From: Pseudomonadota bacterium
GTDB lineage: Bacteria > Pseudomonadota > Alphaproteobacteria > Sphingomonadales > Sphingomonadaceae
Assembly: GCA_049323815.1 (NCBI GenBank)
Contig: JBMOOB010000020.1
Location: 20,184-84,183 of the forward strand
Direction of reading: 5' to 3'
Length of the DNA: 64,000 bases
The notes beneath the pieces are model-generated. The model was not told the origin of the DNA. It was given only the letters and a program-made list of their open reading frames with translations, and ran no database searches. A program made the translations under genes and the position numbers. Below are positions 1 through 64,000 of this stretch, in pieces (the stretch's first letter is position 1; every line of letters begins with the position of its first letter).

Positions 1-1161
1 GTCCATCTCGACATGCGCCAGCCGGTTATATTCGTCGCGCCGCGCGGCGCTGTCGCCGGTGCCGGGCAACAGTTGCAGCAGCCGCGCGATCGCGCTCTGG
101 ATCAAATGGATGCTGGTCGATTCCAGCGGCTCCAGAAACCCGCTCGACAGCCCGACTGCAACGCAATTGCGTTCCCAGAACGCCTCGCGCTTGCCCGCAA
201 CGAACCGCAGTGCGCGCGGGTCGCCGTCGGCCGGCGTGTCGAGCCCGGCGATCAGCCGCGCGGCGGCTTCGTCGTCGCTCAGATACGCGCTGGAATATAC
301 GATGCCGTTGCCGGTGCGATGGCGCAACGGGATGCGCCATTGCCACCCCGCCGAATGCGCGCGCGCGCGGGTATAGGGCGGCACGCGCTCCATCGGCGCA
401 CTCGCCACCGCCAAGGCCCGGTCACACGGGAGCAGATTGCTCCAGTCGACGCGGCCGACCGCAAGCTCCTGCCCGATCAGCCGCGCGCCGAAGCCGGTGC
501 AATCGAGGAAGAAATCCCCCTCCACCCGGCGCCCCCCGTCGAGCAGCAGCGCCGACAGGTCGCCGCTTTCCGTGCGGTCGCACGCAACGATGCGCCCCTC
601 GACGCGCACCACGCCGCGCGCCTCGGCATAACGGCGCAGATATGCGGCATACAGCGCCGCGTCGAAGTGAAAGGCATAGGGCATCGGCGGCACCGCCCCC
701 TCGCCCGCCGAGTCGACACGGCGAAAAGCGCCAGCATAGGCCGCCCGTTCGTTGAGCGCATAGTCGCCCAGCCGCCCCGCGACGCCCAGCGCGCGCGCGC
801 GCAGCCAATAATGGTGGAATCCGATCAGCCCCAGCGGCCGCCCTATGGTGCCGAACGCGTGCAGATACCGTTCGCCCGCCACGCGCCAGCCGTCGAATTC
901 GATACCCAGCTTGATCGTGCCCTGGGTCGCGCGAAGGAAATCATCCTCGTCGATCCCCAGCCCCGCATTGAACATGCGAATCTGCGGGATCGTCGCTTCA
1001 CCCACGCCGACCGTTCCGATCGCTTCGGATTCGACCAGGCAAATCGTCGACCCGGGCGGCAGGAAGCGCGCCAGCGCCGCCGCGGCCATCCAGCCCGCGG
1101 TGCCGCCGCCGGCGACTACCAGCCGCGCAGGATATGCAGAAAGGGAGGCGTTCTGATGCAC
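1..1161 (-). CDS. Tryptophan halogenase family flavin-dependent protein (3' end runs off the window)
   Basis: Hand translation from GTG at 1161 (SD GGAGG upstream): MHQNASLSAYPARLVVAGGGTAGWMAAAAL..VESEAIGTVGVGEATIP..QGTIKLGIEF..GWQWRIPLRHRTGNG. Contains the GxGxxG, catalytic-Lys and WxWxIP motifs. Absent from the ORF track because there is no stop codon in the window. Confidence 0.9.
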   Translation of the reverse strand, partial: MHQNASLSAYPARLVVAGGGTAGWMAAAALARFLPPGSTICLVESEAIGTVGVGEATIPQIRMFNAGLGIDEDDFLRATQGTIKLGIEFDGWRVAGERYLHAFGTIGRPLGLIGFHHYWLRARALGVAGRLGDYALNERAAYAGAFRRVDSAGEGAVPPMPYAFHFDAALYAAYLRRYAEARGVVRVEGRIVACDRTESGDLSALLLDGGRRVEGDFFLDCTGFGARLIGQELAVGRVDWSNLLPCDRALAVASAPMERVPPYTRARAHSAGWQWRIPLRHRTGNGIVYSSAYLSDDEAAARLIAGLDTPADGDPRALRFVAGKREAFWERNCVAVGLSSGFLEPLESTSIHLIQSAIARLLQLLPGTGDSAARRDEYNRLAHVEMD

Positions 1162-1179
1162 GGACCCGATCCTCCGGTG

Positions 1180-1222
1180 GGGCCGCCCGCGCCGCAAGTA
1201 GGAAGCGCGACGGGGGCGGCCC
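1180..1222. other. Intergenic GC stem-loop between the TBDR and halogenase genes
   Basis: GGGCCGCCC (1180-1188) pairs with GGGCGGCCC (1214-1222). No U-tract, so more likely an mRNA-stability element than a terminator. Confidence 0.5.
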
Positions 1223-1231
1223 TCCGATCCG

Positions 1232-4039
1232 TCAGAACTTGAACGACGCGCCCGCCAGGAAGCGACGCCCATACCGCTGGTAATCGATGATCTGCAGCGG
1301 CTCGTCGGGGTTGGTGGTGACAAAGGGTTCGTCGGTCAGGTTCTGTCCCTGGACGAAGATCGACAGCCCTTCCAGCGCCGACCCGGGCTGGAAATCATAG
1401 CCGAGCTGCGCGTCGACGATCATTTCCTCCTTGGCGCGACGACGGACGCGCGCCGCGCCGAAGCCGGACACTTCGCCGACGAAGCTCGAGCGATAGCGAA
1501 CGCTGCCACGCGCCGAAAAGCCCCATTTTTCGAAATAGGCGGTGCCGTTGGCGACCCATTTCGAATAGCCGGGAATGTCTTCGGACGGCGCACCCGGAGT
1601 CGGGCTGATCTTCGTCTCGGTGTACGAAACGCCACCGGTCACGCCGAAACCGTTGAGCGCCGGCACCAGCTCGCCGAACGGCAGCGTTCCCGCCAATTCA
1701 ACGCCGTAAAGCTGTCCGCCTTCGCCGTTCACCGGCACGTTGATCGTCGCGACCGGCGCCACGACGATGCCGGCACCCGGATCGGACAGCGCCAGGTCGC
1801 TGGCCGGAATCAGCACATCCTGATTGTAGATGTAGCTCTTCAGGTCCTTGTAAAAGAACTGAGCGGCCAGATAGCCCTTGGTCCCGAAGTATTTTTCGAA
1901 CGACAGGTCGACGGCGTTGGCGCGCCATGGGCGCAGGTCCGGGTTGCCGCCGCTGCCGGTGACGAACGCCGTGGTCGTACCACCACTGGAAACGATGCTG
2001 TACCCATAGGAAAGCGTCGCGCGCATATCGTCCAGGCGCGGGCGAATGATTTCGCGCGCCGCGCCCAGGCGGATCACGAAATCGCCCGGAATGCGCAGCG
2101 ACAGGTTCAGGCTGGGCAGGACATCGACATAGTCGGTGCTCGCGTTGCGGAACGCGGCACCGATGTTCGGCGACCCGTTGGCGTTGGTGCCCTGATACAC
2201 TGCGCTGGCGCCGTTCGAATTCTGGTCGGTGAAAATCGCCTGCACGCCGAAATTGCCGGTCAGCGTGGTCGCGCCGATATCGGCGTCGATATTCCCCTGC
2301 CAATAAGCGGTCATCAGCTTTTCGGAGACGTCATAGGCCTTGACCACCACGTCGCCATAGGGATTCGGCACGAGCTGGTAGACGCCGCCGTTGAGCAAGT
2401 CGACCGGGTTGTAGCTGATGACCGGACCAAGGCCGAGATAGCTGAGGTCGGTCGTGCCCAGGCGATATTGCGTCGGCACGGCCACGCTGGTCAGCCCGTC
2501 GGTGTTGGCGACAAGGCCCAGGAACGCCTCGTCCGGTGTCAGCGACTTGGTGCGGTCGGTGTAGTTCAGCCCGACCTTGACCGACTTCAGGAAGCCCTCA
2601 AGTTCCTTTTCGACTTCGACGCGATACTGCCACAGCTCATCGGTGATGATGCGGTTGTTGTAATAGCCGTCCTGGCCGCCGCGGATCCGGCGCCCGTCGA
2701 CCGACGTCTGGTCGCCACCCCAGCCGAGCGGGCTGGTCAGCAGGATCAGATTATAGTCGCCGTAGTTGAGCGTCGGGTCAAACACCGTCCCGCTCGACCC
2801 GCTGGTGAAATTGATCGTGTCGAGCGCGCCGGTGCCCTGCCCGCGCGCCGTGCCGGCGTTGGTTTCCAGCACCAGTTCGTTGCGATCGGTCTTCGAATAG
2901 CTGATGTCGGCCATCACGTTCCAGCCGTCATCGCCCTTCCACGTGCCGTTCCAGCCGAACGAATAGAGCTTCGCGTGACGCTGGAACGCGTCGTTGCGCA
3001 CCACGCCTTCAACATTGCTGAACGTACCCGACGTGACCAGCCCGTCGCTGACGACGGCATTCGTCAGCGGAGTGTTGGTGCCCCACTGCAGCGGCAGCTC
3101 GATGCCGCGCTTGATCTGGTCGTCCTTGAAGTCGGAGAAGAAGCCGTCGAAAGTGGTGGTGAAATTGGGCGTCGGGCGCCATTCCAGCGTGCCCTGCAAA
3201 CCAAGACGCTTCAGCGTGGTCGACGTAACATAGGATTTCGAACCGCCGATGACCTTGGGCGAGCCGGTCAGGCTGGTGTCGGCATAGCCCCAGGCGTTGA
3301 ATTCCTGGATCTGATAGGGTTCGTCGAGATAGCTGGCCGACAGCGCGACGCCGATCGTGTCGTTCGCGAACTGGTCGACATAGGTGCCGTTGACGCGATA
3401 GCCGAATTCCTTCGACCCCACGTTGAGCTTGCCGAGGTCGGTGTAGGTGCCGCGACCGCCGACCGAAATCACGCGCTTGCCATATTCGAGCGGGCGGATC
3501 GTACGCAGATCGACGGTGCCCGACAGGCCCTGGCCGACGATCGACGCCATCGGCGTCTTGTACACCAGCACCTGGTTGACGACTTCCGACGGATATTGGT
3601 CATATTCGACGGCGCGATTGTCGCCGGTCGACGTCTGTTCGCGGCCGTTCAGCAGCGTGGTCGAGAAATCGGGCGCAAAGCCGCGGATCGAAATCGCGTT
3701 CGAACGGCCCGAAACGCGTTGCGAGGTAAGCCCCGGCAGGCGCGCGATCGATTCGGCGATCGACGCGTCGGGCAACTTGCCGATGTCTTCCGCCGAAACC
3801 GATTCGACCACCTGGTCGCGGCTTTTCTTGGCGGAAACCGCGGAACCCAGCGACGCGGCATAGCCGGTGACGACAATTTCGCTGTCGTCGCTGGTGTCGG
3901 ACTGCTGCTGGTCGGCGGGCGCGTCCTGCGCCCAGGCAGGTGCGGCGGCAGTCACTGCAAGCGCGACGGCAAGCGCGCGAACGCTGGTGTCGAAAGCAAA
4001 GCCGGTGGCCGCGCGGCCACGACGCAAAAGGCTAGTCAT
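1232..4039 (-). CDS. TonB-dependent receptor, probable maltodextrin/alpha-glucan uptake (MalA-like)
   Basis: Signal peptide, EIVVTG TonB box, plug motif DIGKLPDASIAESIARLPG, C-terminal GASFKF. ATG at 4039 has an SD (GGGGAGG). The substrate call comes from the LacI + sugar-MFS context. Confidence 0.88.
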   Translation of the reverse strand: MTSLLRRGRAATGFAFDTSVRALAVALAVTAAAPAWAQDAPADQQQSDTSDDSEIVVTGYAASLGSAVSAKKSRDQVVESVSAEDIGKLPDASIAESIARLPGLTSQRVSGRSNAISIRGFAPDFSTTLLNGREQTSTGDNRAVEYDQYPSEVVNQVLVYKTPMASIVGQGLSGTVDLRTIRPLEYGKRVISVGGRGTYTDLGKLNVGSKEFGYRVNGTYVDQFANDTIGVALSASYLDEPYQIQEFNAWGYADTSLTGSPKVIGGSKSYVTSTTLKRLGLQGTLEWRPTPNFTTTFDGFFSDFKDDQIKRGIELPLQWGTNTPLTNAVVSDGLVTSGTFSNVEGVVRNDAFQRHAKLYSFGWNGTWKGDDGWNVMADISYSKTDRNELVLETNAGTARGQGTGALDTINFTSGSSGTVFDPTLNYGDYNLILLTSPLGWGGDQTSVDGRRIRGGQDGYYNNRIITDELWQYRVEVEKELEGFLKSVKVGLNYTDRTKSLTPDEAFLGLVANTDGLTSVAVPTQYRLGTTDLSYLGLGPVISYNPVDLLNGGVYQLVPNPYGDVVVKAYDVSEKLMTAYWQGNIDADIGATTLTGNFGVQAIFTDQNSNGASAVYQGTNANGSPNIGAAFRNASTDYVDVLPSLNLSLRIPGDFVIRLGAAREIIRPRLDDMRATLSYGYSIVSSGGTTTAFVTGSGGNPDLRPWRANAVDLSFEKYFGTKGYLAAQFFYKDLKSYIYNQDVLIPASDLALSDPGAGIVVAPVATINVPVNGEGGQLYGVELAGTLPFGELVPALNGFGVTGGVSYTETKISPTPGAPSEDIPGYSKWVANGTAYFEKWGFSARGSVRYRSSFVGEVSGFGAARVRRRAKEEMIVDAQLGYDFQPGSALEGLSIFVQGQNLTDEPFVTTNPDEPLQIIDYQRYGRRFLAGASFKF

Positions 4040-4174
4040 CAAACCTCCCCTAGTCGGCGTGCAGCCCCGCTCTTTTCGAGAGCGGTTCCTTCGCTGCACG
4101 CATTGCCGACGGTGCGGAACGTCGCACTATCGTTGCGCTTCAATTCCGCCTTTCGACGCCGCGTCGCCAGAATG

Positions 4175-4189
4175 TGACATACGTATTCA
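4175..4189. promoter_or_regulatory. LacI-type operator with palindromic core ATACGTAT
   Basis: TGACATACGTATTCA has a central CG and lies in the divergent TBDR/LacI intergenic region. Confidence 0.6.
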
Positions 4190-4388
4190 ATGCGGATGCA
4201 ATTCCGCTGTGGCATCGTTGCATCACCGGGAAAGCGCGGAATTGCGCGACTTTTTCAGATGTCGCTACGCGAAGCGACGCACACAGGATTGCATGACGCG
4301 CGATTGACGCTAACGCCGTTCTGCGCTGTCTCTATGCCAGGGACACGGCGGGACAGCCGTGCATGGGAGGATCGTTGGCGCAGTGGGA

Positions 4389-5411
4389 ATGCAGCGCAGA
4401 CCTACATCATTCGACATCGCGCAATTGGCGGGCGTTTCGCAGCCGACGGTTTCGCGTGCGCTGCGCGGCGGGCACGGCGTCAACGAAGCGACGCGCAAGC
4501 GGATCGAAGCGATTGCCGAACGGTTGAACTATCGCGTCGACAAGGCCGCGTCGAACCTGCGCACGCGCCACGCCGACACGCTGGCGCTGTTGTTCTTTGA
4601 AGATCCGACATCGGATGCCTCGCTCATCAACCCCTTTTTCCTGTCGATGCTGGGATCGATCATGCGCGCATGTTCGGAACATCGACAGGACCTGCTGATT
4701 TCGTTCCAGCAACTGTCGAGCGACTGGCACAAGGATTATGAAGATTCGCATCGCGCCGACGGCATCATCCTGCTCGGCTATGGCGATTATCAGCTTTACC
4801 GCGGACGGCTTGCCGCGCTGGTGCAGCAGGGAACGCATTTCATCCGCTGGGGATCGGTCCAGTCGGACGCACTCGGACTGACCGTCGGGTGCGACAATCG
4901 CGGCGGCGGTCGCGACGCGACTCAGCACCTGCTGCGGCTCGGCCGGCGTAACATCGCGTTTCTGGGCACCGCATCCGCGCAATATCCCGAGTTTCAGGAC
5001 CGTCATCGCGGCCATGTCGACGCGCTGATCGAAAGCGGAGTCATTCCACGCCCCGGACTTCAGTTCGACGCGATCACGACCGAGGATTCGGGCGCCGCCG
5101 CCGCCGAGGCGTTGATCGCCAGCGGCGAGAAATTCGACGCGATCCTTGCCGCCAGCGACCTGATCGCGATCGGCGCGATGCGCACGCTTGCCGCGCACGG
5201 CCTGTCGGTGCCTGGCGACGTTTCGATCGTGGGGTTTGACGACATTCCCGCGGCGGGCCACGCCAACCCGCCACTGACCACAGTAATGCAGGACGCGCAG
5301 ATCGCCGGCCGCACGCTGGTCGAAACCCTGCTTGGCCGCATCCGCAACGGGCGGTCGCACGACGTGCTGCTGCCCACCCGGTTGGTGGTCCGCCAATCCT
5401 GCGGCGCCTGA
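4389..5411 (+). CDS. LacI family transcriptional regulator (MalR-like)
   Basis: N-terminal HTH PTSFDIAQLAGVSQPTVSRAL and periplasmic-binding-protein-like C-terminus (VGFDDI..PPLTTV). Start trimmed to MQRRPTS. Confidence 0.92.
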   Translation: MQRRPTSFDIAQLAGVSQPTVSRALRGGHGVNEATRKRIEAIAERLNYRVDKAASNLRTRHADTLALLFFEDPTSDASLINPFFLSMLGSIMRACSEHRQDLLISFQQLSSDWHKDYEDSHRADGIILLGYGDYQLYRGRLAALVQQGTHFIRWGSVQSDALGLTVGCDNRGGGRDATQHLLRLGRRNIAFLGTASAQYPEFQDRHRGHVDALIESGVIPRPGLQFDAITTEDSGAAAAEALIASGEKFDAILAASDLIAIGAMRTLAAHGLSVPGDVSIVGFDDIPAAGHANPPLTTVMQDAQIAGRTLVETLLGRIRNGRSHDVLLPTRLVVRQSCGA

Positions 5412-5436
5412 CGCGCCCGTTCCTGGGGAGATGATA

Positions 5437-6930
5437 ATGGAAAAGCCGCGCCAGGGCTTTTGGGGCCTGTGGAACATCTCCTTCGGCTTCTTCGGCATTC
5501 AGATCGGCTTTGCGCTGCAAAATGCGAACGCCAGCCGCATTTTCCAGTCGATGGGCACGTCGATCGACGATCTCGCGCTGCTGTGGATCGCCGCGCCGCT
5601 GACCGGGCTGCTCGTCCAGCCGCTGGTGGGGCATTACAGCGACCGCACCTGGAGTCCGCTGGGGCGGCGGCGGCCCTATTTCCTGGCGGGGGCGATCCTT
5701 TCGACGCTGGCGTTGTTCGTCATGCCCAATGCGCCTGCGCTGTGGGTGGCGGCGGTGACGCTGTGGGTGCTCGACGGTTCGCTCAACATCTCGATGGAAC
5801 CGTTCCGCGCGTTCGTCGGCGACATGCTGGGCAAGCGGCAACGCGCGGCGGGTTATGCCTTCCAGACTGCGTTCATCGGCGCGGGCGCGGTGGTCGCGTC
5901 GGTCGCACCCTATGTATTCGAAAAGCTCGGTGTATCGAATGTTTCGTCGGCGGGCGACGTGCCCGACACGGTGCGCTATGGCTTTTATTTCGGCGGCGCG
6001 ATGCTGCTCGCGGCAGTGCTGTGGACAGTGTTCTCGACGCGCGAATATGCGCCCGAGCAGATGGCTGCGTTCGACCAGGACGCCGACGAATCCGCGCACG
6101 ACAACATCTTCGCGCCGCGCACCGGGCCCTGGTGGGTGCTCGCGGGACTGGGTGCGGCGGGCGTTCTGTATCTGGTCGAGCGCGAAGGCGTGCTTGCGTC
6201 GGCGCGAGAGGCGTATCTGGTCGCGGGCGGGCTCGCCTTTTACGGGCTGGCGCAGATGGTGTCGGCGGCGCTGGTGCGCGCGGGCAAGGGCGACAATGCG
6301 CTGTCGCACATCATCAGCGACCTGGCGACGATGCCGCCGGTGATGCGCCGGCTCGCGCTGGCGCAGTTCCTCACCTGGGGCGCGCTCATCATCATGTGGA
6401 TCTATACGACGCCGGTGATTGCCGAGCGCGTGTGGAACACCACCGATGCGTCGTCGGAAGCGTTCAACCAGGCGGGCAATTGGGTCGGCATCCTGTTCGC
6501 GGCATATAGCGCGGTGGCGACGGTGGCGGCGTTCCTGCTGCCGCCGCTCGCCCGCCGGATCGGCCCGGCGCGCACGCACATGATCGCGCTGTTGTGCGGG
6601 GCGGCGGCCTATGCGTCGCTGATCCTGATCCGCGACCAGAACCTGCTGCTGGTGCCGATGATCGGTGTCGGCATTGCCTGGGCATCGATCCTGTCGATGC
6701 CCTATGTCATCCTGGCCAATGCGCTGCCGCAGCGGAAGCTGGGCATTTACATGGGCATCTTCAATTTCTTCATCGTGCTGCCGCAACTGTTGATCGCGAC
6801 GCTGATGGGCGCGCTTATCAAGGCGTTCTTCCCCGGCCAGCCGGTTTGGACGATGGCGATCGCGGCGGGGGTGATGGCGCTGGCGGCGTTGGCGATGCTG
6901 CGCGTGAACGCGGAAAACGCCGCGGGCTGA
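5437..6930 (+). CDS. MFS/GPH sugar-H+ symporter (maltose/sucrose transporter-like)
   Basis: MEKPRQGFWGLWNISFGFFGIQIGFALQNAN; VQPLVGHYSDRTWSPLGRRRPYF; about 12 TM segments. Confidence 0.9.
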   Translation: MEKPRQGFWGLWNISFGFFGIQIGFALQNANASRIFQSMGTSIDDLALLWIAAPLTGLLVQPLVGHYSDRTWSPLGRRRPYFLAGAILSTLALFVMPNAPALWVAAVTLWVLDGSLNISMEPFRAFVGDMLGKRQRAAGYAFQTAFIGAGAVVASVAPYVFEKLGVSNVSSAGDVPDTVRYGFYFGGAMLLAAVLWTVFSTREYAPEQMAAFDQDADESAHDNIFAPRTGPWWVLAGLGAAGVLYLVEREGVLASAREAYLVAGGLAFYGLAQMVSAALVRAGKGDNALSHIISDLATMPPVMRRLALAQFLTWGALIIMWIYTTPVIAERVWNTTDASSEAFNQAGNWVGILFAAYSAVATVAAFLLPPLARRIGPARTHMIALLCGAAAYASLILIRDQNLLLVPMIGVGIAWASILSMPYVILANALPQRKLGIYMGIFNFFIVLPQLLIATLMGALIKAFFPGQPVWTMAIAAGVMALAALAMLRVNAENAAG

Positions 6931-6953
6931 ACGGAACCCGCCCCTTCCGTTGG

Positions 6954-7026
6954 CCGTCCGTGCGAGCGCAGCGAAGCAATCCACGGATGCGCCATTGGAT
7001 TGCTTCCCCCCCCCCCGCAAGGACGG
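6954..7026. repeat. Palindromic intergenic repeat family A, copy 1
   Basis: CCGTCCGTGCGAGCGCAGCGAAGCAATCCA..TGGATTGCTTC..GCAAGGACGG between convergent genes. Related copies at 18161, 44189 and 50602. Confidence 0.8.
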
Positions 7027-7068
7027 AAGGGCGTCGGTCCCGAGGCATCGGACGCCGGCGACCATTCG

Positions 7069-8301
7069 TCAGCCCGCCGTCATCTCCTTCAACGGCACGG
7101 TTGCGTCCGCCAGCCGTTCCGGCGCGATTTCGGCGCGGTCGACCACCAGCTTGCGCCCCTGAACATAGTCCTTGACCATGTTGACGCAGTCGAGCGCGAT
7201 TACATGGCCGTGCTTCAGATAGACGACCGAGAAGCTGCGCGTTGCCGGATCGCCGCGCACCACCGCCTGGTCGAACCCGGTCGACAGGCCCACTGTCTGC
7301 AGCTTCAGGTCATATTGGTTCGACCAGAACCACGGCACGGCATCGTACGCTGCCTCCTGTCCCGCGATCGTCTTTGCCGCGACGGTCGCCATGTCATTGG
7401 CGTTCTGCACCGATTCCAGCCGAATTTCGGCGCCGTCGGCATAGCCATTGGCATGCAGCGCGCAGTCGCCGATCGCGAAGACGTCGGCCAGGCTGGTGCG
7501 GCATTGCGCATCGACGCGCACGCCGTTGCCGCCCTTTGCCCCCGCCGCCAGCAAAGGCTCGACGGCGGGCACGATGCCGATTCCGACGATCACCATCTCA
7601 CAAGGCAGCACGCCGCCGTCGGCCAGCCGCACGCCGCTGACCCGGCCGCCCGCGCCCTCGATCCCCGCGACGACCGCGCCCAGCCGCACGTCGACGCCGT
7701 GCGCGCGATGCTCAGCCTCGAAAAAGCGCGACAGCGGCTCGCCCGCCACGCGCGCCAGCACGCGATCGAGCGCTTCCAGCAGCACCACCTGCTTGCCGAA
7801 CTTGGCGAGCACCGCCGCCGCCTCCAGCCCGATATAGCCGCCGCCGATCACGACCGCGCGATGGACGGCGGGCATCTCGACGATCATCCGGTCGACGTCG
7901 GCGCGCGTGCGCACCGTGTGCACGCCGGTCAGGTCGCCCCCCTCGCACGCCAGCCGACGGGGATGGCCGCCGGTCGCCCAGACCAGCTTTCCATAGGCGA
8001 AGGTGTCGCCTTCGTCGGTCATCACGCGATGCGCGGCCGCGTCGACGGCGATGACGCGGCGACCGGTCAGCACCGCGACATCGCGCTCGGTCCAGAATTC
8101 TGGCTTGCGCAGCAGCAGCCGGTCGAATTCCTTGTCGCCCGCCAGATATTCCTTCGACAGGGGCGGGCGCTCATAGGGCAGCTCGTGCTCCTCGCCGATC
8201 ATCGCGATCGACCCTTCGAACTTCGCCTGGCGCAGCGCAATCGCCGCCTGCGCGCCGCCCTGCCCCGCGCCCACGATCAGCACGTCGAACCTTGTCGTCA
8301 T
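7069..8301 (-). CDS. NAD(P)H-dependent ferredoxin reductase (FAD-dependent, putidaredoxin-reductase-like)
   Basis: [58 protein letters not shown]. Confidence 0.93.
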
Positions 8302-8474
8302 CGCATGTCTCTCCCGTCCCCGGCATTTTCACGGGTTCGCCTGCCCGCCGCAATGGCGATGCGCAAGTCGCCTGCCGCATCCCGCGCCGGTTTCGCCCAA
8401 GGGGTCGTCTGCATTGCCCGAACGGCATGGCCAACCCCTTCTGCCCCAGGCGCGAATTGCGTAGCGTTCGCGCG

Positions 8475-8840
8475 ATGACCGACCCGAATATCCGCCGCCT
8501 CGGCGCCACGCCGCGCATGAGCAACGCCGTCGTCCACAACGGGACCGTCCATTTGTCGGGCCAGGTCGCGATCACGCATCGCGGCGGCGACGTCGACGAC
8601 CAGATTCGCGAAGTGCTGGAACGCATCGACACGCTGCTGACCGAAGCGGGCAGCAGCCGCGCGCAGTTGCTGACCGCGCAGTTGCTCCTGTCCGACATGG
8701 CGATCCTGCCGCGGCTGAATGAGCAATGGGACCAATGGATCGAACCCGGCTGCGCGCCGACGCGCACGACGATCCAGACGGTGCTGGCGTCGCCCGCCTA
8801 TGCACTGGAAATCGCCGTGACGGCGGCGGTCGTCGGCTGA
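8475..8840 (+). CDS. RidA/Rid-family enamine/imine deaminase-like protein
   Basis: MTDPNIRRLGATPRMSNAVVHNGTVHLSGQVA..LNEQWDQWI..APTRTTI..LEIAVTAA. Confidence 0.85.
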   Translation: MTDPNIRRLGATPRMSNAVVHNGTVHLSGQVAITHRGGDVDDQIREVLERIDTLLTEAGSSRAQLLTAQLLLSDMAILPRLNEQWDQWIEPGCAPTRTTIQTVLASPAYALEIAVTAAVVG

Positions 8841-8847
8841 ACGCCGG

Positions 8848-10089
8848 TCACGCCGCCTCGCGGTCGCCCCGCATCGCATAGGCAAGCACACCGAGGCGGC
8901 GGATGCCCTCCCCCGCCGCGTCGGACCCGATATACGAGAAGCTAAGCCGTACGCGGTTGCGCGGCATCTGCGCGCCGTTCGCGAGCACCGGGTGGAACGA
9001 CGTGCCCGAGATGACCGAGGTGTCGCACTCCTCCAGCGCGCGGCGCGCGAAGACGTCGCCATCGACGCCGTCGGGCAGCGTCATCCAGATGTAGAGCCCG
9101 CCTTCCGGCCGCGTCCATTGCGTGCCCGGCGGCATGTGCGCGGCCAGCCCCGCCAGCATCGCGTCGCGCCGTTCGCGATAGACAGTGCGGGCATGCGCGG
9201 TCAGCGCCTCCAGCCGCGTCTCGGCGATTTCGAGCAGCATCATCTGGTTGAGCGCGCTGGTGGCGAGATCCGCCGCCTGCTTCAGCAGCACCAGCTTGCG
9301 CACCACCGCCGCCGGTCCGGCGATCCAGCCGACGCGCAGCGATGGCGCGACGGTCTTGGAAAACGTGCCTGTCTGCAGCACCGGCGACGCCTCGACACCG
9401 CCCGATTGCCGCGCGCCCACGACGAACAGCGACGGCAGCGCCTCGCCGTCATAGCGCAGATGTTCGTAGCACGCGTCCTCCAGCACCGGCATACCCGCGG
9501 CGCGCGCGCGGGCGACCAGCCGTTCGCGATCCTCGCGCAACAGCGACGTGCCGGTGGGGTTCCTGAACTCGGTGCCGACATAGGCGAATTTCGCGTGCTC
9601 CAGCGACGCGTCCAGCGCCTCGCCCTCGGGCACCGCGACATAGGTCGGTTCATAGGCATCGAAGGCGCGCAGCGCGCCGATGAAGCTCGGCACCTCGACC
9701 ATCACCGGGTCGCCGGGCGCGACGAACAGCTTGGCCACCAGGTCGATCGCCTGCTGCGACCCGTTGGTGATGACGATATTGTCGATGCCGCACGGCGCGC
9801 CAGCCTGCGTCAGTTGCTCCGCGATCCAGGCGCGCAGCGGCGCATGGCCTTCGCTCGGCGCATATTGCAGCGCGGTGCGCGCGCGGGCGCGATCGCCCAG
9901 GATCGTGTCCGCCGCCGCCTTGATCTCGGCATAGGGAAAGATCGCCGGATCGGGCAGCCCGCCGCCAAGGTGGATGATCCGGCGGCTGGCAAGCAGCTTC
10001 ATCCGTTCGCGGATGTCCGATGCGGCAACGCCGCGCATACGCGGAGCATAAAGTGCATCCCAGTCGGGCGGCGCGGGCGTTTCGGTCAT
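8848..10089 (-). CDS. PLP-dependent aminotransferase class I/II (2-aminoadipate transaminase/MocR-like, no HTH)
   Basis: IHLGGGLPDP, LQYAPSEG, ITNGSQQAIDL, EDACY, GTFSKTVAPSLRVGW with the PLP lysine. Confidence 0.88.
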   Translation of the reverse strand: MTETPAPPDWDALYAPRMRGVAASDIRERMKLLASRRIIHLGGGLPDPAIFPYAEIKAAADTILGDRARARTALQYAPSEGHAPLRAWIAEQLTQAGAPCGIDNIVITNGSQQAIDLVAKLFVAPGDPVMVEVPSFIGALRAFDAYEPTYVAVPEGEALDASLEHAKFAYVGTEFRNPTGTSLLREDRERLVARARAAGMPVLEDACYEHLRYDGEALPSLFVVGARQSGGVEASPVLQTGTFSKTVAPSLRVGWIAGPAAVVRKLVLLKQAADLATSALNQMMLLEIAETRLEALTAHARTVYRERRDAMLAGLAAHMPPGTQWTRPEGGLYIWMTLPDGVDGDVFARRALEECDTSVISGTSFHPVLANGAQMPRNRVRLSFSYIGSDAAGEGIRRLGVLAYAMRGDREAA

Positions 10090-10183
10090 GATCGTTCCTG
10101 CGCGCGGACGGCCATGGCCCGCGTTCTAATTTCTTGGCGGCCAATTTCGTGGCGGGATGGGAGGCATCGCCCCCGGACGATTG

Positions 10184-10214
10184 GTCGCGGCGGCGCAGGC
10201 ACCGCCGCCGCGAC
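10184..10214. other. Stem-loop just downstream of the second TBDR
   Basis: GTCGCGGCGGCG pairs with CGCCGCCGCGAC (12 bp). Confidence 0.5.
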
Positions 10215-10223
10215 GCGCGCCGG

Positions 10224-12683
10224 TCAGAAGTCCGCGGTCAGGATCACCCCGAAGCTGCGCGGACGATTGTAGATGCCGTTCATCGTCGTCGACAGGTCGA
10301 TCGCCTCGACTACATACCGCTCGTCGGTCAGGTTGTCGCCATAGACCTGGAGCGAGAAGTTGCCGGTGCCGACCGGAATCTTCGACACGATGATACGCGC
10401 GCTCAGGTTCCGCTGGTCGCCCGCGTTCACTGCCGTGTTGTTCGGCGACAGCAGGTCCAGCGTGCTGAACCGGAACGTCGACTTGTAGCTATAGTCGACG
10501 CGCGCCGTGATGACGCCGATCGGCGTTTCGGGCGATTCATATTGCGCGCCGACGTGAATGCTCGTGTCCGACAGGAACGAGAAGCGCGCGATGTCGGCGA
10601 CGTTCTGCGTACAGCTCGGGTCGTTCGGATTGGTGCCGCAAATCGCGGGCAGCGGCAACGCGCCGATTAGATACTCCTGATATTTCGGCCAGATACGTCC
10701 GAAGTCGGCGTCGAGCGAGAAGCCGCCGAACCGCGCATTGAACTCCGCCTCGATCCCGTCATAGGTCGCCTTGCCGGCGTTCGAGATGAAGTTGGTGTTA
10801 CGCGGCGGGCCGAAATACTGGTTGATCTGCAACCCGTCATAGTCGGTGTGATAGCCGACAATGTTCAGCCGGACATGCCGGTCGAACCATTCGCTCTTGA
10901 TGCCGCCTTCATAGCTGACGGCCGTTTCGGGCGCATAGCTCGGCGCGTTCGTCGACCCGGCATTGAACCCGCCGGCGCGAAACGCCGATGTCGCGCGACC
11001 GAAGATGTAGATGGTCGGCGTCACGCGATAGCTCACCGACGCGGCCCAGCCGGTATTTTCCCAGCTGTCCTTGCCCGTGCTGGGCGCAATGCCCGACGTG
11101 CCCGACCCCGGCAGCCCGGTCGACGCGACCGTGCCCGTATAAGTCGTCACGCCCGTCGCCGAGCTGGTCGCGGCGGTGAACGATTTCACAGTCTTGTCGT
11201 CGTGGGTGAAACGGATGCCGCCCGAGATTTCGAGCCCGTCCAATGCCCTGGGGTGGTAGCTGAGCTGACCATAAGCGGCATAGGATTTGGTGCTGCCCGA
11301 ATAGGTCACCGAACGGTCGGTGATCGTCACCGGCGACGTCGCCGAGGTCGGACGGCTCATCTGGACGGTGTTGATCGTCTCGTCGACGCTTTCCCGGAAA
11401 TAATAAAGGCCCGCGACATAGCTGAAGTCGCCCAGCGTGCCGGTGAAATTGAATTCCTGCGAAAACTGGTCCTGCTCGCCGGGCTCATTGGGAGTGACGT
11501 GCGTGATGACCGGTTCGATCACCGTGGCGCCCAGGCGATTCACCGGGCCGAGGACATAGCTGCCGCCAAGCTGGCCGGTCAGATTCTCCTCCAGGCTGGA
11601 ATAGCCGGTGATCGACTTGAACTGAAAGCCCGCCCCGCCGTCATACGTCAGCGTGAAACGGTCCGAAAACGCCTTGATCGTCGCTTCGTTGGTGGTCAGC
11701 AGCGGCGAGCGATAGGCAAGGTCCAGCGGCTTGTCGCTCATGAGGAACGCCGGCCCGCCATAGCTGGGGCTCATGTTGAAATAGGCGACCGCCGTGGCGT
11801 TCGCCGCCAACGTCTGCCAGCCTACCGCTGAGCGGACGTAATTGTACGATGCCGCATTTTCGAGCGTGAAGTCGCCGGTTTCTCCCGCCACCGTCAGCGC
11901 GGCCGAGCGGCTGTGCAGGCTGCCGCCCCATTCGTCCTTGTCGAAGCCGGGGAATTTCACCCACCCGTCGCGGTCGTGGCTCTGCAACACCAGCTTGGCA
12001 CGCAAACCGCCGCCGAGCGTGCCCGAATGGAGCACCGCCGCCCCCTGGATGTCGTTGTTGGAGCCATAGGACAGGCGCACCTTGGCCCCCGCCGCATCGC
12101 GCGGCCGTTCGGTGGTCAGCAGGATCGCGCCACCCGTGGTGTTGCGGCCGAACAGCGTGCCCTGCGGCCCGCGCAGCACTTCGGCGCCCGCCAGGTCGGG
12201 AAGGTCGAATGCGGCGCCCGTCGGGCGCGGCATGTACAGGCCGTCGACATAGAGCGCGACCGGCGGTTCCGAATACAGCGCCACCGACGGGGAGCCGATG
12301 CCGCGCAGATAGAGCATCGGCGCAACCGCGCTGGGGCCGTTGGTGACGACGGTCAGGTTCGGCGTAAGCTGCTGAATCGCGTCCAGCCGCGTGATGTCCA
12401 GGTCCGCGATTTCCTTGGTCGAAACGGCAGTCACCGAAACCGGCGTGGTCTGCACATTTTCGCTTGTGCGCCGGGCCGTGACGATGATTTCCTCAAGCTG
12501 GCCGCTGCTGTTCTGCTGGTCCTGTGCCTGCTGCGTCTGCGTGTCCGGATCGGCCGCAGGCGCCCTGTCCTCGGCGTGCGCGGCAGTTGCGGCCATCAGC
12601 ATCAGCGCGCTGCTGGACAATGCGAGATAGCGAAACGCCTTGCGACCTGAAAAGTGACGCCCGTACTGGGTCTGTCTTGTCAT
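10224..12683 (-). CDS. TonB-dependent receptor (sphingomonad aromatic/lipophilic-compound uptake type)
   Basis: Signal peptide, LEEIIVTARRTSENVQTTPVSV, EVLRGPQGTLFGRNTTGGAI, C-terminal PRSFGVILTADF. Confidence 0.9.
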   Translation of the reverse strand: MTRQTQYGRHFSGRKAFRYLALSSSALMLMAATAAHAEDRAPAADPDTQTQQAQDQQNSSGQLEEIIVTARRTSENVQTTPVSVTAVSTKEIADLDITRLDAIQQLTPNLTVVTNGPSAVAPMLYLRGIGSPSVALYSEPPVALYVDGLYMPRPTGAAFDLPDLAGAEVLRGPQGTLFGRNTTGGAILLTTERPRDAAGAKVRLSYGSNNDIQGAAVLHSGTLGGGLRAKLVLQSHDRDGWVKFPGFDKDEWGGSLHSRSAALTVAGETGDFTLENAASYNYVRSAVGWQTLAANATAVAYFNMSPSYGGPAFLMSDKPLDLAYRSPLLTTNEATIKAFSDRFTLTYDGGAGFQFKSITGYSSLEENLTGQLGGSYVLGPVNRLGATVIEPVITHVTPNEPGEQDQFSQEFNFTGTLGDFSYVAGLYYFRESVDETINTVQMSRPTSATSPVTITDRSVTYSGSTKSYAAYGQLSYHPRALDGLEISGGIRFTHDDKTVKSFTAATSSATGVTTYTGTVASTGLPGSGTSGIAPSTGKDSWENTGWAASVSYRVTPTIYIFGRATSAFRAGGFNAGSTNAPSYAPETAVSYEGGIKSEWFDRHVRLNIVGYHTDYDGLQINQYFGPPRNTNFISNAGKATYDGIEAEFNARFGGFSLDADFGRIWPKYQEYLIGALPLPAICGTNPNDPSCTQNVADIARFSFLSDTSIHVGAQYESPETPIGVITARVDYSYKSTFRFSTLDLLSPNNTAVNAGDQRNLSARIIVSKIPVGTGNFSLQVYGDNLTDERYVVEAIDLSTTMNGIYNRPRSFGVILTADF

Positions 12684-12755
12684 CTGAAACTCCTCCCCTC
12701 CGCGATGGAATCCGGCATCCGATTCGGGGATGCCGATCTTGGCTCGCCTTCGGGC

Positions 12756-14729
12756 TCAGTCGATCTTGGTGCCGAGCCGTACGCCCTCCAGCGTTGCATG
12801 CACCATGCGCCGCGGCGACAGCGCGTCGCCGATCACATGGATTTCCCGCGCAAGTCCCGCGAAGCGCGTGGACGCGCCCGCATCGGCCCGGCGGCCTTCC
12901 AGATCGACCACCGTCCCCGGTTGCTCGATCCGTCCAGTTCTGTCGGTGAGCGTGTGGCGGATCAGCAGCGCGCCATCCTCCGCACCCTCGACGGCCGTGA
13001 ACGGCCGGATTTCCACGCCCCGTTCGGCCAGCCGCCGCATCAGCGCGTAGAAGCTCGCCGCCTCCACGCCACCGCCCGGCGCCGCCATTTCGGTGAGCAG
13101 CGTCACCGCCCGCCCCTGGCCCGCGAAGAAATCTGCAGTAATCATCGGCGCCAGATGGTCGTCGCGCCCGCCGATTACGGTAACGCGGTCCCCCGCAGCG
13201 TCTGCTTCCTCAATCGCCGCCGGTGCTGGCGTGCCATGGCCGCCGTCCCAGGCGGCGCCGGTGGCAACCACCAGCACGTCGGGGCGCCAATGTTCGGCCA
13301 GCTTGCGGTCGAATTCGGTGCCGGCCGCGACTACGATCGGCAGCGCGTCGATCCGCCGCGCGCTATAGTCCAGATATTCGCCGAACCGCGCCTGCCCCGA
13401 CGCCCGCGCGACAGGGCGCAGCGTGCCGCCCAGCGCCGGCGCGCGATCGACCAGCATCACCTGATGCCCGCGCTCGGCAGCGGCGATGGCGCATTCGATG
13501 CCCGCCGGACCCGCGCCCGCCACCAGCACGCGGCGCGGCGTCTGGGCGGCGTGCGATTCCAGCTCGCCCTCGCGGCCCGCGCGCGGATTGACGGCACAGG
13601 CGAGCGGGCGGCCGTAATGGCATTCGTTGCCGCCGATGCACGGACGATGCTCCTCGCCCGCGTCGGGGCCGATCGCCTTCGCAACCATCGCCGGATCGGC
13701 CATCAGCGCGCGCACCATGCACGCGACATCGGCCGCGCCCGACGCGACGATCTCTTCCGCCTGCGCCATCGACACGATCGACCCGCTGACCATGACCGGC
13801 AGCGTCGTTGCCGCCTTTATCGCCGCCGACACCGCGACATTCGGCCCCGGGTCGACGAAGGCCGAGGCGACATAGGCCTGGCCCGCGCCGCGCCACAGCC
13901 CCGAATAGGAGCCGCCGGAAATGCTGATATAGCCCGCCCCGGCCGCTTCCAGCCGCCGCGAAATCTCGACAAGGTCGTCGAGCGACAATCCGCCCTCGGG
14001 CTCCGGCCCGCACAACCGCACGCCCACCGGGACCGCGCCATCGACAGCGTCCAGCACGGTTTCCAGCGCCGCCATCAGGAAACGGATGCGCCCTTCGAAA
14101 TCACCGCCCCAGCGGTCGGTGCGCCGGTTGGTCAGCGGCGACAGGAATTGTTCGATCAGATAGCCGTGCGCGCCATGCAATTCGAGCGCGTCGATTTCGG
14201 TCGCAAGCGAGCGCTGCGCCGCCAGCGCATAGGCATGGAGCAAGTCGCCGATCTCGGTCTCGCTCAACGGATGCGGGCGGTGGCGTTCGTATTCGTCGGA
14301 GACCGTCGACGAAGAGACCACCGGCTGGAAACTGTCCGAATGCTGCGCAGCACCGGGGTGATAGAGCTGACCCACTGCGCGCACGCCATGGTTGCGCACC
14401 GCGCGCACCCATTCGCGGATCGCGGGCACCAACGCATCATATTGCGCGCGCCCCTCCTGCGTCAGCGGGTGGTAGGGGACGCCGTCCTGATCCCCTCCGG
14501 GACCGGCAGTGGGAGCGCCCGGCCCGAAGGGGAACTGCATCAGCCCCAGCGGGCCGAAATTGAAGCCGGCGATGCCGACGCCGCCGCGCGCACGTTCGTC
14601 CAGATAGCGCAGGTAGCGCGCCTGGCTGAGCCGGGGGCCGTGTGTCGCCATCATGATGCGATTGCGCGCCTCCATCGACCCGATGGTGATCGGCCGCGCC
14701 ACATGCGAGTAGGCGTCGGGCGTGCTCAT
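12756..14729 (-). CDS. NADH:flavin oxidoreductase (OYE domain + FAD-binding domain; FadH/TMADH-like)
   Basis: RNRIMMATH, ELHGAHGYLIEQFLSPLTNRRTDRWGG, VLVAGAGPAGIECA. The Fe-S motif reads CIGGNEC..C. Confidence 0.88.
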   Translation of the reverse strand: MSTPDAYSHVARPITIGSMEARNRIMMATHGPRLSQARYLRYLDERARGGVGIAGFNFGPLGLMQFPFGPGAPTAGPGGDQDGVPYHPLTQEGRAQYDALVPAIREWVRAVRNHGVRAVGQLYHPGAAQHSDSFQPVVSSSTVSDEYERHRPHPLSETEIGDLLHAYALAAQRSLATEIDALELHGAHGYLIEQFLSPLTNRRTDRWGGDFEGRIRFLMAALETVLDAVDGAVPVGVRLCGPEPEGGLSLDDLVEISRRLEAAGAGYISISGGSYSGLWRGAGQAYVASAFVDPGPNVAVSAAIKAATTLPVMVSGSIVSMAQAEEIVASGAADVACMVRALMADPAMVAKAIGPDAGEEHRPCIGGNECHYGRPLACAVNPRAGREGELESHAAQTPRRVLVAGAGPAGIECAIAAAERGHQVMLVDRAPALGGTLRPVARASGQARFGEYLDYSARRIDALPIVVAAGTEFDRKLAEHWRPDVLVVATGAAWDGGHGTPAPAAIEEADAAGDRVTVIGGRDDHLAPMITADFFAGQGRAVTLLTEMAAPGGGVEAASFYALMRRLAERGVEIRPFTAVEGAEDGALLIRHTLTDRTGRIEQPGTVVDLEGRRADAGASTRFAGLAREIHVIGDALSPRRMVHATLEGVRLGTKID

Positions 14730-14830
14730 CCGATCCACGCCCCGCGCGCCGGCACCGCATCCGTCTCAGCGGCGGCACCGGAATTCGGGGTACAGGAATG
14801 GCCTTGCCGACGAACGTCGAGCAACAACAT
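14726..14830 (-). CDS. Putative 34-aa leader/small protein MLLLDVRRQGHSCTPNSGAAAETDAVPARGAWIG
   Basis: SD-like GAGGAGAGG ends 6 nt before ATG 14830. Its TGA overlaps the OYE ATG (ATGA). No family recognised. Confidence 0.35.
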   Translation of the reverse strand: MLLLDVRRQGHSCTPNSGAAAETDAVPARGAWIG

Positions 14831-14932
14831 GCGCACCTCTCCTCACGCGGTCTCTTGTCGAACCTTGCGTGCATGGCCCTCCATCCGAGCGACGGCGAGC
14901 GGCTTTCTATTTTGTAAAGATTGCTAGGATGG

Positions 14933-14945
14933 TTGACCCTGTCAA
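14933..14945. promoter_or_regulatory. 13-bp inverted repeat TTGACCCTGTCAA (candidate operator overlapping -35-like hexamers)
   Basis: Dyad in the AT-rich divergent OYE/SDR region. The minus strand reads TTGACA. Confidence 0.45.
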
Positions 14946-15150
14946 TTGTGCGGGTCTAGGGAGCCGCGGCGATTGTTCCGGCAACGGGACGAAAGCATGG
15001 GTGCGGACCGTTTCAGGGCAGCGGACGGAAATTTCGACACCGGTATTAAATTTAGCAAATTCCGCGACTTAATATCGACCGCGTGGCAATGCGGACCCAC
15101 GGCACCACGCCGTTCAATGACTTTTCGGCATCCGAGGGAGCGCGAAATAG

Positions 15151-15951
15151 GTGGACAAGATCGCAACGCTGATCGCCCTGAAAGACACGGTTGCCGTGGT
15201 GACGGGTGCGGGTTCCGGCATCGGCCGCGCGGTCGCCGAGCGCTTCGCCGACTCCGGTGCGCGGCTGCTGCTGACCGATCGCGACGCGCAAGGGCTGGCA
15301 GAAACCGTCGCACGAATCGACTCGACCGGCGGCACGGCCCGGTCGATCCTTGCGGACGTTACGGAATGGGCGGCTGCCGACCGAGTCGCCAATGCGGCCA
15401 TCGCGGCGTTCGGGCGCATCGACACGCTGGTGAACTGCGCCGGGCTATTTCCCTCCGCTCCCGCGTTGGAGCTGGACGAGGCGCATTGGGACCTGCTGCT
15501 GGACGTCAACCTGAAGGGCGCGATGCGCATGACGCAAAGCATCGGGCGGCATCTGGTAACCCAGCGATCGGGCGCCATCGTCCATGTCGCGTCGGTCCAG
15601 GCGTTGCGGCCAACGGCAGGCAAGGCGGCGTATTCGGCATCGAAGGCGGGGCTCGTCGCGCTGATGCAGGTGCAGGCGCGCGAACTGGCACCCGCCGGCG
15701 TGCGCGTGAATGCGGTCGCGCCCGGGCCGATCCTGACCGATCGCATCCGCGCCGCCGTCGCCGCCGCGTCGGCCGCGCCCGCGTCGGCCGCGCCCGCGCC
15801 GGCCGCCGGACGGCCATTGTCGCAAGTGCCGCTCGGCAGGTTCGGCGAGGCGGACGAAGTCGCGCGCGTGATCCTGTTCCTCGCCAGCCCGGCGGCCAGC
15901 TATGTCACCGGCGCGCTTTGGCCGGTCGACGGCGGCGCCCAGCTCGCCTGA
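15151..15951 (+). CDS. Short-chain dehydrogenase/reductase
   Basis: VTGAGSGIG, LVNCAG, YSASK, RVNAVAPG. Contains an Ala/Pro insert encoded by a 15-bp tandem repeat. Confidence 0.92.
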   Translation: MDKIATLIALKDTVAVVTGAGSGIGRAVAERFADSGARLLLTDRDAQGLAETVARIDSTGGTARSILADVTEWAAADRVANAAIAAFGRIDTLVNCAGLFPSAPALELDEAHWDLLLDVNLKGAMRMTQSIGRHLVTQRSGAIVHVASVQALRPTAGKAAYSASKAGLVALMQVQARELAPAGVRVNAVAPGPILTDRIRAAVAAASAAPASAAPAPAAGRPLSQVPLGRFGEADEVARVILFLASPAASYVTGALWPVDGGAQLA

Positions 15952-15959
15952 GCCGCGCT

Positions 15960-16550
15960 TCACGCCGCCAGCAGCGCCAGGATCATCGCCTCCATCGTCG
16001 GGACGAGCGCGTCGCCGGCCTCGGGATCGGGCACGCGCGCCAGCGTTGCCGCCAGCGCGAAAATGCCGCGCACCAGCAATCGCGCGCGAACCGGCTCCAG
16101 ATAGGGGCGCCAGGCCCGCAGCGCGTCGATCCACCAGCCAAGCAGCTGGTCGCGCAACGCGATGATGCGTTCCCGGTCGTCCTTGCTGAGCCCAGGCAGT
16201 TCGCCCGCCAGCAGTCCCAGCACGGCACGTTCGCGCACCGCCAGGTCGGCGAGCCGCCGCGACGCCTCCACCAGTCGGGCGTGCGGGTCGGCCGCTTCGT
16301 GCTCCGCCGCGCGCGCCTCTTCCAGCGCGCGACCGATCGCATCGTCCAGAAGCGCGATCACGATGTCCTGCTTGCGCGGAAAGTGGCGATAAATCGCCGG
16401 TCCGCTGATGCCCACCCGTTCGCCGATCGCGTCGATGCTGCCCGCGTCGAACCCGCGTTGCGCGAACAACTCGGCGGCGGCTTCCAGGATCAGGCGGCGG
16501 CGTTCGGGCGCCGGAAGCCGCGTTCGGCGGCGGGCGGGGTCGGCAGTCAT
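15960..16550 (-). CDS. TetR/AcrR family regulator
   Basis: ILEAAAELFAQRGFDAGSIDAIGERVGISGPAIYRHFPRK HTH. Divergent from the P450. Confidence 0.92.
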   Translation of the reverse strand: MTADPARRRTRLPAPERRRLILEAAAELFAQRGFDAGSIDAIGERVGISGPAIYRHFPRKQDIVIALLDDAIGRALEEARAAEHEAADPHARLVEASRRLADLAVRERAVLGLLAGELPGLSKDDRERIIALRDQLLGWWIDALRAWRPYLEPVRARLLVRGIFALAATLARVPDPEAGDALVPTMEAMILALLAA

Positions 16551-16584
16551 GCGAAGGGGTGTAGCGCGGTCGCGTCCGCCGTGC

Positions 16585-16600
16585 TAGTTAACGATAACTA
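16585..16600. promoter_or_regulatory. TetR-type operator TAGTTAACGATAACTA
   Basis: 16-bp palindrome with one mismatched pair, in the 60-bp tetR/P450 intergenic region of an otherwise GC-rich sequence. Confidence 0.7.
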
Positions 16601-16610
16601 ACTAAAGAGG

Positions 16611-17882
16611 ATGTCGCCGATGCCGCACGCGCCCCGTCCGCTCGCGGACCCCGCCTGTTTCGATCCCGATCGTTTCGCCGCGCATGGCTATCCGCACGAC
16701 ATCTGGGCGCGGATGCGCCGCGAGACTCCGGTCGCCTGGCTCGACGATGGCGTGCGCGAGCCCTTCTGGGCCGTTACGCGCTATGAAGATGTCGCCGCGA
16801 TCGGCCGCAACAGCGACGATTTCAAAAGCGGTGCGGGGATCACCATCCTGCGCAAGGACATGCTCACCGGCGGGACAATCGAGCGCAGCGTGCCGCTGAT
16901 GCTGACGATGGACCCGCCCGAGCATCAGAAGAACCGGATGATCCTGCGCGAACGCTTCAAGCCCAGCGTGATGCGCGCACTGGAGGTGCATATCCTCGAA
17001 CGCTGCCGCGAAATCGTCGACAGCGTGGCGGCGCGGCGCGTGGCGCTGGCGGCGGCGGGCGCCGACCCGACGATCGAGTTCGTCGCGGACATTGCGATGC
17101 GGTTGCCGATGGACGTGATCCTGGAGCTGCTGGGCGTGCCGACATCGGATCGCGACCAGTTGTTCGAATGGAGCAACGCCGTGGTCGGCAGCGAGGACCC
17201 CGACTATGGCGATGTCGCCGTCCCGCGCGAGAGCATCGCGGCGGCGCAGGCGGGCATGTTCGGCTATTTCGCGAAATTCATCGCCGCGCGCCGCGCCGAC
17301 CCGCGCGAGGACCTGGTCAGTCTGCTCGTCGCCGCGCGCATCGACGGCGAGCCGCTTAGCGACCGCGAAATCCTGGGCTTCTGCTTCCTGCTCGCCATCG
17401 CCGGCAATGAGACGACGCGCAACGCGACGAGCAGCGCGATGCTGACGCTGATCGAACATCGCGAGGCGATGACGACATTGATCGAGCAGCCGGCGGCGAT
17501 GCCGGCGGCAGTCGAGGAATTGCTGCGCTGGGTCGCGCCGATCGTCTATATGGCGCGCACCGCGACGCGCGACCTGGAGCTGGCGGGCCAGCCGGTCGCC
17601 GCGGGCGAGAAAGTGGTGATGTTCTATCCTTCGGCCAATCGCGACGAGGACGCGTTCGCGGACGCCGCCCGGTTCGACATCGCGCGCAAGCCCAACCGGC
17701 ATTTCACCTTCGGCCACGGCCGCCATGCGTGTCTGGGCAACGACCTGGCCCGCATCGAGTTGCGCGCGGTGCTGACCGAGATATTGCGCCAGTTCCCGGG
17801 CATCGCGCTGGCCGGTCCTGTCGAGCGGCTGCGGTCGAATTTCGTGGGCGGGATCAAGAAGATGCCGGTGATGCTCGGCTAG
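16611..17882 (+). CDS. Cytochrome P450 (CYP124/125/142-like, tentative)
   Basis: I-helix LLAIAGNETTRN, ExxR (EELLRW), FYPSANRDE, heme motif FGHGRHACLG. Confidence 0.93.
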   Translation: MSPMPHAPRPLADPACFDPDRFAAHGYPHDIWARMRRETPVAWLDDGVREPFWAVTRYEDVAAIGRNSDDFKSGAGITILRKDMLTGGTIERSVPLMLTMDPPEHQKNRMILRERFKPSVMRALEVHILERCREIVDSVAARRVALAAAGADPTIEFVADIAMRLPMDVILELLGVPTSDRDQLFEWSNAVVGSEDPDYGDVAVPRESIAAAQAGMFGYFAKFIAARRADPREDLVSLLVAARIDGEPLSDREILGFCFLLAIAGNETTRNATSSAMLTLIEHREAMTTLIEQPAAMPAAVEELLRWVAPIVYMARTATRDLELAGQPVAAGEKVVMFYPSANRDEDAFADAARFDIARKPNRHFTFGHGRHACLGNDLARIELRAVLTEILRQFPGIALAGPVERLRSNFVGGIKKMPVMLG

Positions 17883-17978
17883 TGTCGGGGTTCGGCTCCG
17901 CCGCAGCCGAGACACTGTAAAGCAACCTCGCGAGGCGCGGCGGGTCGGTGGCACGCCCCGCGGCCTCTCCCTTTTCGG

Positions 17979-18133
17979 CGATGGTGTCGCTTGAAAGCGC
18001 GCGGTCTTTCAAGTCCCCGTTCAGGGGCGGCCGACTCCACGGACCGAAACCTCGGTTGCGATGCCTCTCTCCAACCCCTCCCCTGAAAGGGGGAAGCTTT
18101 GAGAAAGCGCCGCGTTCGCAGGCTACACCATCG
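17979..18133. repeat. MITE-like 155-bp element with 12-bp terminal inverted repeats
   Basis: CGATGGTGTCGC (17979-17990) vs GCTACACCATCG (18122-18133), 11/12 complementary. Internal TTCAGGGG..CCCCTGAA hairpin. Non-coding. Confidence 0.45.
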
Positions 18134-18160
18134 TTTTCCTGTGCAGCCGTCCGCAGCACT

Positions 18161-18235
18161 GTCCTTGCGAGCGCAGCGAAGCAATTCAGGACCTCGCATG
18201 ACGCGGCGGATTGCCTTGCCGCGCTCACAAGGACG
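18161..18235. repeat. Palindromic repeat family A, copy 2 (degenerate)
   Basis: GTCCTTGCGAGCGCAGCGAAGCAATTC..GGATTGCCTTGCCGCGCTCACAAGGACG. Confidence 0.75.
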
Positions 18236-18407
18236 AAGGAAGTCTCCATCGGCGATGCCCGCCGATGTCCGCGAAGCGCCGCCAGCATCGCATTCGGACA
18301 TCGTTCGCATGCTCAGCGGCGAATTGACTGTCACGCCGCGCGCGTCATGCTGTCCCTCTCGAATAATACACTTCCGGAACGAGCCGGGATTCAGGAAAGG
18401 ACGCACG

Positions 18408-19634
18408 ATGGCAGGCTTTGCCGCGGCACACCCGGAGGTCGCCGAACCCGCAACCGAACTCCCGATGGCGCGGTGGCGCCGCTGGCTGATCATGTTCATC
18501 CTGCTGACCGGCGGGATCAAGACGACGCTTGCCTTCACCACGGTCGTCCCTGCGTTGCAGCTCATCTCCGAATATTTCAGCGGCGCGTCGGACAGCGTGC
18601 TGAGCGCGCAGATGCTCGTCACGCTGGCACCCGCGGGCATGGCGGTGGGGGGGCTGCTGGCCGGGTGGGTAGTCGGCCAGGGCGGTTTGCGTCGCACGCT
18701 CTATATCTCGCTCAGCGTATGTTCGGTCGCCGGGCTGGCGCAATTGTTCGTCGAAAGCTGGTCGGTGCTGCTTGCCAGCCGCTTCCTGCTCGGCTTCGCT
18801 GTCGTGACCAGCGATGTGGCGATGACCAGCATCCTCGCGGCGCAGTTCACCGGAAAGACGCGGTCGCGCATCATCGGGTTCCGCCAGGCCATCTCGTCGG
18901 CGGGTACGGTGTCGACGATGCTGATCGCGGGCTATCTGGCGCAGGCCTATGGCTGGCGCGCGCCGTCGTGGCTGTTCCTGGTCCCGGTCGTGATGCTGGT
19001 GCTTGCGCTGATCGCATTCGACCGGCCCATCGTGCTGGCGAAGCAGACGACCGAGAAAGAGCAGTTCTCCGTGCTTCAGCTCTGGCCGCTGTTCGTGCTG
19101 TCGCTCATCATGTCGGTCGCGCACACCATGCCGTCGTTCCAGATGCCCTTCCTGCTCAAGGCGGACGGAATCGACAGCGCGGTGCTCGTGTCGCGCGTGC
19201 CGGCGCTCAGCGCGCTCATCTCGATCCTGTCGGCGATGGCGTTCGGCTGGATCTACATGCGCTGCGGCCGCTTCACGCTGATCGCGGCAGGGTGTTTCAT
19301 GGCGGTGGGCTTTCTGGGGGTGAGCCACGCGCCGACCTATGAATTCATCCTGATGTGCGTGGTGGTCGAAGGGATCGGCGCGGGCTGGACCATGCCCTAT
19401 TTCCAGGCGCGGCTGCTCGACCGAGTGACGCCGGCGCAGCGAAGCCAGGCGATCGGATTCCTGACGACGTCGCTGTTCCTGGGCCATTTCGTCAATCCGC
19501 TCATCACTGCGCCGGTACGCAACGCGCTCGGCATTCACGCGACCTTCACGGCGGTGGCGATCGCGCTGCTGGTGCTGTGCGCCGGGCTGGCAGTACGCGC
19601 GCGGGCGACGCGGGGGCACGCGACGATCATCTGA
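18408..19634 (+). CDS. MFS transporter
   Basis: About 12 hydrophobic segments, GWVVGQGGLRRT motif-A-like loop. ATG 18408 follows AGGAAAGG. Confidence 0.85.
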   Translation: MAGFAAAHPEVAEPATELPMARWRRWLIMFILLTGGIKTTLAFTTVVPALQLISEYFSGASDSVLSAQMLVTLAPAGMAVGGLLAGWVVGQGGLRRTLYISLSVCSVAGLAQLFVESWSVLLASRFLLGFAVVTSDVAMTSILAAQFTGKTRSRIIGFRQAISSAGTVSTMLIAGYLAQAYGWRAPSWLFLVPVVMLVLALIAFDRPIVLAKQTTEKEQFSVLQLWPLFVLSLIMSVAHTMPSFQMPFLLKADGIDSAVLVSRVPALSALISILSAMAFGWIYMRCGRFTLIAAGCFMAVGFLGVSHAPTYEFILMCVVVEGIGAGWTMPYFQARLLDRVTPAQRSQAIGFLTTSLFLGHFVNPLITAPVRNALGIHATFTAVAIALLVLCAGLAVRARATRGHATII

Positions 19635-19659
19635 TCGGCCTGCGTTCCGGGCAAAAGGG

Positions 19660-19696
19660 AAGCGCGGCGGAAGCTATCTTCCGCCGCGCTTTTTTT
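19660..19696 (+). terminator. Rho-independent terminator after the MFS gene
   Basis: AAGCGCGGCGGAAG-CTAT-CTTCCGCCGCGCTT followed by a T-run. Confidence 0.85.
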
Positions 19697-19712
19697 GGGT
19701 TCGGTTGAAGGG

Positions 19713-19866
19713 GTTCACGTAGAGGGCGCGGAGACGCAGAGAAGAGAAGGGAGAGTGCCTGGGCGCCGCCGCCCTTGTCGCTTCCCGCTCGCGCTTGGAC
19801 GGAGGGCAGACGACCGGGCGCAACCTCCTCTGCGTCTCCGCGCCTCTTCGCGTGCTCTGCGTGAAC
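19713..19866. repeat. Palindromic repeat family B, copy 1
   Basis: Left arm GTTCACGTAGAGGGCGCGGAGACGCAGAG; right arm CTCTGCGTCTCCGCGCCTCTTCGCGTGCTCTGCGTGAAC. Related arms at 50562-50755 and 56787-56928. Confidence 0.7.
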
Positions 19867-19911
19867 AGTCCCAGCGAACCCGCAGCCTCCCGTCGCCGGG
19901 GGCTGCCCGGC

Positions 19912-20508
19912 TCACTCCCCGGCGGCGATCCCCGCGCGGCGCCAGCGGGCGAAGGTCACGACCTGCTCGGCCACTGCCTCAAGCTGCCCCTGCACCTTCT
20001 CGTCCAGGCATGTGCCCTGCGCGTCAAACATCGGCCCCGACGCATTGACCGCGGCGCCGAACGGCGTCGGCCAGGCGCGCAGCGCGTGCGCGATCGACCG
20101 CAGCGTCACCAGCGTCGTGCCGCATGCCTGCCACCCGAACGCCGTCACGATCGCGCCGAACGCGCGCCCGTCCAGATAGACGCGCTCGTCTTTCGACAAG
20201 TCTTCCAGCAAATCGAGCGCATTCTTGATCGGCCCCGACAGGCTGCCGTGATATCCCGGCGACGCGACGATCATGCCGTCGCACTCGCGCACCGCGCGGA
20301 CGAACTCGACTTCTGCTTCGTTCCGCTCGATTTTGCCCGGCACATAGAGCGGCAGCGCGGACACGAAGGCGCCGTCGAACAGTTGCACCTCGCACCCCAT
20401 CGCCTCCGCCTTGGCGAGCGCCATGCGCACCGCGCATTCGCTGGTGGAATTGGGGCGGGCGGTGCCGCCCAGGCCCACGATCTTCAACTTGCCGGTCTCG
20501 CTGGTCAC
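19912..20508 (-). CDS. NADPH-dependent FMN reductase (SsuE family)
   Basis: VGLGGTARPNS, IVASPGYHGSLSGPIKNALD, TLVTLRSIAHALRAWPTP. Confidence 0.9.
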   Translation of the reverse strand: MTSETGKLKIVGLGGTARPNSTSECAVRMALAKAEAMGCEVQLFDGAFVSALPLYVPGKIERNEAEVEFVRAVRECDGMIVASPGYHGSLSGPIKNALDLLEDLSKDERVYLDGRAFGAIVTAFGWQACGTTLVTLRSIAHALRAWPTPFGAAVNASGPMFDAQGTCLDEKVQGQLEAVAEQVVTFARWRRAGIAAGE

Positions 20509-21750
20509 TCACGCCTCCCGCGACTGTTGGTGTCGCCTATATTCGATCCGCGCAAGTGCACGGTTGTGTACTTCGTCCGGCCCGTCGGCGAAACGCAGCG
20601 TCCGTACAAGGGCATAGGCTGCCGCGAGCGGAAAATCGTCGCTCACGCCGCCGCCGCCATGCGCTTGAATCGCATCGTCGAGGACGTTCAGGGCGACGCG
20701 CGGCCCCGCCACCTTTATCATCGCGATTTCGCGCTGGGCGACCTTGTTGCCGACCTTGTCCATCATGTCGGCGGCCTTCAGGCACAGGAGCCGCGTCATC
20801 TCTATGTCCATGCGTGCAGTGGCGACGCGTTCCTCCCACACCGAATGGTCGCCGATGCGCTTGCCGAACGCCTCGCGCGTCAGGATGCGGCCGACCATGG
20901 AGTCGAGCGCCATTTCGGCGAGCCCGATCGTGCGCATGCAATGGTGGATGCGACCCGGCCCCAGCCGCCCCTGCGCGACTTCGAACCCGCGCCCCTCGCC
21001 CAGCACCATATTTTCAGCGGGGACGCGGACGTTGTTGAAGCGGATCTCGCAATGGCCGTGCGGCGCGTCGTCATACCCGAAGACGGGCAGCGGCCGCTCG
21101 ATCGTGATCCCGGGCGCATCGGCGGGCACCAGTATCTGCGCGTGCCGGGCGTGGCGCGGCGCGTCGGGATTGCTGCGGCCGAGCAGGATGAACAGCTTGC
21201 AGCGCGGATCGCCCGCGCCCGAAATCCACCATTTGCGGCCGTTGAGGACATAGTCGTCGCCGTCGCGCTCGATGGTGGTGGCGATGTTGGTCGCGTCCGA
21301 GCTGGCGACACCCGGCTCGGTCATTGCGAAGGCCGAGCGGATCTCGCCCGCCAGCAGCGGCTTCAGCCACCGTTCCTTCTGCGCGGGCGTGCCGTATCGG
21401 TGCAGCACTTCCATGTTGCCGGTGTCGGGCGCGGAGCAGTTGAACACTTCCGACGCCCAGGGGATGCGCCCCATTTCCTCGGCGCAGGGCGCATATTCCA
21501 GATTGCTCAGCCCCGCGCCGCGATAGTCGCCTTCATCATGTTCGGCCGACGGCGCCAGGAACAGGTTCCACAGCCCCTCGGCCTTCGCCTTTTCCTTCAG
21601 TTCCTCGACCACCGGCAGCGCGCGCCAGCGCGTCGGCCCTTCGGCGAGCTCGGCGCGATAGCGCGCCTGTGCTGGCACGACATGCGCGTTCATGAAGGCG
21701 CGGACGCGGCCCGCCCAATGCGCCTGGGTTTCGGATGGCGTGAAATCCAT
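20509..21750 (-). CDS. Acyl-CoA dehydrogenase, LvaC/ACAD10-11-like subfamily
   Basis: [69 protein letters not shown] (Asp where most ACADs have Glu). Confidence 0.88.
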
Positions 21751-21769
21751 GCTTGCTGCCCTGCCCCTG

Positions 21770-22822
21770 TCAGCGCCGCGTCTGCACGAGCGCGAGTTCG
21801 GCGATCCGGTCGAGCTGCTCGACTGCCTCGGCCGCCTGCGGCGAGGAAGCGGTACCGCGGATCAGCCGGCCCTTGATGCCGTGGATGATCGCCGCCAGCC
21901 GGAACAGGCTGAAAGCGACGTAGAAGTCGAGATGGTCAATCCCATCGCGCCCCGTGCGGCGGCAATAGGCCGCGACATAGTCCTCCTCGCCCGGGATGTT
22001 GCGCGCCTTGAGGTCGAGCCCGGCAAGCCCCGTCGAAAAGCCCGGCGGCATCCGCCACGCCATCAGGTGATAGGCGAAATCGGCGAGCGGATGGCCCAGC
22101 GTCGACAATTCCCAGTCGAGCACCGCCAGCACGCGCGGCTCGGTCGGGTGGAACAACAGATTGTCGCAGCGATAGTCGCCGTGGACGATCGAGCTGCTGT
22201 CGTCCGCCGGGATATTGGCGGGCAGCCATTCGATCAGCGCGTCCATCGCCGCAACGCGGCCGGCGTCGGTGTCGTCGAGATATTGTGTCGACCAGCGGCC
22301 GATCTGGCGCTCGAAATAATTGCCCGGCCGGCCATAGTCGCCCAGCCCCACCGCCGCCGGGTCGATCGCGTGCAGCCGCGCGATCACGTCGTTCATTGCG
22401 TCGAAATAGGCGGGGCGGTCGGCGTGCGCCACTTCAGGGAAAGCGGTGTCCCAGAAATTGCGGCCCGCGACATGTTCCATCACATAGAAGGGCGTGCCGA
22501 TCACCTCGGGCTCGATACACAGCCCATAGGGCCGCGCGACGGGAAAGCCGGTCGGGTGCAGCGCCGCGATCAGCCGATATTCGCGCTCGACTGCGTGCGC
22601 GCCCTTCAGCAGCACGCCCGGCGGCTTGCGGCGCAGCACATAGTCGCGGTCGGGCGTCGACAGGCGATAGGTCGGATTCGACTGGCCGCCCGCGAACTGG
22701 CGCACCGACAGCGGCCCGGCATAGCCGTCGACATGCGCGCGCATCCAGGCGTCGAGCCCCGCCTCATCGAACCGATGCGCCTCGCGCACCGGCCCCGCCG
22801 CGCTGCGGTCGTGCTCAGCCAT
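21770..22822 (-). CDS. APH-like phosphotransferase (LvaA/ACAD10-11 kinase-domain-like)
   Basis: [50 protein letters not shown]. Confidence 0.88.
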
Positions 22823-23753
22823 GGGCCGCCGATGCCGTCAGCGTCCTGCCGCGCGCCGCCTGCAGCAATTCCAGCTCGTGCGCCGATTGCTGCAACCCCG
22901 TTTCGGGCACCCTCTCTTCGGTCCGGTCGCGCACCTGCGGCAGCGCGGCGAGCAGGCGTTCGGCCGCGTCGGGGCCCCCGCCGATGTGCACACCCTGCGT
23001 CAGCGTAATGTGCGCCGCCTCGAAGCTGCCGGCGCCCGCGCACAGGATCATGCCGTTGGGCGCGTCGTCCGACACCAGCGCCAGCACGCCCGCCGACACG
23101 GTTTCGGGGGCGAGTGCCGCCAGTACCTCGGGCGTCATGATGTCCTCGGTCATCCGCGTCGCCGCCGACGGGGCGAGGCAATTGATACGGATGCCGTATT
23201 TCGCACCTTCGTGGCGCAGCGTGGTCATCACGCCGACCAGCCCCATCTTGGCCGCGCCATAATGCGACTGGCCGAAATTGCCATAGAGGCCCGAGGACGA
23301 AGTGGTCATCAGGATGCGGCCGTAATTCTGCGCGCGCATCATTCCCCACACGGCCTTGGTGCAGTTGACCGACCCCATCAGATGGACTTCGACCAGCGCG
23401 CGGAAATCGGCGAGTTCGAGCTTGGCGAAGGTACGGTCGCGCAAGATGCCCGCGTTGTTGACCAGGATGTCGACGCGTCCCCATTGCTCCCTGGCGGCCG
23501 CGACCATCGCCTCGACCTGGTCGAATTCAGTGACGCTGGCGGCATTGGCGATCGCCTCGCCGCCCGCCGCGCGGATCTCCTCGACCACGGCCTCCGCCAT
23601 GGTCGCGGCACCACCGGTGCCGTCGCGCGCGCCGCCCAGGTCGTTGACGACCACCTTCGCCCCCCGGCTGGCGAGCAACAGCGCATGCGCGCGGCCCAGG
23701 CCGCCGCCCGCGCCCGTGACGATCGCCACCCTCTCCGTGAGGTCGATCTTCAT
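22815..23753 (-). CDS. SDR, MFE-2-type (3-hydroxyacyl-CoA dehydrogenase-like)
   Basis: MKIDLTERVAIVTGAGGGLGRAHA..VVNDLGG..NNAGILRD..GNFGQSHYGAAK. Confidence 0.9.
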   Translation of the reverse strand: MKIDLTERVAIVTGAGGGLGRAHALLLASRGAKVVVNDLGGARDGTGGAATMAEAVVEEIRAAGGEAIANAASVTEFDQVEAMVAAAREQWGRVDILVNNAGILRDRTFAKLELADFRALVEVHLMGSVNCTKAVWGMMRAQNYGRILMTTSSSGLYGNFGQSHYGAAKMGLVGVMTTLRHEGAKYGIRINCLAPSAATRMTEDIMTPEVLAALAPETVSAGVLALVSDDAPNGMILCAGAGSFEAAHITLTQGVHIGGGPDAAERLLAALPQVRDRTEERVPETGLQQSAHELELLQAARGRTLTASAAHG

Positions 23754-23764
23754 AGCGTCTCCTT

Positions 23765-25525
23765 TCAGATACAGTCCGCCGGAATCTCGGCGGTCAGGGT
23801 GCTGCACGCCGCCACCGGCGCCAGCCACGCCGCGATACGCGGCACTTCGCGTTCGAAATAATAGCGGCACGCCCAGCGCTTGCCCGCGCGGAACGGGTCG
23901 GTCGCCGCGTCGGCGTCCGCACACAGCAGCGCGCGGTCGAGCCATTGCCAGGCGACCACGCCATGGCCGAATGCGCGCAACATCGCAGTCGCGTTGACCG
24001 ACGCGGAAACGCCCGCGCCCTTCAGCGTCGCGGTCACGTCGCCGATGTGCGTCCAGACCGCCTCCAGCGTATCCGCCTCCTGCACCAGCACCCCCGCCGC
24101 GCGCGCGGCTGCGATGGTGGCGTCGATCCGCGCGCGCAGCATCGCCAGCGCGCCCGCATCGTCGCGCAGCAACTTGCGCCCGACCAGGTCGAGCCCCTGG
24201 ATACCCGTCGTGCCTTCGTGGATCGGATTCAGGCGATTGTCGCGCCACAGCTGCTCGACGTCGAAATCGCGCGTATAGCCGTATCCGCCGTGCACCTGAA
24301 TCGCCAGGTCGTTCGCCACCAGCCCCCATTCGGACGGGTACGTCTTGGCGACCGGCGTCAGCAGGCCCAGCAGCGCCGCCGCCTCCGCGCTGCCATGCTC
24401 CTGGTCGACCAACCGCGCGCAATAGAGCACCAGCGCCAGCGCGCCCTCGGCATGGCATTTGGCGGCCATCAGCATGTCGCGGACGTCAGGATGCTCGATA
24501 ATCGGACGCGAACCTGGCGGCGCGTCGCTGCCGGCCGGTCGGCCCTGCAGCCGTTCGGTCGCATAGCGTTTCGCCAGTGCATAGCCGCGATAGCCGAGCG
24601 CGGCCGCGCCCAGCCCGACGTTGATCCGCGCCTCGTTCATCATCTGGAACATCTGGGGCAGCCCCTGCCCCTCGGCACCGACCAGCCAGCCGATCGCGCC
24701 GTCGCCGCGCTCGCCGAAATTGAGCAGGCAATTGGTCGTGCCGCGATAGCCCATCTTGTGATTGATGCCCGCCACTGCGATGTCATTGTCGCTGCCGTCG
24801 GGCAGGCGGCGCGGAACGATGAACAGCGAGAGGCCGCGCGTGGTCGGCGCCAGCCGGCCGTCGGCGTCGGGCACCTTCGCCAGCACCAGATGGACGATAT
24901 TGTCCGACAGGTCATGGTCGCCGCCCGAAATCCACATCTTGTTGCCGGTCAGGCGATAGCGGCGGCCTAATTCGTCCTCGCCGTCGGGCATCGCGCGCGT
25001 CGCGACATCGGCCAAATTCGACCCCGCCTGCGGCTCCGACAGGCACATGGTGCCGAACCATTCGCCCGCGATCTGCGGCCGGGCAAAGGCGTCGACCTGC
25101 GCCGCGCTGCCGAAGGTGGCGATCAGCCGCGCATTGGCGGCGGTCAGCATCGGATAGGCGGCGGTGGCGACATTCGCCGCCAGGAATTGCGCGAAGGACG
25201 CGCTGGCGAGCAGCATCGGCAGCCCCGACCCGCCCAGTTCCTCGGCAAAGCCCGCCGAGAACAGACCCATTTCCGCATAACGGCGCAACGCCTCGCCGAT
25301 GGGCGGATAGGCGCGCACGCGCCCGTCGACCACTTGCGGCTCATTGGCGTCCGAGCCCTTCCAATGGCTCAGAAAGGCATCGACGGCCAGTTCTTGCGAC
25401 ACGTCCAGGATGGCGGCGGCGGAATCGCGGTCGACCGAACCGGAGCCGCCCAGCACCTCTTCCAGCCCCAGCCATTCCCACAGCAGGAAGTCGAGCTCGT
25501 CTCGGGAAATCAACAGCTCGTCCAT
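23765..25525 (-). CDS. Acyl-CoA dehydrogenase (long, about 586 aa)
   Basis: MDELLISRDELDFLLWEWL, GTMCLSEPQAGSNL, GNKMWISGGDHD, QVHGGYGY, RLNPIHEGTTGIQ. Confidence 0.9.
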   Translation of the reverse strand: MDELLISRDELDFLLWEWLGLEEVLGGSGSVDRDSAAAILDVSQELAVDAFLSHWKGSDANEPQVVDGRVRAYPPIGEALRRYAEMGLFSAGFAEELGGSGLPMLLASASFAQFLAANVATAAYPMLTAANARLIATFGSAAQVDAFARPQIAGEWFGTMCLSEPQAGSNLADVATRAMPDGEDELGRRYRLTGNKMWISGGDHDLSDNIVHLVLAKVPDADGRLAPTTRGLSLFIVPRRLPDGSDNDIAVAGINHKMGYRGTTNCLLNFGERGDGAIGWLVGAEGQGLPQMFQMMNEARINVGLGAAALGYRGYALAKRYATERLQGRPAGSDAPPGSRPIIEHPDVRDMLMAAKCHAEGALALVLYCARLVDQEHGSAEAAALLGLLTPVAKTYPSEWGLVANDLAIQVHGGYGYTRDFDVEQLWRDNRLNPIHEGTTGIQGLDLVGRKLLRDDAGALAMLRARIDATIAAARAAGVLVQEADTLEAVWTHIGDVTATLKGAGVSASVNATAMLRAFGHGVVAWQWLDRALLCADADAATDPFRAGKRWACRYYFEREVPRIAAWLAPVAACSTLTAEIPADCI

Positions 25526-25695
25526 GATGCCCGGACGCGACCCCTCACCATTTTTTGCAGTTGCGAAGCGGCCTAGGGCAGCACGCGCCGCCGTGTCGAT
25601 TGCCGAAGCTGAAACCCAGCCGTCGCAAACCGGCATTTGCCCCCGCACCGTCCCCGGCCGAGCGTGATTTCCGACTGACACCAAAGGTGAAGACG

Positions 25696-26619
25696 ATGGG
25701 CAGGCTGCATCCGGAAATGCAGGCGATCCTCGATCGGCGCGCGGCTTCGGGCGCACTGGGCTTTGCCGACGGCACGCCCGAAAGCGCGCGCGCGATGTTC
25801 GCCGAGGCTCAGGCGGCGCTCCCACGCGACCGGGGGCGCCCGGTGCGCGCGATCCGCGACCGGGCCGTCCCGGGGCCGCTGGGCGACGTGCCTGTGCGCC
25901 ATTACCTGCCCGAAGGCGATATCGCGGGACGCATGCTCTATTGCCATGGCGGCGGCTGGGTGTTCGGCACGCTCGACGCGTTCGATCCGGTGTGCCGCGA
26001 ACTGGCGGCGATCGCCGGAATCGAAGTGGTCAGCGTCGACTATCGCCTCGCGCCCGAACATCGCTTTCCCGTGCCGCTCGACGATGTCTGGGCGGCGCTC
26101 GCCGACATCGCCGACCCGGGCATGCCGCTGATCGTCGCGGGCGACAGCGCGGGCGGCAACCTCGCCGCGGCGCTGTCGTTGCGCGCGCGCGATGCCGGGG
26201 GGCCGGACATCGCGCTCCAGCTATTGCTCTATCCCGTCCTCGACTGGGACTTCGAACGCGCTTCCTATCGCGACTATGGCGGGGGCGACCACCTGATCTC
26301 ACGCGCCGACATGGCCTGGTTCTGGGACCAGCACGTCGCGACGGAGGATCGCGCCAATCCGCTCGCTGCGCCGCTGCGCGCGCCCGATCTGGCGGGCTTG
26401 CCCGAAGCGGTGGTGGTGGTCGCGGGCTGCGACCCGCTCCACGACGAAGGAATCGCCTATGCCCGACGATTGGCGGAGGCAGGCGTGCCCGTGACGGTCA
26501 AGGACCATGGCGACATGGCACATGGCTTCTTCACGCTCGTCGACCTGATCGGGCCGGCCAATGCCGCGGTGGCGGATATCGGCGGGATGATCGGCCGGCG
26601 GCTGCGCGCGGGGGATTGA
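25696..26619 (+). CDS. Alpha/beta hydrolase (HSL-family esterase/lipase)
   Basis: HGGGW, DYRLAPEHRFP, GDSAGG nucleophile elbow, DPLHDE, HGFF. Confidence 0.92.
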   Translation: MGRLHPEMQAILDRRAASGALGFADGTPESARAMFAEAQAALPRDRGRPVRAIRDRAVPGPLGDVPVRHYLPEGDIAGRMLYCHGGGWVFGTLDAFDPVCRELAAIAGIEVVSVDYRLAPEHRFPVPLDDVWAALADIADPGMPLIVAGDSAGGNLAAALSLRARDAGGPDIALQLLLYPVLDWDFERASYRDYGGGDHLISRADMAWFWDQHVATEDRANPLAAPLRAPDLAGLPEAVVVVAGCDPLHDEGIAYARRLAEAGVPVTVKDHGDMAHGFFTLVDLIGPANAAVADIGGMIGRRLRAGD

Positions 26620-26727
26620 GGCGGGACGAACGCGCGCGTCGGTACCCGGCCTCCGTTCGCCGGGAGCAACGCTTCGGCGCAGCCGGGCATGTGCGCGAGA
26701 CGCGTGGGCTCATACTCCGGCGCGCCG

Positions 26728-27732
26728 CTAGGCCTCCGCCAGCTCCGCCTCGGCCCTCGCCTTCTCCACTGCCTCGACAAAATTGAGCACCAGCGGCGAG
26801 CTGCTGCTCTTGCGCACCACCATGCTGAGCGGCAGCGGCAGGTCCAGGTCGGGCAGCGGCTTGATGACTACGTCGCGCGGCGCGCGGTCGGCGCGCACGG
26901 CAGTCACGATGCCGACGCCCATTTCGGACGCCACCAGCCCGAAGGCGATGTCGACGTTCGACACCTCGACCGAGATTTCCGGCGTCACGCCGCGCGCGTC
27001 GAACGCCGCCACCATGCGCCCGAACAGCCGCGGCGAATGCTGGCGCGACGGAAAGATCAGCGGCTCGCCGACCAGGTCGTGCAAGTGGACGACCTCATTC
27101 GCTTCGAGCGGATGGCCATGCGGCAGCACCGCGACGAATTTGTCCATGCCGATCCGCGTCGTCGCGAATTCCTCGGCATCGCCGGCTTCCTCGATCACGA
27201 AGCCCACGTCGATCTCGCCGCCGCGCAGCCGCTGGCGCTGTGCCTCCGATGTCAGCGGGAAGGCGCGGATCTCCACTTCCGGATATTGCGCGCGGTAGCT
27301 GCGCAGCACGGGCGGCAGCAACGGACCGCGCACCATCGCCTCGGTAAAGGCGATGCGCAGCGTGCCGATGTCGCCGCGCGCCACGCGGCGGACGCGGCGG
27401 CTCGCCTCCTCGATCGACTGGAGAATTTGCCGCACGTCGCGCGCCAGCACGCGCCCCGCCTCGGTAATCGACACGCCGCGCGCCTGGCGCTCGAACAGCG
27501 GAATGTCGCCCAGTTCGCGTTCCAGATCGGCGATGCGGCGCGACAGCGCGGATTGGGCGATGTTCAGCCGTTCCGCCGCGCGGTGCAGGTTCTGCTCCTC
27601 CGCGACAGCCAGGAAAAAGGGGAAATGCTTGGCGATCCGCAACGTGCGCAGCGTCGCGAGTTCGCGCGGAACCGGGCGCGGGCTAAGCGATGCCGTGAGG
27701 TCAATGGTTCGGCGTTCATTCGGCATTTGCAA
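26728..27732 (-). CDS. LysR family regulator (true start may be downstream)
   Basis: FLAVAEEQNLHRAAERLNIAQSALSRRIADLERELG..LFERQARGVSITEAG. Divergent from the LLM gene. Confidence 0.88.
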   Translation of the reverse strand: MQMPNERRTIDLTASLSPRPVPRELATLRTLRIAKHFPFFLAVAEEQNLHRAAERLNIAQSALSRRIADLERELGDIPLFERQARGVSITEAGRVLARDVRQILQSIEEASRRVRRVARGDIGTLRIAFTEAMVRGPLLPPVLRSYRAQYPEVEIRAFPLTSEAQRQRLRGGEIDVGFVIEEAGDAEEFATTRIGMDKFVAVLPHGHPLEANEVVHLHDLVGEPLIFPSRQHSPRLFGRMVAAFDARGVTPEISVEVSNVDIAFGLVASEMGVGIVTAVRADRAPRDVVIKPLPDLDLPLPLSMVVRKSSSSPLVLNFVEAVEKARAEAELAEA

Positions 27733-27785
27733 CAGGACCTTTCAGCGAAGACGTTCGCGGCATCCGCAGCCACGAGACCAGAACG

Positions 27786-28913
27786 ATGCGCTTTTCCCTT
27801 ATTTTCGAAGCTCAGATCGTCGATGCATCCCCTCGCGGCGAGCAACAGGTGTTCGACGAACTTGTCGAACAGACTCTGCTCGCCGAGCAACTCGGGTTCG
27901 ACGTCGTTTGGAGCGTCGAGCACACGTCGCTGACGCATTATGCACATATGAGCGCGCCTGAAACCTTCCTTGCCTATATTGCAGGGAAGACATCGCGGAT
28001 CGGCATCGGCCATGGGGTCGTCTGCCTGATGCCGGCGATGAACCACCCCATCAAGGTCGCCGAACGCGTCGCCACGCTCGACATCCTGTCAAAAGGACGG
28101 CTGCATTTCGGCGTCGGCAAGGGCGGCAGCCAGCAGGAAGCCGGCGCCTATGGCTATGACCTGAAGGAGCTTCAGCCGATCATCGACGAGGCGATGTACC
28201 TGATCCCGCGCATGTTCGTGGAGGACGAGGTGCAGCATAACGGCGAGCACATCGCCATTCCGCCGCGCCCGATCCATCCCAAGCCGTACCAGGACCCGCA
28301 TCCGCCGATGTACCTGGCGTGCACCAACCTCGACACGCTGGCGCGCGCGGGACAGCGCGGCATGGGCGCGCTGGTGCTCGGCTTCGGCGGGCCCGAAGAG
28401 GTGGCGAACAAGAACAGAATCTATCGCGACGCCTGGGCCGGCCGCAAGCCTGAGGACCAGGTCGGATACCGCCCGATCCAGCATCTGGCGGCGCTATGCC
28501 CGACGGTGGTGCTCGACGATGCCGACCAGGCGCGCACCATCGGCCTGCGCGGCCAGCGCTATTTCTATGAATCGCTCAATTACTGGTACGGCGGCGGCCC
28601 GCGCCCCGACCCCGACAAATGGGGCACCGAGCTGGTCGACGAGAACAACCAGATCATCACCACCAAGCTGGCGTCGGAAACCGTCACCATGGACCTGCGC
28701 CCGGACGAGAACGGCCGCAAGCCGAGCCAGGGCATCCTGTCGGCGCAGAACGCCTATGGCAGCGTCGAGGACTGCATCGACTATGTCCGGCAACTCGCCG
28801 ACGCTGGCGCCGACGAGATCCTGTTCATGACCAACATGGGCACGGTGCCGCAATGGGCGCAATTGGAAACGCTGCGCAAGATCGGCACCTATGTGATCCC
28901 GCACTTCCGGTGA
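27786..28913 (+). CDS. Luciferase-like (LLM class) flavin-dependent monooxygenase
   Basis: AEQLGFDVVWSVEH, HPIKVAERVATLDILSKGRLHFGVGKG. Confidence 0.9.
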   Translation: MRFSLIFEAQIVDASPRGEQQVFDELVEQTLLAEQLGFDVVWSVEHTSLTHYAHMSAPETFLAYIAGKTSRIGIGHGVVCLMPAMNHPIKVAERVATLDILSKGRLHFGVGKGGSQQEAGAYGYDLKELQPIIDEAMYLIPRMFVEDEVQHNGEHIAIPPRPIHPKPYQDPHPPMYLACTNLDTLARAGQRGMGALVLGFGGPEEVANKNRIYRDAWAGRKPEDQVGYRPIQHLAALCPTVVLDDADQARTIGLRGQRYFYESLNYWYGGGPRPDPDKWGTELVDENNQIITTKLASETVTMDLRPDENGRKPSQGILSAQNAYGSVEDCIDYVRQLADAGADEILFMTNMGTVPQWAQLETLRKIGTYVIPHFR

Positions 28914-29680
28914 GCCGCCGCGCGCCGGAACTGCGCGGGCGGACCGCGATCGTCACCGGTGCCGCGTCGGGCATCGGCCGCGCGCTGGCGCTGAGGGCCG
29001 CCGCCGAGCGCATGGTCGTCGTCGCGTGCGACGTCGATGCGACGGGACTGGCCGACGTCGATGCCGAATGCCACCGGCGGGGCGTCGCCTGTCGCCCGAT
29101 CCACGCCGATGTGACCAGGCCCGAGGCACTGGAGGCCGTCGCGCATGCCGCGCGCATCCTGCCGCCGCCAGCGCTGCTTTTCGCCAATGCGGGCGTGCTG
29201 CGCGGCGGACCGGTGCTGGAGATGCCGATCGCCGACTGGCGCCGCCAATTCGAGATCAACGTGCTCGGCATGGTGCAGGTGCTCCAGCGCTTCGTGCCCG
29301 ACATGGTGCGCCGGGGCAATCGCGCGCAGGTGGTCGTCACCGGTTCGACCGGCAGCATGGCGGTGGCGCCGGGGCTGGCCGCCTATTGCGGCACCAAGCA
29401 CGCGCTGTGGCCGATCACCGAGGCGCTGCGCGACGAGCTGGCGGAGACGCCGGTGGGAGTGTCGCTGCTGATGCCGGGCGCGGTGGCGACGCATATCTTC
29501 GACGCGGTCGACCCGAACCGCCCCGCGCCGGCGGACTCGATCACGCCGGAGCGCGCCGCCGACATCGCCTTCGCAGGCGCGCTGGCGGACCAGCCGCTGA
29601 TCCTGACGCATCCGGATTTTGTCGCGCGCGCCGAGGCAAGATTTGCGGCGGCGGTGGAAGGGTTGCGGTGGGGGGATTGA
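28910..29680 (+). CDS. Short-chain dehydrogenase/reductase
   Basis: GTG start overlaps the LLM stop (GTGA). IVTGAASGIG, FANAG, YCGTK. Confidence 0.88.
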   Translation: MSRRAPELRGRTAIVTGAASGIGRALALRAAAERMVVVACDVDATGLADVDAECHRRGVACRPIHADVTRPEALEAVAHAARILPPPALLFANAGVLRGGPVLEMPIADWRRQFEINVLGMVQVLQRFVPDMVRRGNRAQVVVTGSTGSMAVAPGLAAYCGTKHALWPITEALRDELAETPVGVSLLMPGAVATHIFDAVDPNRPAPADSITPERAADIAFAGALADQPLILTHPDFVARAEARFAAAVEGLRWGD

Positions 29681-29884
29681 GGGGGGGGGCGGGCTCAGCT
29701 TAGCGTCGCGCCCCAATCGCGGCCGTTTAGCGCCGGCACCGTTTGATTCAGAACCCGCCATCGTTCACCAATCTTAGGCGGCTATAAGCGGCTGCTTTGA
29801 AGCAATTCCTTTGCTGCCGATCCGACCGAGAGCGTTATGGCCGGTCGGCAACCTGCCTCAGCTGCGGCTTGCGGGGAGAGGGAC

Positions 29885-30661
29885 TCACCGACGGCCCACA
29901 ATCAGAGGGCGGAAATGGCCGCGTTTCAGCCGCGTGAGCGCGTGCGTGAACTCCGGGAGCGCGGCGAAGCTGTCATGGAGCACGCTGGCCAACTGGACGA
30001 CATTGTCGCGATCCTGCTCGCTAAGGCTGCCCCTAATCAGGCATTTGAGCCAATAGCTGTTTTCCTCATCGAACACGTAACGCGGGTGTTTCAGCAGGAT
30101 CACAGCGTCGATATGGGGCAGCTGGTCGTCTCTAGCGTCATAGCCGCCCATCTTTCTTCCGATAAATGCTTCGTCGGCAGCATTGCCGCCCGGTTGCGTT
30201 GAATGGTCGGAAACGATGACGATACGGACGCTGTGCGCAGCACGATTGTGTGGGGCAAAAGCAATGAATTTCTTTTTCGCCTCCCGAAGCTGCTTGAGCA
30301 GCTGGCCAAGTATATAGTCAGTGATCTCGCGGTTCGCTGTCACTGGATCGGGAAAGTCGGCCATGATGCGGTCGATGCGAACCATGCCATAGGCGCCCCC
30401 GCGCCAGCCCTGTGCCTCCCCGATTGCCTTGAGACGGCGAACGACCTTGTCACTCACTTCATCCGGCCGAGATTTTCGCTCGATGAGAAGATAGCCGCCA
30501 AACGCAGAATGGTCGGGTGCCTTGTAGCGGCTTCCGTCGGGGAGCAGGTTATGTTCGTCTGGGGCAAAATGGCCGGGCATGGTCTCGATGATCGCCTTGA
30601 CCATCATATCCAGGGTCGGCTCCGGCTTTTGTGTTCGCCGAGACTCTGCTCCCGTAGTCAT
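29885..30661 (-). CDS. Hypothetical protein, AT-richer; possible PD-(D/E)XK-like fold
   Basis: 258-aa ORF with natural amino-acid composition and visibly lower GC than its neighbours. Motif APDHSAFGGYLLIERKS. Confidence 0.6.
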   Translation of the reverse strand: MTTGAESRRTQKPEPTLDMMVKAIIETMPGHFAPDEHNLLPDGSRYKAPDHSAFGGYLLIERKSRPDEVSDKVVRRLKAIGEAQGWRGGAYGMVRIDRIMADFPDPVTANREITDYILGQLLKQLREAKKKFIAFAPHNRAAHSVRIVIVSDHSTQPGGNAADEAFIGRKMGGYDARDDQLPHIDAVILLKHPRYVFDEENSYWLKCLIRGSLSEQDRDNVVQLASVLHDSFAALPEFTHALTRLKRGHFRPLIVGRR

Positions 30662-30824
30662 CTCGCAATTACGTCCCGGAGTTTTCGAGGAATAACGCCA
30701 TTGGCACGATGATAGACGAATCTAGATTTCAAGATATCGCTACACTAATATCTGCTTCCTAAGCCTGAACAGCCAGTCCCCTCCCGAGCCAAATGCGGCC
30801 AGCCTCCTTCCAATCCACCCCCCC

Positions 30825-31829
30825 TCACGCCACCTCGGGATGGAACTGGGCATACCATTCGCGGTACTTCAAAATCGGGCCGTCGGCGGCGCTCAGCAGG
30901 GGGCGGGCGACATAGGCCTTGTGCGGCCAGATCTTGCCGTCGCTCCATTGCTCCTTCAGCCCATGGTCGCGCGCGATCGCGGTGAAGCGCTCCACGGCGT
31001 CCGCGTCCAACGGGCAGTCGGCGTCGCGCAGGAACAACTGGCGGACGCGATAGTGGCTCAGCCCCTCGTCCACCGGCGTCACCGACACATAATAGACCGT
31101 CGTGATCCCCGGCGCATGCGGCGTGCGGCTTTCGACGCGCGACAGCCCGCCGCCGATTACTTCGCTTTCCACCGTCGATCCGATGCCGCGCTCCACCGGC
31201 CCGTCATAATCGGCGGGCAGGATGCGCACGGGGCTGAAGAAGCGCGGGCCCTCCGTCACGATCGCGCCGTCGCTGACTGCGCGGCCGGTCGAATGCACGC
31301 CGGGGAAATGGGCGAAGTCGACGCCGTTTTCGAACACGTCCTGCGGATGCGCCGATCCGAAGTCGTCGTGCAGCTTGTGGAACCCCGCGCCGGGGATGAC
31401 GGCGCTTTCGTCCCATTCGGGCAAGTCGAAAAAGGGCTCGCGCCCGTCCAGGTCGTGCCAGACGAAGATCATGCCGCCACGCGCGCACGTCGGCCAGGCG
31501 CGTACCTTTGCCTGCGGCGGCACCGCCCTGGCATAGGGCACGTGGACGCACTTGCCCGACGTGTTGTAGCGCCACTGGTGGAACGGGCACACGATCGTCT
31601 CGCCCTCGACCCAGCCTTCATAGCCCAGGTGCGCCCCCAGATGCGGGCAATGCGCGTCGGTGACGGCGGCCGCGCCGCTTTGCGTGCGGAACAGCACCAT
31701 TTCCTGCCCGAAATAGCGCATCGGGCGGATTTCGCCCGGCGCCAGTTCGTCGGCAAAGGCTATCGCGAACCAGCCGGTAGGATAGGGGTGAAAGGGATAG
31801 CGCGTTCCGAACTTGCTCAATGCACCCAT
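30825..31829 (-). CDS. Rieske [2Fe-2S] non-heme iron oxygenase, KshA/Neverland-like
   Basis: YPTGWF, CPHLG-x-CPFH Rieske motif, mononuclear-iron motif ENGVDFAHFPGVH. Confidence 0.88.
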   Translation of the reverse strand: MGALSKFGTRYPFHPYPTGWFAIAFADELAPGEIRPMRYFGQEMVLFRTQSGAAAVTDAHCPHLGAHLGYEGWVEGETIVCPFHQWRYNTSGKCVHVPYARAVPPQAKVRAWPTCARGGMIFVWHDLDGREPFFDLPEWDESAVIPGAGFHKLHDDFGSAHPQDVFENGVDFAHFPGVHSTGRAVSDGAIVTEGPRFFSPVRILPADYDGPVERGIGSTVESEVIGGGLSRVESRTPHAPGITTVYYVSVTPVDEGLSHYRVRQLFLRDADCPLDADAVERFTAIARDHGLKEQWSDGKIWPHKAYVARPLLSAADGPILKYREWYAQFHPEVA

Positions 31830-31859
31830 GGTCGTTCCCCTCCAGGCTTGTTTTGGTCG

Positions 31860-32642
<783 letters not shown>

Positions 32643-32669
32643 GCGATCCTCCGGAAGAAAGGGAAAAGC

Positions 32670-33440
32670 TCAGCCGGCGGTGTAGCCGCCGTCGACATAC
32701 AGCGTCTGGCCGGTGACAAATCCGCTGGCCGGCGACGCGAGGAACAAAAGCGCGCCCATCAGGTCGTCGGTTTCGCCCAACCGCCCGATCGGCGTGCGAT
32801 CGACGACGCGCGCGTAGAGTTCGGGCTGGGTGCGGACCAGCTCGCGGTTCAGGTCGGTCACGATCACCGTCGCGCCGAGGGTATTGACGGTCACGCCGTG
32901 CGGCCCGAATTCGAACGCGCAGGCGGCGCCGAAATTGGCGAGCCCCGCCTTGGACGCGCAATAGGCGCCGCGATTGGCCATGCCGCGCCCCGACAGGATC
33001 GACCCCATGTTGATGATGCGGCCGTATTTCCGCGCGATCATGCGCGGCGCGAAGGCGCGCACCGCCAGGAAGGCGCCAACGATGTTCACCTGCTGCACGC
33101 GCGCGAAATCCTCGACCGACACGTCGAGCACGGCCTGCGGATTGGTGATGCCGGCGTTGTTGTAGAGGATGTCGATGCGACCCATCTCGCGCTCGATCGT
33201 CGCGGCGGCGTCCTGCAGCGCGGTGTCGTCGGTCACGTCGGCCTCGACGATGATCGCGCGGCGCCCGGCGGCTTCCACCGCCGCCGCCGCCGTTTCCAGC
33301 TTGGCGCGGTTGCGCGCGATCAGCGCGACGTCGGCGCCCGCATCGGCCAGCGCCCGCGCGCCCGCCGACCCCAGCCCGCCGCCACCGCCGGTCACCACCG
33401 CGACCTGGCCGTCGAGCGCGAAGCGGTCGATCGCCTTCAC
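32670..33440 (-). CDS. SDR (classical, KduD/Ga5DH-like)
   Basis: VTGGGGGLG, YNNAG, YCASK, GQTLYVDGG. Confidence 0.92.
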   Translation of the reverse strand: MKAIDRFALDGQVAVVTGGGGGLGSAGARALADAGADVALIARNRAKLETAAAAVEAAGRRAIIVEADVTDDTALQDAAATIEREMGRIDILYNNAGITNPQAVLDVSVEDFARVQQVNIVGAFLAVRAFAPRMIARKYGRIINMGSILSGRGMANRGAYCASKAGLANFGAACAFEFGPHGVTVNTLGATVIVTDLNRELVRTQPELYARVVDRTPIGRLGETDDLMGALLFLASPASGFVTGQTLYVDGGYTAG

Positions 33441-33616
33441 GCCGTCACGCCCCCGCCGCGCACGTCGATCAGCGCCGCGATGCGCGCGCGCAGATAGTCA
33501 TACTGGCCGGCCAGCAACTGATCGTCGGTGTCGGCGAGCCGCTCGGCCAGCGCCAGCATCTCGGCGAGCAGCCGGTCGTCCTCATGTGGTTCGGACGGCA
33601 TCCCAGTCTCTCCCAT
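33437..33616 (-). CDS. Small acidic hypothetical protein (59 aa, or 54 aa from ATG 33601)
   Basis: MGETGMPSEPHEDDRLLAEMLALAERLADTDDQLLAGQYDYLRARIAALIDVRGGGVTA. ATG overlaps the upstream TGA and its TGA overlaps the downstream GTG. High GC3 codon usage. Below the ORF-track cutoff. Confidence 0.7.
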   Translation of the reverse strand: MGETGMPSEPHEDDRLLAEMLALAERLADTDDQLLAGQYDYLRARIAALIDVRGGGVTA

Positions 33617-35016
33617 CAGAGCCGATAGCCCTGCTGGCGCTCGTCCTTCCAGCGCCGGGCCTTGTAGGCGAAGTCCTTGAATTCGGAGCGCGGCACTTCG
33701 ACCACGTCCATCCAGACGTTGGTGCGCTCCTTGATCTTCCTGCGGATCGATTCGGTCAGCCGCGCGCGCTCGTCCTCGCCCAGCGCGCCGACATGCTCGG
33801 CGACGGCGTAGCGGACCTCGATCTCGGTCCTGGCGTCGCGCGTGTAGAGGCGGCCGTCATATTCGCCGACTTCGGCGTGCGCGAAGACGGCGGCGTCGAT
33901 CATCGCGGGCCACACATTGTTGCCGCGAATCTTCATCATGTCGTCGAACCGGCCGATCGTGCCGCATTCGACCGCGTTCCACGCGCCGCCGCCGCATTCC
34001 TGCCACGGCACCAGCCGCGCGGCGTCGCCGGTGCGGAACCGGACCACCGGGCTGCCCTCGACCGACAGGTTGGTGACGATCATCTCGCCGACTTCGCCGG
34101 GCAGCGTCGGCGCGCCGGTCGCGGGGTCGACGATCTCGACCATCGATTCCCATTCGAACAGGCGGATCAGCCCGCGCCCGTCGCCGCGGAACACGCCCGC
34201 CGCCCCGGTGGAGCCGCCGAAGCCGTTGAGCTGCGTGCTGCCATAGCCTTCCTGCAACCGGCAGCCCCAATGTTCCTCGATCTTCGCCGCCCATTCGAGC
34301 GGATAGCCCTCCGCCGCAATGAACAGGCCGTGCATGTCGGGAAATGCCTCGCGCGGGGAAATGCCGCGCGCCAGCAGCGCCTCGGTCAGCGTGTGGAGAT
34401 AGTTGGTCGAGGCATAGATGAACTGCATGCCGCCGATCTTGGTCAGCAGGTCGATCTTCGCCTCGGTCGACAAATTGCCGCCCAGGTGGAAACCGGTGGC
34501 GCCCATGATGCGGATCGCCTCGCCGGGTCCCCAGCCGCCCGTCGTCATCCCCCCGGCGGGGACACAGTTGATCGCCGTGTCGCCCTTGCGCAGCCCCGCC
34601 ATGTACCAGGGCAGCGCGTGGAGATAGCCGAGCATGTGCACGTCGCGCTGAGTGCGGCCATAGATTTCCTGACCCTGCCCCGACGTGCCGCTGGTCATGC
34701 TGATGTGCACCACCTGCTCGCGATCGACGCCCAGCCGCGTACCGAACGGCGGGTTTTCCGCCTGATCGGCCAGGAACGCCTTCTTGTCGCTGGTCGGCAT
34801 CGCCTTGATGAACTGGTCGAGGCTCGTCACCTTGCCGTCGGCAAGGCCGCCCTCCGCCATCCGCGCGCGATAGAAGCTGCTCTTGGCCCACAGCCGCTCG
34901 CACAATGCCTGCACGCGCGTAAGCTGATAGGCCTCCAGCTCGTCGCGCGTCATGTCGTGGAAGCGCCGCAGCAGCGGCGACTGGGCAAAGGGATCGGCGA
35001 CGGGCGGCGATGCCAT
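33616..35016 (-). CDS. Phenylacetate-CoA ligase (PaaK)-family adenylate-forming enzyme
   Basis: MTSGTSGQG P-loop, EGYGSTQ, VVRFRTGD, GRFDDMMKIRGNNVWP. Confidence 0.88.
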   Translation of the reverse strand: MASPPVADPFAQSPLLRRFHDMTRDELEAYQLTRVQALCERLWAKSSFYRARMAEGGLADGKVTSLDQFIKAMPTSDKKAFLADQAENPPFGTRLGVDREQVVHISMTSGTSGQGQEIYGRTQRDVHMLGYLHALPWYMAGLRKGDTAINCVPAGGMTTGGWGPGEAIRIMGATGFHLGGNLSTEAKIDLLTKIGGMQFIYASTNYLHTLTEALLARGISPREAFPDMHGLFIAAEGYPLEWAAKIEEHWGCRLQEGYGSTQLNGFGGSTGAAGVFRGDGRGLIRLFEWESMVEIVDPATGAPTLPGEVGEMIVTNLSVEGSPVVRFRTGDAARLVPWQECGGGAWNAVECGTIGRFDDMMKIRGNNVWPAMIDAAVFAHAEVGEYDGRLYTRDARTEIEVRYAVAEHVGALGEDERARLTESIRRKIKERTNVWMDVVEVPRSEFKDFAYKARRWKDERQQGYRL

Positions 35017-35020
35017 GGGG

Positions 35021-35443
35021 TCAGCCCTCCATCGGCCGGAACGCAGGCAGCGTGATCTCCGGCGTCACGTCGTTGAAGACGATTTCGACCTTCATTCCCG
35101 CCGCCACGTCCTCGGGCGTGCAGCCGACGATGTTCGCCGGGATGCGGCATCCCTCGTCCAGCGTCACCAGCGCGACGACATAGGGCACCTTGTCGGCATA
35201 GACGTCGCGCGGCACCGGGTGGCGCACGGTGATCCAGCTGAATACCGTGCCCTTGCCGCTGGCCTCGACCCACTCAGGCCGGTCGAGCCCGCCGGGTGCG
35301 AAAGTGACGGGCGGGAACAGATAGTCGCCGTTGGCCGCGCGCTGCACCATCAGCCGGTGGGCGCGCATACCATCCCAGAAGGGCCTCGTCTCGGGATCGG
35401 GGACAGGCAGCGGGCCGTAATAGTCGGTTGCGGGTTCGGTCAT
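35021..35443 (-). CDS. DUF35-type (rubredoxin-like ribbon + OB-fold) protein lacking the ribbon cysteines
   Basis: PETRPFWDG..LMVQRAANGDYLFPP..ASGKGTVFSWITV..PYVVALVTLDEG..VAAGMKVEIVF. Confidence 0.85.
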   Translation of the reverse strand: MTEPATDYYGPLPVPDPETRPFWDGMRAHRLMVQRAANGDYLFPPVTFAPGGLDRPEWVEASGKGTVFSWITVRHPVPRDVYADKVPYVVALVTLDEGCRIPANIVGCTPEDVAAGMKVEIVFNDVTPEITLPAFRPMEG

Positions 35444-35446
35444 CGG

Positions 35447-36604
35447 TCAGTTCCTCAGGATCATGGCGCTGCCGCAGGTCATCGCGCCCGCGGTGGTGAG
35501 GCAGATTTCCGCTCCGTCGATCTGGCGCTCGCCGGCATCGCCGCGCAACTGCTCGACGGCTTCGAGAACGTGGTTGAAGCCGTGGATATAGGCCTCGGAC
35601 AGCAACCCCCCGGCGGTGTTGAGCGGCAGCGCGCCGTCGCGGCGGATGCGGCCGTCCATCACGAACGGCCCGCCTTCGCCTTCCTTGCAGAAGCCGAGCC
35701 CTTCCAGCGCCATCAGCACCGAATAGGTGAAACAGTCATAGATTTGCGCGACGTCGACATCCTGCGGGCCGATGCCGGCGCTGTTCCACAGATCGTCCGC
35801 CAGATATTTGAAGCAATTGTGCGCATGGCTGGGCCAGCGGATCGCGTCGAACAGGTCGTCGCCCTGGCTGGGGCCGCCCCCATAGGCGCCGCCCATGATA
35901 TAGACGGGCTTGTGCGGCAAGTCGCGGGCATGCTCCGCCGAAGTGATGACAACCGCGCAGGCGCCGTCGCTTTCCAGGCAGATGTCGTACATGCGGAACG
36001 GATCGACGATCGGGCGCGAGTTGAAATATTGCTCCTTGCTCATCGGCTCGCGCTGCATCGCGCGCGGGTTGCGCGTGGCATTGTCGCGGAAGGTGGTGGC
36101 AATCTCCGCCCAATGCTCGGGGCTGGTGCCGTACTCGATCATGTGGCGACGCGCCCACATCGCCATCGCCTGCGGATAGGTGATCCAGCCGAGCGGTGCA
36201 GTGAACTGCGTCACGCCATAGGCCGACATGTCGCGCCCGCCGCCGAGCCGGAACCCCGACCGGCCGTTCATCGCGCGAAAGCACACGACGTTCTTGGCCA
36301 ACCCCGCCTCGATCGCGGCGCAGGCGGCCAGCGTGATAAGGTTCGCGCCGTTGCCGCCCGCCGCATAGTCGACGGCATAGCCCGCGTTTTCTATCCCCAT
36401 CTCGGTCGCGACGCCGATCGCGGGGGCGCTGTCGTTGAAATTGAAGCTGACGATGCCGTCGATGTCGGACACCTTCAGCCCGGCGTCGGCGATCGCCTTC
36501 AGGCACGCCTCGGACGCCAGGCTGCGCACCGTGCGCCCCGAATTCTTGCTGTATTCGGTGTTGCCGATCCCGGCGATGGCGTATTTGTCGCGAAGCTTGA
36601 ACAT
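35447..36604 (-). CDS. Thiolase-superfamily aldolase (Ltp2/SCP2-thiolase-like)
   Basis: AIAGIGNTEYSKNSGR; GGNG where thiolases have the nucleophilic Cys; AQIYDCFT; LNTAGGLLSEAYIHG. Confidence 0.88.
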   Translation of the reverse strand: MFKLRDKYAIAGIGNTEYSKNSGRTVRSLASEACLKAIADAGLKVSDIDGIVSFNFNDSAPAIGVATEMGIENAGYAVDYAAGGNGANLITLAACAAIEAGLAKNVVCFRAMNGRSGFRLGGGRDMSAYGVTQFTAPLGWITYPQAMAMWARRHMIEYGTSPEHWAEIATTFRDNATRNPRAMQREPMSKEQYFNSRPIVDPFRMYDICLESDGACAVVITSAEHARDLPHKPVYIMGGAYGGGPSQGDDLFDAIRWPSHAHNCFKYLADDLWNSAGIGPQDVDVAQIYDCFTYSVLMALEGLGFCKEGEGGPFVMDGRIRRDGALPLNTAGGLLSEAYIHGFNHVLEAVEQLRGDAGERQIDGAEICLTTAGAMTCGSAMILRN

Positions 36605-37404
36605 CAGTTTTCCTCTGGGCCGCCGCCGAAGCGGGGCGCGCGTTTTTCCTTGAAGGCGATCAGGCCCTCGGTGGCGTCGGGTTCGGTGGTGGCATAGGCA
36701 TGGACGAACGCGATCTCGGCGCGCAGCCCCTCGGCATAGCCGGTGTCGAGCGTCAGGTTGGCGAGCCGCTTGGCGCCGGCGAGGCCGACGGGGCTCTTCT
36801 TCGCCAGTCCGTCGATCCAGGCATCGGCGGCCGCCATCAGCGCACCATCGGGAACGACTTTGGTTACCAGCCCCCAGCGCTCGGCAGTCTCGGCGTCGAG
36901 CAGTTCGCCGGTCAGCATCAGATGCTTGGCGCGCAGCATGCCGATCGCACGCGGCAACCGCTGCGACCCGCCCGCGCCGGGCAACTGGCCGAAGTTCAGA
37001 TGGCCGTCGCCGATTTTTGCCGAAGCACCCGCGATCGCCATGTCGCACGCCAGCAGCACTTCGATGCCGCCCGCCACGCACACGCCGTTGACCGCCGCGA
37101 TCCAGATCGCGCGCGCCGCCTCTATCCCCGTCAGCATCGCGAAGAAATCGTCGAGGAACGCCTGGAACGCCGCCGGATCGCGATAGAGGCGGATATAGCC
37201 GTCCAGGTCGCCGCCGGCCGAGAAGCTGCGCCCCTCGCCCGTCAGCACGACGAAGCGGATCGCGGCATCCGCCTCGATTTCCGCCACCACTGCCTTCAGT
37301 TCCTTGACGGTCGACCAGTCGAGCGGATTGAGCTTGTCGGGCCGCGCCAGTGTGACGCGCGCGACATGCCCCGATTTCTCCAGCCGCAGGTTCTGATAGG
37401 TCAT
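36604..37404 (-). CDS. Enoyl-CoA hydratase/isomerase family protein
   Basis: FSAGGDL, AAVNGVCVAGGIE, PGAGGSQRLPR. The second catalytic Glu position reads DGH. Confidence 0.9.
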   Translation of the reverse strand: MTYQNLRLEKSGHVARVTLARPDKLNPLDWSTVKELKAVVAEIEADAAIRFVVLTGEGRSFSAGGDLDGYIRLYRDPAAFQAFLDDFFAMLTGIEAARAIWIAAVNGVCVAGGIEVLLACDMAIAGASAKIGDGHLNFGQLPGAGGSQRLPRAIGMLRAKHLMLTGELLDAETAERWGLVTKVVPDGALMAAADAWIDGLAKKSPVGLAGAKRLANLTLDTGYAEGLRAEIAFVHAYATTEPDATEGLIAFKEKRAPRFGGGPEEN

Positions 37405-39026
37405 GCCGGCACTCCCCAGCGCTTCCTGGCGTCGGCGGTCAGTTCGCCCTTGGCCACCTTGCCCCCGGACGACCGCGGCAGGTCGTCCATCAGCACCAGA
37501 TATTCAGGAAACCATTCGCGGCTGACGCCGCGATCGGTCAGGTGGCGGGTAATCTCGTCGAGCGTCGGCTGCGTATTCGGGCGCGGTGCGACGTAGATGC
37601 ACACCCGCTCGCCGAACACGGGATCGGGCGCGGGCACAGCAGCGCACAGCGCGACCGAGGGATGCGTCGCCACTTCGGCCTCGATCATCGGCGCCGACAG
37701 ATTCTTGCCGCCACGAATGATGAATTCAGACGTGCGGCCGACAACCTTCAGATAGCCGTCCGCGTCGACTTCGACGATGTCGCCCATCAGCATCCATCCA
37801 TCGTCGGTGAACAGCGCCGCGTTCGCCGCGTCATCGTCCCAATAGCCGAGGCATGCGGCCGGTCCCCGGCACGCCGGCTGGCCCCTGCCCGCCACTTCCT
37901 CCCGCGTCGCGGGATCGAACAGCCGCACCTCCATCGCCGGGATGACCTGCCCCGCCGTCGTCAGCCGGTGCTCGCGCGTGTCGGCGGCCGTGGTGCGGCT
38001 GAGCGCACCCGTCTCGTTCGAGCCGTAGAATTGCAGGACGGCGGCGCCGGTCACTTCCTCGAACTCCGCCGCGCGGCGATAGGGAACCGCCTCGCCCCCG
38101 GTGAACATGCAGCGCAGCGACGACAGGTCGCGCGGCCGTTCCGCCTGTTCGTTCAGCATCATGATGAACTGCGTGCTGACGCAGCACAGCACCGTCACGC
38201 GCTCGCGCTCGATCATGTCGAGCGCGACGCCCGCGTCGAAGCGCGGAAGCACGACTGTCGGCACGCCCAGGATCGTGGGCGAGAAATGCGCGGTCCACAG
38301 GCCGAAGCCGAACGGCATCGGCACCGCGCCCAGGAAGATCTCGTCCTCGGCGAAGCGCCCCGCCTCGGCCGCGACCTGATGAAAATAGAACCAGCGGTTC
38401 TGCGTGTGCATCACGCATTTGGGCAGGCCGGTCGTGCCCGACGTCGAGTTGATGAGGAACAGCGCGTCGGGATCGGGATCGCGCAGCGGCGGATGGTCGG
38501 GCATGGCGCCCGCGCTCCAGTTGCGCGCCTCCATCAGGTCGGGGACGGCCAGCAGGTGGCGCACCGGTGCACCAATGCGTGCCAGCGCGTCGCGCAGTTC
38601 CTCGATCGTGCGGTCGCGCATCACCGGATGCGCGATCAGCACCTCGGCGCCTGTGCGGCCGAGCAGGTGCGCGATTTCCGCCAGCCCGGCGCGCGCGCCG
38701 ATGCCGACGGCGACCAGCCGCGCGCGCTCGACACCCAGCAACGCGGCGTGGACGGCGGGACCGTCGGGCAGCAGCACCGCGACGCGCGCGCCCGGCGCCA
38801 GCTCCATCGCCGCGAGCAGCGCCGCGATACGGGTCGCCGCGCGGTCATAGGCACCCCAGCCGAAACTGCCGGCGGGCGTGATGAACGCGGGCGCGGCGGG
38901 CTTGCTCCCCGCCAGCGCGGCGACGCGCGCGGACAGCGTCGCGTCGCTCCACCAGCCGGCAGCGCGATAGCGGGCGGCCGCTTCCGGATCGGCGCGCAGG
39001 CTGCGGGCGACCTCAAGCGGGCTCAA
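37401..39026 (-). CDS. Acyl-CoA synthetase (cyclohexanecarboxylate-CoA-ligase-like); start approximate (TTG)
   Basis: RYRAAGWW, NSTSGTTGLPK, FYGSNETG, IIRGGKN, PRSSGGKVAK. Confidence 0.88.
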   Translation of the reverse strand: MSPLEVARSLRADPEAAARYRAAGWWSDATLSARVAALAGSKPAAPAFITPAGSFGWGAYDRAATRIAALLAAMELAPGARVAVLLPDGPAVHAALLGVERARLVAVGIGARAGLAEIAHLLGRTGAEVLIAHPVMRDRTIEELRDALARIGAPVRHLLAVPDLMEARNWSAGAMPDHPPLRDPDPDALFLINSTSGTTGLPKCVMHTQNRWFYFHQVAAEAGRFAEDEIFLGAVPMPFGFGLWTAHFSPTILGVPTVVLPRFDAGVALDMIERERVTVLCCVSTQFIMMLNEQAERPRDLSSLRCMFTGGEAVPYRRAAEFEEVTGAAVLQFYGSNETGALSRTTAADTREHRLTTAGQVIPAMEVRLFDPATREEVAGRGQPACRGPAACLGYWDDDAANAALFTDDGWMLMGDIVEVDADGYLKVVGRTSEFIIRGGKNLSAPMIEAEVATHPSVALCAAVPAPDPVFGERVCIYVAPRPNTQPTLDEITRHLTDRGVSREWFPEYLVLMDDLPRSSGGKVAKGELTADARKRWGVPA

Positions 39027-40065
39027 GCATCGTCTCCTCGAAATGTTGACCGAAGGTGCAGTCGGGGCCCAGCGCATGGTGCAGCACATGCTGCGCAATC
39101 GTGGCACGATGCTGCGCGGGCGTGCCCCAGGCCTGGCCGAGCGCGAGCGCGCGCTTCAGCACGAAATGCACATCGACTTCCCAGCTATATCCCATCGCGC
39201 CATGCACCTGCACGGCGGCATGGGCGGCCACGTCGGCGGCGGCGGCGGCGGCGATCTTGGCATGCGCGATGCGGACGCCGGCATGCGCATCTGCCGCCGC
39301 AAGCTGGGCGGCGGCGGCGATCACCACGGGCCGCGCGAACGCCACCCTGGTCTGCGCCGTCGCCAGATGGTGCTTCACCGCCTGGAACGATCCGATCGGC
39401 TTGCCGAACTGCTGGCGATCCCTGGTGTACGCCACCGACAGGTCGATCGCGCGCTGCGCCAACCCCAAGAGCTGCGCGGCGGCATAGAGTGCGCCGCGAT
39501 CACGCATCGCGTCGAGCATCGCGCGCCCTTCCTCGCCATCGGCGATGCGCGTGCGCGCCTCGGGCCGCCAGTCGACCGCGAACAGGCGGCGGAAGGGATC
39601 GAAGCTCTCCTCGCGGCGCAGCGTCACGGCATCGGCGGGGACCAGATGGACTTCATGCCCGTTCGCCAGGATCAGCGCGGCGGCGGTGTCGGCATCGGCG
39701 ACGAAGGGATTGACCGGATGGCCGACCGCCACCGTCTCGCCCGCCACCGCGCGCGCCAGCCAGTCGCCGGTCAGCATCGGCACCGCGACGCCGGCATGTT
39801 CGACCAGCGGCTCGGGCAGCGCCGCCGCGCCGCACGCGATCGCGACCAGCGCCATCTCGACCGGCCCCAGCCCCGCTCCGCCGGCGCTTTCGGGCGCGGC
39901 AAGGCCGGTCAGCCCCATCTCCACCAGTGCCTGCCAGCGCGCATCGTCGCGCGCCGCGCCGCTGTCGAGCAGGCGGCGCAGGTCGGCGCCGGTGCAGATC
40001 TCGCCCAACAGGCCGGCCACGGTTTCGGCCAGCATTTCCTGTTCCTCGCCAAGGCGGAATTCCAT
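39013..40065 (-). CDS. Acyl-CoA dehydrogenase, short subunit (FadE32/ScdM-like)
   Basis: MEFRLGEEQ.., about 350 aa, IGSFQAVKHHLA, VQVHGAMGYSWE; lacks the C-terminal Glu motif, as in alpha2beta2 ACAD partner subunits. Confidence 0.82.
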   Translation of the reverse strand: MEFRLGEEQEMLAETVAGLLGEICTGADLRRLLDSGAARDDARWQALVEMGLTGLAAPESAGGAGLGPVEMALVAIACGAAALPEPLVEHAGVAVPMLTGDWLARAVAGETVAVGHPVNPFVADADTAAALILANGHEVHLVPADAVTLRREESFDPFRRLFAVDWRPEARTRIADGEEGRAMLDAMRDRGALYAAAQLLGLAQRAIDLSVAYTRDRQQFGKPIGSFQAVKHHLATAQTRVAFARPVVIAAAAQLAAADAHAGVRIAHAKIAAAAAADVAAHAAVQVHGAMGYSWEVDVHFVLKRALALGQAWGTPAQHRATIAQHVLHHALGPDCTFGQHFEETMLEPA

Positions 40066-40069
40066 GCCG

Positions 40070-41233
40070 CTATCCCCTCGGCAGGCCGAGCATCCGCTCA
40101 GCGATGATGTTGCGCTGAATCTCGTTCGCGCCGGCGTAGATCGGCCCCGCGAGCGAGAAGACATAGCCGTCGAGCCAATGGTCGACCGCGCCCGACGCAT
40201 CGGGCGCCGCCGCCGTCAGTTCGGCCACCGCACCCAGCAGCGACAGTGCGGTGCGGTGCAGCGCCAGGTCCATTTCCGACCAGAAGATCTTGTTGGTGCT
40301 GGTTTCCGGCCCGATCGCGCCGCCCGCCATCAACCGGCTGGCAGTCGAATAGATCGACAGCGCATAGGCATCGGCGTCCATCCACGCCTGCAGCACCGCC
40401 GCGCCCAGCGCGGGGTCGGCATCGGCGCCGCGCGCGCGCCACAGATCGACTAGCTTCGCCGCCGCGACCTGGAACCGCGCGGGGCTGCGCAGCATCAGCC
40501 CGCGTTCGAACCCGGCGGTCGACATGCACACCGCCCAGCCCTCGCCTTCGCCACCCAGCCGGTTGGCGGTGGGCACGCGGACCTCATCGAGGAAAATCTC
40601 GGCGAACACCGGCTTGCCGTCCAACCGCGCGATCGGGCGGATCGTCACGCCCGGGCTGTCGAGCGGGAAGAGGATCAGCGACAGTCCCTTGTGCCGCTCG
40701 CTGCCCGGCGCGCGGAACAGCCCGAACGCCCAGTCGGCATAGACGCCGCGCGACGACCATATCTTCTGTCCCGACAGCACATAGTCGTCGCCGTCGCGCA
40801 CCGCCGTCGAGCGCACGCCCGCCAGGTCGCTGCCCGCGCCCGGCTCCGACCATGCCTGTGCCCAGATATGGTCGCCCGCCGCCATCGCGGGCAGGAAGCG
40901 CGCCTTCTGCTCCTCGGTCCCATATTCGATCAGCGTGGGGCCGAGCAGGAAGATGCCGTTCTGGTTGACGCGCAACGGCGCGCCCGCGCGATAATATTCT
41001 TCCTCGAAGATCAGCCAGCGGATCAGGTCGAGCGCGCGGCCGCCATAATCGACGGGCCAGGTCACCATGCCCCAGTTGCCCGAATGAAGCGTGCGTTCCC
41101 ATGCGCGATGCGCCTCGAACCCCTCGCGGCTCGAATCGAAATCGGGCAGCGGCCCCGCGGGCACATGTTCGGCCAGCCATTGGCGGATTTCGGCGCGGAA
41201 CGCCCGTTCGGCGGGGCTGTAGCGAAGGTCCAT
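40070..41233 (-). CDS. Acyl-CoA dehydrogenase (FadE31/ScdM-like)
   Basis: LIFEEEYYRAGAP, IWAQAWSEPGAGSDLA, GQKIWSSR, IYAGANEIQRNIIAERMLGLPR; resembles recalled mycobacterial FadE31. Confidence 0.85.
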   Translation of the reverse strand: MDLRYSPAERAFRAEIRQWLAEHVPAGPLPDFDSSREGFEAHRAWERTLHSGNWGMVTWPVDYGGRALDLIRWLIFEEEYYRAGAPLRVNQNGIFLLGPTLIEYGTEEQKARFLPAMAAGDHIWAQAWSEPGAGSDLAGVRSTAVRDGDDYVLSGQKIWSSRGVYADWAFGLFRAPGSERHKGLSLILFPLDSPGVTIRPIARLDGKPVFAEIFLDEVRVPTANRLGGEGEGWAVCMSTAGFERGLMLRSPARFQVAAAKLVDLWRARGADADPALGAAVLQAWMDADAYALSIYSTASRLMAGGAIGPETSTNKIFWSEMDLALHRTALSLLGAVAELTAAAPDASGAVDHWLDGYVFSLAGPIYAGANEIQRNIIAERMLGLPRG

Positions 41234-41237
41234 CGCG

Positions 41238-41987
41238 TCAGAACTCCGCCCGCTCGCCCGAACCGACAAAGGCGTCGCGCGCCTTCTGGCTGTCCTCGTG
41301 CAAATACATTTCCAGCGTGAAACCCTGTTCGAAACGATAGCCATGGTCGACGTCGCGCGGTTCGATGCCGTTCAGCGCCTCCTTGGCGATGGTGAGCGCC
41401 TTGCGGCTCTTCGACGCAATGACGCCGCAGAAGGCACGCGCTTCCTCGACCAGCCGGTCGCGCGGCACGATCTTCTCGACCGCGCCCAGCCGATATGCCT
41501 CGGCCGCGTCGATGCGCCCGGCGGTGAAAAAGGTCGCGCGGACCTTCTGGATCGGGAACATGCGCATCAGATGGCTGGCGCCGCCCATCGCGCCGCGATC
41601 GACCTCGGGCAGCGAGAAGAAGGCGTCGTCGGACGCGATCACCACGTCGGACGCGCCGCAGATGCCGATGCCCGATCCGATGACGAAGCCGTGCACCGCG
41701 CTGACCACCGGCACCTCGCAGTCGCGCACTGCCTTGAACGTGCGGTAATTGCCGCGATTGAGCCAGGTGATCCGTTCCGGATGCGCCTGCATCTCCTTGA
41801 TGTCGACGCCGCCGCAAAAGCCGCGCCCCTCGCCCCGGATCAGCACGCAGCGGACCTCGGGATTGCGGCCAAGGTCCTGGATCAGGTCGGGGACCTGGTT
41901 CCACCCGTCGCTGTCGAGTGCATTGACCGGCGGGTGGTCGAACACAATCTCGCCGATGCGGTCGCGGATGTTGGTGCGCACGGGCAT
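41238..41987 (-). CDS. echA20: Crotonase-family hydrolase EchA20/ScdY-like (steroid ring D opening)
   Basis: DHPPVNAL, RGEGRGFCGGVDIKEMQ, FSLPEVDRGAMGGASHL; closely resembles recalled EchA20 and sits in the same gene context. Confidence 0.8.
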   Translation of the reverse strand: MPVRTNIRDRIGEIVFDHPPVNALDSDGWNQVPDLIQDLGRNPEVRCVLIRGEGRGFCGGVDIKEMQAHPERITWLNRGNYRTFKAVRDCEVPVVSAVHGFVIGSGIGICGASDVVIASDDAFFSLPEVDRGAMGGASHLMRMFPIQKVRATFFTAGRIDAAEAYRLGAVEKIVPRDRLVEEARAFCGVIASKSRKALTIAKEALNGIEPRDVDHGYRFEQGFTLEMYLHEDSQKARDAFVGSGERAEF

Positions 41988-43084
41988 CAGGCCAGGGTCC
42001 CGGAGTTGGCGGATGGCAGGACAGGTGCGCCGGCCAGCGCGGCGATCCGCGCGCGGGCATCGCGTTCGATGGCGCAAAGCAGCTCGGCGACGCTCGGCAG
42101 GTCGGCCAGTCGCCCGGCGACCTGGCCGGTCGCCATCAGCCCCGCATCGGCATCGCCTTCGACGACGGCGCGCTGGATGCGCATCGGCGCCGCCGCCGCG
42201 CGGATCGCCTGCGCCAGCGACAGGCCGTGCGCGTGCATGCCGCGCGCCGAATGCAGCAAATCGCTCCAGGACGCGCCGGTCCGGCGCTTCATCTCCAGCC
42301 CCGCCGCGATCGCGTCGCGCCAGCCGCCCAGCATGCCGCCGCGCTCGATCCGGCGCAGCGCCGCGTTGCGGATCATGCGCTGGGGAATACCGTCTACGTC
42401 GGTCGTCACCGCGATGTCGTCGGTCGCGGCGGCGACATAACGCTGCTTGACTGCATCGGGCACCGGGCTTTCGCGCGTCATCAGAAAGCGCGTGCCCATG
42501 GCGATGCCCGCCGCGCCGAATGCCAGCGCCGCCGCCAGCCCGCGCCCGTCGGCAAAGCCACCCGCCGCGACAACCGGCGCCGACACGGCATCGATCACTT
42601 GCGGCAACAATACGGTCGATGCGACCGCCCCGGTATGGCCACCGCCCTCGCCGCCCTGGACGACGAGCATGTCGACGCCCATCGCCACCATCTTTTGCGC
42701 ATGCTTGACCGCGCCGACCGTGGGCACGCAGGCAATCCCCGCGTCGCGGAACCGCGCGATCATCGCGGCATCGGGCCCCCGGCCGAAGCTGACCGCGCGC
42801 ACCCGGTCGCGATTGGCGAGGATCAGTTCGACCAGCTCGCCCGCGCCCGGCTGGAACATATGGAAATTGACGCCGAACGCGCCCGGGGTCCGCGTACGCA
42901 CCTCGGCGATGCGATCGGCCGCGACCCGCGGCGTCATCACCGCCGCGCCCAGGAATCCGAACCCACCCGCGTCGGTCGTCGCCGCCACCAGCGCCGGTTC
43001 CGCGACCCATCCCATCGCGGTCTGGATCACCGGCAACCGACAACCGAGCAGCGCCGTCATCGGCGTGGCAAGCGCGTCGGTCAT
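41987..43084 (-). CDS. ipdC: IpdC/ScdK-like flavoprotein (nitronate monooxygenase family)
   Basis: PVIQTAMGWVA, AFGVNFHMFQPGA, QGGEGGGHTG, AAGGFADGRGL, MGTRFL. Confidence 0.8.
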   Translation of the reverse strand: MTDALATPMTALLGCRLPVIQTAMGWVAEPALVAATTDAGGFGFLGAAVMTPRVAADRIAEVRTRTPGAFGVNFHMFQPGAGELVELILANRDRVRAVSFGRGPDAAMIARFRDAGIACVPTVGAVKHAQKMVAMGVDMLVVQGGEGGGHTGAVASTVLLPQVIDAVSAPVVAAGGFADGRGLAAALAFGAAGIAMGTRFLMTRESPVPDAVKQRYVAAATDDIAVTTDVDGIPQRMIRNAALRRIERGGMLGGWRDAIAAGLEMKRRTGASWSDLLHSARGMHAHGLSLAQAIRAAAAPMRIQRAVVEGDADAGLMATGQVAGRLADLPSVAELLCAIERDARARIAALAGAPVLPSANSGTLA

Positions 43085-43965
43085 GATTCCCCGCGCTTGT
43101 TCGCGGCGGCCGCGCTCTTGCCTGTCACCCCCGCCAACGCATGGCCGGTGGTCAGGTCGTTCTGGGCATGCGCGAAATGATGCATATGAAAGACTGCGTC
43201 CATCGCGGTCCGCTTGCCGCGCAGATCCTCGACCTGGTGGATCGCCTGCTTGGTCAGCCACATGCCCAGCGACGCCTGCGGCACCAGCTTCGCCGCCATC
43301 GCCGCCGCCTCGTCGCGCAGCGCGTCGCGCGCGACGACGCGATTGACCATGCCGAACGACGCCGCGCGGTCGGCGCTCATCCGCTCGCCCAGCAGCAGGA
43401 ATTCCTTGGCGATGCGCGGCGGCAACTCAAAGGCATGGGCGAAATATTCGACGCCGGGAATGCCCATCATCGTCGACACCGGGTCCTGGAAGAAGGCATC
43501 TTCCGACGCGACGATCAGGTCGCAGACCCAGGCGAGCATCAGTCCCCCGGCGATGCACGCGCCCTGCACCATCGCAATCGTCGGCTTGGGCAAGTCGCGC
43601 CAGCGGCGACACATGCCCAGATAGACTTCCTGCTCGCGTGTATAAAGGAATTCCGCGCCCGGCCGTCCGACATGATCGGGCAGCAGATGCGCGCGATCGA
43701 AGCTGCGCGTCACATCGCGGCCCGGCGTGCCGATGTCGTGCCCGGCGGAGAAATGCTTGCCCGCGCCGCCCAGCACCACCGCCTTCACCTCGCGATCGTC
43801 GACCGCGCGCCGGAAGGCGGCGTCGAGCGCATAGGTCATCTGGCTGTTCTGGGCATTGTGGAACTGGGGTCGGTTCATCGTCACCCAGGCGACGCCCTCC
43901 GCCACTTCATAGAGGACCGGCGTGTCGGTTTCGTACACGACTCCGGGCGCGTCGGCGTCGCTCAT
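43081..43965 (-). CDS. Enoyl-CoA hydratase EchA13/ScdN-like
   Basis: MNRPQFHNAQNSQMTYALD, KHFSAGHDIGTPGRD, YLGMCRRWRDLPKPTIA, MGIPGVEYFAH. Confidence 0.82.
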   Translation of the reverse strand: MSDADAPGVVYETDTPVLYEVAEGVAWVTMNRPQFHNAQNSQMTYALDAAFRRAVDDREVKAVVLGGAGKHFSAGHDIGTPGRDVTRSFDRAHLLPDHVGRPGAEFLYTREQEVYLGMCRRWRDLPKPTIAMVQGACIAGGLMLAWVCDLIVASEDAFFQDPVSTMMGIPGVEYFAHAFELPPRIAKEFLLLGERMSADRAASFGMVNRVVARDALRDEAAAMAAKLVPQASLGMWLTKQAIHQVEDLRGKRTAMDAVFHMHHFAHAQNDLTTGHALAGVTGKSAAAANKRGES

Positions 43966-44048
43966 CGCGCGCGCCTTTCCGCACAACCGCCGCTGTCGGA
44001 CCGTCGACCGATCACGCCCACTCTCCTGTGTCTATCTGTTCTGCAAAT

Positions 44049-44077
44049 ACTATCTTTTACAGCTTTGAGGGCGTCAA
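44049..44077 (-). promoter_or_regulatory. Candidate internal sigma70-type promoter (TTGACG-N17-GATAGT) overlapped by the dyad TTGA-N5-TCAA
   Basis: AT-rich island upstream of the echA13-like gene with canonical 17-bp spacing. Confidence 0.45.
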
Positions 44078-44188
44078 GCGCGGCGCGATCCAATCGCCAT
44101 ATGCGAGAGTTGCCGATCCGCTATCGGACGACCCGTCCGCGAGGCCCGATGGCAAGGCAAAGCCGCGAGCGAGCGAGCAGTGCCACTG

Positions 44189-44260
44189 CCGTCTTTGCGA
44201 GCGCAGCGAAGCAATCCATGGACGCGGCACTGGATTGCTTCGCTGCGCTCGCAAGGACGG
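44189..44260. repeat. Palindromic repeat family A, copy 3 (most intact)
   Basis: CCGTCTTTGCGAGCGCAGCGAAGCAATCCA-12 nt loop-TGGATTGCTTCGCTGCGCTCGCAAGGACGG; 30-bp stem with one G-U pair. Confidence 0.85.
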
Positions 44261-44287
44261 CGGAGATTGATCGAGCCCCCCGACACG

Positions 44288-45085
44288 TCACGCCGCGCGG
44301 CGGTCGCCCGGCGGATCGCCCTTCAACAGCGTCGCGCGGATATTGTGCGGATCGAACCGGCGGATCACCGCCAGCGCTTCTTCGGTCGGCGCGGGGGTAA
44401 GCGGCGGCTCGCCGTCGACCAGCACGTCGAATCCGGTGTTCTCGCGCACCTGCTCCACGCTGATGCCGGGGTGCAGCGATACCAGCCGGATCGCATGGTC
44501 CGGCCCGCCGAAGTCCATCACGCACAGGTCGGTGACGATCAGCCGCAGGTCGAGCCCCAGCGGCTTGCGCCCGCCCGGCCAGCGCGCGGGATTATATCCG
44601 GCGGAGCAGACATAATCGACTTCGCCCGCGACCAGGCTGCGCTTGCTGTGCATCGGAATGAAATAGCTGTTCGGATGATTGACGCTGTTGCCCGGAAAGC
44701 CACGCGCGCCCAGCAGCGCCGCCTTGGGCCGGTCGTGGTCGCCGATCACGCTGATGTTGGTCTGGCCGAAACGGTCGATCTGCACCGGCGACACGAACGC
44801 ATGGCGCCGCCCGCCCCACAGATTGTCGAAAGTGCGCAGATAGGGCGCCCAGCCCTCTACCACCGGCTGGAAGTCGCCGCGCGGGCCGATCGGCACCGGT
44901 TGGTCGACCAGCGCGTTCTCCGCATCGGTAATCATCAGCGCCGGATTGAACGTCGCCTTGGCCAGGCTCGCCGCGAGCCGGGGAATCGGCGTGATGCCGG
45001 TCGCCAGCCATTCGGGGTAGCCGCGCCACGCCTCGGCGCAGGCAGCGATGAGCAGTTCGGATAGCGTGTAGGACGTGGCGGTCAT
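44288..45085 (-). CDS. ipdB: CoA-transferase-fold beta subunit IpdB/ScdL2-like
   Basis: MITDAE, WGGRRH, QIDRFGQTNIS, GARGFPGNSVNHPNSY, VTDLCVMDFGGPDH; matches recalled IpdB. Confidence 0.85.
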   Translation of the reverse strand: MTATSYTLSELLIAACAEAWRGYPEWLATGITPIPRLAASLAKATFNPALMITDAENALVDQPVPIGPRGDFQPVVEGWAPYLRTFDNLWGGRRHAFVSPVQIDRFGQTNISVIGDHDRPKAALLGARGFPGNSVNHPNSYFIPMHSKRSLVAGEVDYVCSAGYNPARWPGGRKPLGLDLRLIVTDLCVMDFGGPDHAIRLVSLHPGISVEQVRENTGFDVLVDGEPPLTPAPTEEALAVIRRFDPHNIRATLLKGDPPGDRRAA

Positions 45086-45102
45086 CGCGCTTCCCCCCGG
45101 TT

Positions 45103-45978
45103 TCAATAAATCGCCGGCGGCAGCGCGCGGACCGCGTCCGCGCCGCCGACCGAGCCAAGATAGACGGCATCGTCGACATCGACATGCGCCGCGCGATAGG
45201 CGGCCCAGGCCTCCGGGCTTTCGGCGGCGGCCGCATAGGTCTTCAGATGCGTGAGATCGAGCGCATAGTCGGGCGCGGCGCTGGTCGGATGCGCGCCGAA
45301 CGGCGCCTCCGCCACGCCCGCGATCAGCGACCGCTCGACCAGGTGGAAACGCGCGTTGGCGGGCAAGTCCAGCTCGGGCGTCTTCACCAGCCTTTCGGTC
45401 GTGACGAAGGCGCGCGTCGCGGCGCGCGCCATCAACTCGTCGAAAAAGGGGTCGAGCGACAGCGTCAGCACATTGCCCTTCTCATCGGCGCGATGGACGT
45501 GGAGCAGCGCGACATCGGGCTTCAGCGCGGGCATGGCGAGCAACGTCTCGCCATCGTCGAACGGGCTGGTGATCGTGCGCAGCTCGGGCGCCTCGGCGAT
45601 GGCGGTGCCGATGCCGACGCGCGTGGGCAGGAAGGGCAGCCGCATCGCCGCCGCGCGCAGACCCCAGTGGAGCATGCCCTCGTCCATTTCCCACACCGGC
45701 AGCCCGGCCTGGCGCGCCGCCTTGAAATGCGGCTCGATCGGAATGTGGTCGAGCGAGACGAAGGCAAAGATCAGCTTTTTCAGCTTGCCCGCCGCCGCCA
45801 GCATGCCGACGTCCGGGCCGCCATAGGCGATCACCGTCAAATCCTTCAGGTTCGACCGGGCGATGGCGCGGATCAGCGCCATCGGCTTGCGCCGCGTCGC
45901 CCAGCCGCCGATGGCGATGGTCATTCCGTCGGACAACTCTCCCACGATCTCTTCGACGGTCCTGCGCTTGTCGAGCAC
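45103..45978 (-). CDS. ipdA: CoA-transferase-fold alpha subunit IpdA/ScdL1-like (steroid ring C hydrolase)
   Basis: GTG start; DKRRTVEEIVGELSDGMTIAIGGWATRRKPMALIRAI..YGGPDVG..FVSLD..EMDEGM..AMRLPFLPTRVGIG. Confidence 0.87.
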   Translation of the reverse strand: MLDKRRTVEEIVGELSDGMTIAIGGWATRRKPMALIRAIARSNLKDLTVIAYGGPDVGMLAAAGKLKKLIFAFVSLDHIPIEPHFKAARQAGLPVWEMDEGMLHWGLRAAAMRLPFLPTRVGIGTAIAEAPELRTITSPFDDGETLLAMPALKPDVALLHVHRADEKGNVLTLSLDPFFDELMARAATRAFVTTERLVKTPELDLPANARFHLVERSLIAGVAEAPFGAHPTSAAPDYALDLTHLKTYAAAAESPEAWAAYRAAHVDVDDAVYLGSVGGADAVRALPPAIY

Positions 45979-46148
45979 GGCGCGGGCATCCTTTCCAAAT
46001 GCATCCTGTCGCACGAGGGCGCGCGACAGGGCCGGCGATGGCGGCCGACCTCCCCAAGTCGCCTCCACCGCCGAACCGGTTATACAGTGCCCGGTGGCCC
46101 GCCCGCACGTGCCCCACCCGCGCGGATCAGCACCACCGCCGGTTCCGT

Positions 46149-46514
46149 TCAGGCAAGCGCGACGCGGACAATCGCCGAGGCGCAAATGTGGTCGCGATCA
46201 CGCCCGACCACCTGCACATCGACGAAGCGGCTGCCGTCCAGGTGCCGCGCATAGACGCGCCCTGTCAGTTGCATGCCGTCGCGCGCGAATGTGCCGGGCC
46301 CCAGCACGCGGCCCAAATCGGCATGCGCGCATCCGGCCCAGGCGGCCACGCCCAGCCGGGCACGCTCCGCCCAGTCGGCGCCGGCCACGGCATCCCCGTC
46401 GAATTCGACGATGTCGCCGAGCTTCACATCGGCGAACCGCCGCCGCTGCCGCATCGACCATCCCCCTAGCGGACCGGCCGGGCGGGTGCGCCGCCGGGCC
46501 TGGCCCTGCGTCAC
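46149..46514 (-). CDS. Truncated/degenerate MaoC-type hot-dog protein (ChsH1-like)
   Basis: GTG overlaps the upstream TGA (alternative ATG at 46454). RRFADVKLGD..AAWAG..LTGRV..VDVQVVGRDRDHICASAIVRV resembles the ChsH1 C-terminal half; no D-x4-H hydratase motif. Confidence 0.55.
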   Translation of the reverse strand: MTQGQARRRTRPAGPLGGWSMRQRRRFADVKLGDIVEFDGDAVAGADWAERARLGVAAWAGCAHADLGRVLGPGTFARDGMQLTGRVYARHLDGSRFVDVQVVGRDRDHICASAIVRVALA

Positions 46515-47662
46515 GCGACTTCCGCCACCGCAGGCATGGCCTCGATCGCCGGCACCGCCGCCGATTCGAAGCCATAGAGCTTCTCGGCGTTGCCATAGAG
46601 AATCGCCGCCTTCGTCTGCGCCGGAACACCCGACATCGACGACTGGATCACGCGCCATGAATAGGGATAGTCGGCGCTGATGTGCGGATAGTCGGTCGAC
46701 CACAGCACACGCTCCGGATTCATCGAATCCAGGTTGTTCAGCCCAAAGCTGTCGGTCATGTAGCCGAAGTAGAAATGCTCATCGATATATTCGCTGGGCA
46801 GACGCTTCAGGCCGAAATGGCTGACCTTTTCCAGCCGCTGATAGTTGTTGTCGATCTGCTCCTTCACATAGGGCACCCAGCCGAAGTCGACTTCGGCGAA
46901 GGCCACCTTCAGGTTCGGGTAACGATCGAACACGCCGTTGAAGATGAATTCGATGCAGCGATTGGGCGCATCAAAGAAACGGCCATATCCCGGCAGCTTC
47001 GCCTTGTGCGGCGACGGCTTGTAGATGCCCAGCGCGACATGGATGTTGAAGCTGACGTCGCGCTCATGGATCGCGGCCCACAGGTAATCCTCTTCCGGCG
47101 ACATGACCGTCGAACCGTTGGGATAGGCCTGCGCCATCGCCGCGCGCATGCCGGGGCGGCCGAGCACGCGGTCGAGCTCGGCAACCGCCGTCCTGGCGCC
47201 GCCGCGATTGGGCAGGAACACCAGGCCGCAGAAACGGCTGGGGTCATAGGCGACATATTCCGAGACCCAGTCGTTATACGCCTGGACCAGCGCGATATGA
47301 AGTTCCTCGTCCTCGATCAGCGCCATCGCGGCCTGGACTGACGGCGTCGGGTACATGACTTCGGCGGTCACGCCATCGCGGTCCTGTTCCTTGATGCGTT
47401 CGGCCGGGTCCCAGCCGCCCTTGCGCATGTCTTCGAAGCGCATCCACGCCTTCATCTCCTCCGGCGGCAGGCCGGCGCAGGCGTTCCAGCCGAAATTGCG
47501 CGGTCCATCCAACCCTTCGAAGATCCAGCCGTCGCCTTCCTCGAAACTTTCGATCCGGGGCGCTCGGTCCTTGAATTTCGCGGGGACTCGCTTGGTGAAC
47601 AGGTCGCCGGGTTCGTTGAAATGGCTGTCGGCCGAAACCAGCCGTCGGGCTCCAAGTGGCAC
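46511..47662 (-). CDS. Amidohydrolase_2 family metalloenzyme (hydrolase/decarboxylase/hydratase-type)
   Basis: VSADSHFNEP, EQDRDGVTAEVMYP, FNIHV, AEVDFGW, LWSTDYPH. Confidence 0.88.
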   Translation of the reverse strand: MPLGARRLVSADSHFNEPGDLFTKRVPAKFKDRAPRIESFEEGDGWIFEGLDGPRNFGWNACAGLPPEEMKAWMRFEDMRKGGWDPAERIKEQDRDGVTAEVMYPTPSVQAAMALIEDEELHIALVQAYNDWVSEYVAYDPSRFCGLVFLPNRGGARTAVAELDRVLGRPGMRAAMAQAYPNGSTVMSPEEDYLWAAIHERDVSFNIHVALGIYKPSPHKAKLPGYGRFFDAPNRCIEFIFNGVFDRYPNLKVAFAEVDFGWVPYVKEQIDNNYQRLEKVSHFGLKRLPSEYIDEHFYFGYMTDSFGLNNLDSMNPERVLWSTDYPHISADYPYSWRVIQSSMSGVPAQTKAAILYGNAEKLYGFESAAVPAIEAMPAVAEVA

Positions 47663-47703
47663 AGGCTCTCTCCTTGCTATCTTTTATATGATGAACGGGA
47701 TTT

Positions 47704-47717
47704 TTGACTCGAGTCAA
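47704..47717. promoter_or_regulatory. Perfect 14-bp palindrome TTGACTCGAGTCAA
   Basis: Lies in the AT-rich divergent region heading the long minus-strand operon and the nitroreductase; has FNR/FixK-box geometry (TTGAY-N4-RTCAA). Confidence 0.6.
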
Positions 47718-47838
47718 GCATCCATCGCAATTTTCCAGCACTAAACCGAGTTCGGCGCGCAACCGACCCGAGGGGCCTTTCCTCGCTTTACTAATAAAGA
47801 TAGAAAGTGCAAGAGATCCGTACTTGGGAGAGAGACAG

Positions 47839-48453
47839 ATGGCGACCCACGCCGACATCATGGAAACCATCCCCGCGGCGCCGCGTCCTGCGGCGCGCGA
47901 AGCGTTGGAAATGCTGGCCAGTCGACGTTCGCCGGCCCCCGACACGCTGGTCGCGCCAGCCCCCGGCGCCGAGGAAATCGAAACGATGCTGCGCATCGCG
48001 ACGCGGGTGCCCGACCATGGCCGCATCGCGCCATGGCGACTGATCCTGATCGCCGGAGAGGCAAAGGCCAACTGGCTCGCGAAGCTGATGGAGATCGCCG
48101 AATCGCGCGACGACGCACCCAAGGCGCGTGTCTCCGCGCGCAAGCTCGCGAGCGCGCCGCTCGTCGTGGTGCTGGTGTCGTCCCCGACGCCAGGGCACAA
48201 GATTCCCGAGTGGGAACAACAGCTATCGGCGGGCGCGGTCGGCATGAACCTGCTCCACGCCGCGCACGCGCTGGGTTATGGCGCCAACTGGCTGACCGGC
48301 TGGCACGCGTACGACCCCGCCGCGACCGCGCTGCTGGGCCTGGGCGAGCAGGAGAAGGTCGCGGCGGTGATGCCGATGGGCACAGTCGCCCAGCCGACGG
48401 CGGAACGCGAGCGCCCGGACACCGACCGTATCGCTACATGGCTGGAGCTCTGA
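47839..48453 (+). CDS. Nitroreductase family protein (YdjA-like)
   Basis: LASRRSP, RVPDHGRIAPWR, EWEQQLSAGA, GYGANWLTGW. Confidence 0.9.
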   Translation: MATHADIMETIPAAPRPAAREALEMLASRRSPAPDTLVAPAPGAEEIETMLRIATRVPDHGRIAPWRLILIAGEAKANWLAKLMEIAESRDDAPKARVSARKLASAPLVVVLVSSPTPGHKIPEWEQQLSAGAVGMNLLHAAHALGYGANWLTGWHAYDPAATALLGLGEQEKVAAVMPMGTVAQPTAERERPDTDRIATWLEL

Positions 48454-48641
48454 ACGGCGTTTCGGGCGTGGCAACGTGCCTGTCAGACATTCCGCGCTCC
48501 CGCCGCGGCAAGGACGCGCCCGAACGTCGCATCGGCGCTGCGCGGGGGAGCAGTGCGCCCCCGCGCATCCCGAATGAAAGAAGCACTCGCCTTACCCCGG
48601 TCGTCGCGCACGCCCGTCCCGCGCGGGACGACGCCCGACAG

Positions 48642-49424
48642 TCAGGCACGAAGCGCGGCGGACGATACGGTCTGGCTGGTGTCGAACCCGTGGCGACGCT
48701 CGCCCCCACCGCCCGAATAATGCTCGCGGATCGCGCGCTCGGCGGTCATCGCGTCGCCTTCGGCAATGGCGCGATAGATGCGCTCATGCTCGCGCGCCAG
48801 CGACAGGCGGACCGACCGGTCGACGAAGGTCCCGTGCACGGCATTGTCCAGTGCATGCGTATCGACCTGCGCGGTCCACATCTGCTCCAGCGCGCCGACC
48901 ACCAGGCTCATCGTCTGGTTGCCGCAATACGCGACCAGTTCGGTATGGAACGCGCGGGCAAGCGGAATGAACCGGCTGGGTTCGTCGATCGCTTCCATGC
49001 TGGCGTCGATGTTGGCGCGCAGCCGCGGCAGCACCGTCGTCTCGCGGTCGGGACGCATCGCCGCCTGCGCCGCGCAGGCGGGCTCCAGCAGGCGCATCGC
49101 GTCGATCAGGTCGATCAGCGGCACGCCACGCGACTGAAGCACCAGCGCCAGCATATAGGCCGCAGTCCCGGGCTGCGGCAGATGGACGATCGCGCCGCCC
49201 ACATTGCCGCGCAGCACGGTGATGAGGCCTTCGGTTTCCAGGATGCGGAACGCCTCGCGGATCGCGGGCGGACTGACGCCGAATTCGGTCATCAGTTCGT
49301 CTTGCTTGGGAAGCAGCGCGCCGTCGCTCAACGTGCCCGAAAGGATGCGCGCGCGCAGGCTGTCCGCGACGATTTCGGCGACACGCGGCTGGCGAAGGCG
49401 CCGCTTCGTCCTGAACTGTTCCAT
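48642..49424 (-). CDS. GntR family regulator (FadR subfamily)
   Basis: LPKQDELMTEFGVSPPAIREAFRILETEGLI wHTH followed by an FCD domain. Confidence 0.92.
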   Translation of the reverse strand: MEQFRTKRRLRQPRVAEIVADSLRARILSGTLSDGALLPKQDELMTEFGVSPPAIREAFRILETEGLITVLRGNVGGAIVHLPQPGTAAYMLALVLQSRGVPLIDLIDAMRLLEPACAAQAAMRPDRETTVLPRLRANIDASMEAIDEPSRFIPLARAFHTELVAYCGNQTMSLVVGALEQMWTAQVDTHALDNAVHGTFVDRSVRLSLAREHERIYRAIAEGDAMTAERAIREHYSGGGGERRHGFDTSQTVSSAALRA

Positions 49425-49572
49425 CCCCTAGGCTTCCAATCCGTCAATGCCGCCCGGAACCTGTTGCCCCGTCCGGAGGGCCGAAAGGCGCAGGACATAC
49501 GCGCGCTATCCATCATTGCAAGTCTGTGACGAATATCATCGCGCCAAATCAAAGACAAATGGGAGAGAGACG

Positions 49573-50493
49573 ATGCCCACCGATCCAAAGCGGATGCAAA
49601 GCTTTACCATCAGCATCACGCCCTTCACCGCCGGAGGCGCGATCGACGAAGCGGGGTTGCGCGCGCATCTGACTCGGCTGGGCGCGGCGGGCGTCGGCGT
49701 CTATGTCGGCGGAGGCGGCAGCGGCGAAGGCTATACGCTGGACGATGCCGAGACCGAGCGGCTGCTGGCGATCGCGGTCGAGACGCTGAAGGGCGTGGTG
49801 CCGATCCGCGCGATGGGCGTCGAGCCGCGCACCGCGAAGCAGATGATCGCCTTTCTGGAGCGTGCAGAGCGCGCCGGCATGGACGCAGCGCAGGTCTATT
49901 CGCTCGACGTCGGGCATGGCCATGTGCCGACGCCGAAGGAACTCGACGCCTATTTCGACGAAGTGATGCGCAACAGTTCGATGCCGCTGGTGCTGTCGAC
50001 GCACCAGTCGGTCGGCTATGTCATCCCTGCGCCGGTCATTATCGAACTGTTCGCGCGACACCCGCATCTGACCGGACTGAACATCAGCCATCAGGATCCG
50101 AACTACCTGCGCACGCTGATCGACGCGCTGGGCGACCGCATCGACATCTGCGTCGGCGGACCGCATCAGGCGCCGATGGCGCTGGCGCTGGGCGCGCAGG
50201 GGTTCCTGACGTCGGAGGGCAATCTGGCGCCGCGCCTGGTGATGCGCGTGGTTGACGCGGCGCGGCGCGGCGACGGCAATGCATTCCTGGACGAATGGGG
50301 CAAGCTGCTGCGGCTGTTCATGGCGCTCTACGGCAATGGCGGCATCCGGGTGACCAAGGCAGTGCTGACGAAGCTGGGCGCGGCGGGCGGCTATCCGCGC
50401 GCGCCGCGCCTGCCGTCGGAGGACGATGCGCTCGCCCGCGCGATGGACGTGGTCGAGGCGTTGGGCATCGCCGAGTCCGAAGGGTTGCGCTGA
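49573..50493 (+). CDS. DapA/NAL-family TIM-barrel protein lacking the Schiff-base lysine
   Basis: ITPFTAGGAIDEAGLRAHL..GGSGEG fold signature; VLSTHQ and GLNISH occupy the positions of LYN and GIKE/D. Confidence 0.8.
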   Translation: MPTDPKRMQSFTISITPFTAGGAIDEAGLRAHLTRLGAAGVGVYVGGGGSGEGYTLDDAETERLLAIAVETLKGVVPIRAMGVEPRTAKQMIAFLERAERAGMDAAQVYSLDVGHGHVPTPKELDAYFDEVMRNSSMPLVLSTHQSVGYVIPAPVIIELFARHPHLTGLNISHQDPNYLRTLIDALGDRIDICVGGPHQAPMALALGAQGFLTSEGNLAPRLVMRVVDAARRGDGNAFLDEWGKLLRLFMALYGNGGIRVTKAVLTKLGAAGGYPRAPRLPSEDDALARAMDVVEALGIAESEGLR

Positions 50494-50561
50494 ACCGACG
50501 CTGGAGACAGGGTTCGCGCGGGGGAGATTGGCGAGTGCCCTATCGCTCTCCTTGTGAAAGA

Positions 50562-50755
50562 GTTTCACGAAGAGGCGCGGAGAGGGTGCGGCCGACTCAC
50601 CGCCGTCCTTGCGAGGAGCAAAGCGACGAAGCAATCGAGTCATCTCCCAGCCAAAACCGGGCGACTGGGTTGCTTCGCTCGCAACGACGGCAATATTCGG
50701 GCGGGCGCCTTTCTCTCTTTATTATCTCATTCCCTCCGCGCTCTTCGCGTGAAAC
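50562..50755. repeat. Repeat family B copy 2 with family A copy 4 (50602-50691) nested inside
   Basis: Outer arms GTTTCACGAAGAGGCGCGGAGAGGG / CCCTCCGCGCTCTTCGCGTGAAAC; inner GCCGTCCTTGCGAGGAGCAAAGCGACGAAGCAATC..GTTGCTTCGCTCGCAACGACGGC. Confidence 0.75.
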
Positions 50756-50771
50756 AAATACTCGCGCGCCC

Positions 50772-50805
50772 AAACAAAAAACCGCCCCGGTACGAACCGG
50801 GACGG
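50772..50805 (-). terminator. Rho-independent terminator of the amidohydrolase/Coq4-like unit
   Basis: Hairpin CCGCCCCGGT-ACGA-ACCGGGACGG preceded on + by AAACAAAAAA (a U-tract on the minus strand). Confidence 0.7.
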
Positions 50806-50842
50806 CGAGTTGCGACCATGGGGTAATGACGTTGCGGTCGAA

Positions 50843-51724
50843 TTACTCGGCGGCGATCGCCTTGGGCATCGGATCGCCATCGGGCCCGTCGTCCAGGCTG
50901 GCGATGCGTTCGTCCCAGAAGGCCGATTCGCGCGACGTGTCGATCGTGTAGGCGCCGCGCACGCCGAACTTCCGCCGCGCTTCTTCGAGCGGCAGGTCGA
51001 GCCAGTCCTCATAATGCGGCAGGAACAGCGGATCGGATTCGCGGCCGATCCGCATGCCGTGCTCGGCCAGGTCCCACATCTTCAGGAACAGCTCGGGATA
51101 GTGCAGCGGCCCGCGCACGAACATCGGCACGGTCAGCAGCGTGTTCTGCACATTGAGCAGCCCCGCCAGCTCCGGCGAGAAATAGCGGAACAGATTGCCG
51201 TATTTCAGATAGGCCGGGATGATCTCGCCCAGCCCGTCAAAACCGCCACCGCCAAGGATGTGCATGAAGTCGTGGATCTGGACGCCGCGCAGGAAGAAAT
51301 ATTCGAACGACGAACGCGGTTCAAAGGTGGGGATGATGTCCACCTCCATGTTCGCGCCCTTCAGCTGCTTGTACCAGATGCCGCCCAGCGACCCTTCGGG
51401 GCACGACGCCATGTCCTCGCGCGTCAGCCGCGCGAGCCAGCGTTCGTCGAGCCATGTGTCGAGTTCGGGCCAGCCGAGCCGTGCCTCGTTGAACAGCGCC
51501 TCGATCCGCGCATGGTCCTGGATCTCGCGCACCGCCTCGATCAACATCGGGATGCCATAGGTCGGCGGCATGTCGCGGCCGTTGCGCTTCAACGTCTGCG
51601 TCGTGATCCATTCGCGGATACGATAGTCGTTCAGATATTTGGACGACGAAATGAGCGCGGTGCTCTCCGTCGCGACTGCCTTCCGCCCCCTTTGGAGGTA
51701 CGGAAGATCCTCTTCCTTCACCAT
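50843..51724 (-). CDS. Coq4-like metal-binding protein
   Basis: CPEGSLG and HDFMH-x11-E (HDFMHILGGGGFDGLGE), the Coq4 HDxxH-x11-E motif. Confidence 0.78.
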   Translation of the reverse strand: MVKEEDLPYLQRGRKAVATESTALISSSKYLNDYRIREWITTQTLKRNGRDMPPTYGIPMLIEAVREIQDHARIEALFNEARLGWPELDTWLDERWLARLTREDMASCPEGSLGGIWYKQLKGANMEVDIIPTFEPRSSFEYFFLRGVQIHDFMHILGGGGFDGLGEIIPAYLKYGNLFRYFSPELAGLLNVQNTLLTVPMFVRGPLHYPELFLKMWDLAEHGMRIGRESDPLFLPHYEDWLDLPLEEARRKFGVRGAYTIDTSRESAFWDERIASLDDGPDGDPMPKAIAAE

Positions 51725-51755
51725 ATTTTCTCCTCCTGCTTGCGATCGAGGGGCG

Positions 51756-53501
51756 TCAGGCCGCGACCGCGGCGTCGGCCACCTCGATCACCGGGCTTAC
51801 GAACGTACCGGGCAGCGCGCCCGTGAACGCGCCATTCTCAAATGTCGCTACGCCGTTCACCAGCGTCAGCCGCATCGGCGCGGCGTCACGGCTGAACCGC
51901 CAGGTCAGCCCGCCCTCGCCGTCCGGCACGTCGAAGCTGCGCTTCAACGGGCGCGTTTCGATCTCGTCCAGATTGAACACGGCGATGTCGGCGCGCATGC
52001 CGGGCTTCAGATAGCCGCGGTCGCCGAAGTTGAAATGCTCGGCCTGCTTGCCCGTCTGGACATAGACCGCTTCTTCCAGCGTCAGCTCGCCGTTTTTCAC
52101 GAACTGGGTGAAGAACAGGATATTCTCGCCGCCGCCGCACAGCATCTGGCCGTGCGCGCCCGCGTCGGAAATGCCGCCGACGGTCCGCGTCGACTTGAGC
52201 ATCTGGATCGTCTTTTCATGCTCCATCGGATGCGGCACGCGATTGACGATCGACTGGACGCCGTTTTCGATCACCCAGTCGGCCAGCGCGTCCGACGGAT
52301 GCACGCCGCGCTGTTCGGCCAGGTCCTTGAGCGTCAGACCGAGCGGCCCCGCGCCGGTTTCCGAATCCATCAGCAGCATCATGTGCGGATTGGCGACCAG
52401 CGACTGCTTGAACGCCTTGTTATCCCAGCTGTCGCGCGCCTGGGCGCGGAATTCGGGATCGCGCAGCAGCGCGAGCTTCGCTTCCTCGGTCGGCGCCTGG
52501 ACGACCTGATGCCAGACATATTCGTTCGCCTGGGCGAACGACGAGCTGGAGAAGAAATTGAGCGCCGTCGTCGGCGGTACATGCGCGAAGCTCGGCCAGA
52601 AATCGAGGTCGTCTTCCTTCTGACGCGCGGTAATTTCCCACATCTTGTCGCGGATCGTGTCCTGGAAGCGCAACAGGCCGCCGGCGCCGGCAAGCTGGAC
52701 GCGCACGCCCAGGCCGCGGCACAAGTCGCCGAGCCGCTCCATCTGCTCGGGCGCCTTCAAGTGGAAAAAGGTGTCGAGGATGACCTGCAGCTGCGTGCCA
52801 TGGTTGCGCGCCAGCACGCCCAGCAGCGCCTTCCATTCGGCGTCGTCGGCGACCAGGCTGGGGACCGGACGGTCCTTGCTGTCATGGTCCATCAGGTTCG
52901 ACGACATGCCCAGCGCGCCCGCGCGGATGCCGTCTTCCAGCAGCGCGCACATCTTTTCGATCTCTTCAGGCGTCGCGGTGCGCGACCAGGCATCCATGCC
53001 CATCACCGCCAGGCGGATGGCGATATGGCCGACATAGCCGGCGATGTTGGTCGACGTCGGGCAGTTCTTTTCCACCGACGCGCGATATTCCGACCAGGTG
53101 CGCCAGTCCCAGGGCAGCCGGTCGAGGAACGGCTGGATCGGCACTTCCTCGAAGAAAGTGAAGATCTTGACCATCTCAAGCCGCACTTCGGGATCGTCCG
53201 AAACGGGCGCGGCGGTGAAGCCGCAATTGCCGATCACGGCGGTCGTCACGCCATAGCCGGGGAGCGGGTCGAGGCTCGGCTGCCACCACATCACGGCATC
53301 CATGTGCGTGTGGCATTCGATGAAGCCCGGCGTGACCAGGCAATCGGTCGCGTCGACCACGCGTTCGTCGGTGCCGGCGGCCAGGTCCGGCGCGATCTCG
53401 GCGATGCTGCCGTCGCGCACGCGCACATCGGCGACATAACGCGGCGCGCCGGTACCGTCGACGACCGTGCCGCCCTTGATGAGGATATTCTCCACAGCCA
53501 C
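51756..53501 (-). CDS. Amidohydrolase, N-acyl-D-amino-acid deacylase-like
   Basis: IKGGTVVDGTG, VTPGFIECHTHMD, GVTTAVIGNCG, ISDAGAH, GMRADIAVF. Confidence 0.88.
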   Translation of the reverse strand: MAVENILIKGGTVVDGTGAPRYVADVRVRDGSIAEIAPDLAAGTDERVVDATDCLVTPGFIECHTHMDAVMWWQPSLDPLPGYGVTTAVIGNCGFTAAPVSDDPEVRLEMVKIFTFFEEVPIQPFLDRLPWDWRTWSEYRASVEKNCPTSTNIAGYVGHIAIRLAVMGMDAWSRTATPEEIEKMCALLEDGIRAGALGMSSNLMDHDSKDRPVPSLVADDAEWKALLGVLARNHGTQLQVILDTFFHLKAPEQMERLGDLCRGLGVRVQLAGAGGLLRFQDTIRDKMWEITARQKEDDLDFWPSFAHVPPTTALNFFSSSSFAQANEYVWHQVVQAPTEEAKLALLRDPEFRAQARDSWDNKAFKQSLVANPHMMLLMDSETGAGPLGLTLKDLAEQRGVHPSDALADWVIENGVQSIVNRVPHPMEHEKTIQMLKSTRTVGGISDAGAHGQMLCGGGENILFFTQFVKNGELTLEEAVYVQTGKQAEHFNFGDRGYLKPGMRADIAVFNLDEIETRPLKRSFDVPDGEGGLTWRFSRDAAPMRLTLVNGVATFENGAFTGALPGTFVSPVIEVADAAVAA

Positions 53502-53521
53502 TCTCCCGTTCTTATTCGCTC

Positions 53522-53533
53522 TGTATCGTTACA
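53522..53533. promoter_or_regulatory. Palindrome TGTATCGTTACA upstream of the deacylase gene
   Basis: 12 bp with one mismatched pair; shares the core TAACGATA with the operator at 16585-16600. Confidence 0.45.
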
Positions 53534-53618
53534 ATGATTACACCGATTGAATCGCATTGCCCAGCGAATTGCAAATGCTTTGCCGCTACGGCCGCCTCGC
53601 CTGGCGGCGCACCCGTGT

Positions 53619-54773
53619 TCAGGCGGGCACCGGCTCCAGCCGGTCGAGCCGCCGCTGACCGGCGATTTCGATGCCATAGCCTTCCAGCCCGACGAAGCTG
53701 TGCGCAGTGTTGGTGAGCAGCGTGACGCGGTGAATCCCCAGGTCGGTCAGCACCTGCGCGCCGATCCCATATTCGCGCAGCTCGACATGGCGCCCGCCCG
53801 CCTCCTCGCGTCCTTCCATCCGCGCGCGGATGACGCAGGCAGTCAGGTCGGGCGCCGGGGACCGCAGCAGCACCAGCACGCCGCTGCCCTGTTCCGCGAT
53901 CGCCCGCATCGCGCGTTCGATCAGCCCGGAGCGGGGGTCGTCCTCGGCCAGCAGGTCGGCGAACGGCGTCTGCACATGCATGCGGACCAGCACCGGGTCG
54001 GCCGGGTCGATCCGCCCCTTCACCAGCGCGACGACTTCGCCGCCCTGCACGGTATTGGCATAGGCGATGACGCGCCAGTCGCCGCCCCAGCGGCTGGTGA
54101 AGCGCATCTCCTCGCGCCGCGCAACCAGATGGTCGTGGCGGCGGCGATAGGCGATCAGGTCGCGGATCGTGCCGATCTTCAGCCCATGGAACTGCGCGAA
54201 CGACACCAGGTCATTCAGCCGCGCCATCGTGCCGTCGTCGTTCATGATTTCGCAAATCACGCCCGACGGATTGAGCCCCGCCAGCCGCGCGACGTCGACC
54301 GCCGCCTCGGTATGTCCCGCGCGGACCAGCACGCCACCTTCGCGCGCAACCAGCGGAAAGACATGGCCCGGCGTCACGATCGCGTCGGGGCCGTTGGCGG
54401 CGTCGATCGCGACGGCAATCGTTCGCGCACGGTCCCCCGCCGAAATGCCGGTGGTGACGCCTTCCCTGGCTTCGATTGACACCGTAAACGCGGTTTCGTG
54501 GCGCGTGCCGTTCGACCGGCTCATCAGGTCGAGCCCGAGCTGGTCGACGCGCTTCTTGCTCATCGCCAGGCAGATCAGCCCCCGGCCATGGGTCGCCATG
54601 AAATTGATCGCGTCGGGCGTCGCCATCTGCGCGGGGATGACCAGATCGCCTTCATTCTCGCGATCCTCGTCATCGACCAGGATGAACATGCGCCCGTTGC
54701 GCGCCTCGTCGATGATCTCCTCGGGCGAGGAGAGGAAGGCGTGGCGGCGGGGAAGACGGACGGGCTGGGCCAT
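53619..54773 (-). CDS. ribB: 3,4-dihydroxy-2-butanone-4-phosphate synthase fused to a degenerate GTP cyclohydrolase II domain (RibBX-type)
   Basis: LVDDEDRENEGDL, TAFTVS, PGHVFPL, RAGHTEA. The C-terminal domain reads RMHVQTPFADL and lacks the GCHII Zn cysteines. Confidence 0.88.
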   Translation of the reverse strand: MAQPVRLPRRHAFLSSPEEIIDEARNGRMFILVDDEDRENEGDLVIPAQMATPDAINFMATHGRGLICLAMSKKRVDQLGLDLMSRSNGTRHETAFTVSIEAREGVTTGISAGDRARTIAVAIDAANGPDAIVTPGHVFPLVAREGGVLVRAGHTEAAVDVARLAGLNPSGVICEIMNDDGTMARLNDLVSFAQFHGLKIGTIRDLIAYRRRHDHLVARREEMRFTSRWGGDWRVIAYANTVQGGEVVALVKGRIDPADPVLVRMHVQTPFADLLAEDDPRSGLIERAMRAIAEQGSGVLVLLRSPAPDLTACVIRARMEGREEAGGRHVELREYGIGAQVLTDLGIHRVTLLTNTAHSFVGLEGYGIEIAGQRRLDRLEPVPA

Positions 54774-54774
54774 G

Positions 54775-55977
54775 TCACAAAACCTCGAACAGGCCGGCGG
54801 CGCCCATGCCACCACCGACGCACATGGTAACGACGACATGCTTGACGCCGCGCCGCTTCCCCTCGATCAGCGCGTGGCCGACCATGCGCGCGCCCGACAT
54901 GCCGAACGGGTGGCCGATGGCGATCGCGCCGCCGCTGACGTTCAGCCGATCGTCGGGGATGCCCAGCCGGTCGCGGCAGGGCAGCACTTGCGCCGCAAAG
55001 GCTTCGTTCAACTCCCACAGGCCGATGTCGTCGATCGTCAGCCCGTGGCGGTCGAGCAGCTTCGGCACCGCGTGGATCGGGCCGATGCCCATTTCCTCAG
55101 GCGGGCAGCCGGCGACGGCGATGCCGCGATAGGCGCCGAGCGGCGCCAACCCCTCGCGCTCCGCGACGCGCGCCTCGACCAGCACCGACGCGGCGGCGCC
55201 GTCGGACAGCTGGCTGGCGTTGCCGGCAGTCACATGGCGGCCCGCGGCGATGACTTGGCCGCCCTTCCACACCGGCTTCAGGCTCCGCAGCCCTTCCAGC
55301 GTGGTATCGGCGCGCGCGCCTTCGTCGGCGGCGAGCCGCACTGTCCTGCGCGTGGTTTCGCCGGTCGCCTTGTCGCGGACAATCATTTCGCTTTCCATCG
55401 GCGCCAGCTCGGCATCGAACACGCCCGCCGCCTGCGCCGCGACGGTCCGCTGCTGGCTCTGCAGCGCATAGGCGTCCTGCGCGTCGCGGCTGATGCCATA
55501 GCGCTCGGCGACGATCTCGGCGGTTTCGATCATCTGGATATACATGTGCGGGCTGTGCGCGAGCACGCTCCGGTTCTGCGCGCGATAGGCGTTCTTATGC
55601 TCGTTTTGCGTCAGGCTGATCGATTCGACACCGCCGCCGACCGCCACGTCCATGCCGTCGTGCAGGATCTGCTTGGCGGCGGTGGCGATCGCCATCAGCC
55701 CGCTGGCGCACTGGCGGTCGATCGACATGCCCGCGACCTGCACCGGCAGCCCGGCGGCGGCGGCGGTCAGCCGGCCGATATTATAGCCTTGCGACCCCTG
55801 CTGCGCGGCGCAGCCCATGATGACGTCCTCGATCCGCGCCGGGTCGATCCCGGAGCGCCGCACCGCCTCCGCCACGGCATGGCCGGACAACGCCGTCGCA
55901 TCGGTATCGTTGAAGGCGCCCCGATAGGCTTTGCCGATGGGGGTCCGGGCAGTCGAGACGATCACGGCTTCGCGCAT
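54775..55977 (-). CDS. Acetyl-CoA C-acyltransferase (thiolase)
   Basis: [20 protein letters not shown]; RQCASG, NEAF, GHPFG, TMCVGGG - full catalytic set. Confidence 0.93.
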
Positions 55978-56232
55978 TGGGCACTCCGCAGACGCTCCCG
56001 CCTTGGGGAGCCGATTGGCGGCGGTTTTAGGCGCGGGCGCATCGGCGCGGCCAATGCCGTTGCGTGATCGCGACGGTATCGCCCGGGCATCGCGGCATCG
56101 CCCGTCGCCAGCGCGCGTAAAATCGGATCGCGCCAATCTCCGGACAGCATCGCCCGCGCGCCCGCGCTCGATTGACCGCGCATCCAACCTCTATAGTTTT
56201 GCGAGGATAGCACTCTGGAGAGGAACCGCATC

Positions 56233-56736
56233 ATGGACGAAGCCGCCAAGAAGACTGCGCTGCGCATGATCCCCTATGGCCTGTACGTGTTCACCGCGCG
56301 GACCGAGGACGGTACGCCGCACGCCGCGACGATCAACTGGGTGACGCAGACGTCGTTCGCGCCGCCGCTGGTGGCGATGGGCATCAAGGCGGATTCGGGC
56401 GTCTATGCCGCGTTCAAATCGGCCGGCGCGGGCGTGCTCAACATCCTGGGCAAGGGCCAGCAGGGTCCGGCCTTCGCCTTTTTCAAGCCAGCAGTCGAAG
56501 CCGAAGGCCTGTTGTCGGGCGAACCCTATGCCGATGCCGCCAGCGGCGCGCCGGTACTGGAGCGCGCGCCCGCCGCGCTGCATCTTAAACTGGTTGATAT
56601 CGTTGAACATGGCGACCATCACATCGTCGTCGCCGAAGTGACCGACGCCGAGATCAGCCTGCAGCCCGAGGGCCGCCCCGACGACGCCGTGCTGGCGATG
56701 CGCGATCTGGGCGACAAGGTCTTCTACGGCGGCTGA
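56233..56736 (+). CDS. Flavin reductase-like FMN-binding protein
   Basis: ALRMIPYGLYVFT, NWVTQTSFAPPLV, GDHHIVVAEV. Confidence 0.85.
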   Translation: MDEAAKKTALRMIPYGLYVFTARTEDGTPHAATINWVTQTSFAPPLVAMGIKADSGVYAAFKSAGAGVLNILGKGQQGPAFAFFKPAVEAEGLLSGEPYADAASGAPVLERAPAALHLKLVDIVEHGDHHIVVAEVTDAEISLQPEGRPDDAVLAMRDLGDKVFYGG

Positions 56737-56786
56737 GGCCCGCCCGCGCCCTCGGGTCGCATCGGGGAAACGTCGCTTCTTTGCCC

Positions 56787-56928
56787 GTTTCTCGCGAAGA
56801 CGCGGGGGCGCAGAGAGTTGCGCCCGGCCGAAGGCCAGGTCTTGGACTCTCGACGCTTCGTCCCGGAGCCATGCGAGGGGGAACCGCGGTTACGCCGCAC
56901 GCTGCCTCGCCGCGTCTTCGCATGGAAC
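56787..56928. repeat. Palindromic repeat family B, copy 3
   Basis: GTTTCTCGCGAAGACGCGGGGGCGCAGAG .. CCTCGCCGCGTCTTCGCATGGAAC between convergent genes. Confidence 0.6.
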
Positions 56929-56962
56929 CTCATTGCGCGAAGGAAAGCGGGCGCCCGCTCTA

Positions 56963-58363
56963 TCACCCCAGCCGATACGGCACCGCCGAGCGCGTGTCGG
57001 GGTCGATCCGGATCGCGCTGCCCGCGGGCGGAAAGGCGCGCTGGTCGCAATCCATCCGCGGGCAGATGCGGCACGACGTGCCGATCGGTGTCGCCTGCCC
57101 GCCCGTCGCCACCCCGTCGGCATAGATGAAGTCGGGCGCGTGGCTCGCCTCGCACCCCAGCGCCACGGCATAGCGGCGCGGGCTGCGCGCATAGCTGCCC
57201 GACGGCTTCACCAGCCCCTTCGCCATCGACACATAGCGCACGCCGTCGGGCGTCTCGGCAAGCTGTACCAGGATGCGGTCGGGGATCGCCACGGCCTCGT
57301 GCACGACCCATAGCGGGCAGGCGCCGCCGAAGCGCGCGAACTGGAGCCGCGTCGCCGAATGCCGCTTGGTGATGTTGCCCGCCATGTCGACACGGCAGAA
57401 GAAGAAGGGGATGCCGAGCGCCCCCGGCCGCTGCAACGTCGACAGCCGGTGGCATATCTGTTCAAAGCTGGTGCCGAACCGCTGGCGCAGCCGGTCGATG
57501 TCGTGCCGCACCGCGCGCGCCGCGTCGCGGAACCGGGCATAGGGCATCAGCAGCGCGCCCGCCGCATAGTTGGACAGCCCCGCCGCCAGCAAGTCGCGCG
57601 TCGCATCCGCCCCCACCTGCGCGTCGCCCACCACCGCGCCGATCTCCTCTGCCAGCTCGATGCGGACCAGCAGATGCGCCAGGCTGAACAGGCTGGTCTC
57701 GGGCGGTTGCGCGCTGTCGATCCGGAACACGCCGCCGTCCCGATCCAGGCTGCGCAGCGGCACTTTGTCGCCATGCGCCCGCACGACGCGCACGCCATGG
57801 TCGACCAGCGCCGCTTCGATCGTGCGCGCAGGTTCGTCGCCCAGCCGCTCCGCCAGCGCCTCCGCGGCGCGGTCGATCGTGTCGACATAGTTGCTTTCGG
57901 CGTGGAACCAGTCGCGCACTTCCTCCCACGGCAGGCGCGGCCCCTCGCCGCTGCCGCCCGCCTCGACACGATCGTCGAGCACGCCCAACTGCTCCTGCGC
58001 GCGCCGCAGCGCCGCGTGCAGCGCCACCATCCGCCGCGCCAGTTGCGGCTGATGCCGGACGGCGCGGCGCACCGCCGCTTCGTCCAGCCGTCCCGGCGCG
58101 ACCTGCGGGTCGGCCGCCGCCTCGACTGCGTCGATCAGCAGCGCGGTGTCGTCGTCGGGGTCCACCGCCGCCCAGTCGCGCGGGAACGCGCGCGCCAGCG
58201 CCGCGAGCACCAATGCAGTCAGTGGCCGGTCGCCGTTTTCGATCTGCGACAGATAGCTGACCGAAATGCCCAGCGCCTTCGCGGTCGCCGCCTGGCTGAT
58301 CCCCAGCCGCGCGCGCAATTCGCGCACGCGATGCCCGGCGAAGATGCGGCGCGGTCCCTGCAT
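56963..58363 (-). CDS. pccR: Short-chain fatty acyl-CoA regulator (ScfR/XRE family), PccR-type
   Basis: XRE HTH (ISVSYLSQIENGDRP), HRLSTLQRPG, RVDMAGNITKR, FARFGGACPLW, CRICPRMDCDQRAFP. Divergent from pccB. Confidence 0.85.
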   Translation of the reverse strand: MQGPRRIFAGHRVRELRARLGISQAATAKALGISVSYLSQIENGDRPLTALVLAALARAFPRDWAAVDPDDDTALLIDAVEAAADPQVAPGRLDEAAVRRAVRHQPQLARRMVALHAALRRAQEQLGVLDDRVEAGGSGEGPRLPWEEVRDWFHAESNYVDTIDRAAEALAERLGDEPARTIEAALVDHGVRVVRAHGDKVPLRSLDRDGGVFRIDSAQPPETSLFSLAHLLVRIELAEEIGAVVGDAQVGADATRDLLAAGLSNYAAGALLMPYARFRDAARAVRHDIDRLRQRFGTSFEQICHRLSTLQRPGALGIPFFFCRVDMAGNITKRHSATRLQFARFGGACPLWVVHEAVAIPDRILVQLAETPDGVRYVSMAKGLVKPSGSYARSPRRYAVALGCEASHAPDFIYADGVATGGQATPIGTSCRICPRMDCDQRAFPPAGSAIRIDPDTRSAVPYRLG

Positions 58364-58376
58364 GCCGCCGCCATAG

Positions 58377-58407
58377 TTTGCAAACACGCCCGCTGCAACT
58401 TCGCAAC
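58377..58407. promoter_or_regulatory. Candidate PccR binding region
   Basis: TTTGCAAA (58377-58384) plus degenerate GCTGCAAC and TTCGCAAC; TTTGCAAA repeats are the PccR site described for Rhodobacter. Confidence 0.5.
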
Positions 58408-58469
58408 ATCACAGTTGCGTCCGGCTTGCGCTATTGAAAGGGAAGACTCAGGCTGGCGAAGGAGCATGC

Positions 58470-59992
<1,523 letters not shown>

Positions 59993-59996
<4 letters not shown>

Positions 59997-60436
59997 GGTT
60001 TGAGATGCCCGAAGCTCCTTATATGTTCTCGATGCGGATCATCTACGATAAGTCAGATCGACACTTTGAAATGGATGCCAATCTTCGGTATGAAATCGAC
60101 ATCGAGGACGAGAACGGCTCATGGGTTCCCTTTGGTGGACCGGCTGTCGCTATTTATGCAAATGATGGCGTCCGGAGTTGCCAAGTTGCCTTTGGCCTTG
60201 AGAAGTTCGTTGAGACATTCGCAGAAGCGGTCTCCCGATTCAGCAAGTTAGATATAACTTACGCTAGTGGGGCAGAAACCGCTGCTGAACAGATGCGCGA
60301 TCGGAATGAATTTTTACGTCATGCGGCAAATCGCTACCCCGCAATTTTATCGGAGCTGAATAGAACCCTCCGGAGGCTGGCCGATGAAGTCGAGGCAGCA
60401 TCGGTGCGTATTGCTACAATACGGTTTACTCCATGA
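59993..60436 (+). CDS. Hypothetical protein (AT-richer orphan between pccB and mce)
   Basis: 147 aa from GTG (ATG at 60005 is an alternative); overlaps the pccB stop and the mce start; many A/T-ending codons. Confidence 0.65.
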
Positions 60437-60852
60437 CCCTCGGCCGCCTCAACCATATCGGCGTCGCAACCCCGTCCATCGCGGACAGCATCGCCTTCTA
60501 CCGCGACGTGATGGGTGCCACGCGCATCCATGAGCCGTTCGACCTGCCGGCGCAGGGGGTGAAGGTGTGCTTCGTCGATACGCCGAATACGCAGATCGAG
60601 TTGATCGAGCCGCTGGGCGCGGACTCGCCGATCCATGGGTTTCTGGCGAAGAACCCGGCCGGGGGGCAGCATCACCTGTGCTACGAAGTGCCTGACATTC
60701 ACGAAGCCAAGGCGTGGTTCGAGGGCAAGGGCTGCCGCGTGCTGGGCGAGCCGCGCATCGGCGCGCATGGCACGCTGATCTTCTTCGTCCATCCCCGCGA
60801 CATGGGCGGGGTGCTGACCGAGATCATGGAGACGCCCAAGGCGGCGCACTGA
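60433..60852 (+). CDS. mce: Methylmalonyl-CoA epimerase
   Basis: RLNHIGVATP, IELIEPLG, GGQHHLCYEV, IGAHG..FVHPRDMGGVLTE. Confidence 0.95.
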   Translation: MTLGRLNHIGVATPSIADSIAFYRDVMGATRIHEPFDLPAQGVKVCFVDTPNTQIELIEPLGADSPIHGFLAKNPAGGQHHLCYEVPDIHEAKAWFEGKGCRVLGEPRIGAHGTLIFFVHPRDMGGVLTEIMETPKAAH

Positions 60853-60939
60853 CGCAACCCCGCCCGCGCCCCATAGCGGCGCGGGCGGCACGCGCGGACG
60901 GGGCACCGGGACGCGCTCGACACGAACGGATGGATCGCG

Positions 60940-63078
60940 ATGACCGACAAACCCACGCGCGACGACTGGCAAGCGCTGGCCGACAAGGAAGTGAAGGGCA
61001 AGGACCTGACCTGGCACACGCCCGAGGGCATTGCCGTCAAACCGCTCTACACGCCCGAGGACGTGACCGCCGACCCCGGCCTGCCCGGCTTTGCCCCGTT
61101 CACGCGCGGCGTGAAGGCCAGCATGTATGCCGGCCGCCCCTGGACCATCCGCCAGTACGCGGGCTTTTCGACCGCCGAGGAATCGAACGCCTTCTATCGC
61201 CGCAACCTGGCGGCGGGGCAGAAGGGGCTGTCGGTCGCGTTCGACCTGGCCACGCATCGCGGCTATGACAGCGACCATCCGCGCGTCGTGGGCGACGTGG
61301 GCAAGGCCGGCGTCGCGATCGACACCGTCGAGGATATGAAGATCCTGTTCGACGGCATTCCGCTCGACGACATGTCGGTGTCGATGACGATGAACGGCGC
61401 GGTCATCCCCGTGCTCGCCTTCTACATCATCGCCGCCGAGGAACAGGGCGTCAGCCCCGACAAGCTGACCGGAACGATTCAAAACGACATTTTGAAGGAG
61501 TTCATGGTCCGCAACACCTATATCTACCCGCCTGCGCCGTCGATGCGGATTATTTCGGACATCTTCGCCTATACCGCGGACCATATGCCGAAGTTCAACA
61601 GTATCTCGATTTCCGGCTATCACATGCAGGAAGCCGGCGCGACACAGGTACAGGAGCTTGCCTTCACGATCGCCGACGGCATGGAATATGTGAAATACGG
61701 CGTCGCGTCGGGGCTGGACATCGACAAATTTGCCGGGCGATTGTCATTCTTCTTCGCGATCGGCATGAATTTCTTCATGGAAGTGGCGAAACTGCGCGCC
61801 GCGCGCCTGTTGTGGCACCGCGCGATGACGCAATTGGGCGCGCGCGACGAACGGTCGAAGATGCTGCGCACCCATTGCCAGACCAGCGGCGTGTCGCTGA
61901 CCGAACAGGACCCGTACAACAACGTCATCCGCACGACGATCGAGGCGATGGCCGCAATGCTGGGCGGCACGCAGTCGCTGCACACCAACGCGCTCGACGA
62001 AGCAATTGCGCTGCCCACCGATTTTTCCGCGCGCATCGCCCGCAACACCCAGATTGTGTTGCAGGAAGAAACCGGGATGTGCCACGTCGCCGATCCGCTG
62101 GGCGGCAGCTATTATGTCGAGGCGCTGACGCAGCAACTCGCCGACCAGGCATGGGAGATCATCGAGCGCGTCGAAGCCGAGGGCGGCATGGCGAAGGCCG
62201 TCGCGGCGGGCTGGCCCAAGGCGATGATCGAGGAAGCCGCCGCTGCGCGTCAGGCGCGCGTCGACCGCGGCGACGACGTGATCGTCGGCGTCAACAAATA
62301 TCGGTTGGCGAACGAGGAACTGCTCGAAACACTCGAAGTCGACAATAGCAAGGTCCGCGAGGCGCAGATCGCGCGCATCGAACGCGTGCGCGCCGGCCGC
62401 GACGAAGCCGCGTGCCAGGCCGCGCTGACCGCGCTGCGCGAGGGGGCGGCGGGCACCGGCAACTTGCTGGCACTGGCGGTTGACGCGGCGCGCGCGCGCG
62501 CGACATTGGGCGAAATTTCGGCCGCGATGGAAACCACCTTTGGCCGTTACGGCACCGTACCTACGCCGGTGAAGGGGGTTTATGGCGCGCCGTACAAAGA
62601 CGACAGCCGCTGGGCGCAAGTTGTGGCGGGCGTGAAAGCGGTCGAACAGCGGCTGGGGCACCGGCCCAAGCTGCTCGTCGCCAAGATGGGGCAAGACGGG
62701 CACGATCGCGGCGCGAACGTGATCGCCAGTGCATTCGGCGACATGGGCTTTGACGTGGTGTCGGGCCCCTTGTTCCAGACGCCCGAGGAAACCGTCGTGC
62801 TGGCGCTTGAAAGCGGCGTCGACGTGGTCGGCGCGTCCAGCCTGGCGGCGGGGCACAAGACACTGATCCCCGAATTGATCGAACGGCTGAAACAGGCCGG
62901 GCGCGGCGACATCAAGGTGGTGGCGGGGGGCGTCATCCCGCCGCAGGACTATGAATATCTGCGCGATGCGGGGGTGCAGGGCATTTATGGCCCGGGCAGC
63001 AATGTGGTCGAATGCGCGGCGGACGTGCTCCGCCTGCTCGGCCACAACATGCCGCCCCTGGAGGAAGCCGCCGAATGA
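60940..63078 (+). CDS. scpA: Methylmalonyl-CoA mutase (B12-dependent)
   Basis: [38 protein letters not shown]12-binding GQDGHDRG. Confidence 0.96.
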
Positions 63079-63425
63079 CCGACGACGACGACGCGCTGCC
63101 GGAGAGCACGCCGCACGACGGCGACCTGCTGCTGTACGACTATTTCAAGCACCTCACTTCGCTGTGCGTCGTCTCGCTCGGCGGCGTGCTGGCGCTGGTG
63201 ACGGGCGCGTCTCAAATTTCGTCGAAGGCATTCATCGCCGTTTTGGTGGTGGTCGGCACGGCGGCGATCCTCGCCTTTTCCGGCGCATCGGAAATCGTCA
63301 GCGCGCGGTTCCGCCGGCGGCCGTTGAACAAGGGCATCGACTTCTTCCGCTTCGGTGCGCCGGTCCTGCTGTCGGTCGGCGTCGGCATGTTCGTCTATAT
63401 GTTCGCGCGGACGCTGCTCAAATGA
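63075..63425 (+). CDS. Hypothetical membrane protein (about 3 TM, 116 aa)
   Basis: ATG overlaps the scpA stop; [19 protein letters not shown] followed by hydrophobic segments. Confidence 0.7.
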
Positions 63426-63459
63426 CTGCGATGGCCACGCCACACCCGGGCCGGCGCGG

Positions 63460-63918
63460 ATGAAGCCGTTGCTCCTCCTCATGGCGCCGCTGACGCTCGG
63501 GCATCCGGACGACGGCCGTTTCGCCATCGCGTGCACCGGCACGACGCACACGCGCCATACCATGGACGGCACCGAACACGTCGCGTCGGGCGAACTGCCG
63601 CGCCAGATCTATGTGATCGCCCCCGCGGCGAACGACGTGCAACGCGCGCTCGTCCCGCGCAAGGAGTTCGAACCGGTGTGTTCGACAGAGGGTGGCATGC
63701 GCTTCGTCTCGATCGCGCCCGGGCTCGTTACGGCGAGCAGCGATCAGGGCGGCGAGCCGTCGTGGACGTGCAAATTCGAAGTCGACCGGATGACCGGCAA
63801 GGGCAGTTCGCTGCTGCGCGGCGATTGGGCGAACGGCCGCTTTCACGAAATGCTATGGGAATTCACCTGCGAAAAGACAGAGATTCCCGTGTTCGATCTA
63901 TCCAGGCGCAGGTTTTGA
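63460..63918 (+). CDS. Hypothetical exported protein (152 aa, 4 Cys)
   Basis: MKPLLLLMAPLTLG signal-like N-terminus; natural composition; ends 3 nt before the bioB ATG. Confidence 0.65.
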   Translation: MKPLLLLMAPLTLGHPDDGRFAIACTGTTHTRHTMDGTEHVASGELPRQIYVIAPAANDVQRALVPRKEFEPVCSTEGGMRFVSIAPGLVTASSDQGGEPSWTCKFEVDRMTGKGSSLLRGDWANGRFHEMLWEFTCEKTEIPVFDLSRRRF

Positions 63919-63921
63919 GGA

Positions 63922-64000
63922 ATGACTGAAATGCTCCGCACCGACTGGACGCGCGACGAAATCGCCGCGCTGTTCGACTTGCCCTTCCTCGACCTGGTGT
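63922..64000 (+). CDS. bioB: Biotin synthase, 5' end only
   Basis: MTEMLRTDWTRDEIAALFDLPFLDLV matches the BioB N-terminus; bioB commonly follows scpA in this operon type. Confidence 0.8.
   Translation, partial: MTEMLRTDWTRDEIAALFDLPFLDLV

What the first reader, a model, noticed from the sequence alone, without database searches (positions are those of the whole stretch)
49573..50493. DapA/NAL-family protein with the catalytic Lys replaced by Asn and the catalytic Tyr missing
Seen: by eye alignment to E. coli DHDPS, IIGIKEA (K161) corresponds to LTGLNIS (codon AAC), ILYNVP (Y133) to VLSTHQ, and GTTGE to GGSGE. Established: this family forms a Schiff base through that Lys. The ORF is intact, has an SD and is divergent from a GntR gene, so it looks maintained. 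Inference: either a non-Schiff-base enzyme (metal-dependent or dehydratase) or a ligand-binding pseudoenzyme.
Basis: partly seen in the sequence, partly recalled or inferred. Interest (0 to 1): 0.7.

Follow-up and report, generated by a model that had tools for sequence, protein, structure and literature searches.

The report
Lysine-less DapA-fold protein beside diiron oxygenase
This intact gene encodes a protein shaped like the lysine-dependent DapA/sialic-acid aldolases but lacking their catalytic lysine and tyrosines. It belongs to a large, unstudied, conserved branch of that family that travels with PtmU3/DitZ-type oxygenase genes in ring-compound breakdown clusters, so it probably does a different, still unknown chemistry.

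Summary
The ORF at 49573-50493 (+) is a PF00701 DHDPS/NAL-fold protein (81.5 bits; AF2 pLDDT 94). It has Asn170 (AAC) where the Schiff-base Lys belongs and Ser142 for Tyr133. Thr44, Tyr107 and Arg138 are also replaced.

This is not a private mutation. Asn170 is invariant in 121 homologues from at least five phyla. All 108 Lys-less sequences examined form one clade, separate from the K-bearing paralogues of the same genomes. dN/dS is about 0.19. The genome has a separate, normal dapA.

No solved structure or paper in the held library covers this clade. The scan has met the same clade before on other DNA.

New here: the gene is linked to a PF04909 "amidohydrolase" that is really a PtmU3/DitZ-type dinuclear oxygenase (ARO). 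An ARO lies within 10 kb in 51 of 80 loci and is operon-adjacent in 24. An ARO orthologue is present in all 11 carrier genomes tested. The gene is also linked to an Ltp2-type retro-aldolase, a CoA ligase, a crotonase and a GntR regulator, here beside steroid C/D-ring (ipdAB) genes.

Best reading (about 0.45): a Lys-independent enzyme that acts on the hydroxylated product. An auxiliary or ligand-binding role is not excluded. The function is unproven.

The parts
49573..50493 (+). Lys-less DHDPS/NAL-fold protein (306 aa, P0001)
   Evidence: PF00701 at 81.5 bits. AF2 model pLDDT 94, pTM 0.91. Foldseek TM 0.83-0.88 to NAL/DHDPS structures. GC3 0.85, like the neighbouring genes.
50080..50082 (+). 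Codon AAC = Asn170, at the position of the Schiff-base Lys (E. coli K161)
   Evidence: Alignments. Invariant in 121 of 121 close homologues. Never Lys in about 105 representatives of 50%-identity clusters.
49996..50004 (+). Codons for Ser142-Thr143-His144, replacing the Tyr133-Asn-Val of DapA
   Evidence: S142, T143 and H144 are invariant in the 46-sequence alignment A1.
49561..49567 (+). Shine-Dalgarno sequence GGGAGAG, 5 nt before the ATG
   Evidence: Read from the sequence. Purine-rich GGAGA-type blocks stand at the same place in orthologous loci.
49512..49522 (+). Conserved upstream motif ATCATTGCAAG (consensus ATCWTTGCAAG), a candidate -35 element or GntR operator half-site
   Evidence: The only block conserved in the GntR-DHDPS-like intergenic region across 15 sphingomonad loci. 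Unique in the 64-kb window, 0.04 matches expected by chance. Its function is inferred.
48642..49424 (-). Divergent GntR/FCD-family regulator
   Evidence: PF00392 plus PF07729. A homologue lies within 10 kb in 46 of 80 loci. It has the highest mirror-tree correlation with the DHDPS-like protein, r 0.90.
46511..47662 (-). PF04909 'amidohydrolase' that looks like an amidohydrolase-related dinuclear oxygenase (ARO; PtmU3/DitZ-like)
   Evidence: Best PDB hits are PtmU3 6omp (2.8e-34) and DitZ 8uyr (8.7e-30). It shares the ADSH, IH, AE and DYPH motifs with them. A homologue lies within 10 kb in 51 of 80 loci and is operon-adjacent in 24.
47704..48453 (+). Nitroreductase-family gene (start codon uncertain), part of the conserved sphingomonad neighbourhood
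   Evidence: PF00881. Present in 23 of 80 loci, all sphingomonad or caulobacterial.
50843..53501 (-). Convergent Coq4-like gene (50843-51724) and D-aminoacylase-like Amidohydro_3 gene (51756-53501)
   Evidence: Pfam. Conserved next to the DHDPS-like gene in about 20 sphingomonad loci at 72-82% identity.
35447..39107 (-). Ltp2-like thiolase-fold aldolase (35447-36604), crotonase (36604-37404) and acyl-CoA ligase (37401-39107). These are the other members of the module that accompanies the DHDPS-like gene in other phyla.
   Evidence: Pfam. The Ltp2-like protein is 45% identical to the one adjacent to the DHDPS-like gene in actinomycete locus L081. The ligase is 55-57% identical to ligases adjacent to the DHDPS-like gene in Acidimicrobiaceae.
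41987..46185 (-). Steroid C/D-ring genes: IpdA and IpdB CoA-transferase subunits, EchA20-like crotonase, IpdC-like NMO. These are context, not part of the conserved module.
   Evidence: Pfam CoA_trans, ECH_1 and NMO. The same block lies near the DHDPS-like gene in Hyphococcus.

Best explanation
The gene encodes a functional member of a large, monophyletic, Lys-less branch of the DHDPS/NAL (PF00701) fold. This branch has discarded the whole class I aldolase apparatus (Lys161, Tyr133, Tyr107, Thr44, and the Arg138 of DapA) and cannot use a Schiff base.

In its place it carries conserved polar residues on the same C-terminal face of the barrel. Across the wider clade these are commonly Glu84, Arg86, Asp112, His115, Ser142, Glu215 and Asn217. 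In this subfamily His117, His144, Asn170, His173 and Asp175 are conserved as well. The GxSGE carboxylate loop is retained.

I infer that the protein is a second catalytic component working with a PtmU3/DitZ-type dinuclear oxygenase (ARO). It would act on the hydroxylated acyl-CoA or carboxylate intermediate that the oxygenase produces, and the GntR/FCD regulator would control it. The reaction would be a lyase, dehydratase or isomerase step run by general acid-base or metal-assisted chemistry.

In this genome the unit sits at the edge of a steroid or terpenoid-type alicyclic acid catabolic island, together with an Ltp2-type retro-aldolase, a CoA ligase and a crotonase.

Shown: the residue replacements, their conservation, the clade, purifying selection and the gene linkage. 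Inferred: catalytic activity, the kind of reaction, any metal, and the substrate.
For: -
- Asn170 is invariant in 121 of 121 homologues at 57-99% identity.
- No Lys occurs at that column in about 105 representatives of 50%-identity clusters.
- The Lys-less sequences form one clade with support 0.94 and a stem length of 0.70, apart from 10 K-bearing paralogues.
- Median dN/dS is 0.19.
- Of 68 invariant columns, 38 fall in the 72 positions just after the beta-strand ends (Fisher p 4e-11). Twenty invariant polar residues lie there.
- The genome has a separate true dapA scoring 269 bits.
- The neighbouring PF04909 gene matches PtmU3 and DitZ and keeps their DxH, IH, AE and DYPH motifs. PMC13154177 describes these proteins as dinuclear hydroxylases.
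- Linkage to the ARO: a homologue lies within 10 kb in 51 of 80 loci. In 24 loci the ARO stop codon lies 7-21 bp before the DHDPS-like start, or overlaps it by 17 bp. An ARO orthologue of at least 62% identity was found in 10 of 10 further carrier genomes. Neither gene was found in 150 other Sphingomonadales genomes.
- A second Lys-less subfamily (about 40% identity) also sits beside ARO-signature PF04909 genes in 3 of 4 contigs. In the fourth it follows a TauD-type hydroxylase. This fits 'acts after a hydroxylase' better than 'ARO-specific subunit'.
- An unbiased neighbour census adds an Ltp2-like aldolase (26 loci), a CoA ligase (24), a crotonase (21) and an SDR (49).
Against: - No activity, ligand or metal has been measured for any member.
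From memory of E. coli DHDPS, several of them (the Y54, R86 and H115 equivalents) may map to the dimer-interface or allosteric cleft rather than the pocket centre.
- In the divergent clade-wide alignment, enrichment of conservation on the catalytic face is not significant (p 0.08). Position 170 itself varies (N, H, Q, T, A, I, R, V), so Asn is not a universal catalytic residue.
- The mirror-tree correlation with the ARO is only 0.51.
- Operon adjacency fits a structural partner just as well.
- In sphingomonads the gene is monocistronic and lies 2-23 kb from the ARO.
Confidence: 0.45

Rival explanations
1. The protein is a non-catalytic auxiliary or structural partner of the dinuclear oxygenase, analogous in role to AibH1 in AibH1H2. 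It would stabilise the ARO, gate its substrate or help metallate it.
For: There is tight same-strand adjacency with 7-21 bp gaps or overlaps in 24 loci, and ARO and the DHDPS-like gene co-occur in every carrier genome tested. Precedent exists: AibH2 needs a second TIM-barrel subunit whose conserved metal site is only structural (PMC12141560 and PMC10401708). High-potential AROs lack the Rieske partner genes of the other AROs (PMC13154177).
Against: [quoted passage not shown] A Frankiaceae genome has 16 ARO-like genes but only 2 Lys-less DHDPS-like genes. At least three ARO subgroups (30-34%, 41-48% and 60-88% identity to the window's ARO) pair with the clade, and the mirror-tree r is only 0.51. 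Some members sit with a TauD-type hydroxylase or an ABC transporter and no ARO. Invariant polar residues lie on the catalytic face rather than on an obvious surface patch.
Confidence: 0.22
2. The protein is a ligand-binding pseudoenzyme. It keeps the carboxylate-binding loop and binds, sequesters or presents a small acid without transforming it, for example for the GntR regulator or for transport.
For: The GGSGE loop is retained with Ser50 invariant. The strongest co-evolution is with the FCD-type regulator, r 0.90. A distant member follows an ABC transporter with a solute-binding protein.
Against: The clade has gained a conserved Glu, Arg, Asp, His and Glu set that binding alone does not require. 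The protein evolves about as slowly as the enzyme genes around it, at 73-78% identity between sphingomonads, against 72-88% for the neighbours. No known binding-only member of this fold exists, to my knowledge.
Confidence: 0.13
3. The protein is still a Schiff-base aldolase or DapA-type enzyme that uses a different lysine.
For: It is a Pfam family member with the canonical fold. K262 is invariant.
Against: K262 lies in the C-terminal helix 258-267 and is present in all 10 K-bearing paralogues too, so it is a family-wide structural residue. The other lysines (K6, K73, K89, K122, K244, K267) are either not conserved or lie off the catalytic face. Tyr133, Tyr107 and Thr44 are also gone. Every NCBIfam equivalog score is far below its cut-off.
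Confidence: 0.02
4. The gene is a decaying relic of an aldolase gene with no function.
For: All canonical catalytic residues are lost.
Against: The frame is intact and a Shine-Dalgarno sequence is present. There are 68 invariant columns across at least five phyla. dN/dS is about 0.19. Synteny is conserved.
Confidence: 0.02

Closest known systems
DHDPS/NAL superfamily of class I (Schiff-base) pyruvate aldolases, Pfam PF00701: DapA, NanA, YagE/YjhH KDG aldolases, KdgD, HOGA1 (e.g. PDB 4i7u, 6xgs, 4imc, 2v8z)
   Same: Same (beta/alpha)8 barrel plus C-terminal helical domain, with TM 0.83-0.88. The HMM match runs over the whole length. Retained features are the TPF motif after beta1, the GxxGE loop, and the family-wide K262, R276 and P278.
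   Different: Lys161 becomes Asn, Tyr133 becomes Ser, Tyr107 becomes Gly within a loop three residues longer, Thr44 becomes Gly and Arg138 becomes Val. Only 17-25% identity. The protein belongs to a separate clade. Scores are 3-15 times below every equivalog cut-off. A Schiff-base mechanism is impossible.
Class II (metal-dependent) pyruvate aldolases HpcH/HpaI and DmpG/BphI
   Same: This is a resemblance only, recalled from memory. Those enzymes use an Asp/Glu-bound divalent metal plus an Arg and a His on a TIM barrel. The residues gained by this clade (Glu84, Arg86, Asp112, His115, Glu215) are of the same kinds.
   Different: No sequence or family relationship exists: there is no PF03328 or HMGL-like hit. 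The spatial clustering of the residues and any metal binding were not tested.
AibH1, the auxiliary subunit of the ARO hydroxylase AibH1H2
   Same: It is a second TIM-barrel protein encoded next to an ARO and needed by it, with a conserved but non-catalytic site (PMC12141560, PMC10401708).
   Different: AibH1 is itself a PF04909 paralogue, not a DHDPS-fold protein. No complex of an ARO with a DHDPS-like protein has been reported in the papers read.
PtmU3 (platensimycin pathway) and DitZ (diterpenoid hydroxylase), the closest characterised relatives of the partner gene
   Same: The window's PF04909 protein aligns over its full length with both and keeps the DxH, IH, AE and DYPH motifs. Like them, it sits among terpenoid or steroid-type acid-processing genes.
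   Different: Only about 30% identity. Its substrate and its metal are untested. The ARO papers read do not mention a DHDPS-like neighbour for PtmU3 or DitZ.

Membership tests
DHDPS/NAL superfamily (Pfam PF00701) | HMM score above the gathering threshold over the full domain | tested here: met
   81.5 bits against a cut-off of 22.1, covering model positions 5-288 of 289.
DHDPS/NAL superfamily (Pfam PF00701) | (beta/alpha)8 barrel with a C-terminal three-helix domain | tested here: met
   AF2 model pLDDT 94. The top 50 Foldseek hits are all NAL or DHDPS structures, TM 0.80-0.88.
DHDPS/NAL superfamily (class I aldolase mechanism) | Schiff-base lysine at the end of strand beta6 (E. coli DapA K161, NanA K165) | tested here: not met
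   Asn170 occupies this position. No member of the clade has Lys there.
DHDPS/NAL superfamily (class I aldolase mechanism) | Catalytic Tyr at the end of beta5 (Y133/Y137), plus the Thr44-Tyr107 relay in DapA | tested here: not met
   These positions hold Ser142, Gly49 and Gly116. All 10 K-bearing paralogues keep Tyr and Thr.
DHDPS/NAL superfamily | GxxGE loop that binds the pyruvate carboxylate | tested here: inconclusive
   The sequence motif is kept as GGSGE, with Ser50, Gly51 and Glu52 invariant. Whether it binds a carboxylate is untested.
DapA, 4-hydroxy-tetrahydrodipicolinate synthase (TIGR00674 equivalog) | Score above the equivalog cut-off, Arg138 for aspartate semialdehyde, and being the genome's lysine-pathway copy | tested here: not met
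   70.9 bits against a cut-off of 206. Arg138 is replaced by Val147. The genome has another copy scoring 269 bits with all catalytic residues.
NanA, KdgD, HpaI-NOT-DapA and archaeal KDG aldolase equivalogs | Score above the NCBIfam cut-off | tested here: not met
   Scores of 25-61 bits against cut-offs of 278-397.
Class II metal-dependent aldolases (HpcH/HpaI, HMGL-like) | Family HMM match, and a divalent metal bound by Asp/Glu or His with a catalytic Arg | tested here: not met
   No Pfam hit other than PF00701. Metal binding cannot be tested with these tools.
Lys-less DHDPS-fold clade (unnamed; defined here and in earlier scan notes) | Groups with the Lys-less sequences apart from K-bearing paralogues, has a non-Lys residue at the beta6 position, and carries the ExR (beta3), DxGH (beta4), SxH (beta5) and SEGN (beta8) motifs | tested here: met
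   The motifs are: E84-P-R86, D112-V-G-H115, S142-T-H144 and S214-E-G-N217.
ARO auxiliary subunit (AibH1-like) | PF04909 paralogue forming a heterodimer with the catalytic ARO | tested here: not met
   The protein is PF00701, not PF04909. Complex formation cannot be tested here.

The most novel reading that the evidence does not exclude
A class I aldolase scaffold has been rebuilt into a Lys-independent C-C lyase, or a dehydratase. Together with a PtmU3/DitZ-type dinuclear oxygenase it would form a two-step 'hydroxylate, then cleave' system. This system would open rings or remove branches at carbons that ordinary beta-oxidation cannot handle, in steroid, terpenoid or alicyclic acid catabolism. 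The Asn, Ser and His residues would replace the iminium by polarising a thioester or carboxylate carbonyl, and Asp112/His115 or a bound metal would act as the base.
Probability: 0.25. Interest if true: 0.8.

Novelty: new variant of a known kind. Interest (0 to 1): 0.62.

Why it matters
Every characterised member of the DHDPS/NAL family uses the beta6 lysine. Genome annotation therefore labels these proteins '4-hydroxy-tetrahydrodipicolinate synthase' or 'dihydrodipicolinate synthase family protein', which is certainly wrong for the first label. A conserved branch spanning many phyla that has swapped the entire catalytic set would be a new chemistry on an old and much-studied scaffold.

The linkage to amidohydrolase-related dinuclear oxygenases gives a concrete experimental handle. 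That superfamily has only recently been recognised, and most of its physiological partners and downstream steps are unknown.

The module sits in steroid, bile-acid or terpenoid-type catabolic islands. Identifying its reaction could fill a gap in how bacteria break quaternary or tertiary ring carbons.

Tried and rejected
1. **Compensating lysine.** I checked all seven lysines. Only K262 is invariant. It lies in the C-terminal helical domain and is shared with the K-bearing paralogues, so I rejected it.

2. **Private mutation or pseudogene.** Rejected on conservation and dN/dS.

3. **Rosetta-stone fusion with the ARO.** The long homologue P0213 is a tandem DHDPS-DHDPS protein. P0060, P0133 and P0269 carry no extra domain.

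4. **Literature.** Five full-text searches for a Lys-less DHDPS protein, or for DHDPS together with steroid, DUF35 or amidohydrolase terms, found nothing relevant. The ARO papers do not mention a PF00701 neighbour. The PtmU3 paper (PMC6743330) is not held. The DitZ preprint is on ChemRxiv and was not readable.

5. **Bile-salt transcriptome of Caenibius tardaugens (PMC12882949).** No usable link to this gene. The supplementary table was cut when stored.

6. **Order-wide co-occurrence test.** It was uninformative as a statistic, because only the window's own genome among 151 Sphingomonadales carries either gene.

7. **Mirror-tree test for an obligate complex.** Inconclusive, with r 0.51 for the ARO.

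8. **Clade-wide test of conservation on the catalytic face.** Not significant, p 0.08. Only the test within the narrow family is significant.

9. **Metagenome locus scans for distant members.** The alignments were too divergent, and the single-protein query gave one irrelevant locus.

10. **Promoter, terminator and inverted-repeat scans of the intergenic region.** Nothing beyond chance.

12. **Model coordinates are not exposed**, so I could not measure distances between the candidate catalytic residues.
Full report
**1. The observation**

The ORF at 49573-50493 (+) is open and encodes 306 aa. A GGGAGAG ribosome-binding site lies 5 nt upstream of the ATG. The codon bias (GC3 0.85) matches the neighbouring genes. 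A longer ORF starting at 49447 is possible, but homologues are 303-312 aa long and align from residue 1-10, so 49573 is the start.

Pfam assigns the whole protein to PF00701 (81.5 bits). Every NCBIfam equivalog (dapA, KdgD, HpaI-NOT-DapA, nanA, archaeal KDG aldolase) scores 3-15 times below its cut-off.

Three HMMER alignments to solved DHDPS structures place Asn170 (AAC, 50080-50082) opposite the Schiff-base lysine and Ser142 opposite Tyr133. A multiple alignment with ten K-bearing paralogues taken from carrier genomes gives the same result. It also shows Gly49/Ser50 for Thr44/Thr45, Gly116 for Tyr107 (inside a loop that is three residues longer) and Val147 for the Arg138 of DapA. A profile of 44 divergent Lys-less sequences aligns its consensus 'ivgvNvat' to 'IVGVKDAT' of 6xgs.

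**2. Not a private mutation**

A search of 5.8 billion proteins returned more than 1,000 relatives. In the best 120 (57-99% identity) Asn170 is invariant. The blocks GGGGSGEGY, RAMGxEPRT, QxYSLDxGHGH, STHQSVGY, N-x-SH-x-D, LSSEGNLAP and YGNGGIRVTKA are also invariant or nearly so.

An exhaustive HMMER search of 1.84 billion cluster representatives gave 137 hits at E<=1e-30. Among the roughly 105 full-length sequences in the top 150, none has Lys at this column. The states are N 58, H 7, Q 6, T 5, A 5, I 5, R 5, V 4 and others.

In a FastTree phylogeny the 108 Lys-less sequences form one clade (support 0.94, stem length 0.70). This clade is separate from the true DapA sequences and from two other K-bearing paralogue groups of the same genomes.

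Pairwise dN/dS among 15 orthologues has a median of 0.19, with dS about 0.87, which is close to saturation.

The window's genome has a second PF00701 gene on another contig. It scores 269 bits and keeps all catalytic residues, so lysine biosynthesis is provided for.

No lysine can substitute for the missing one. K262, the only invariant lysine, lies in the C-terminal helix 258-267 and is present in every K-bearing paralogue as well.

**3. Structure**

AlphaFold2, run with a 46-sequence alignment, gives a confident model (pLDDT 94, pTM 0.91). Foldseek matches only NAL/DHDPS structures, at TM 0.80-0.88 and 17-25% identity.

No solved structure belongs to the Lys-less clade. The best single-sequence hit is 4i7u at 3.8e-16, and the best profile hits are all canonical DHDPS.

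Within the close family, 38 of 68 invariant columns fall in the 72 positions at or just after the C-terminal ends of the eight strands (Fisher p 4e-11). Twenty invariant polar residues lie there: T16, E52, E84, R86, Q107, Y109, D112, H115, S142, T143, H144, S146, Y149, N170, H173, D175, Y178, S214, E215 and N217.

In the divergent clade-wide alignment the same test is not significant (p 0.08). Residues common to most of the wider clade but absent from the K-bearing paralogues are E84, R86, D112, H115, S142 and E215. Position 170 itself varies, so Asn is a feature of this subfamily and not the clade's universal catalytic residue. A distant member on an Agrobacterium plasmid has Ala there but keeps EPR, DLGH, SSH and SEGN.

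I could not obtain the model's coordinates. Whether these residues form one site, or bind a metal, remains an inference.

**4. Genomic context in the window**

On the minus strand upstream lie these genes:
- a PF04909 'amidohydrolase' (46511-47662)
- IpdA- and IpdB-like CoA-transferase subunits
- an EchA20-like crotonase
- an IpdC-like NMO
- two acyl-CoA dehydrogenases
- an acyl-CoA ligase (37401-39107)
- a crotonase (36604-37404)
- an Ltp2-like thiolase-fold protein (35447-36604)

The DHDPS-like gene itself is monocistronic. It is divergent from a GntR/FCD regulator and convergent with a Coq4-like plus D-aminoacylase-like pair.

**5. The partner is an oxygenase, not a hydrolase**

The best solved relatives of the PF04909 protein are PtmU3 (2.8e-34) and DitZ (8.7e-30), ahead of the ACMSD-type decarboxylases. 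It shares their N-terminal ADSH (DxH rather than HxH) motif and their IH, AE and DYPH motifs.

PtmU3, DitZ, AibH2 and SfbO define the 'amidohydrolase-related dinuclear oxygenases' (AROs), which are C-H hydroxylases with Fe2 or Mn/Fe cofactors (PMC13154177, PMC10811679, PMC10401708). None of these papers mentions a DHDPS-like neighbour.

**6. Conserved linkage**

A scan of one genome per prokaryotic species found 80 loci. They come from Sphingomonadales, Caulobacterales, Rhodobacterales, Rhodospirillales, Acidimicrobiales, other Actinomycetota, Dormiibacterota and Acidobacteriota.

A homologue of the window's ARO lies within 10 kb in 51 of 80 loci. In 24 loci the ARO gene ends 7-21 bp before the DHDPS-like start codon, or overlaps it by 17 bp.

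An unbiased clustering of all neighbouring ORFs ranks the families as follows:
- SDR, 49 loci
- ARO, 49 loci
- GntR, 30 loci
- Ltp2-like thiolase-fold protein, 26 loci
- acyl-CoA ligase, 24 loci
- crotonase, 21 loci
- acyl-CoA dehydrogenase, 20 loci

A recurrent operon in Acidimicrobiia reads GntR | DUF35 - Ltp2-like - ARO - DHDPS-like.

Five sphingomonad genomes have no ARO within 10 kb of the DHDPS-like gene. All five carry an 85-87% identical ARO orthologue 13-23 kb away on the same contig. Five further genomes from other phyla carry a 62-65% orthologue. In contrast, neither gene was found in 150 other Sphingomonadales genomes, including nine of the same genus. Both genes therefore belong to a rare, patchily distributed island.

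The association extends beyond this subfamily. For a second Lys-less subfamily (about 40% identity), three of four contigs have ARO-signature PF04909 genes (DxH plus D[YF]PH) directly beside the gene. The fourth contig has a TauD-type dioxygenase and an OYE flavoenzyme upstream in the same operon. A more distant plasmid member follows an ABC transporter instead.

**7. Interpretation**

The data show a maintained protein with a rebuilt catalytic face, co-inherited with C-H hydroxylases and with enzymes that act on branched or alicyclic acyl-CoA esters.

The reading I favour (about 0.45) is a second catalytic component that acts on the hydroxylated intermediate. The reaction would be a lyase, dehydratase or isomerase step using general acid-base or metal-assisted chemistry. 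A thioester or carboxylate cannot form the iminium that the lost lysine served, so losing the lysine fits such substrates.

Several points favour this reading over an ARO-specific structural subunit:
- One genome has 16 ARO-like genes but only two Lys-less DHDPS-like genes.
- At least three ARO subgroups, and a TauD-type hydroxylase, pair with the clade.
- The mirror-tree correlation with the ARO is only 0.51, against 0.90 with the GntR regulator.

The auxiliary-subunit reading (about 0.22, by analogy with AibH1) and a ligand-binding pseudoenzyme (about 0.13) remain open.

**8. Novelty**

I found no paper or solved structure for this clade. Database names are generic or wrong. The scan has met the same clade before in other genomes (notes e1-3537270, e1-5171373 and e1-5175697), and one of those notes already mentioned a neighbouring metal enzyme.

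- the identification of that neighbour as a PtmU3/DitZ-type oxygenase
- the Ltp2, ligase and crotonase module
- the genome-level co-occurrence of the two genes
- the placement of the unit beside steroid C/D-ring genes

**Limits**

All functional statements are inferences.

Noticed in passing
window 46511-47662 (-): This gene would be annotated 'amidohydrolase', but it is most similar to the dinuclear hydroxylases PtmU3 and DitZ and keeps their DxH, IH, AE and DYPH motifs. It lies on the same strand as, and upstream of, the ipdAB-echA20-ipdC steroid C/D-ring genes. An O2-dependent hydroxylation step may therefore feed that pathway here.
   Followed up: partly
window 49512-49522 (+): The motif ATCATTGCAAG (consensus ATCWTTGCAAG) is the only block conserved in the GntR-DHDPS-like intergenic region of 15 sphingomonad loci, and it is unique in the window. 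It is preceded in most loci by GCAATA about 20 nt upstream. It could be a -35 element or an operator.
   Followed up: partly
window 50843-53501 (-): A Coq4-like gene and a D-aminoacylase-like Amidohydro_3 gene form a pair that is conserved convergent to the DHDPS-like gene in about 20 sphingomonad loci (72-82% identity). Their role is unknown.
   Followed up: partly
genomes G156-G160 (behind loci L048, L049, L057, L065, L072): These genomes, mostly Actinomycetota MAGs plus one alphaproteobacterial MAG, carry 7-29 PF04909 ARO-like paralogues each at E<=1e-30. This is a very large expansion of a recently recognised oxygenase family.
   Followed up: no
L105 3148-8021: A Lys-less DHDPS-like gene of a second subfamily sits in an operon reading TauD-like dioxygenase - OYE/Pyr_redox_2 flavoenzyme - DHDPS-like - solute-binding protein. 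It is again paired with a hydroxylase, but not with an ARO.
   Followed up: no
P0213 (594 aa): This protein is a tandem fusion of two DHDPS-fold domains within the Lys-less clade.
   Followed up: partly
rows P0175, P0177, P0210, P0215, P0218, P0220, P0245, P0262; L097: A second subtype of Lys-less proteins keeps Asn at the beta6 position but lacks E84, R86, D112 and H115, having 'AG..' and 'RGP' instead. The clade therefore holds at least two different active-site designs.
   Followed up: no
whole island, window about 30-54 kb: Neither the DHDPS-like gene nor the ARO orthologue was found in 150 other Sphingomonadales genomes, including nine of the same genus. Orthologues at 55-65% identity do occur in Actinomycetota and Dormiibacterota. 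This points to horizontal spread of the module.
   Followed up: partly
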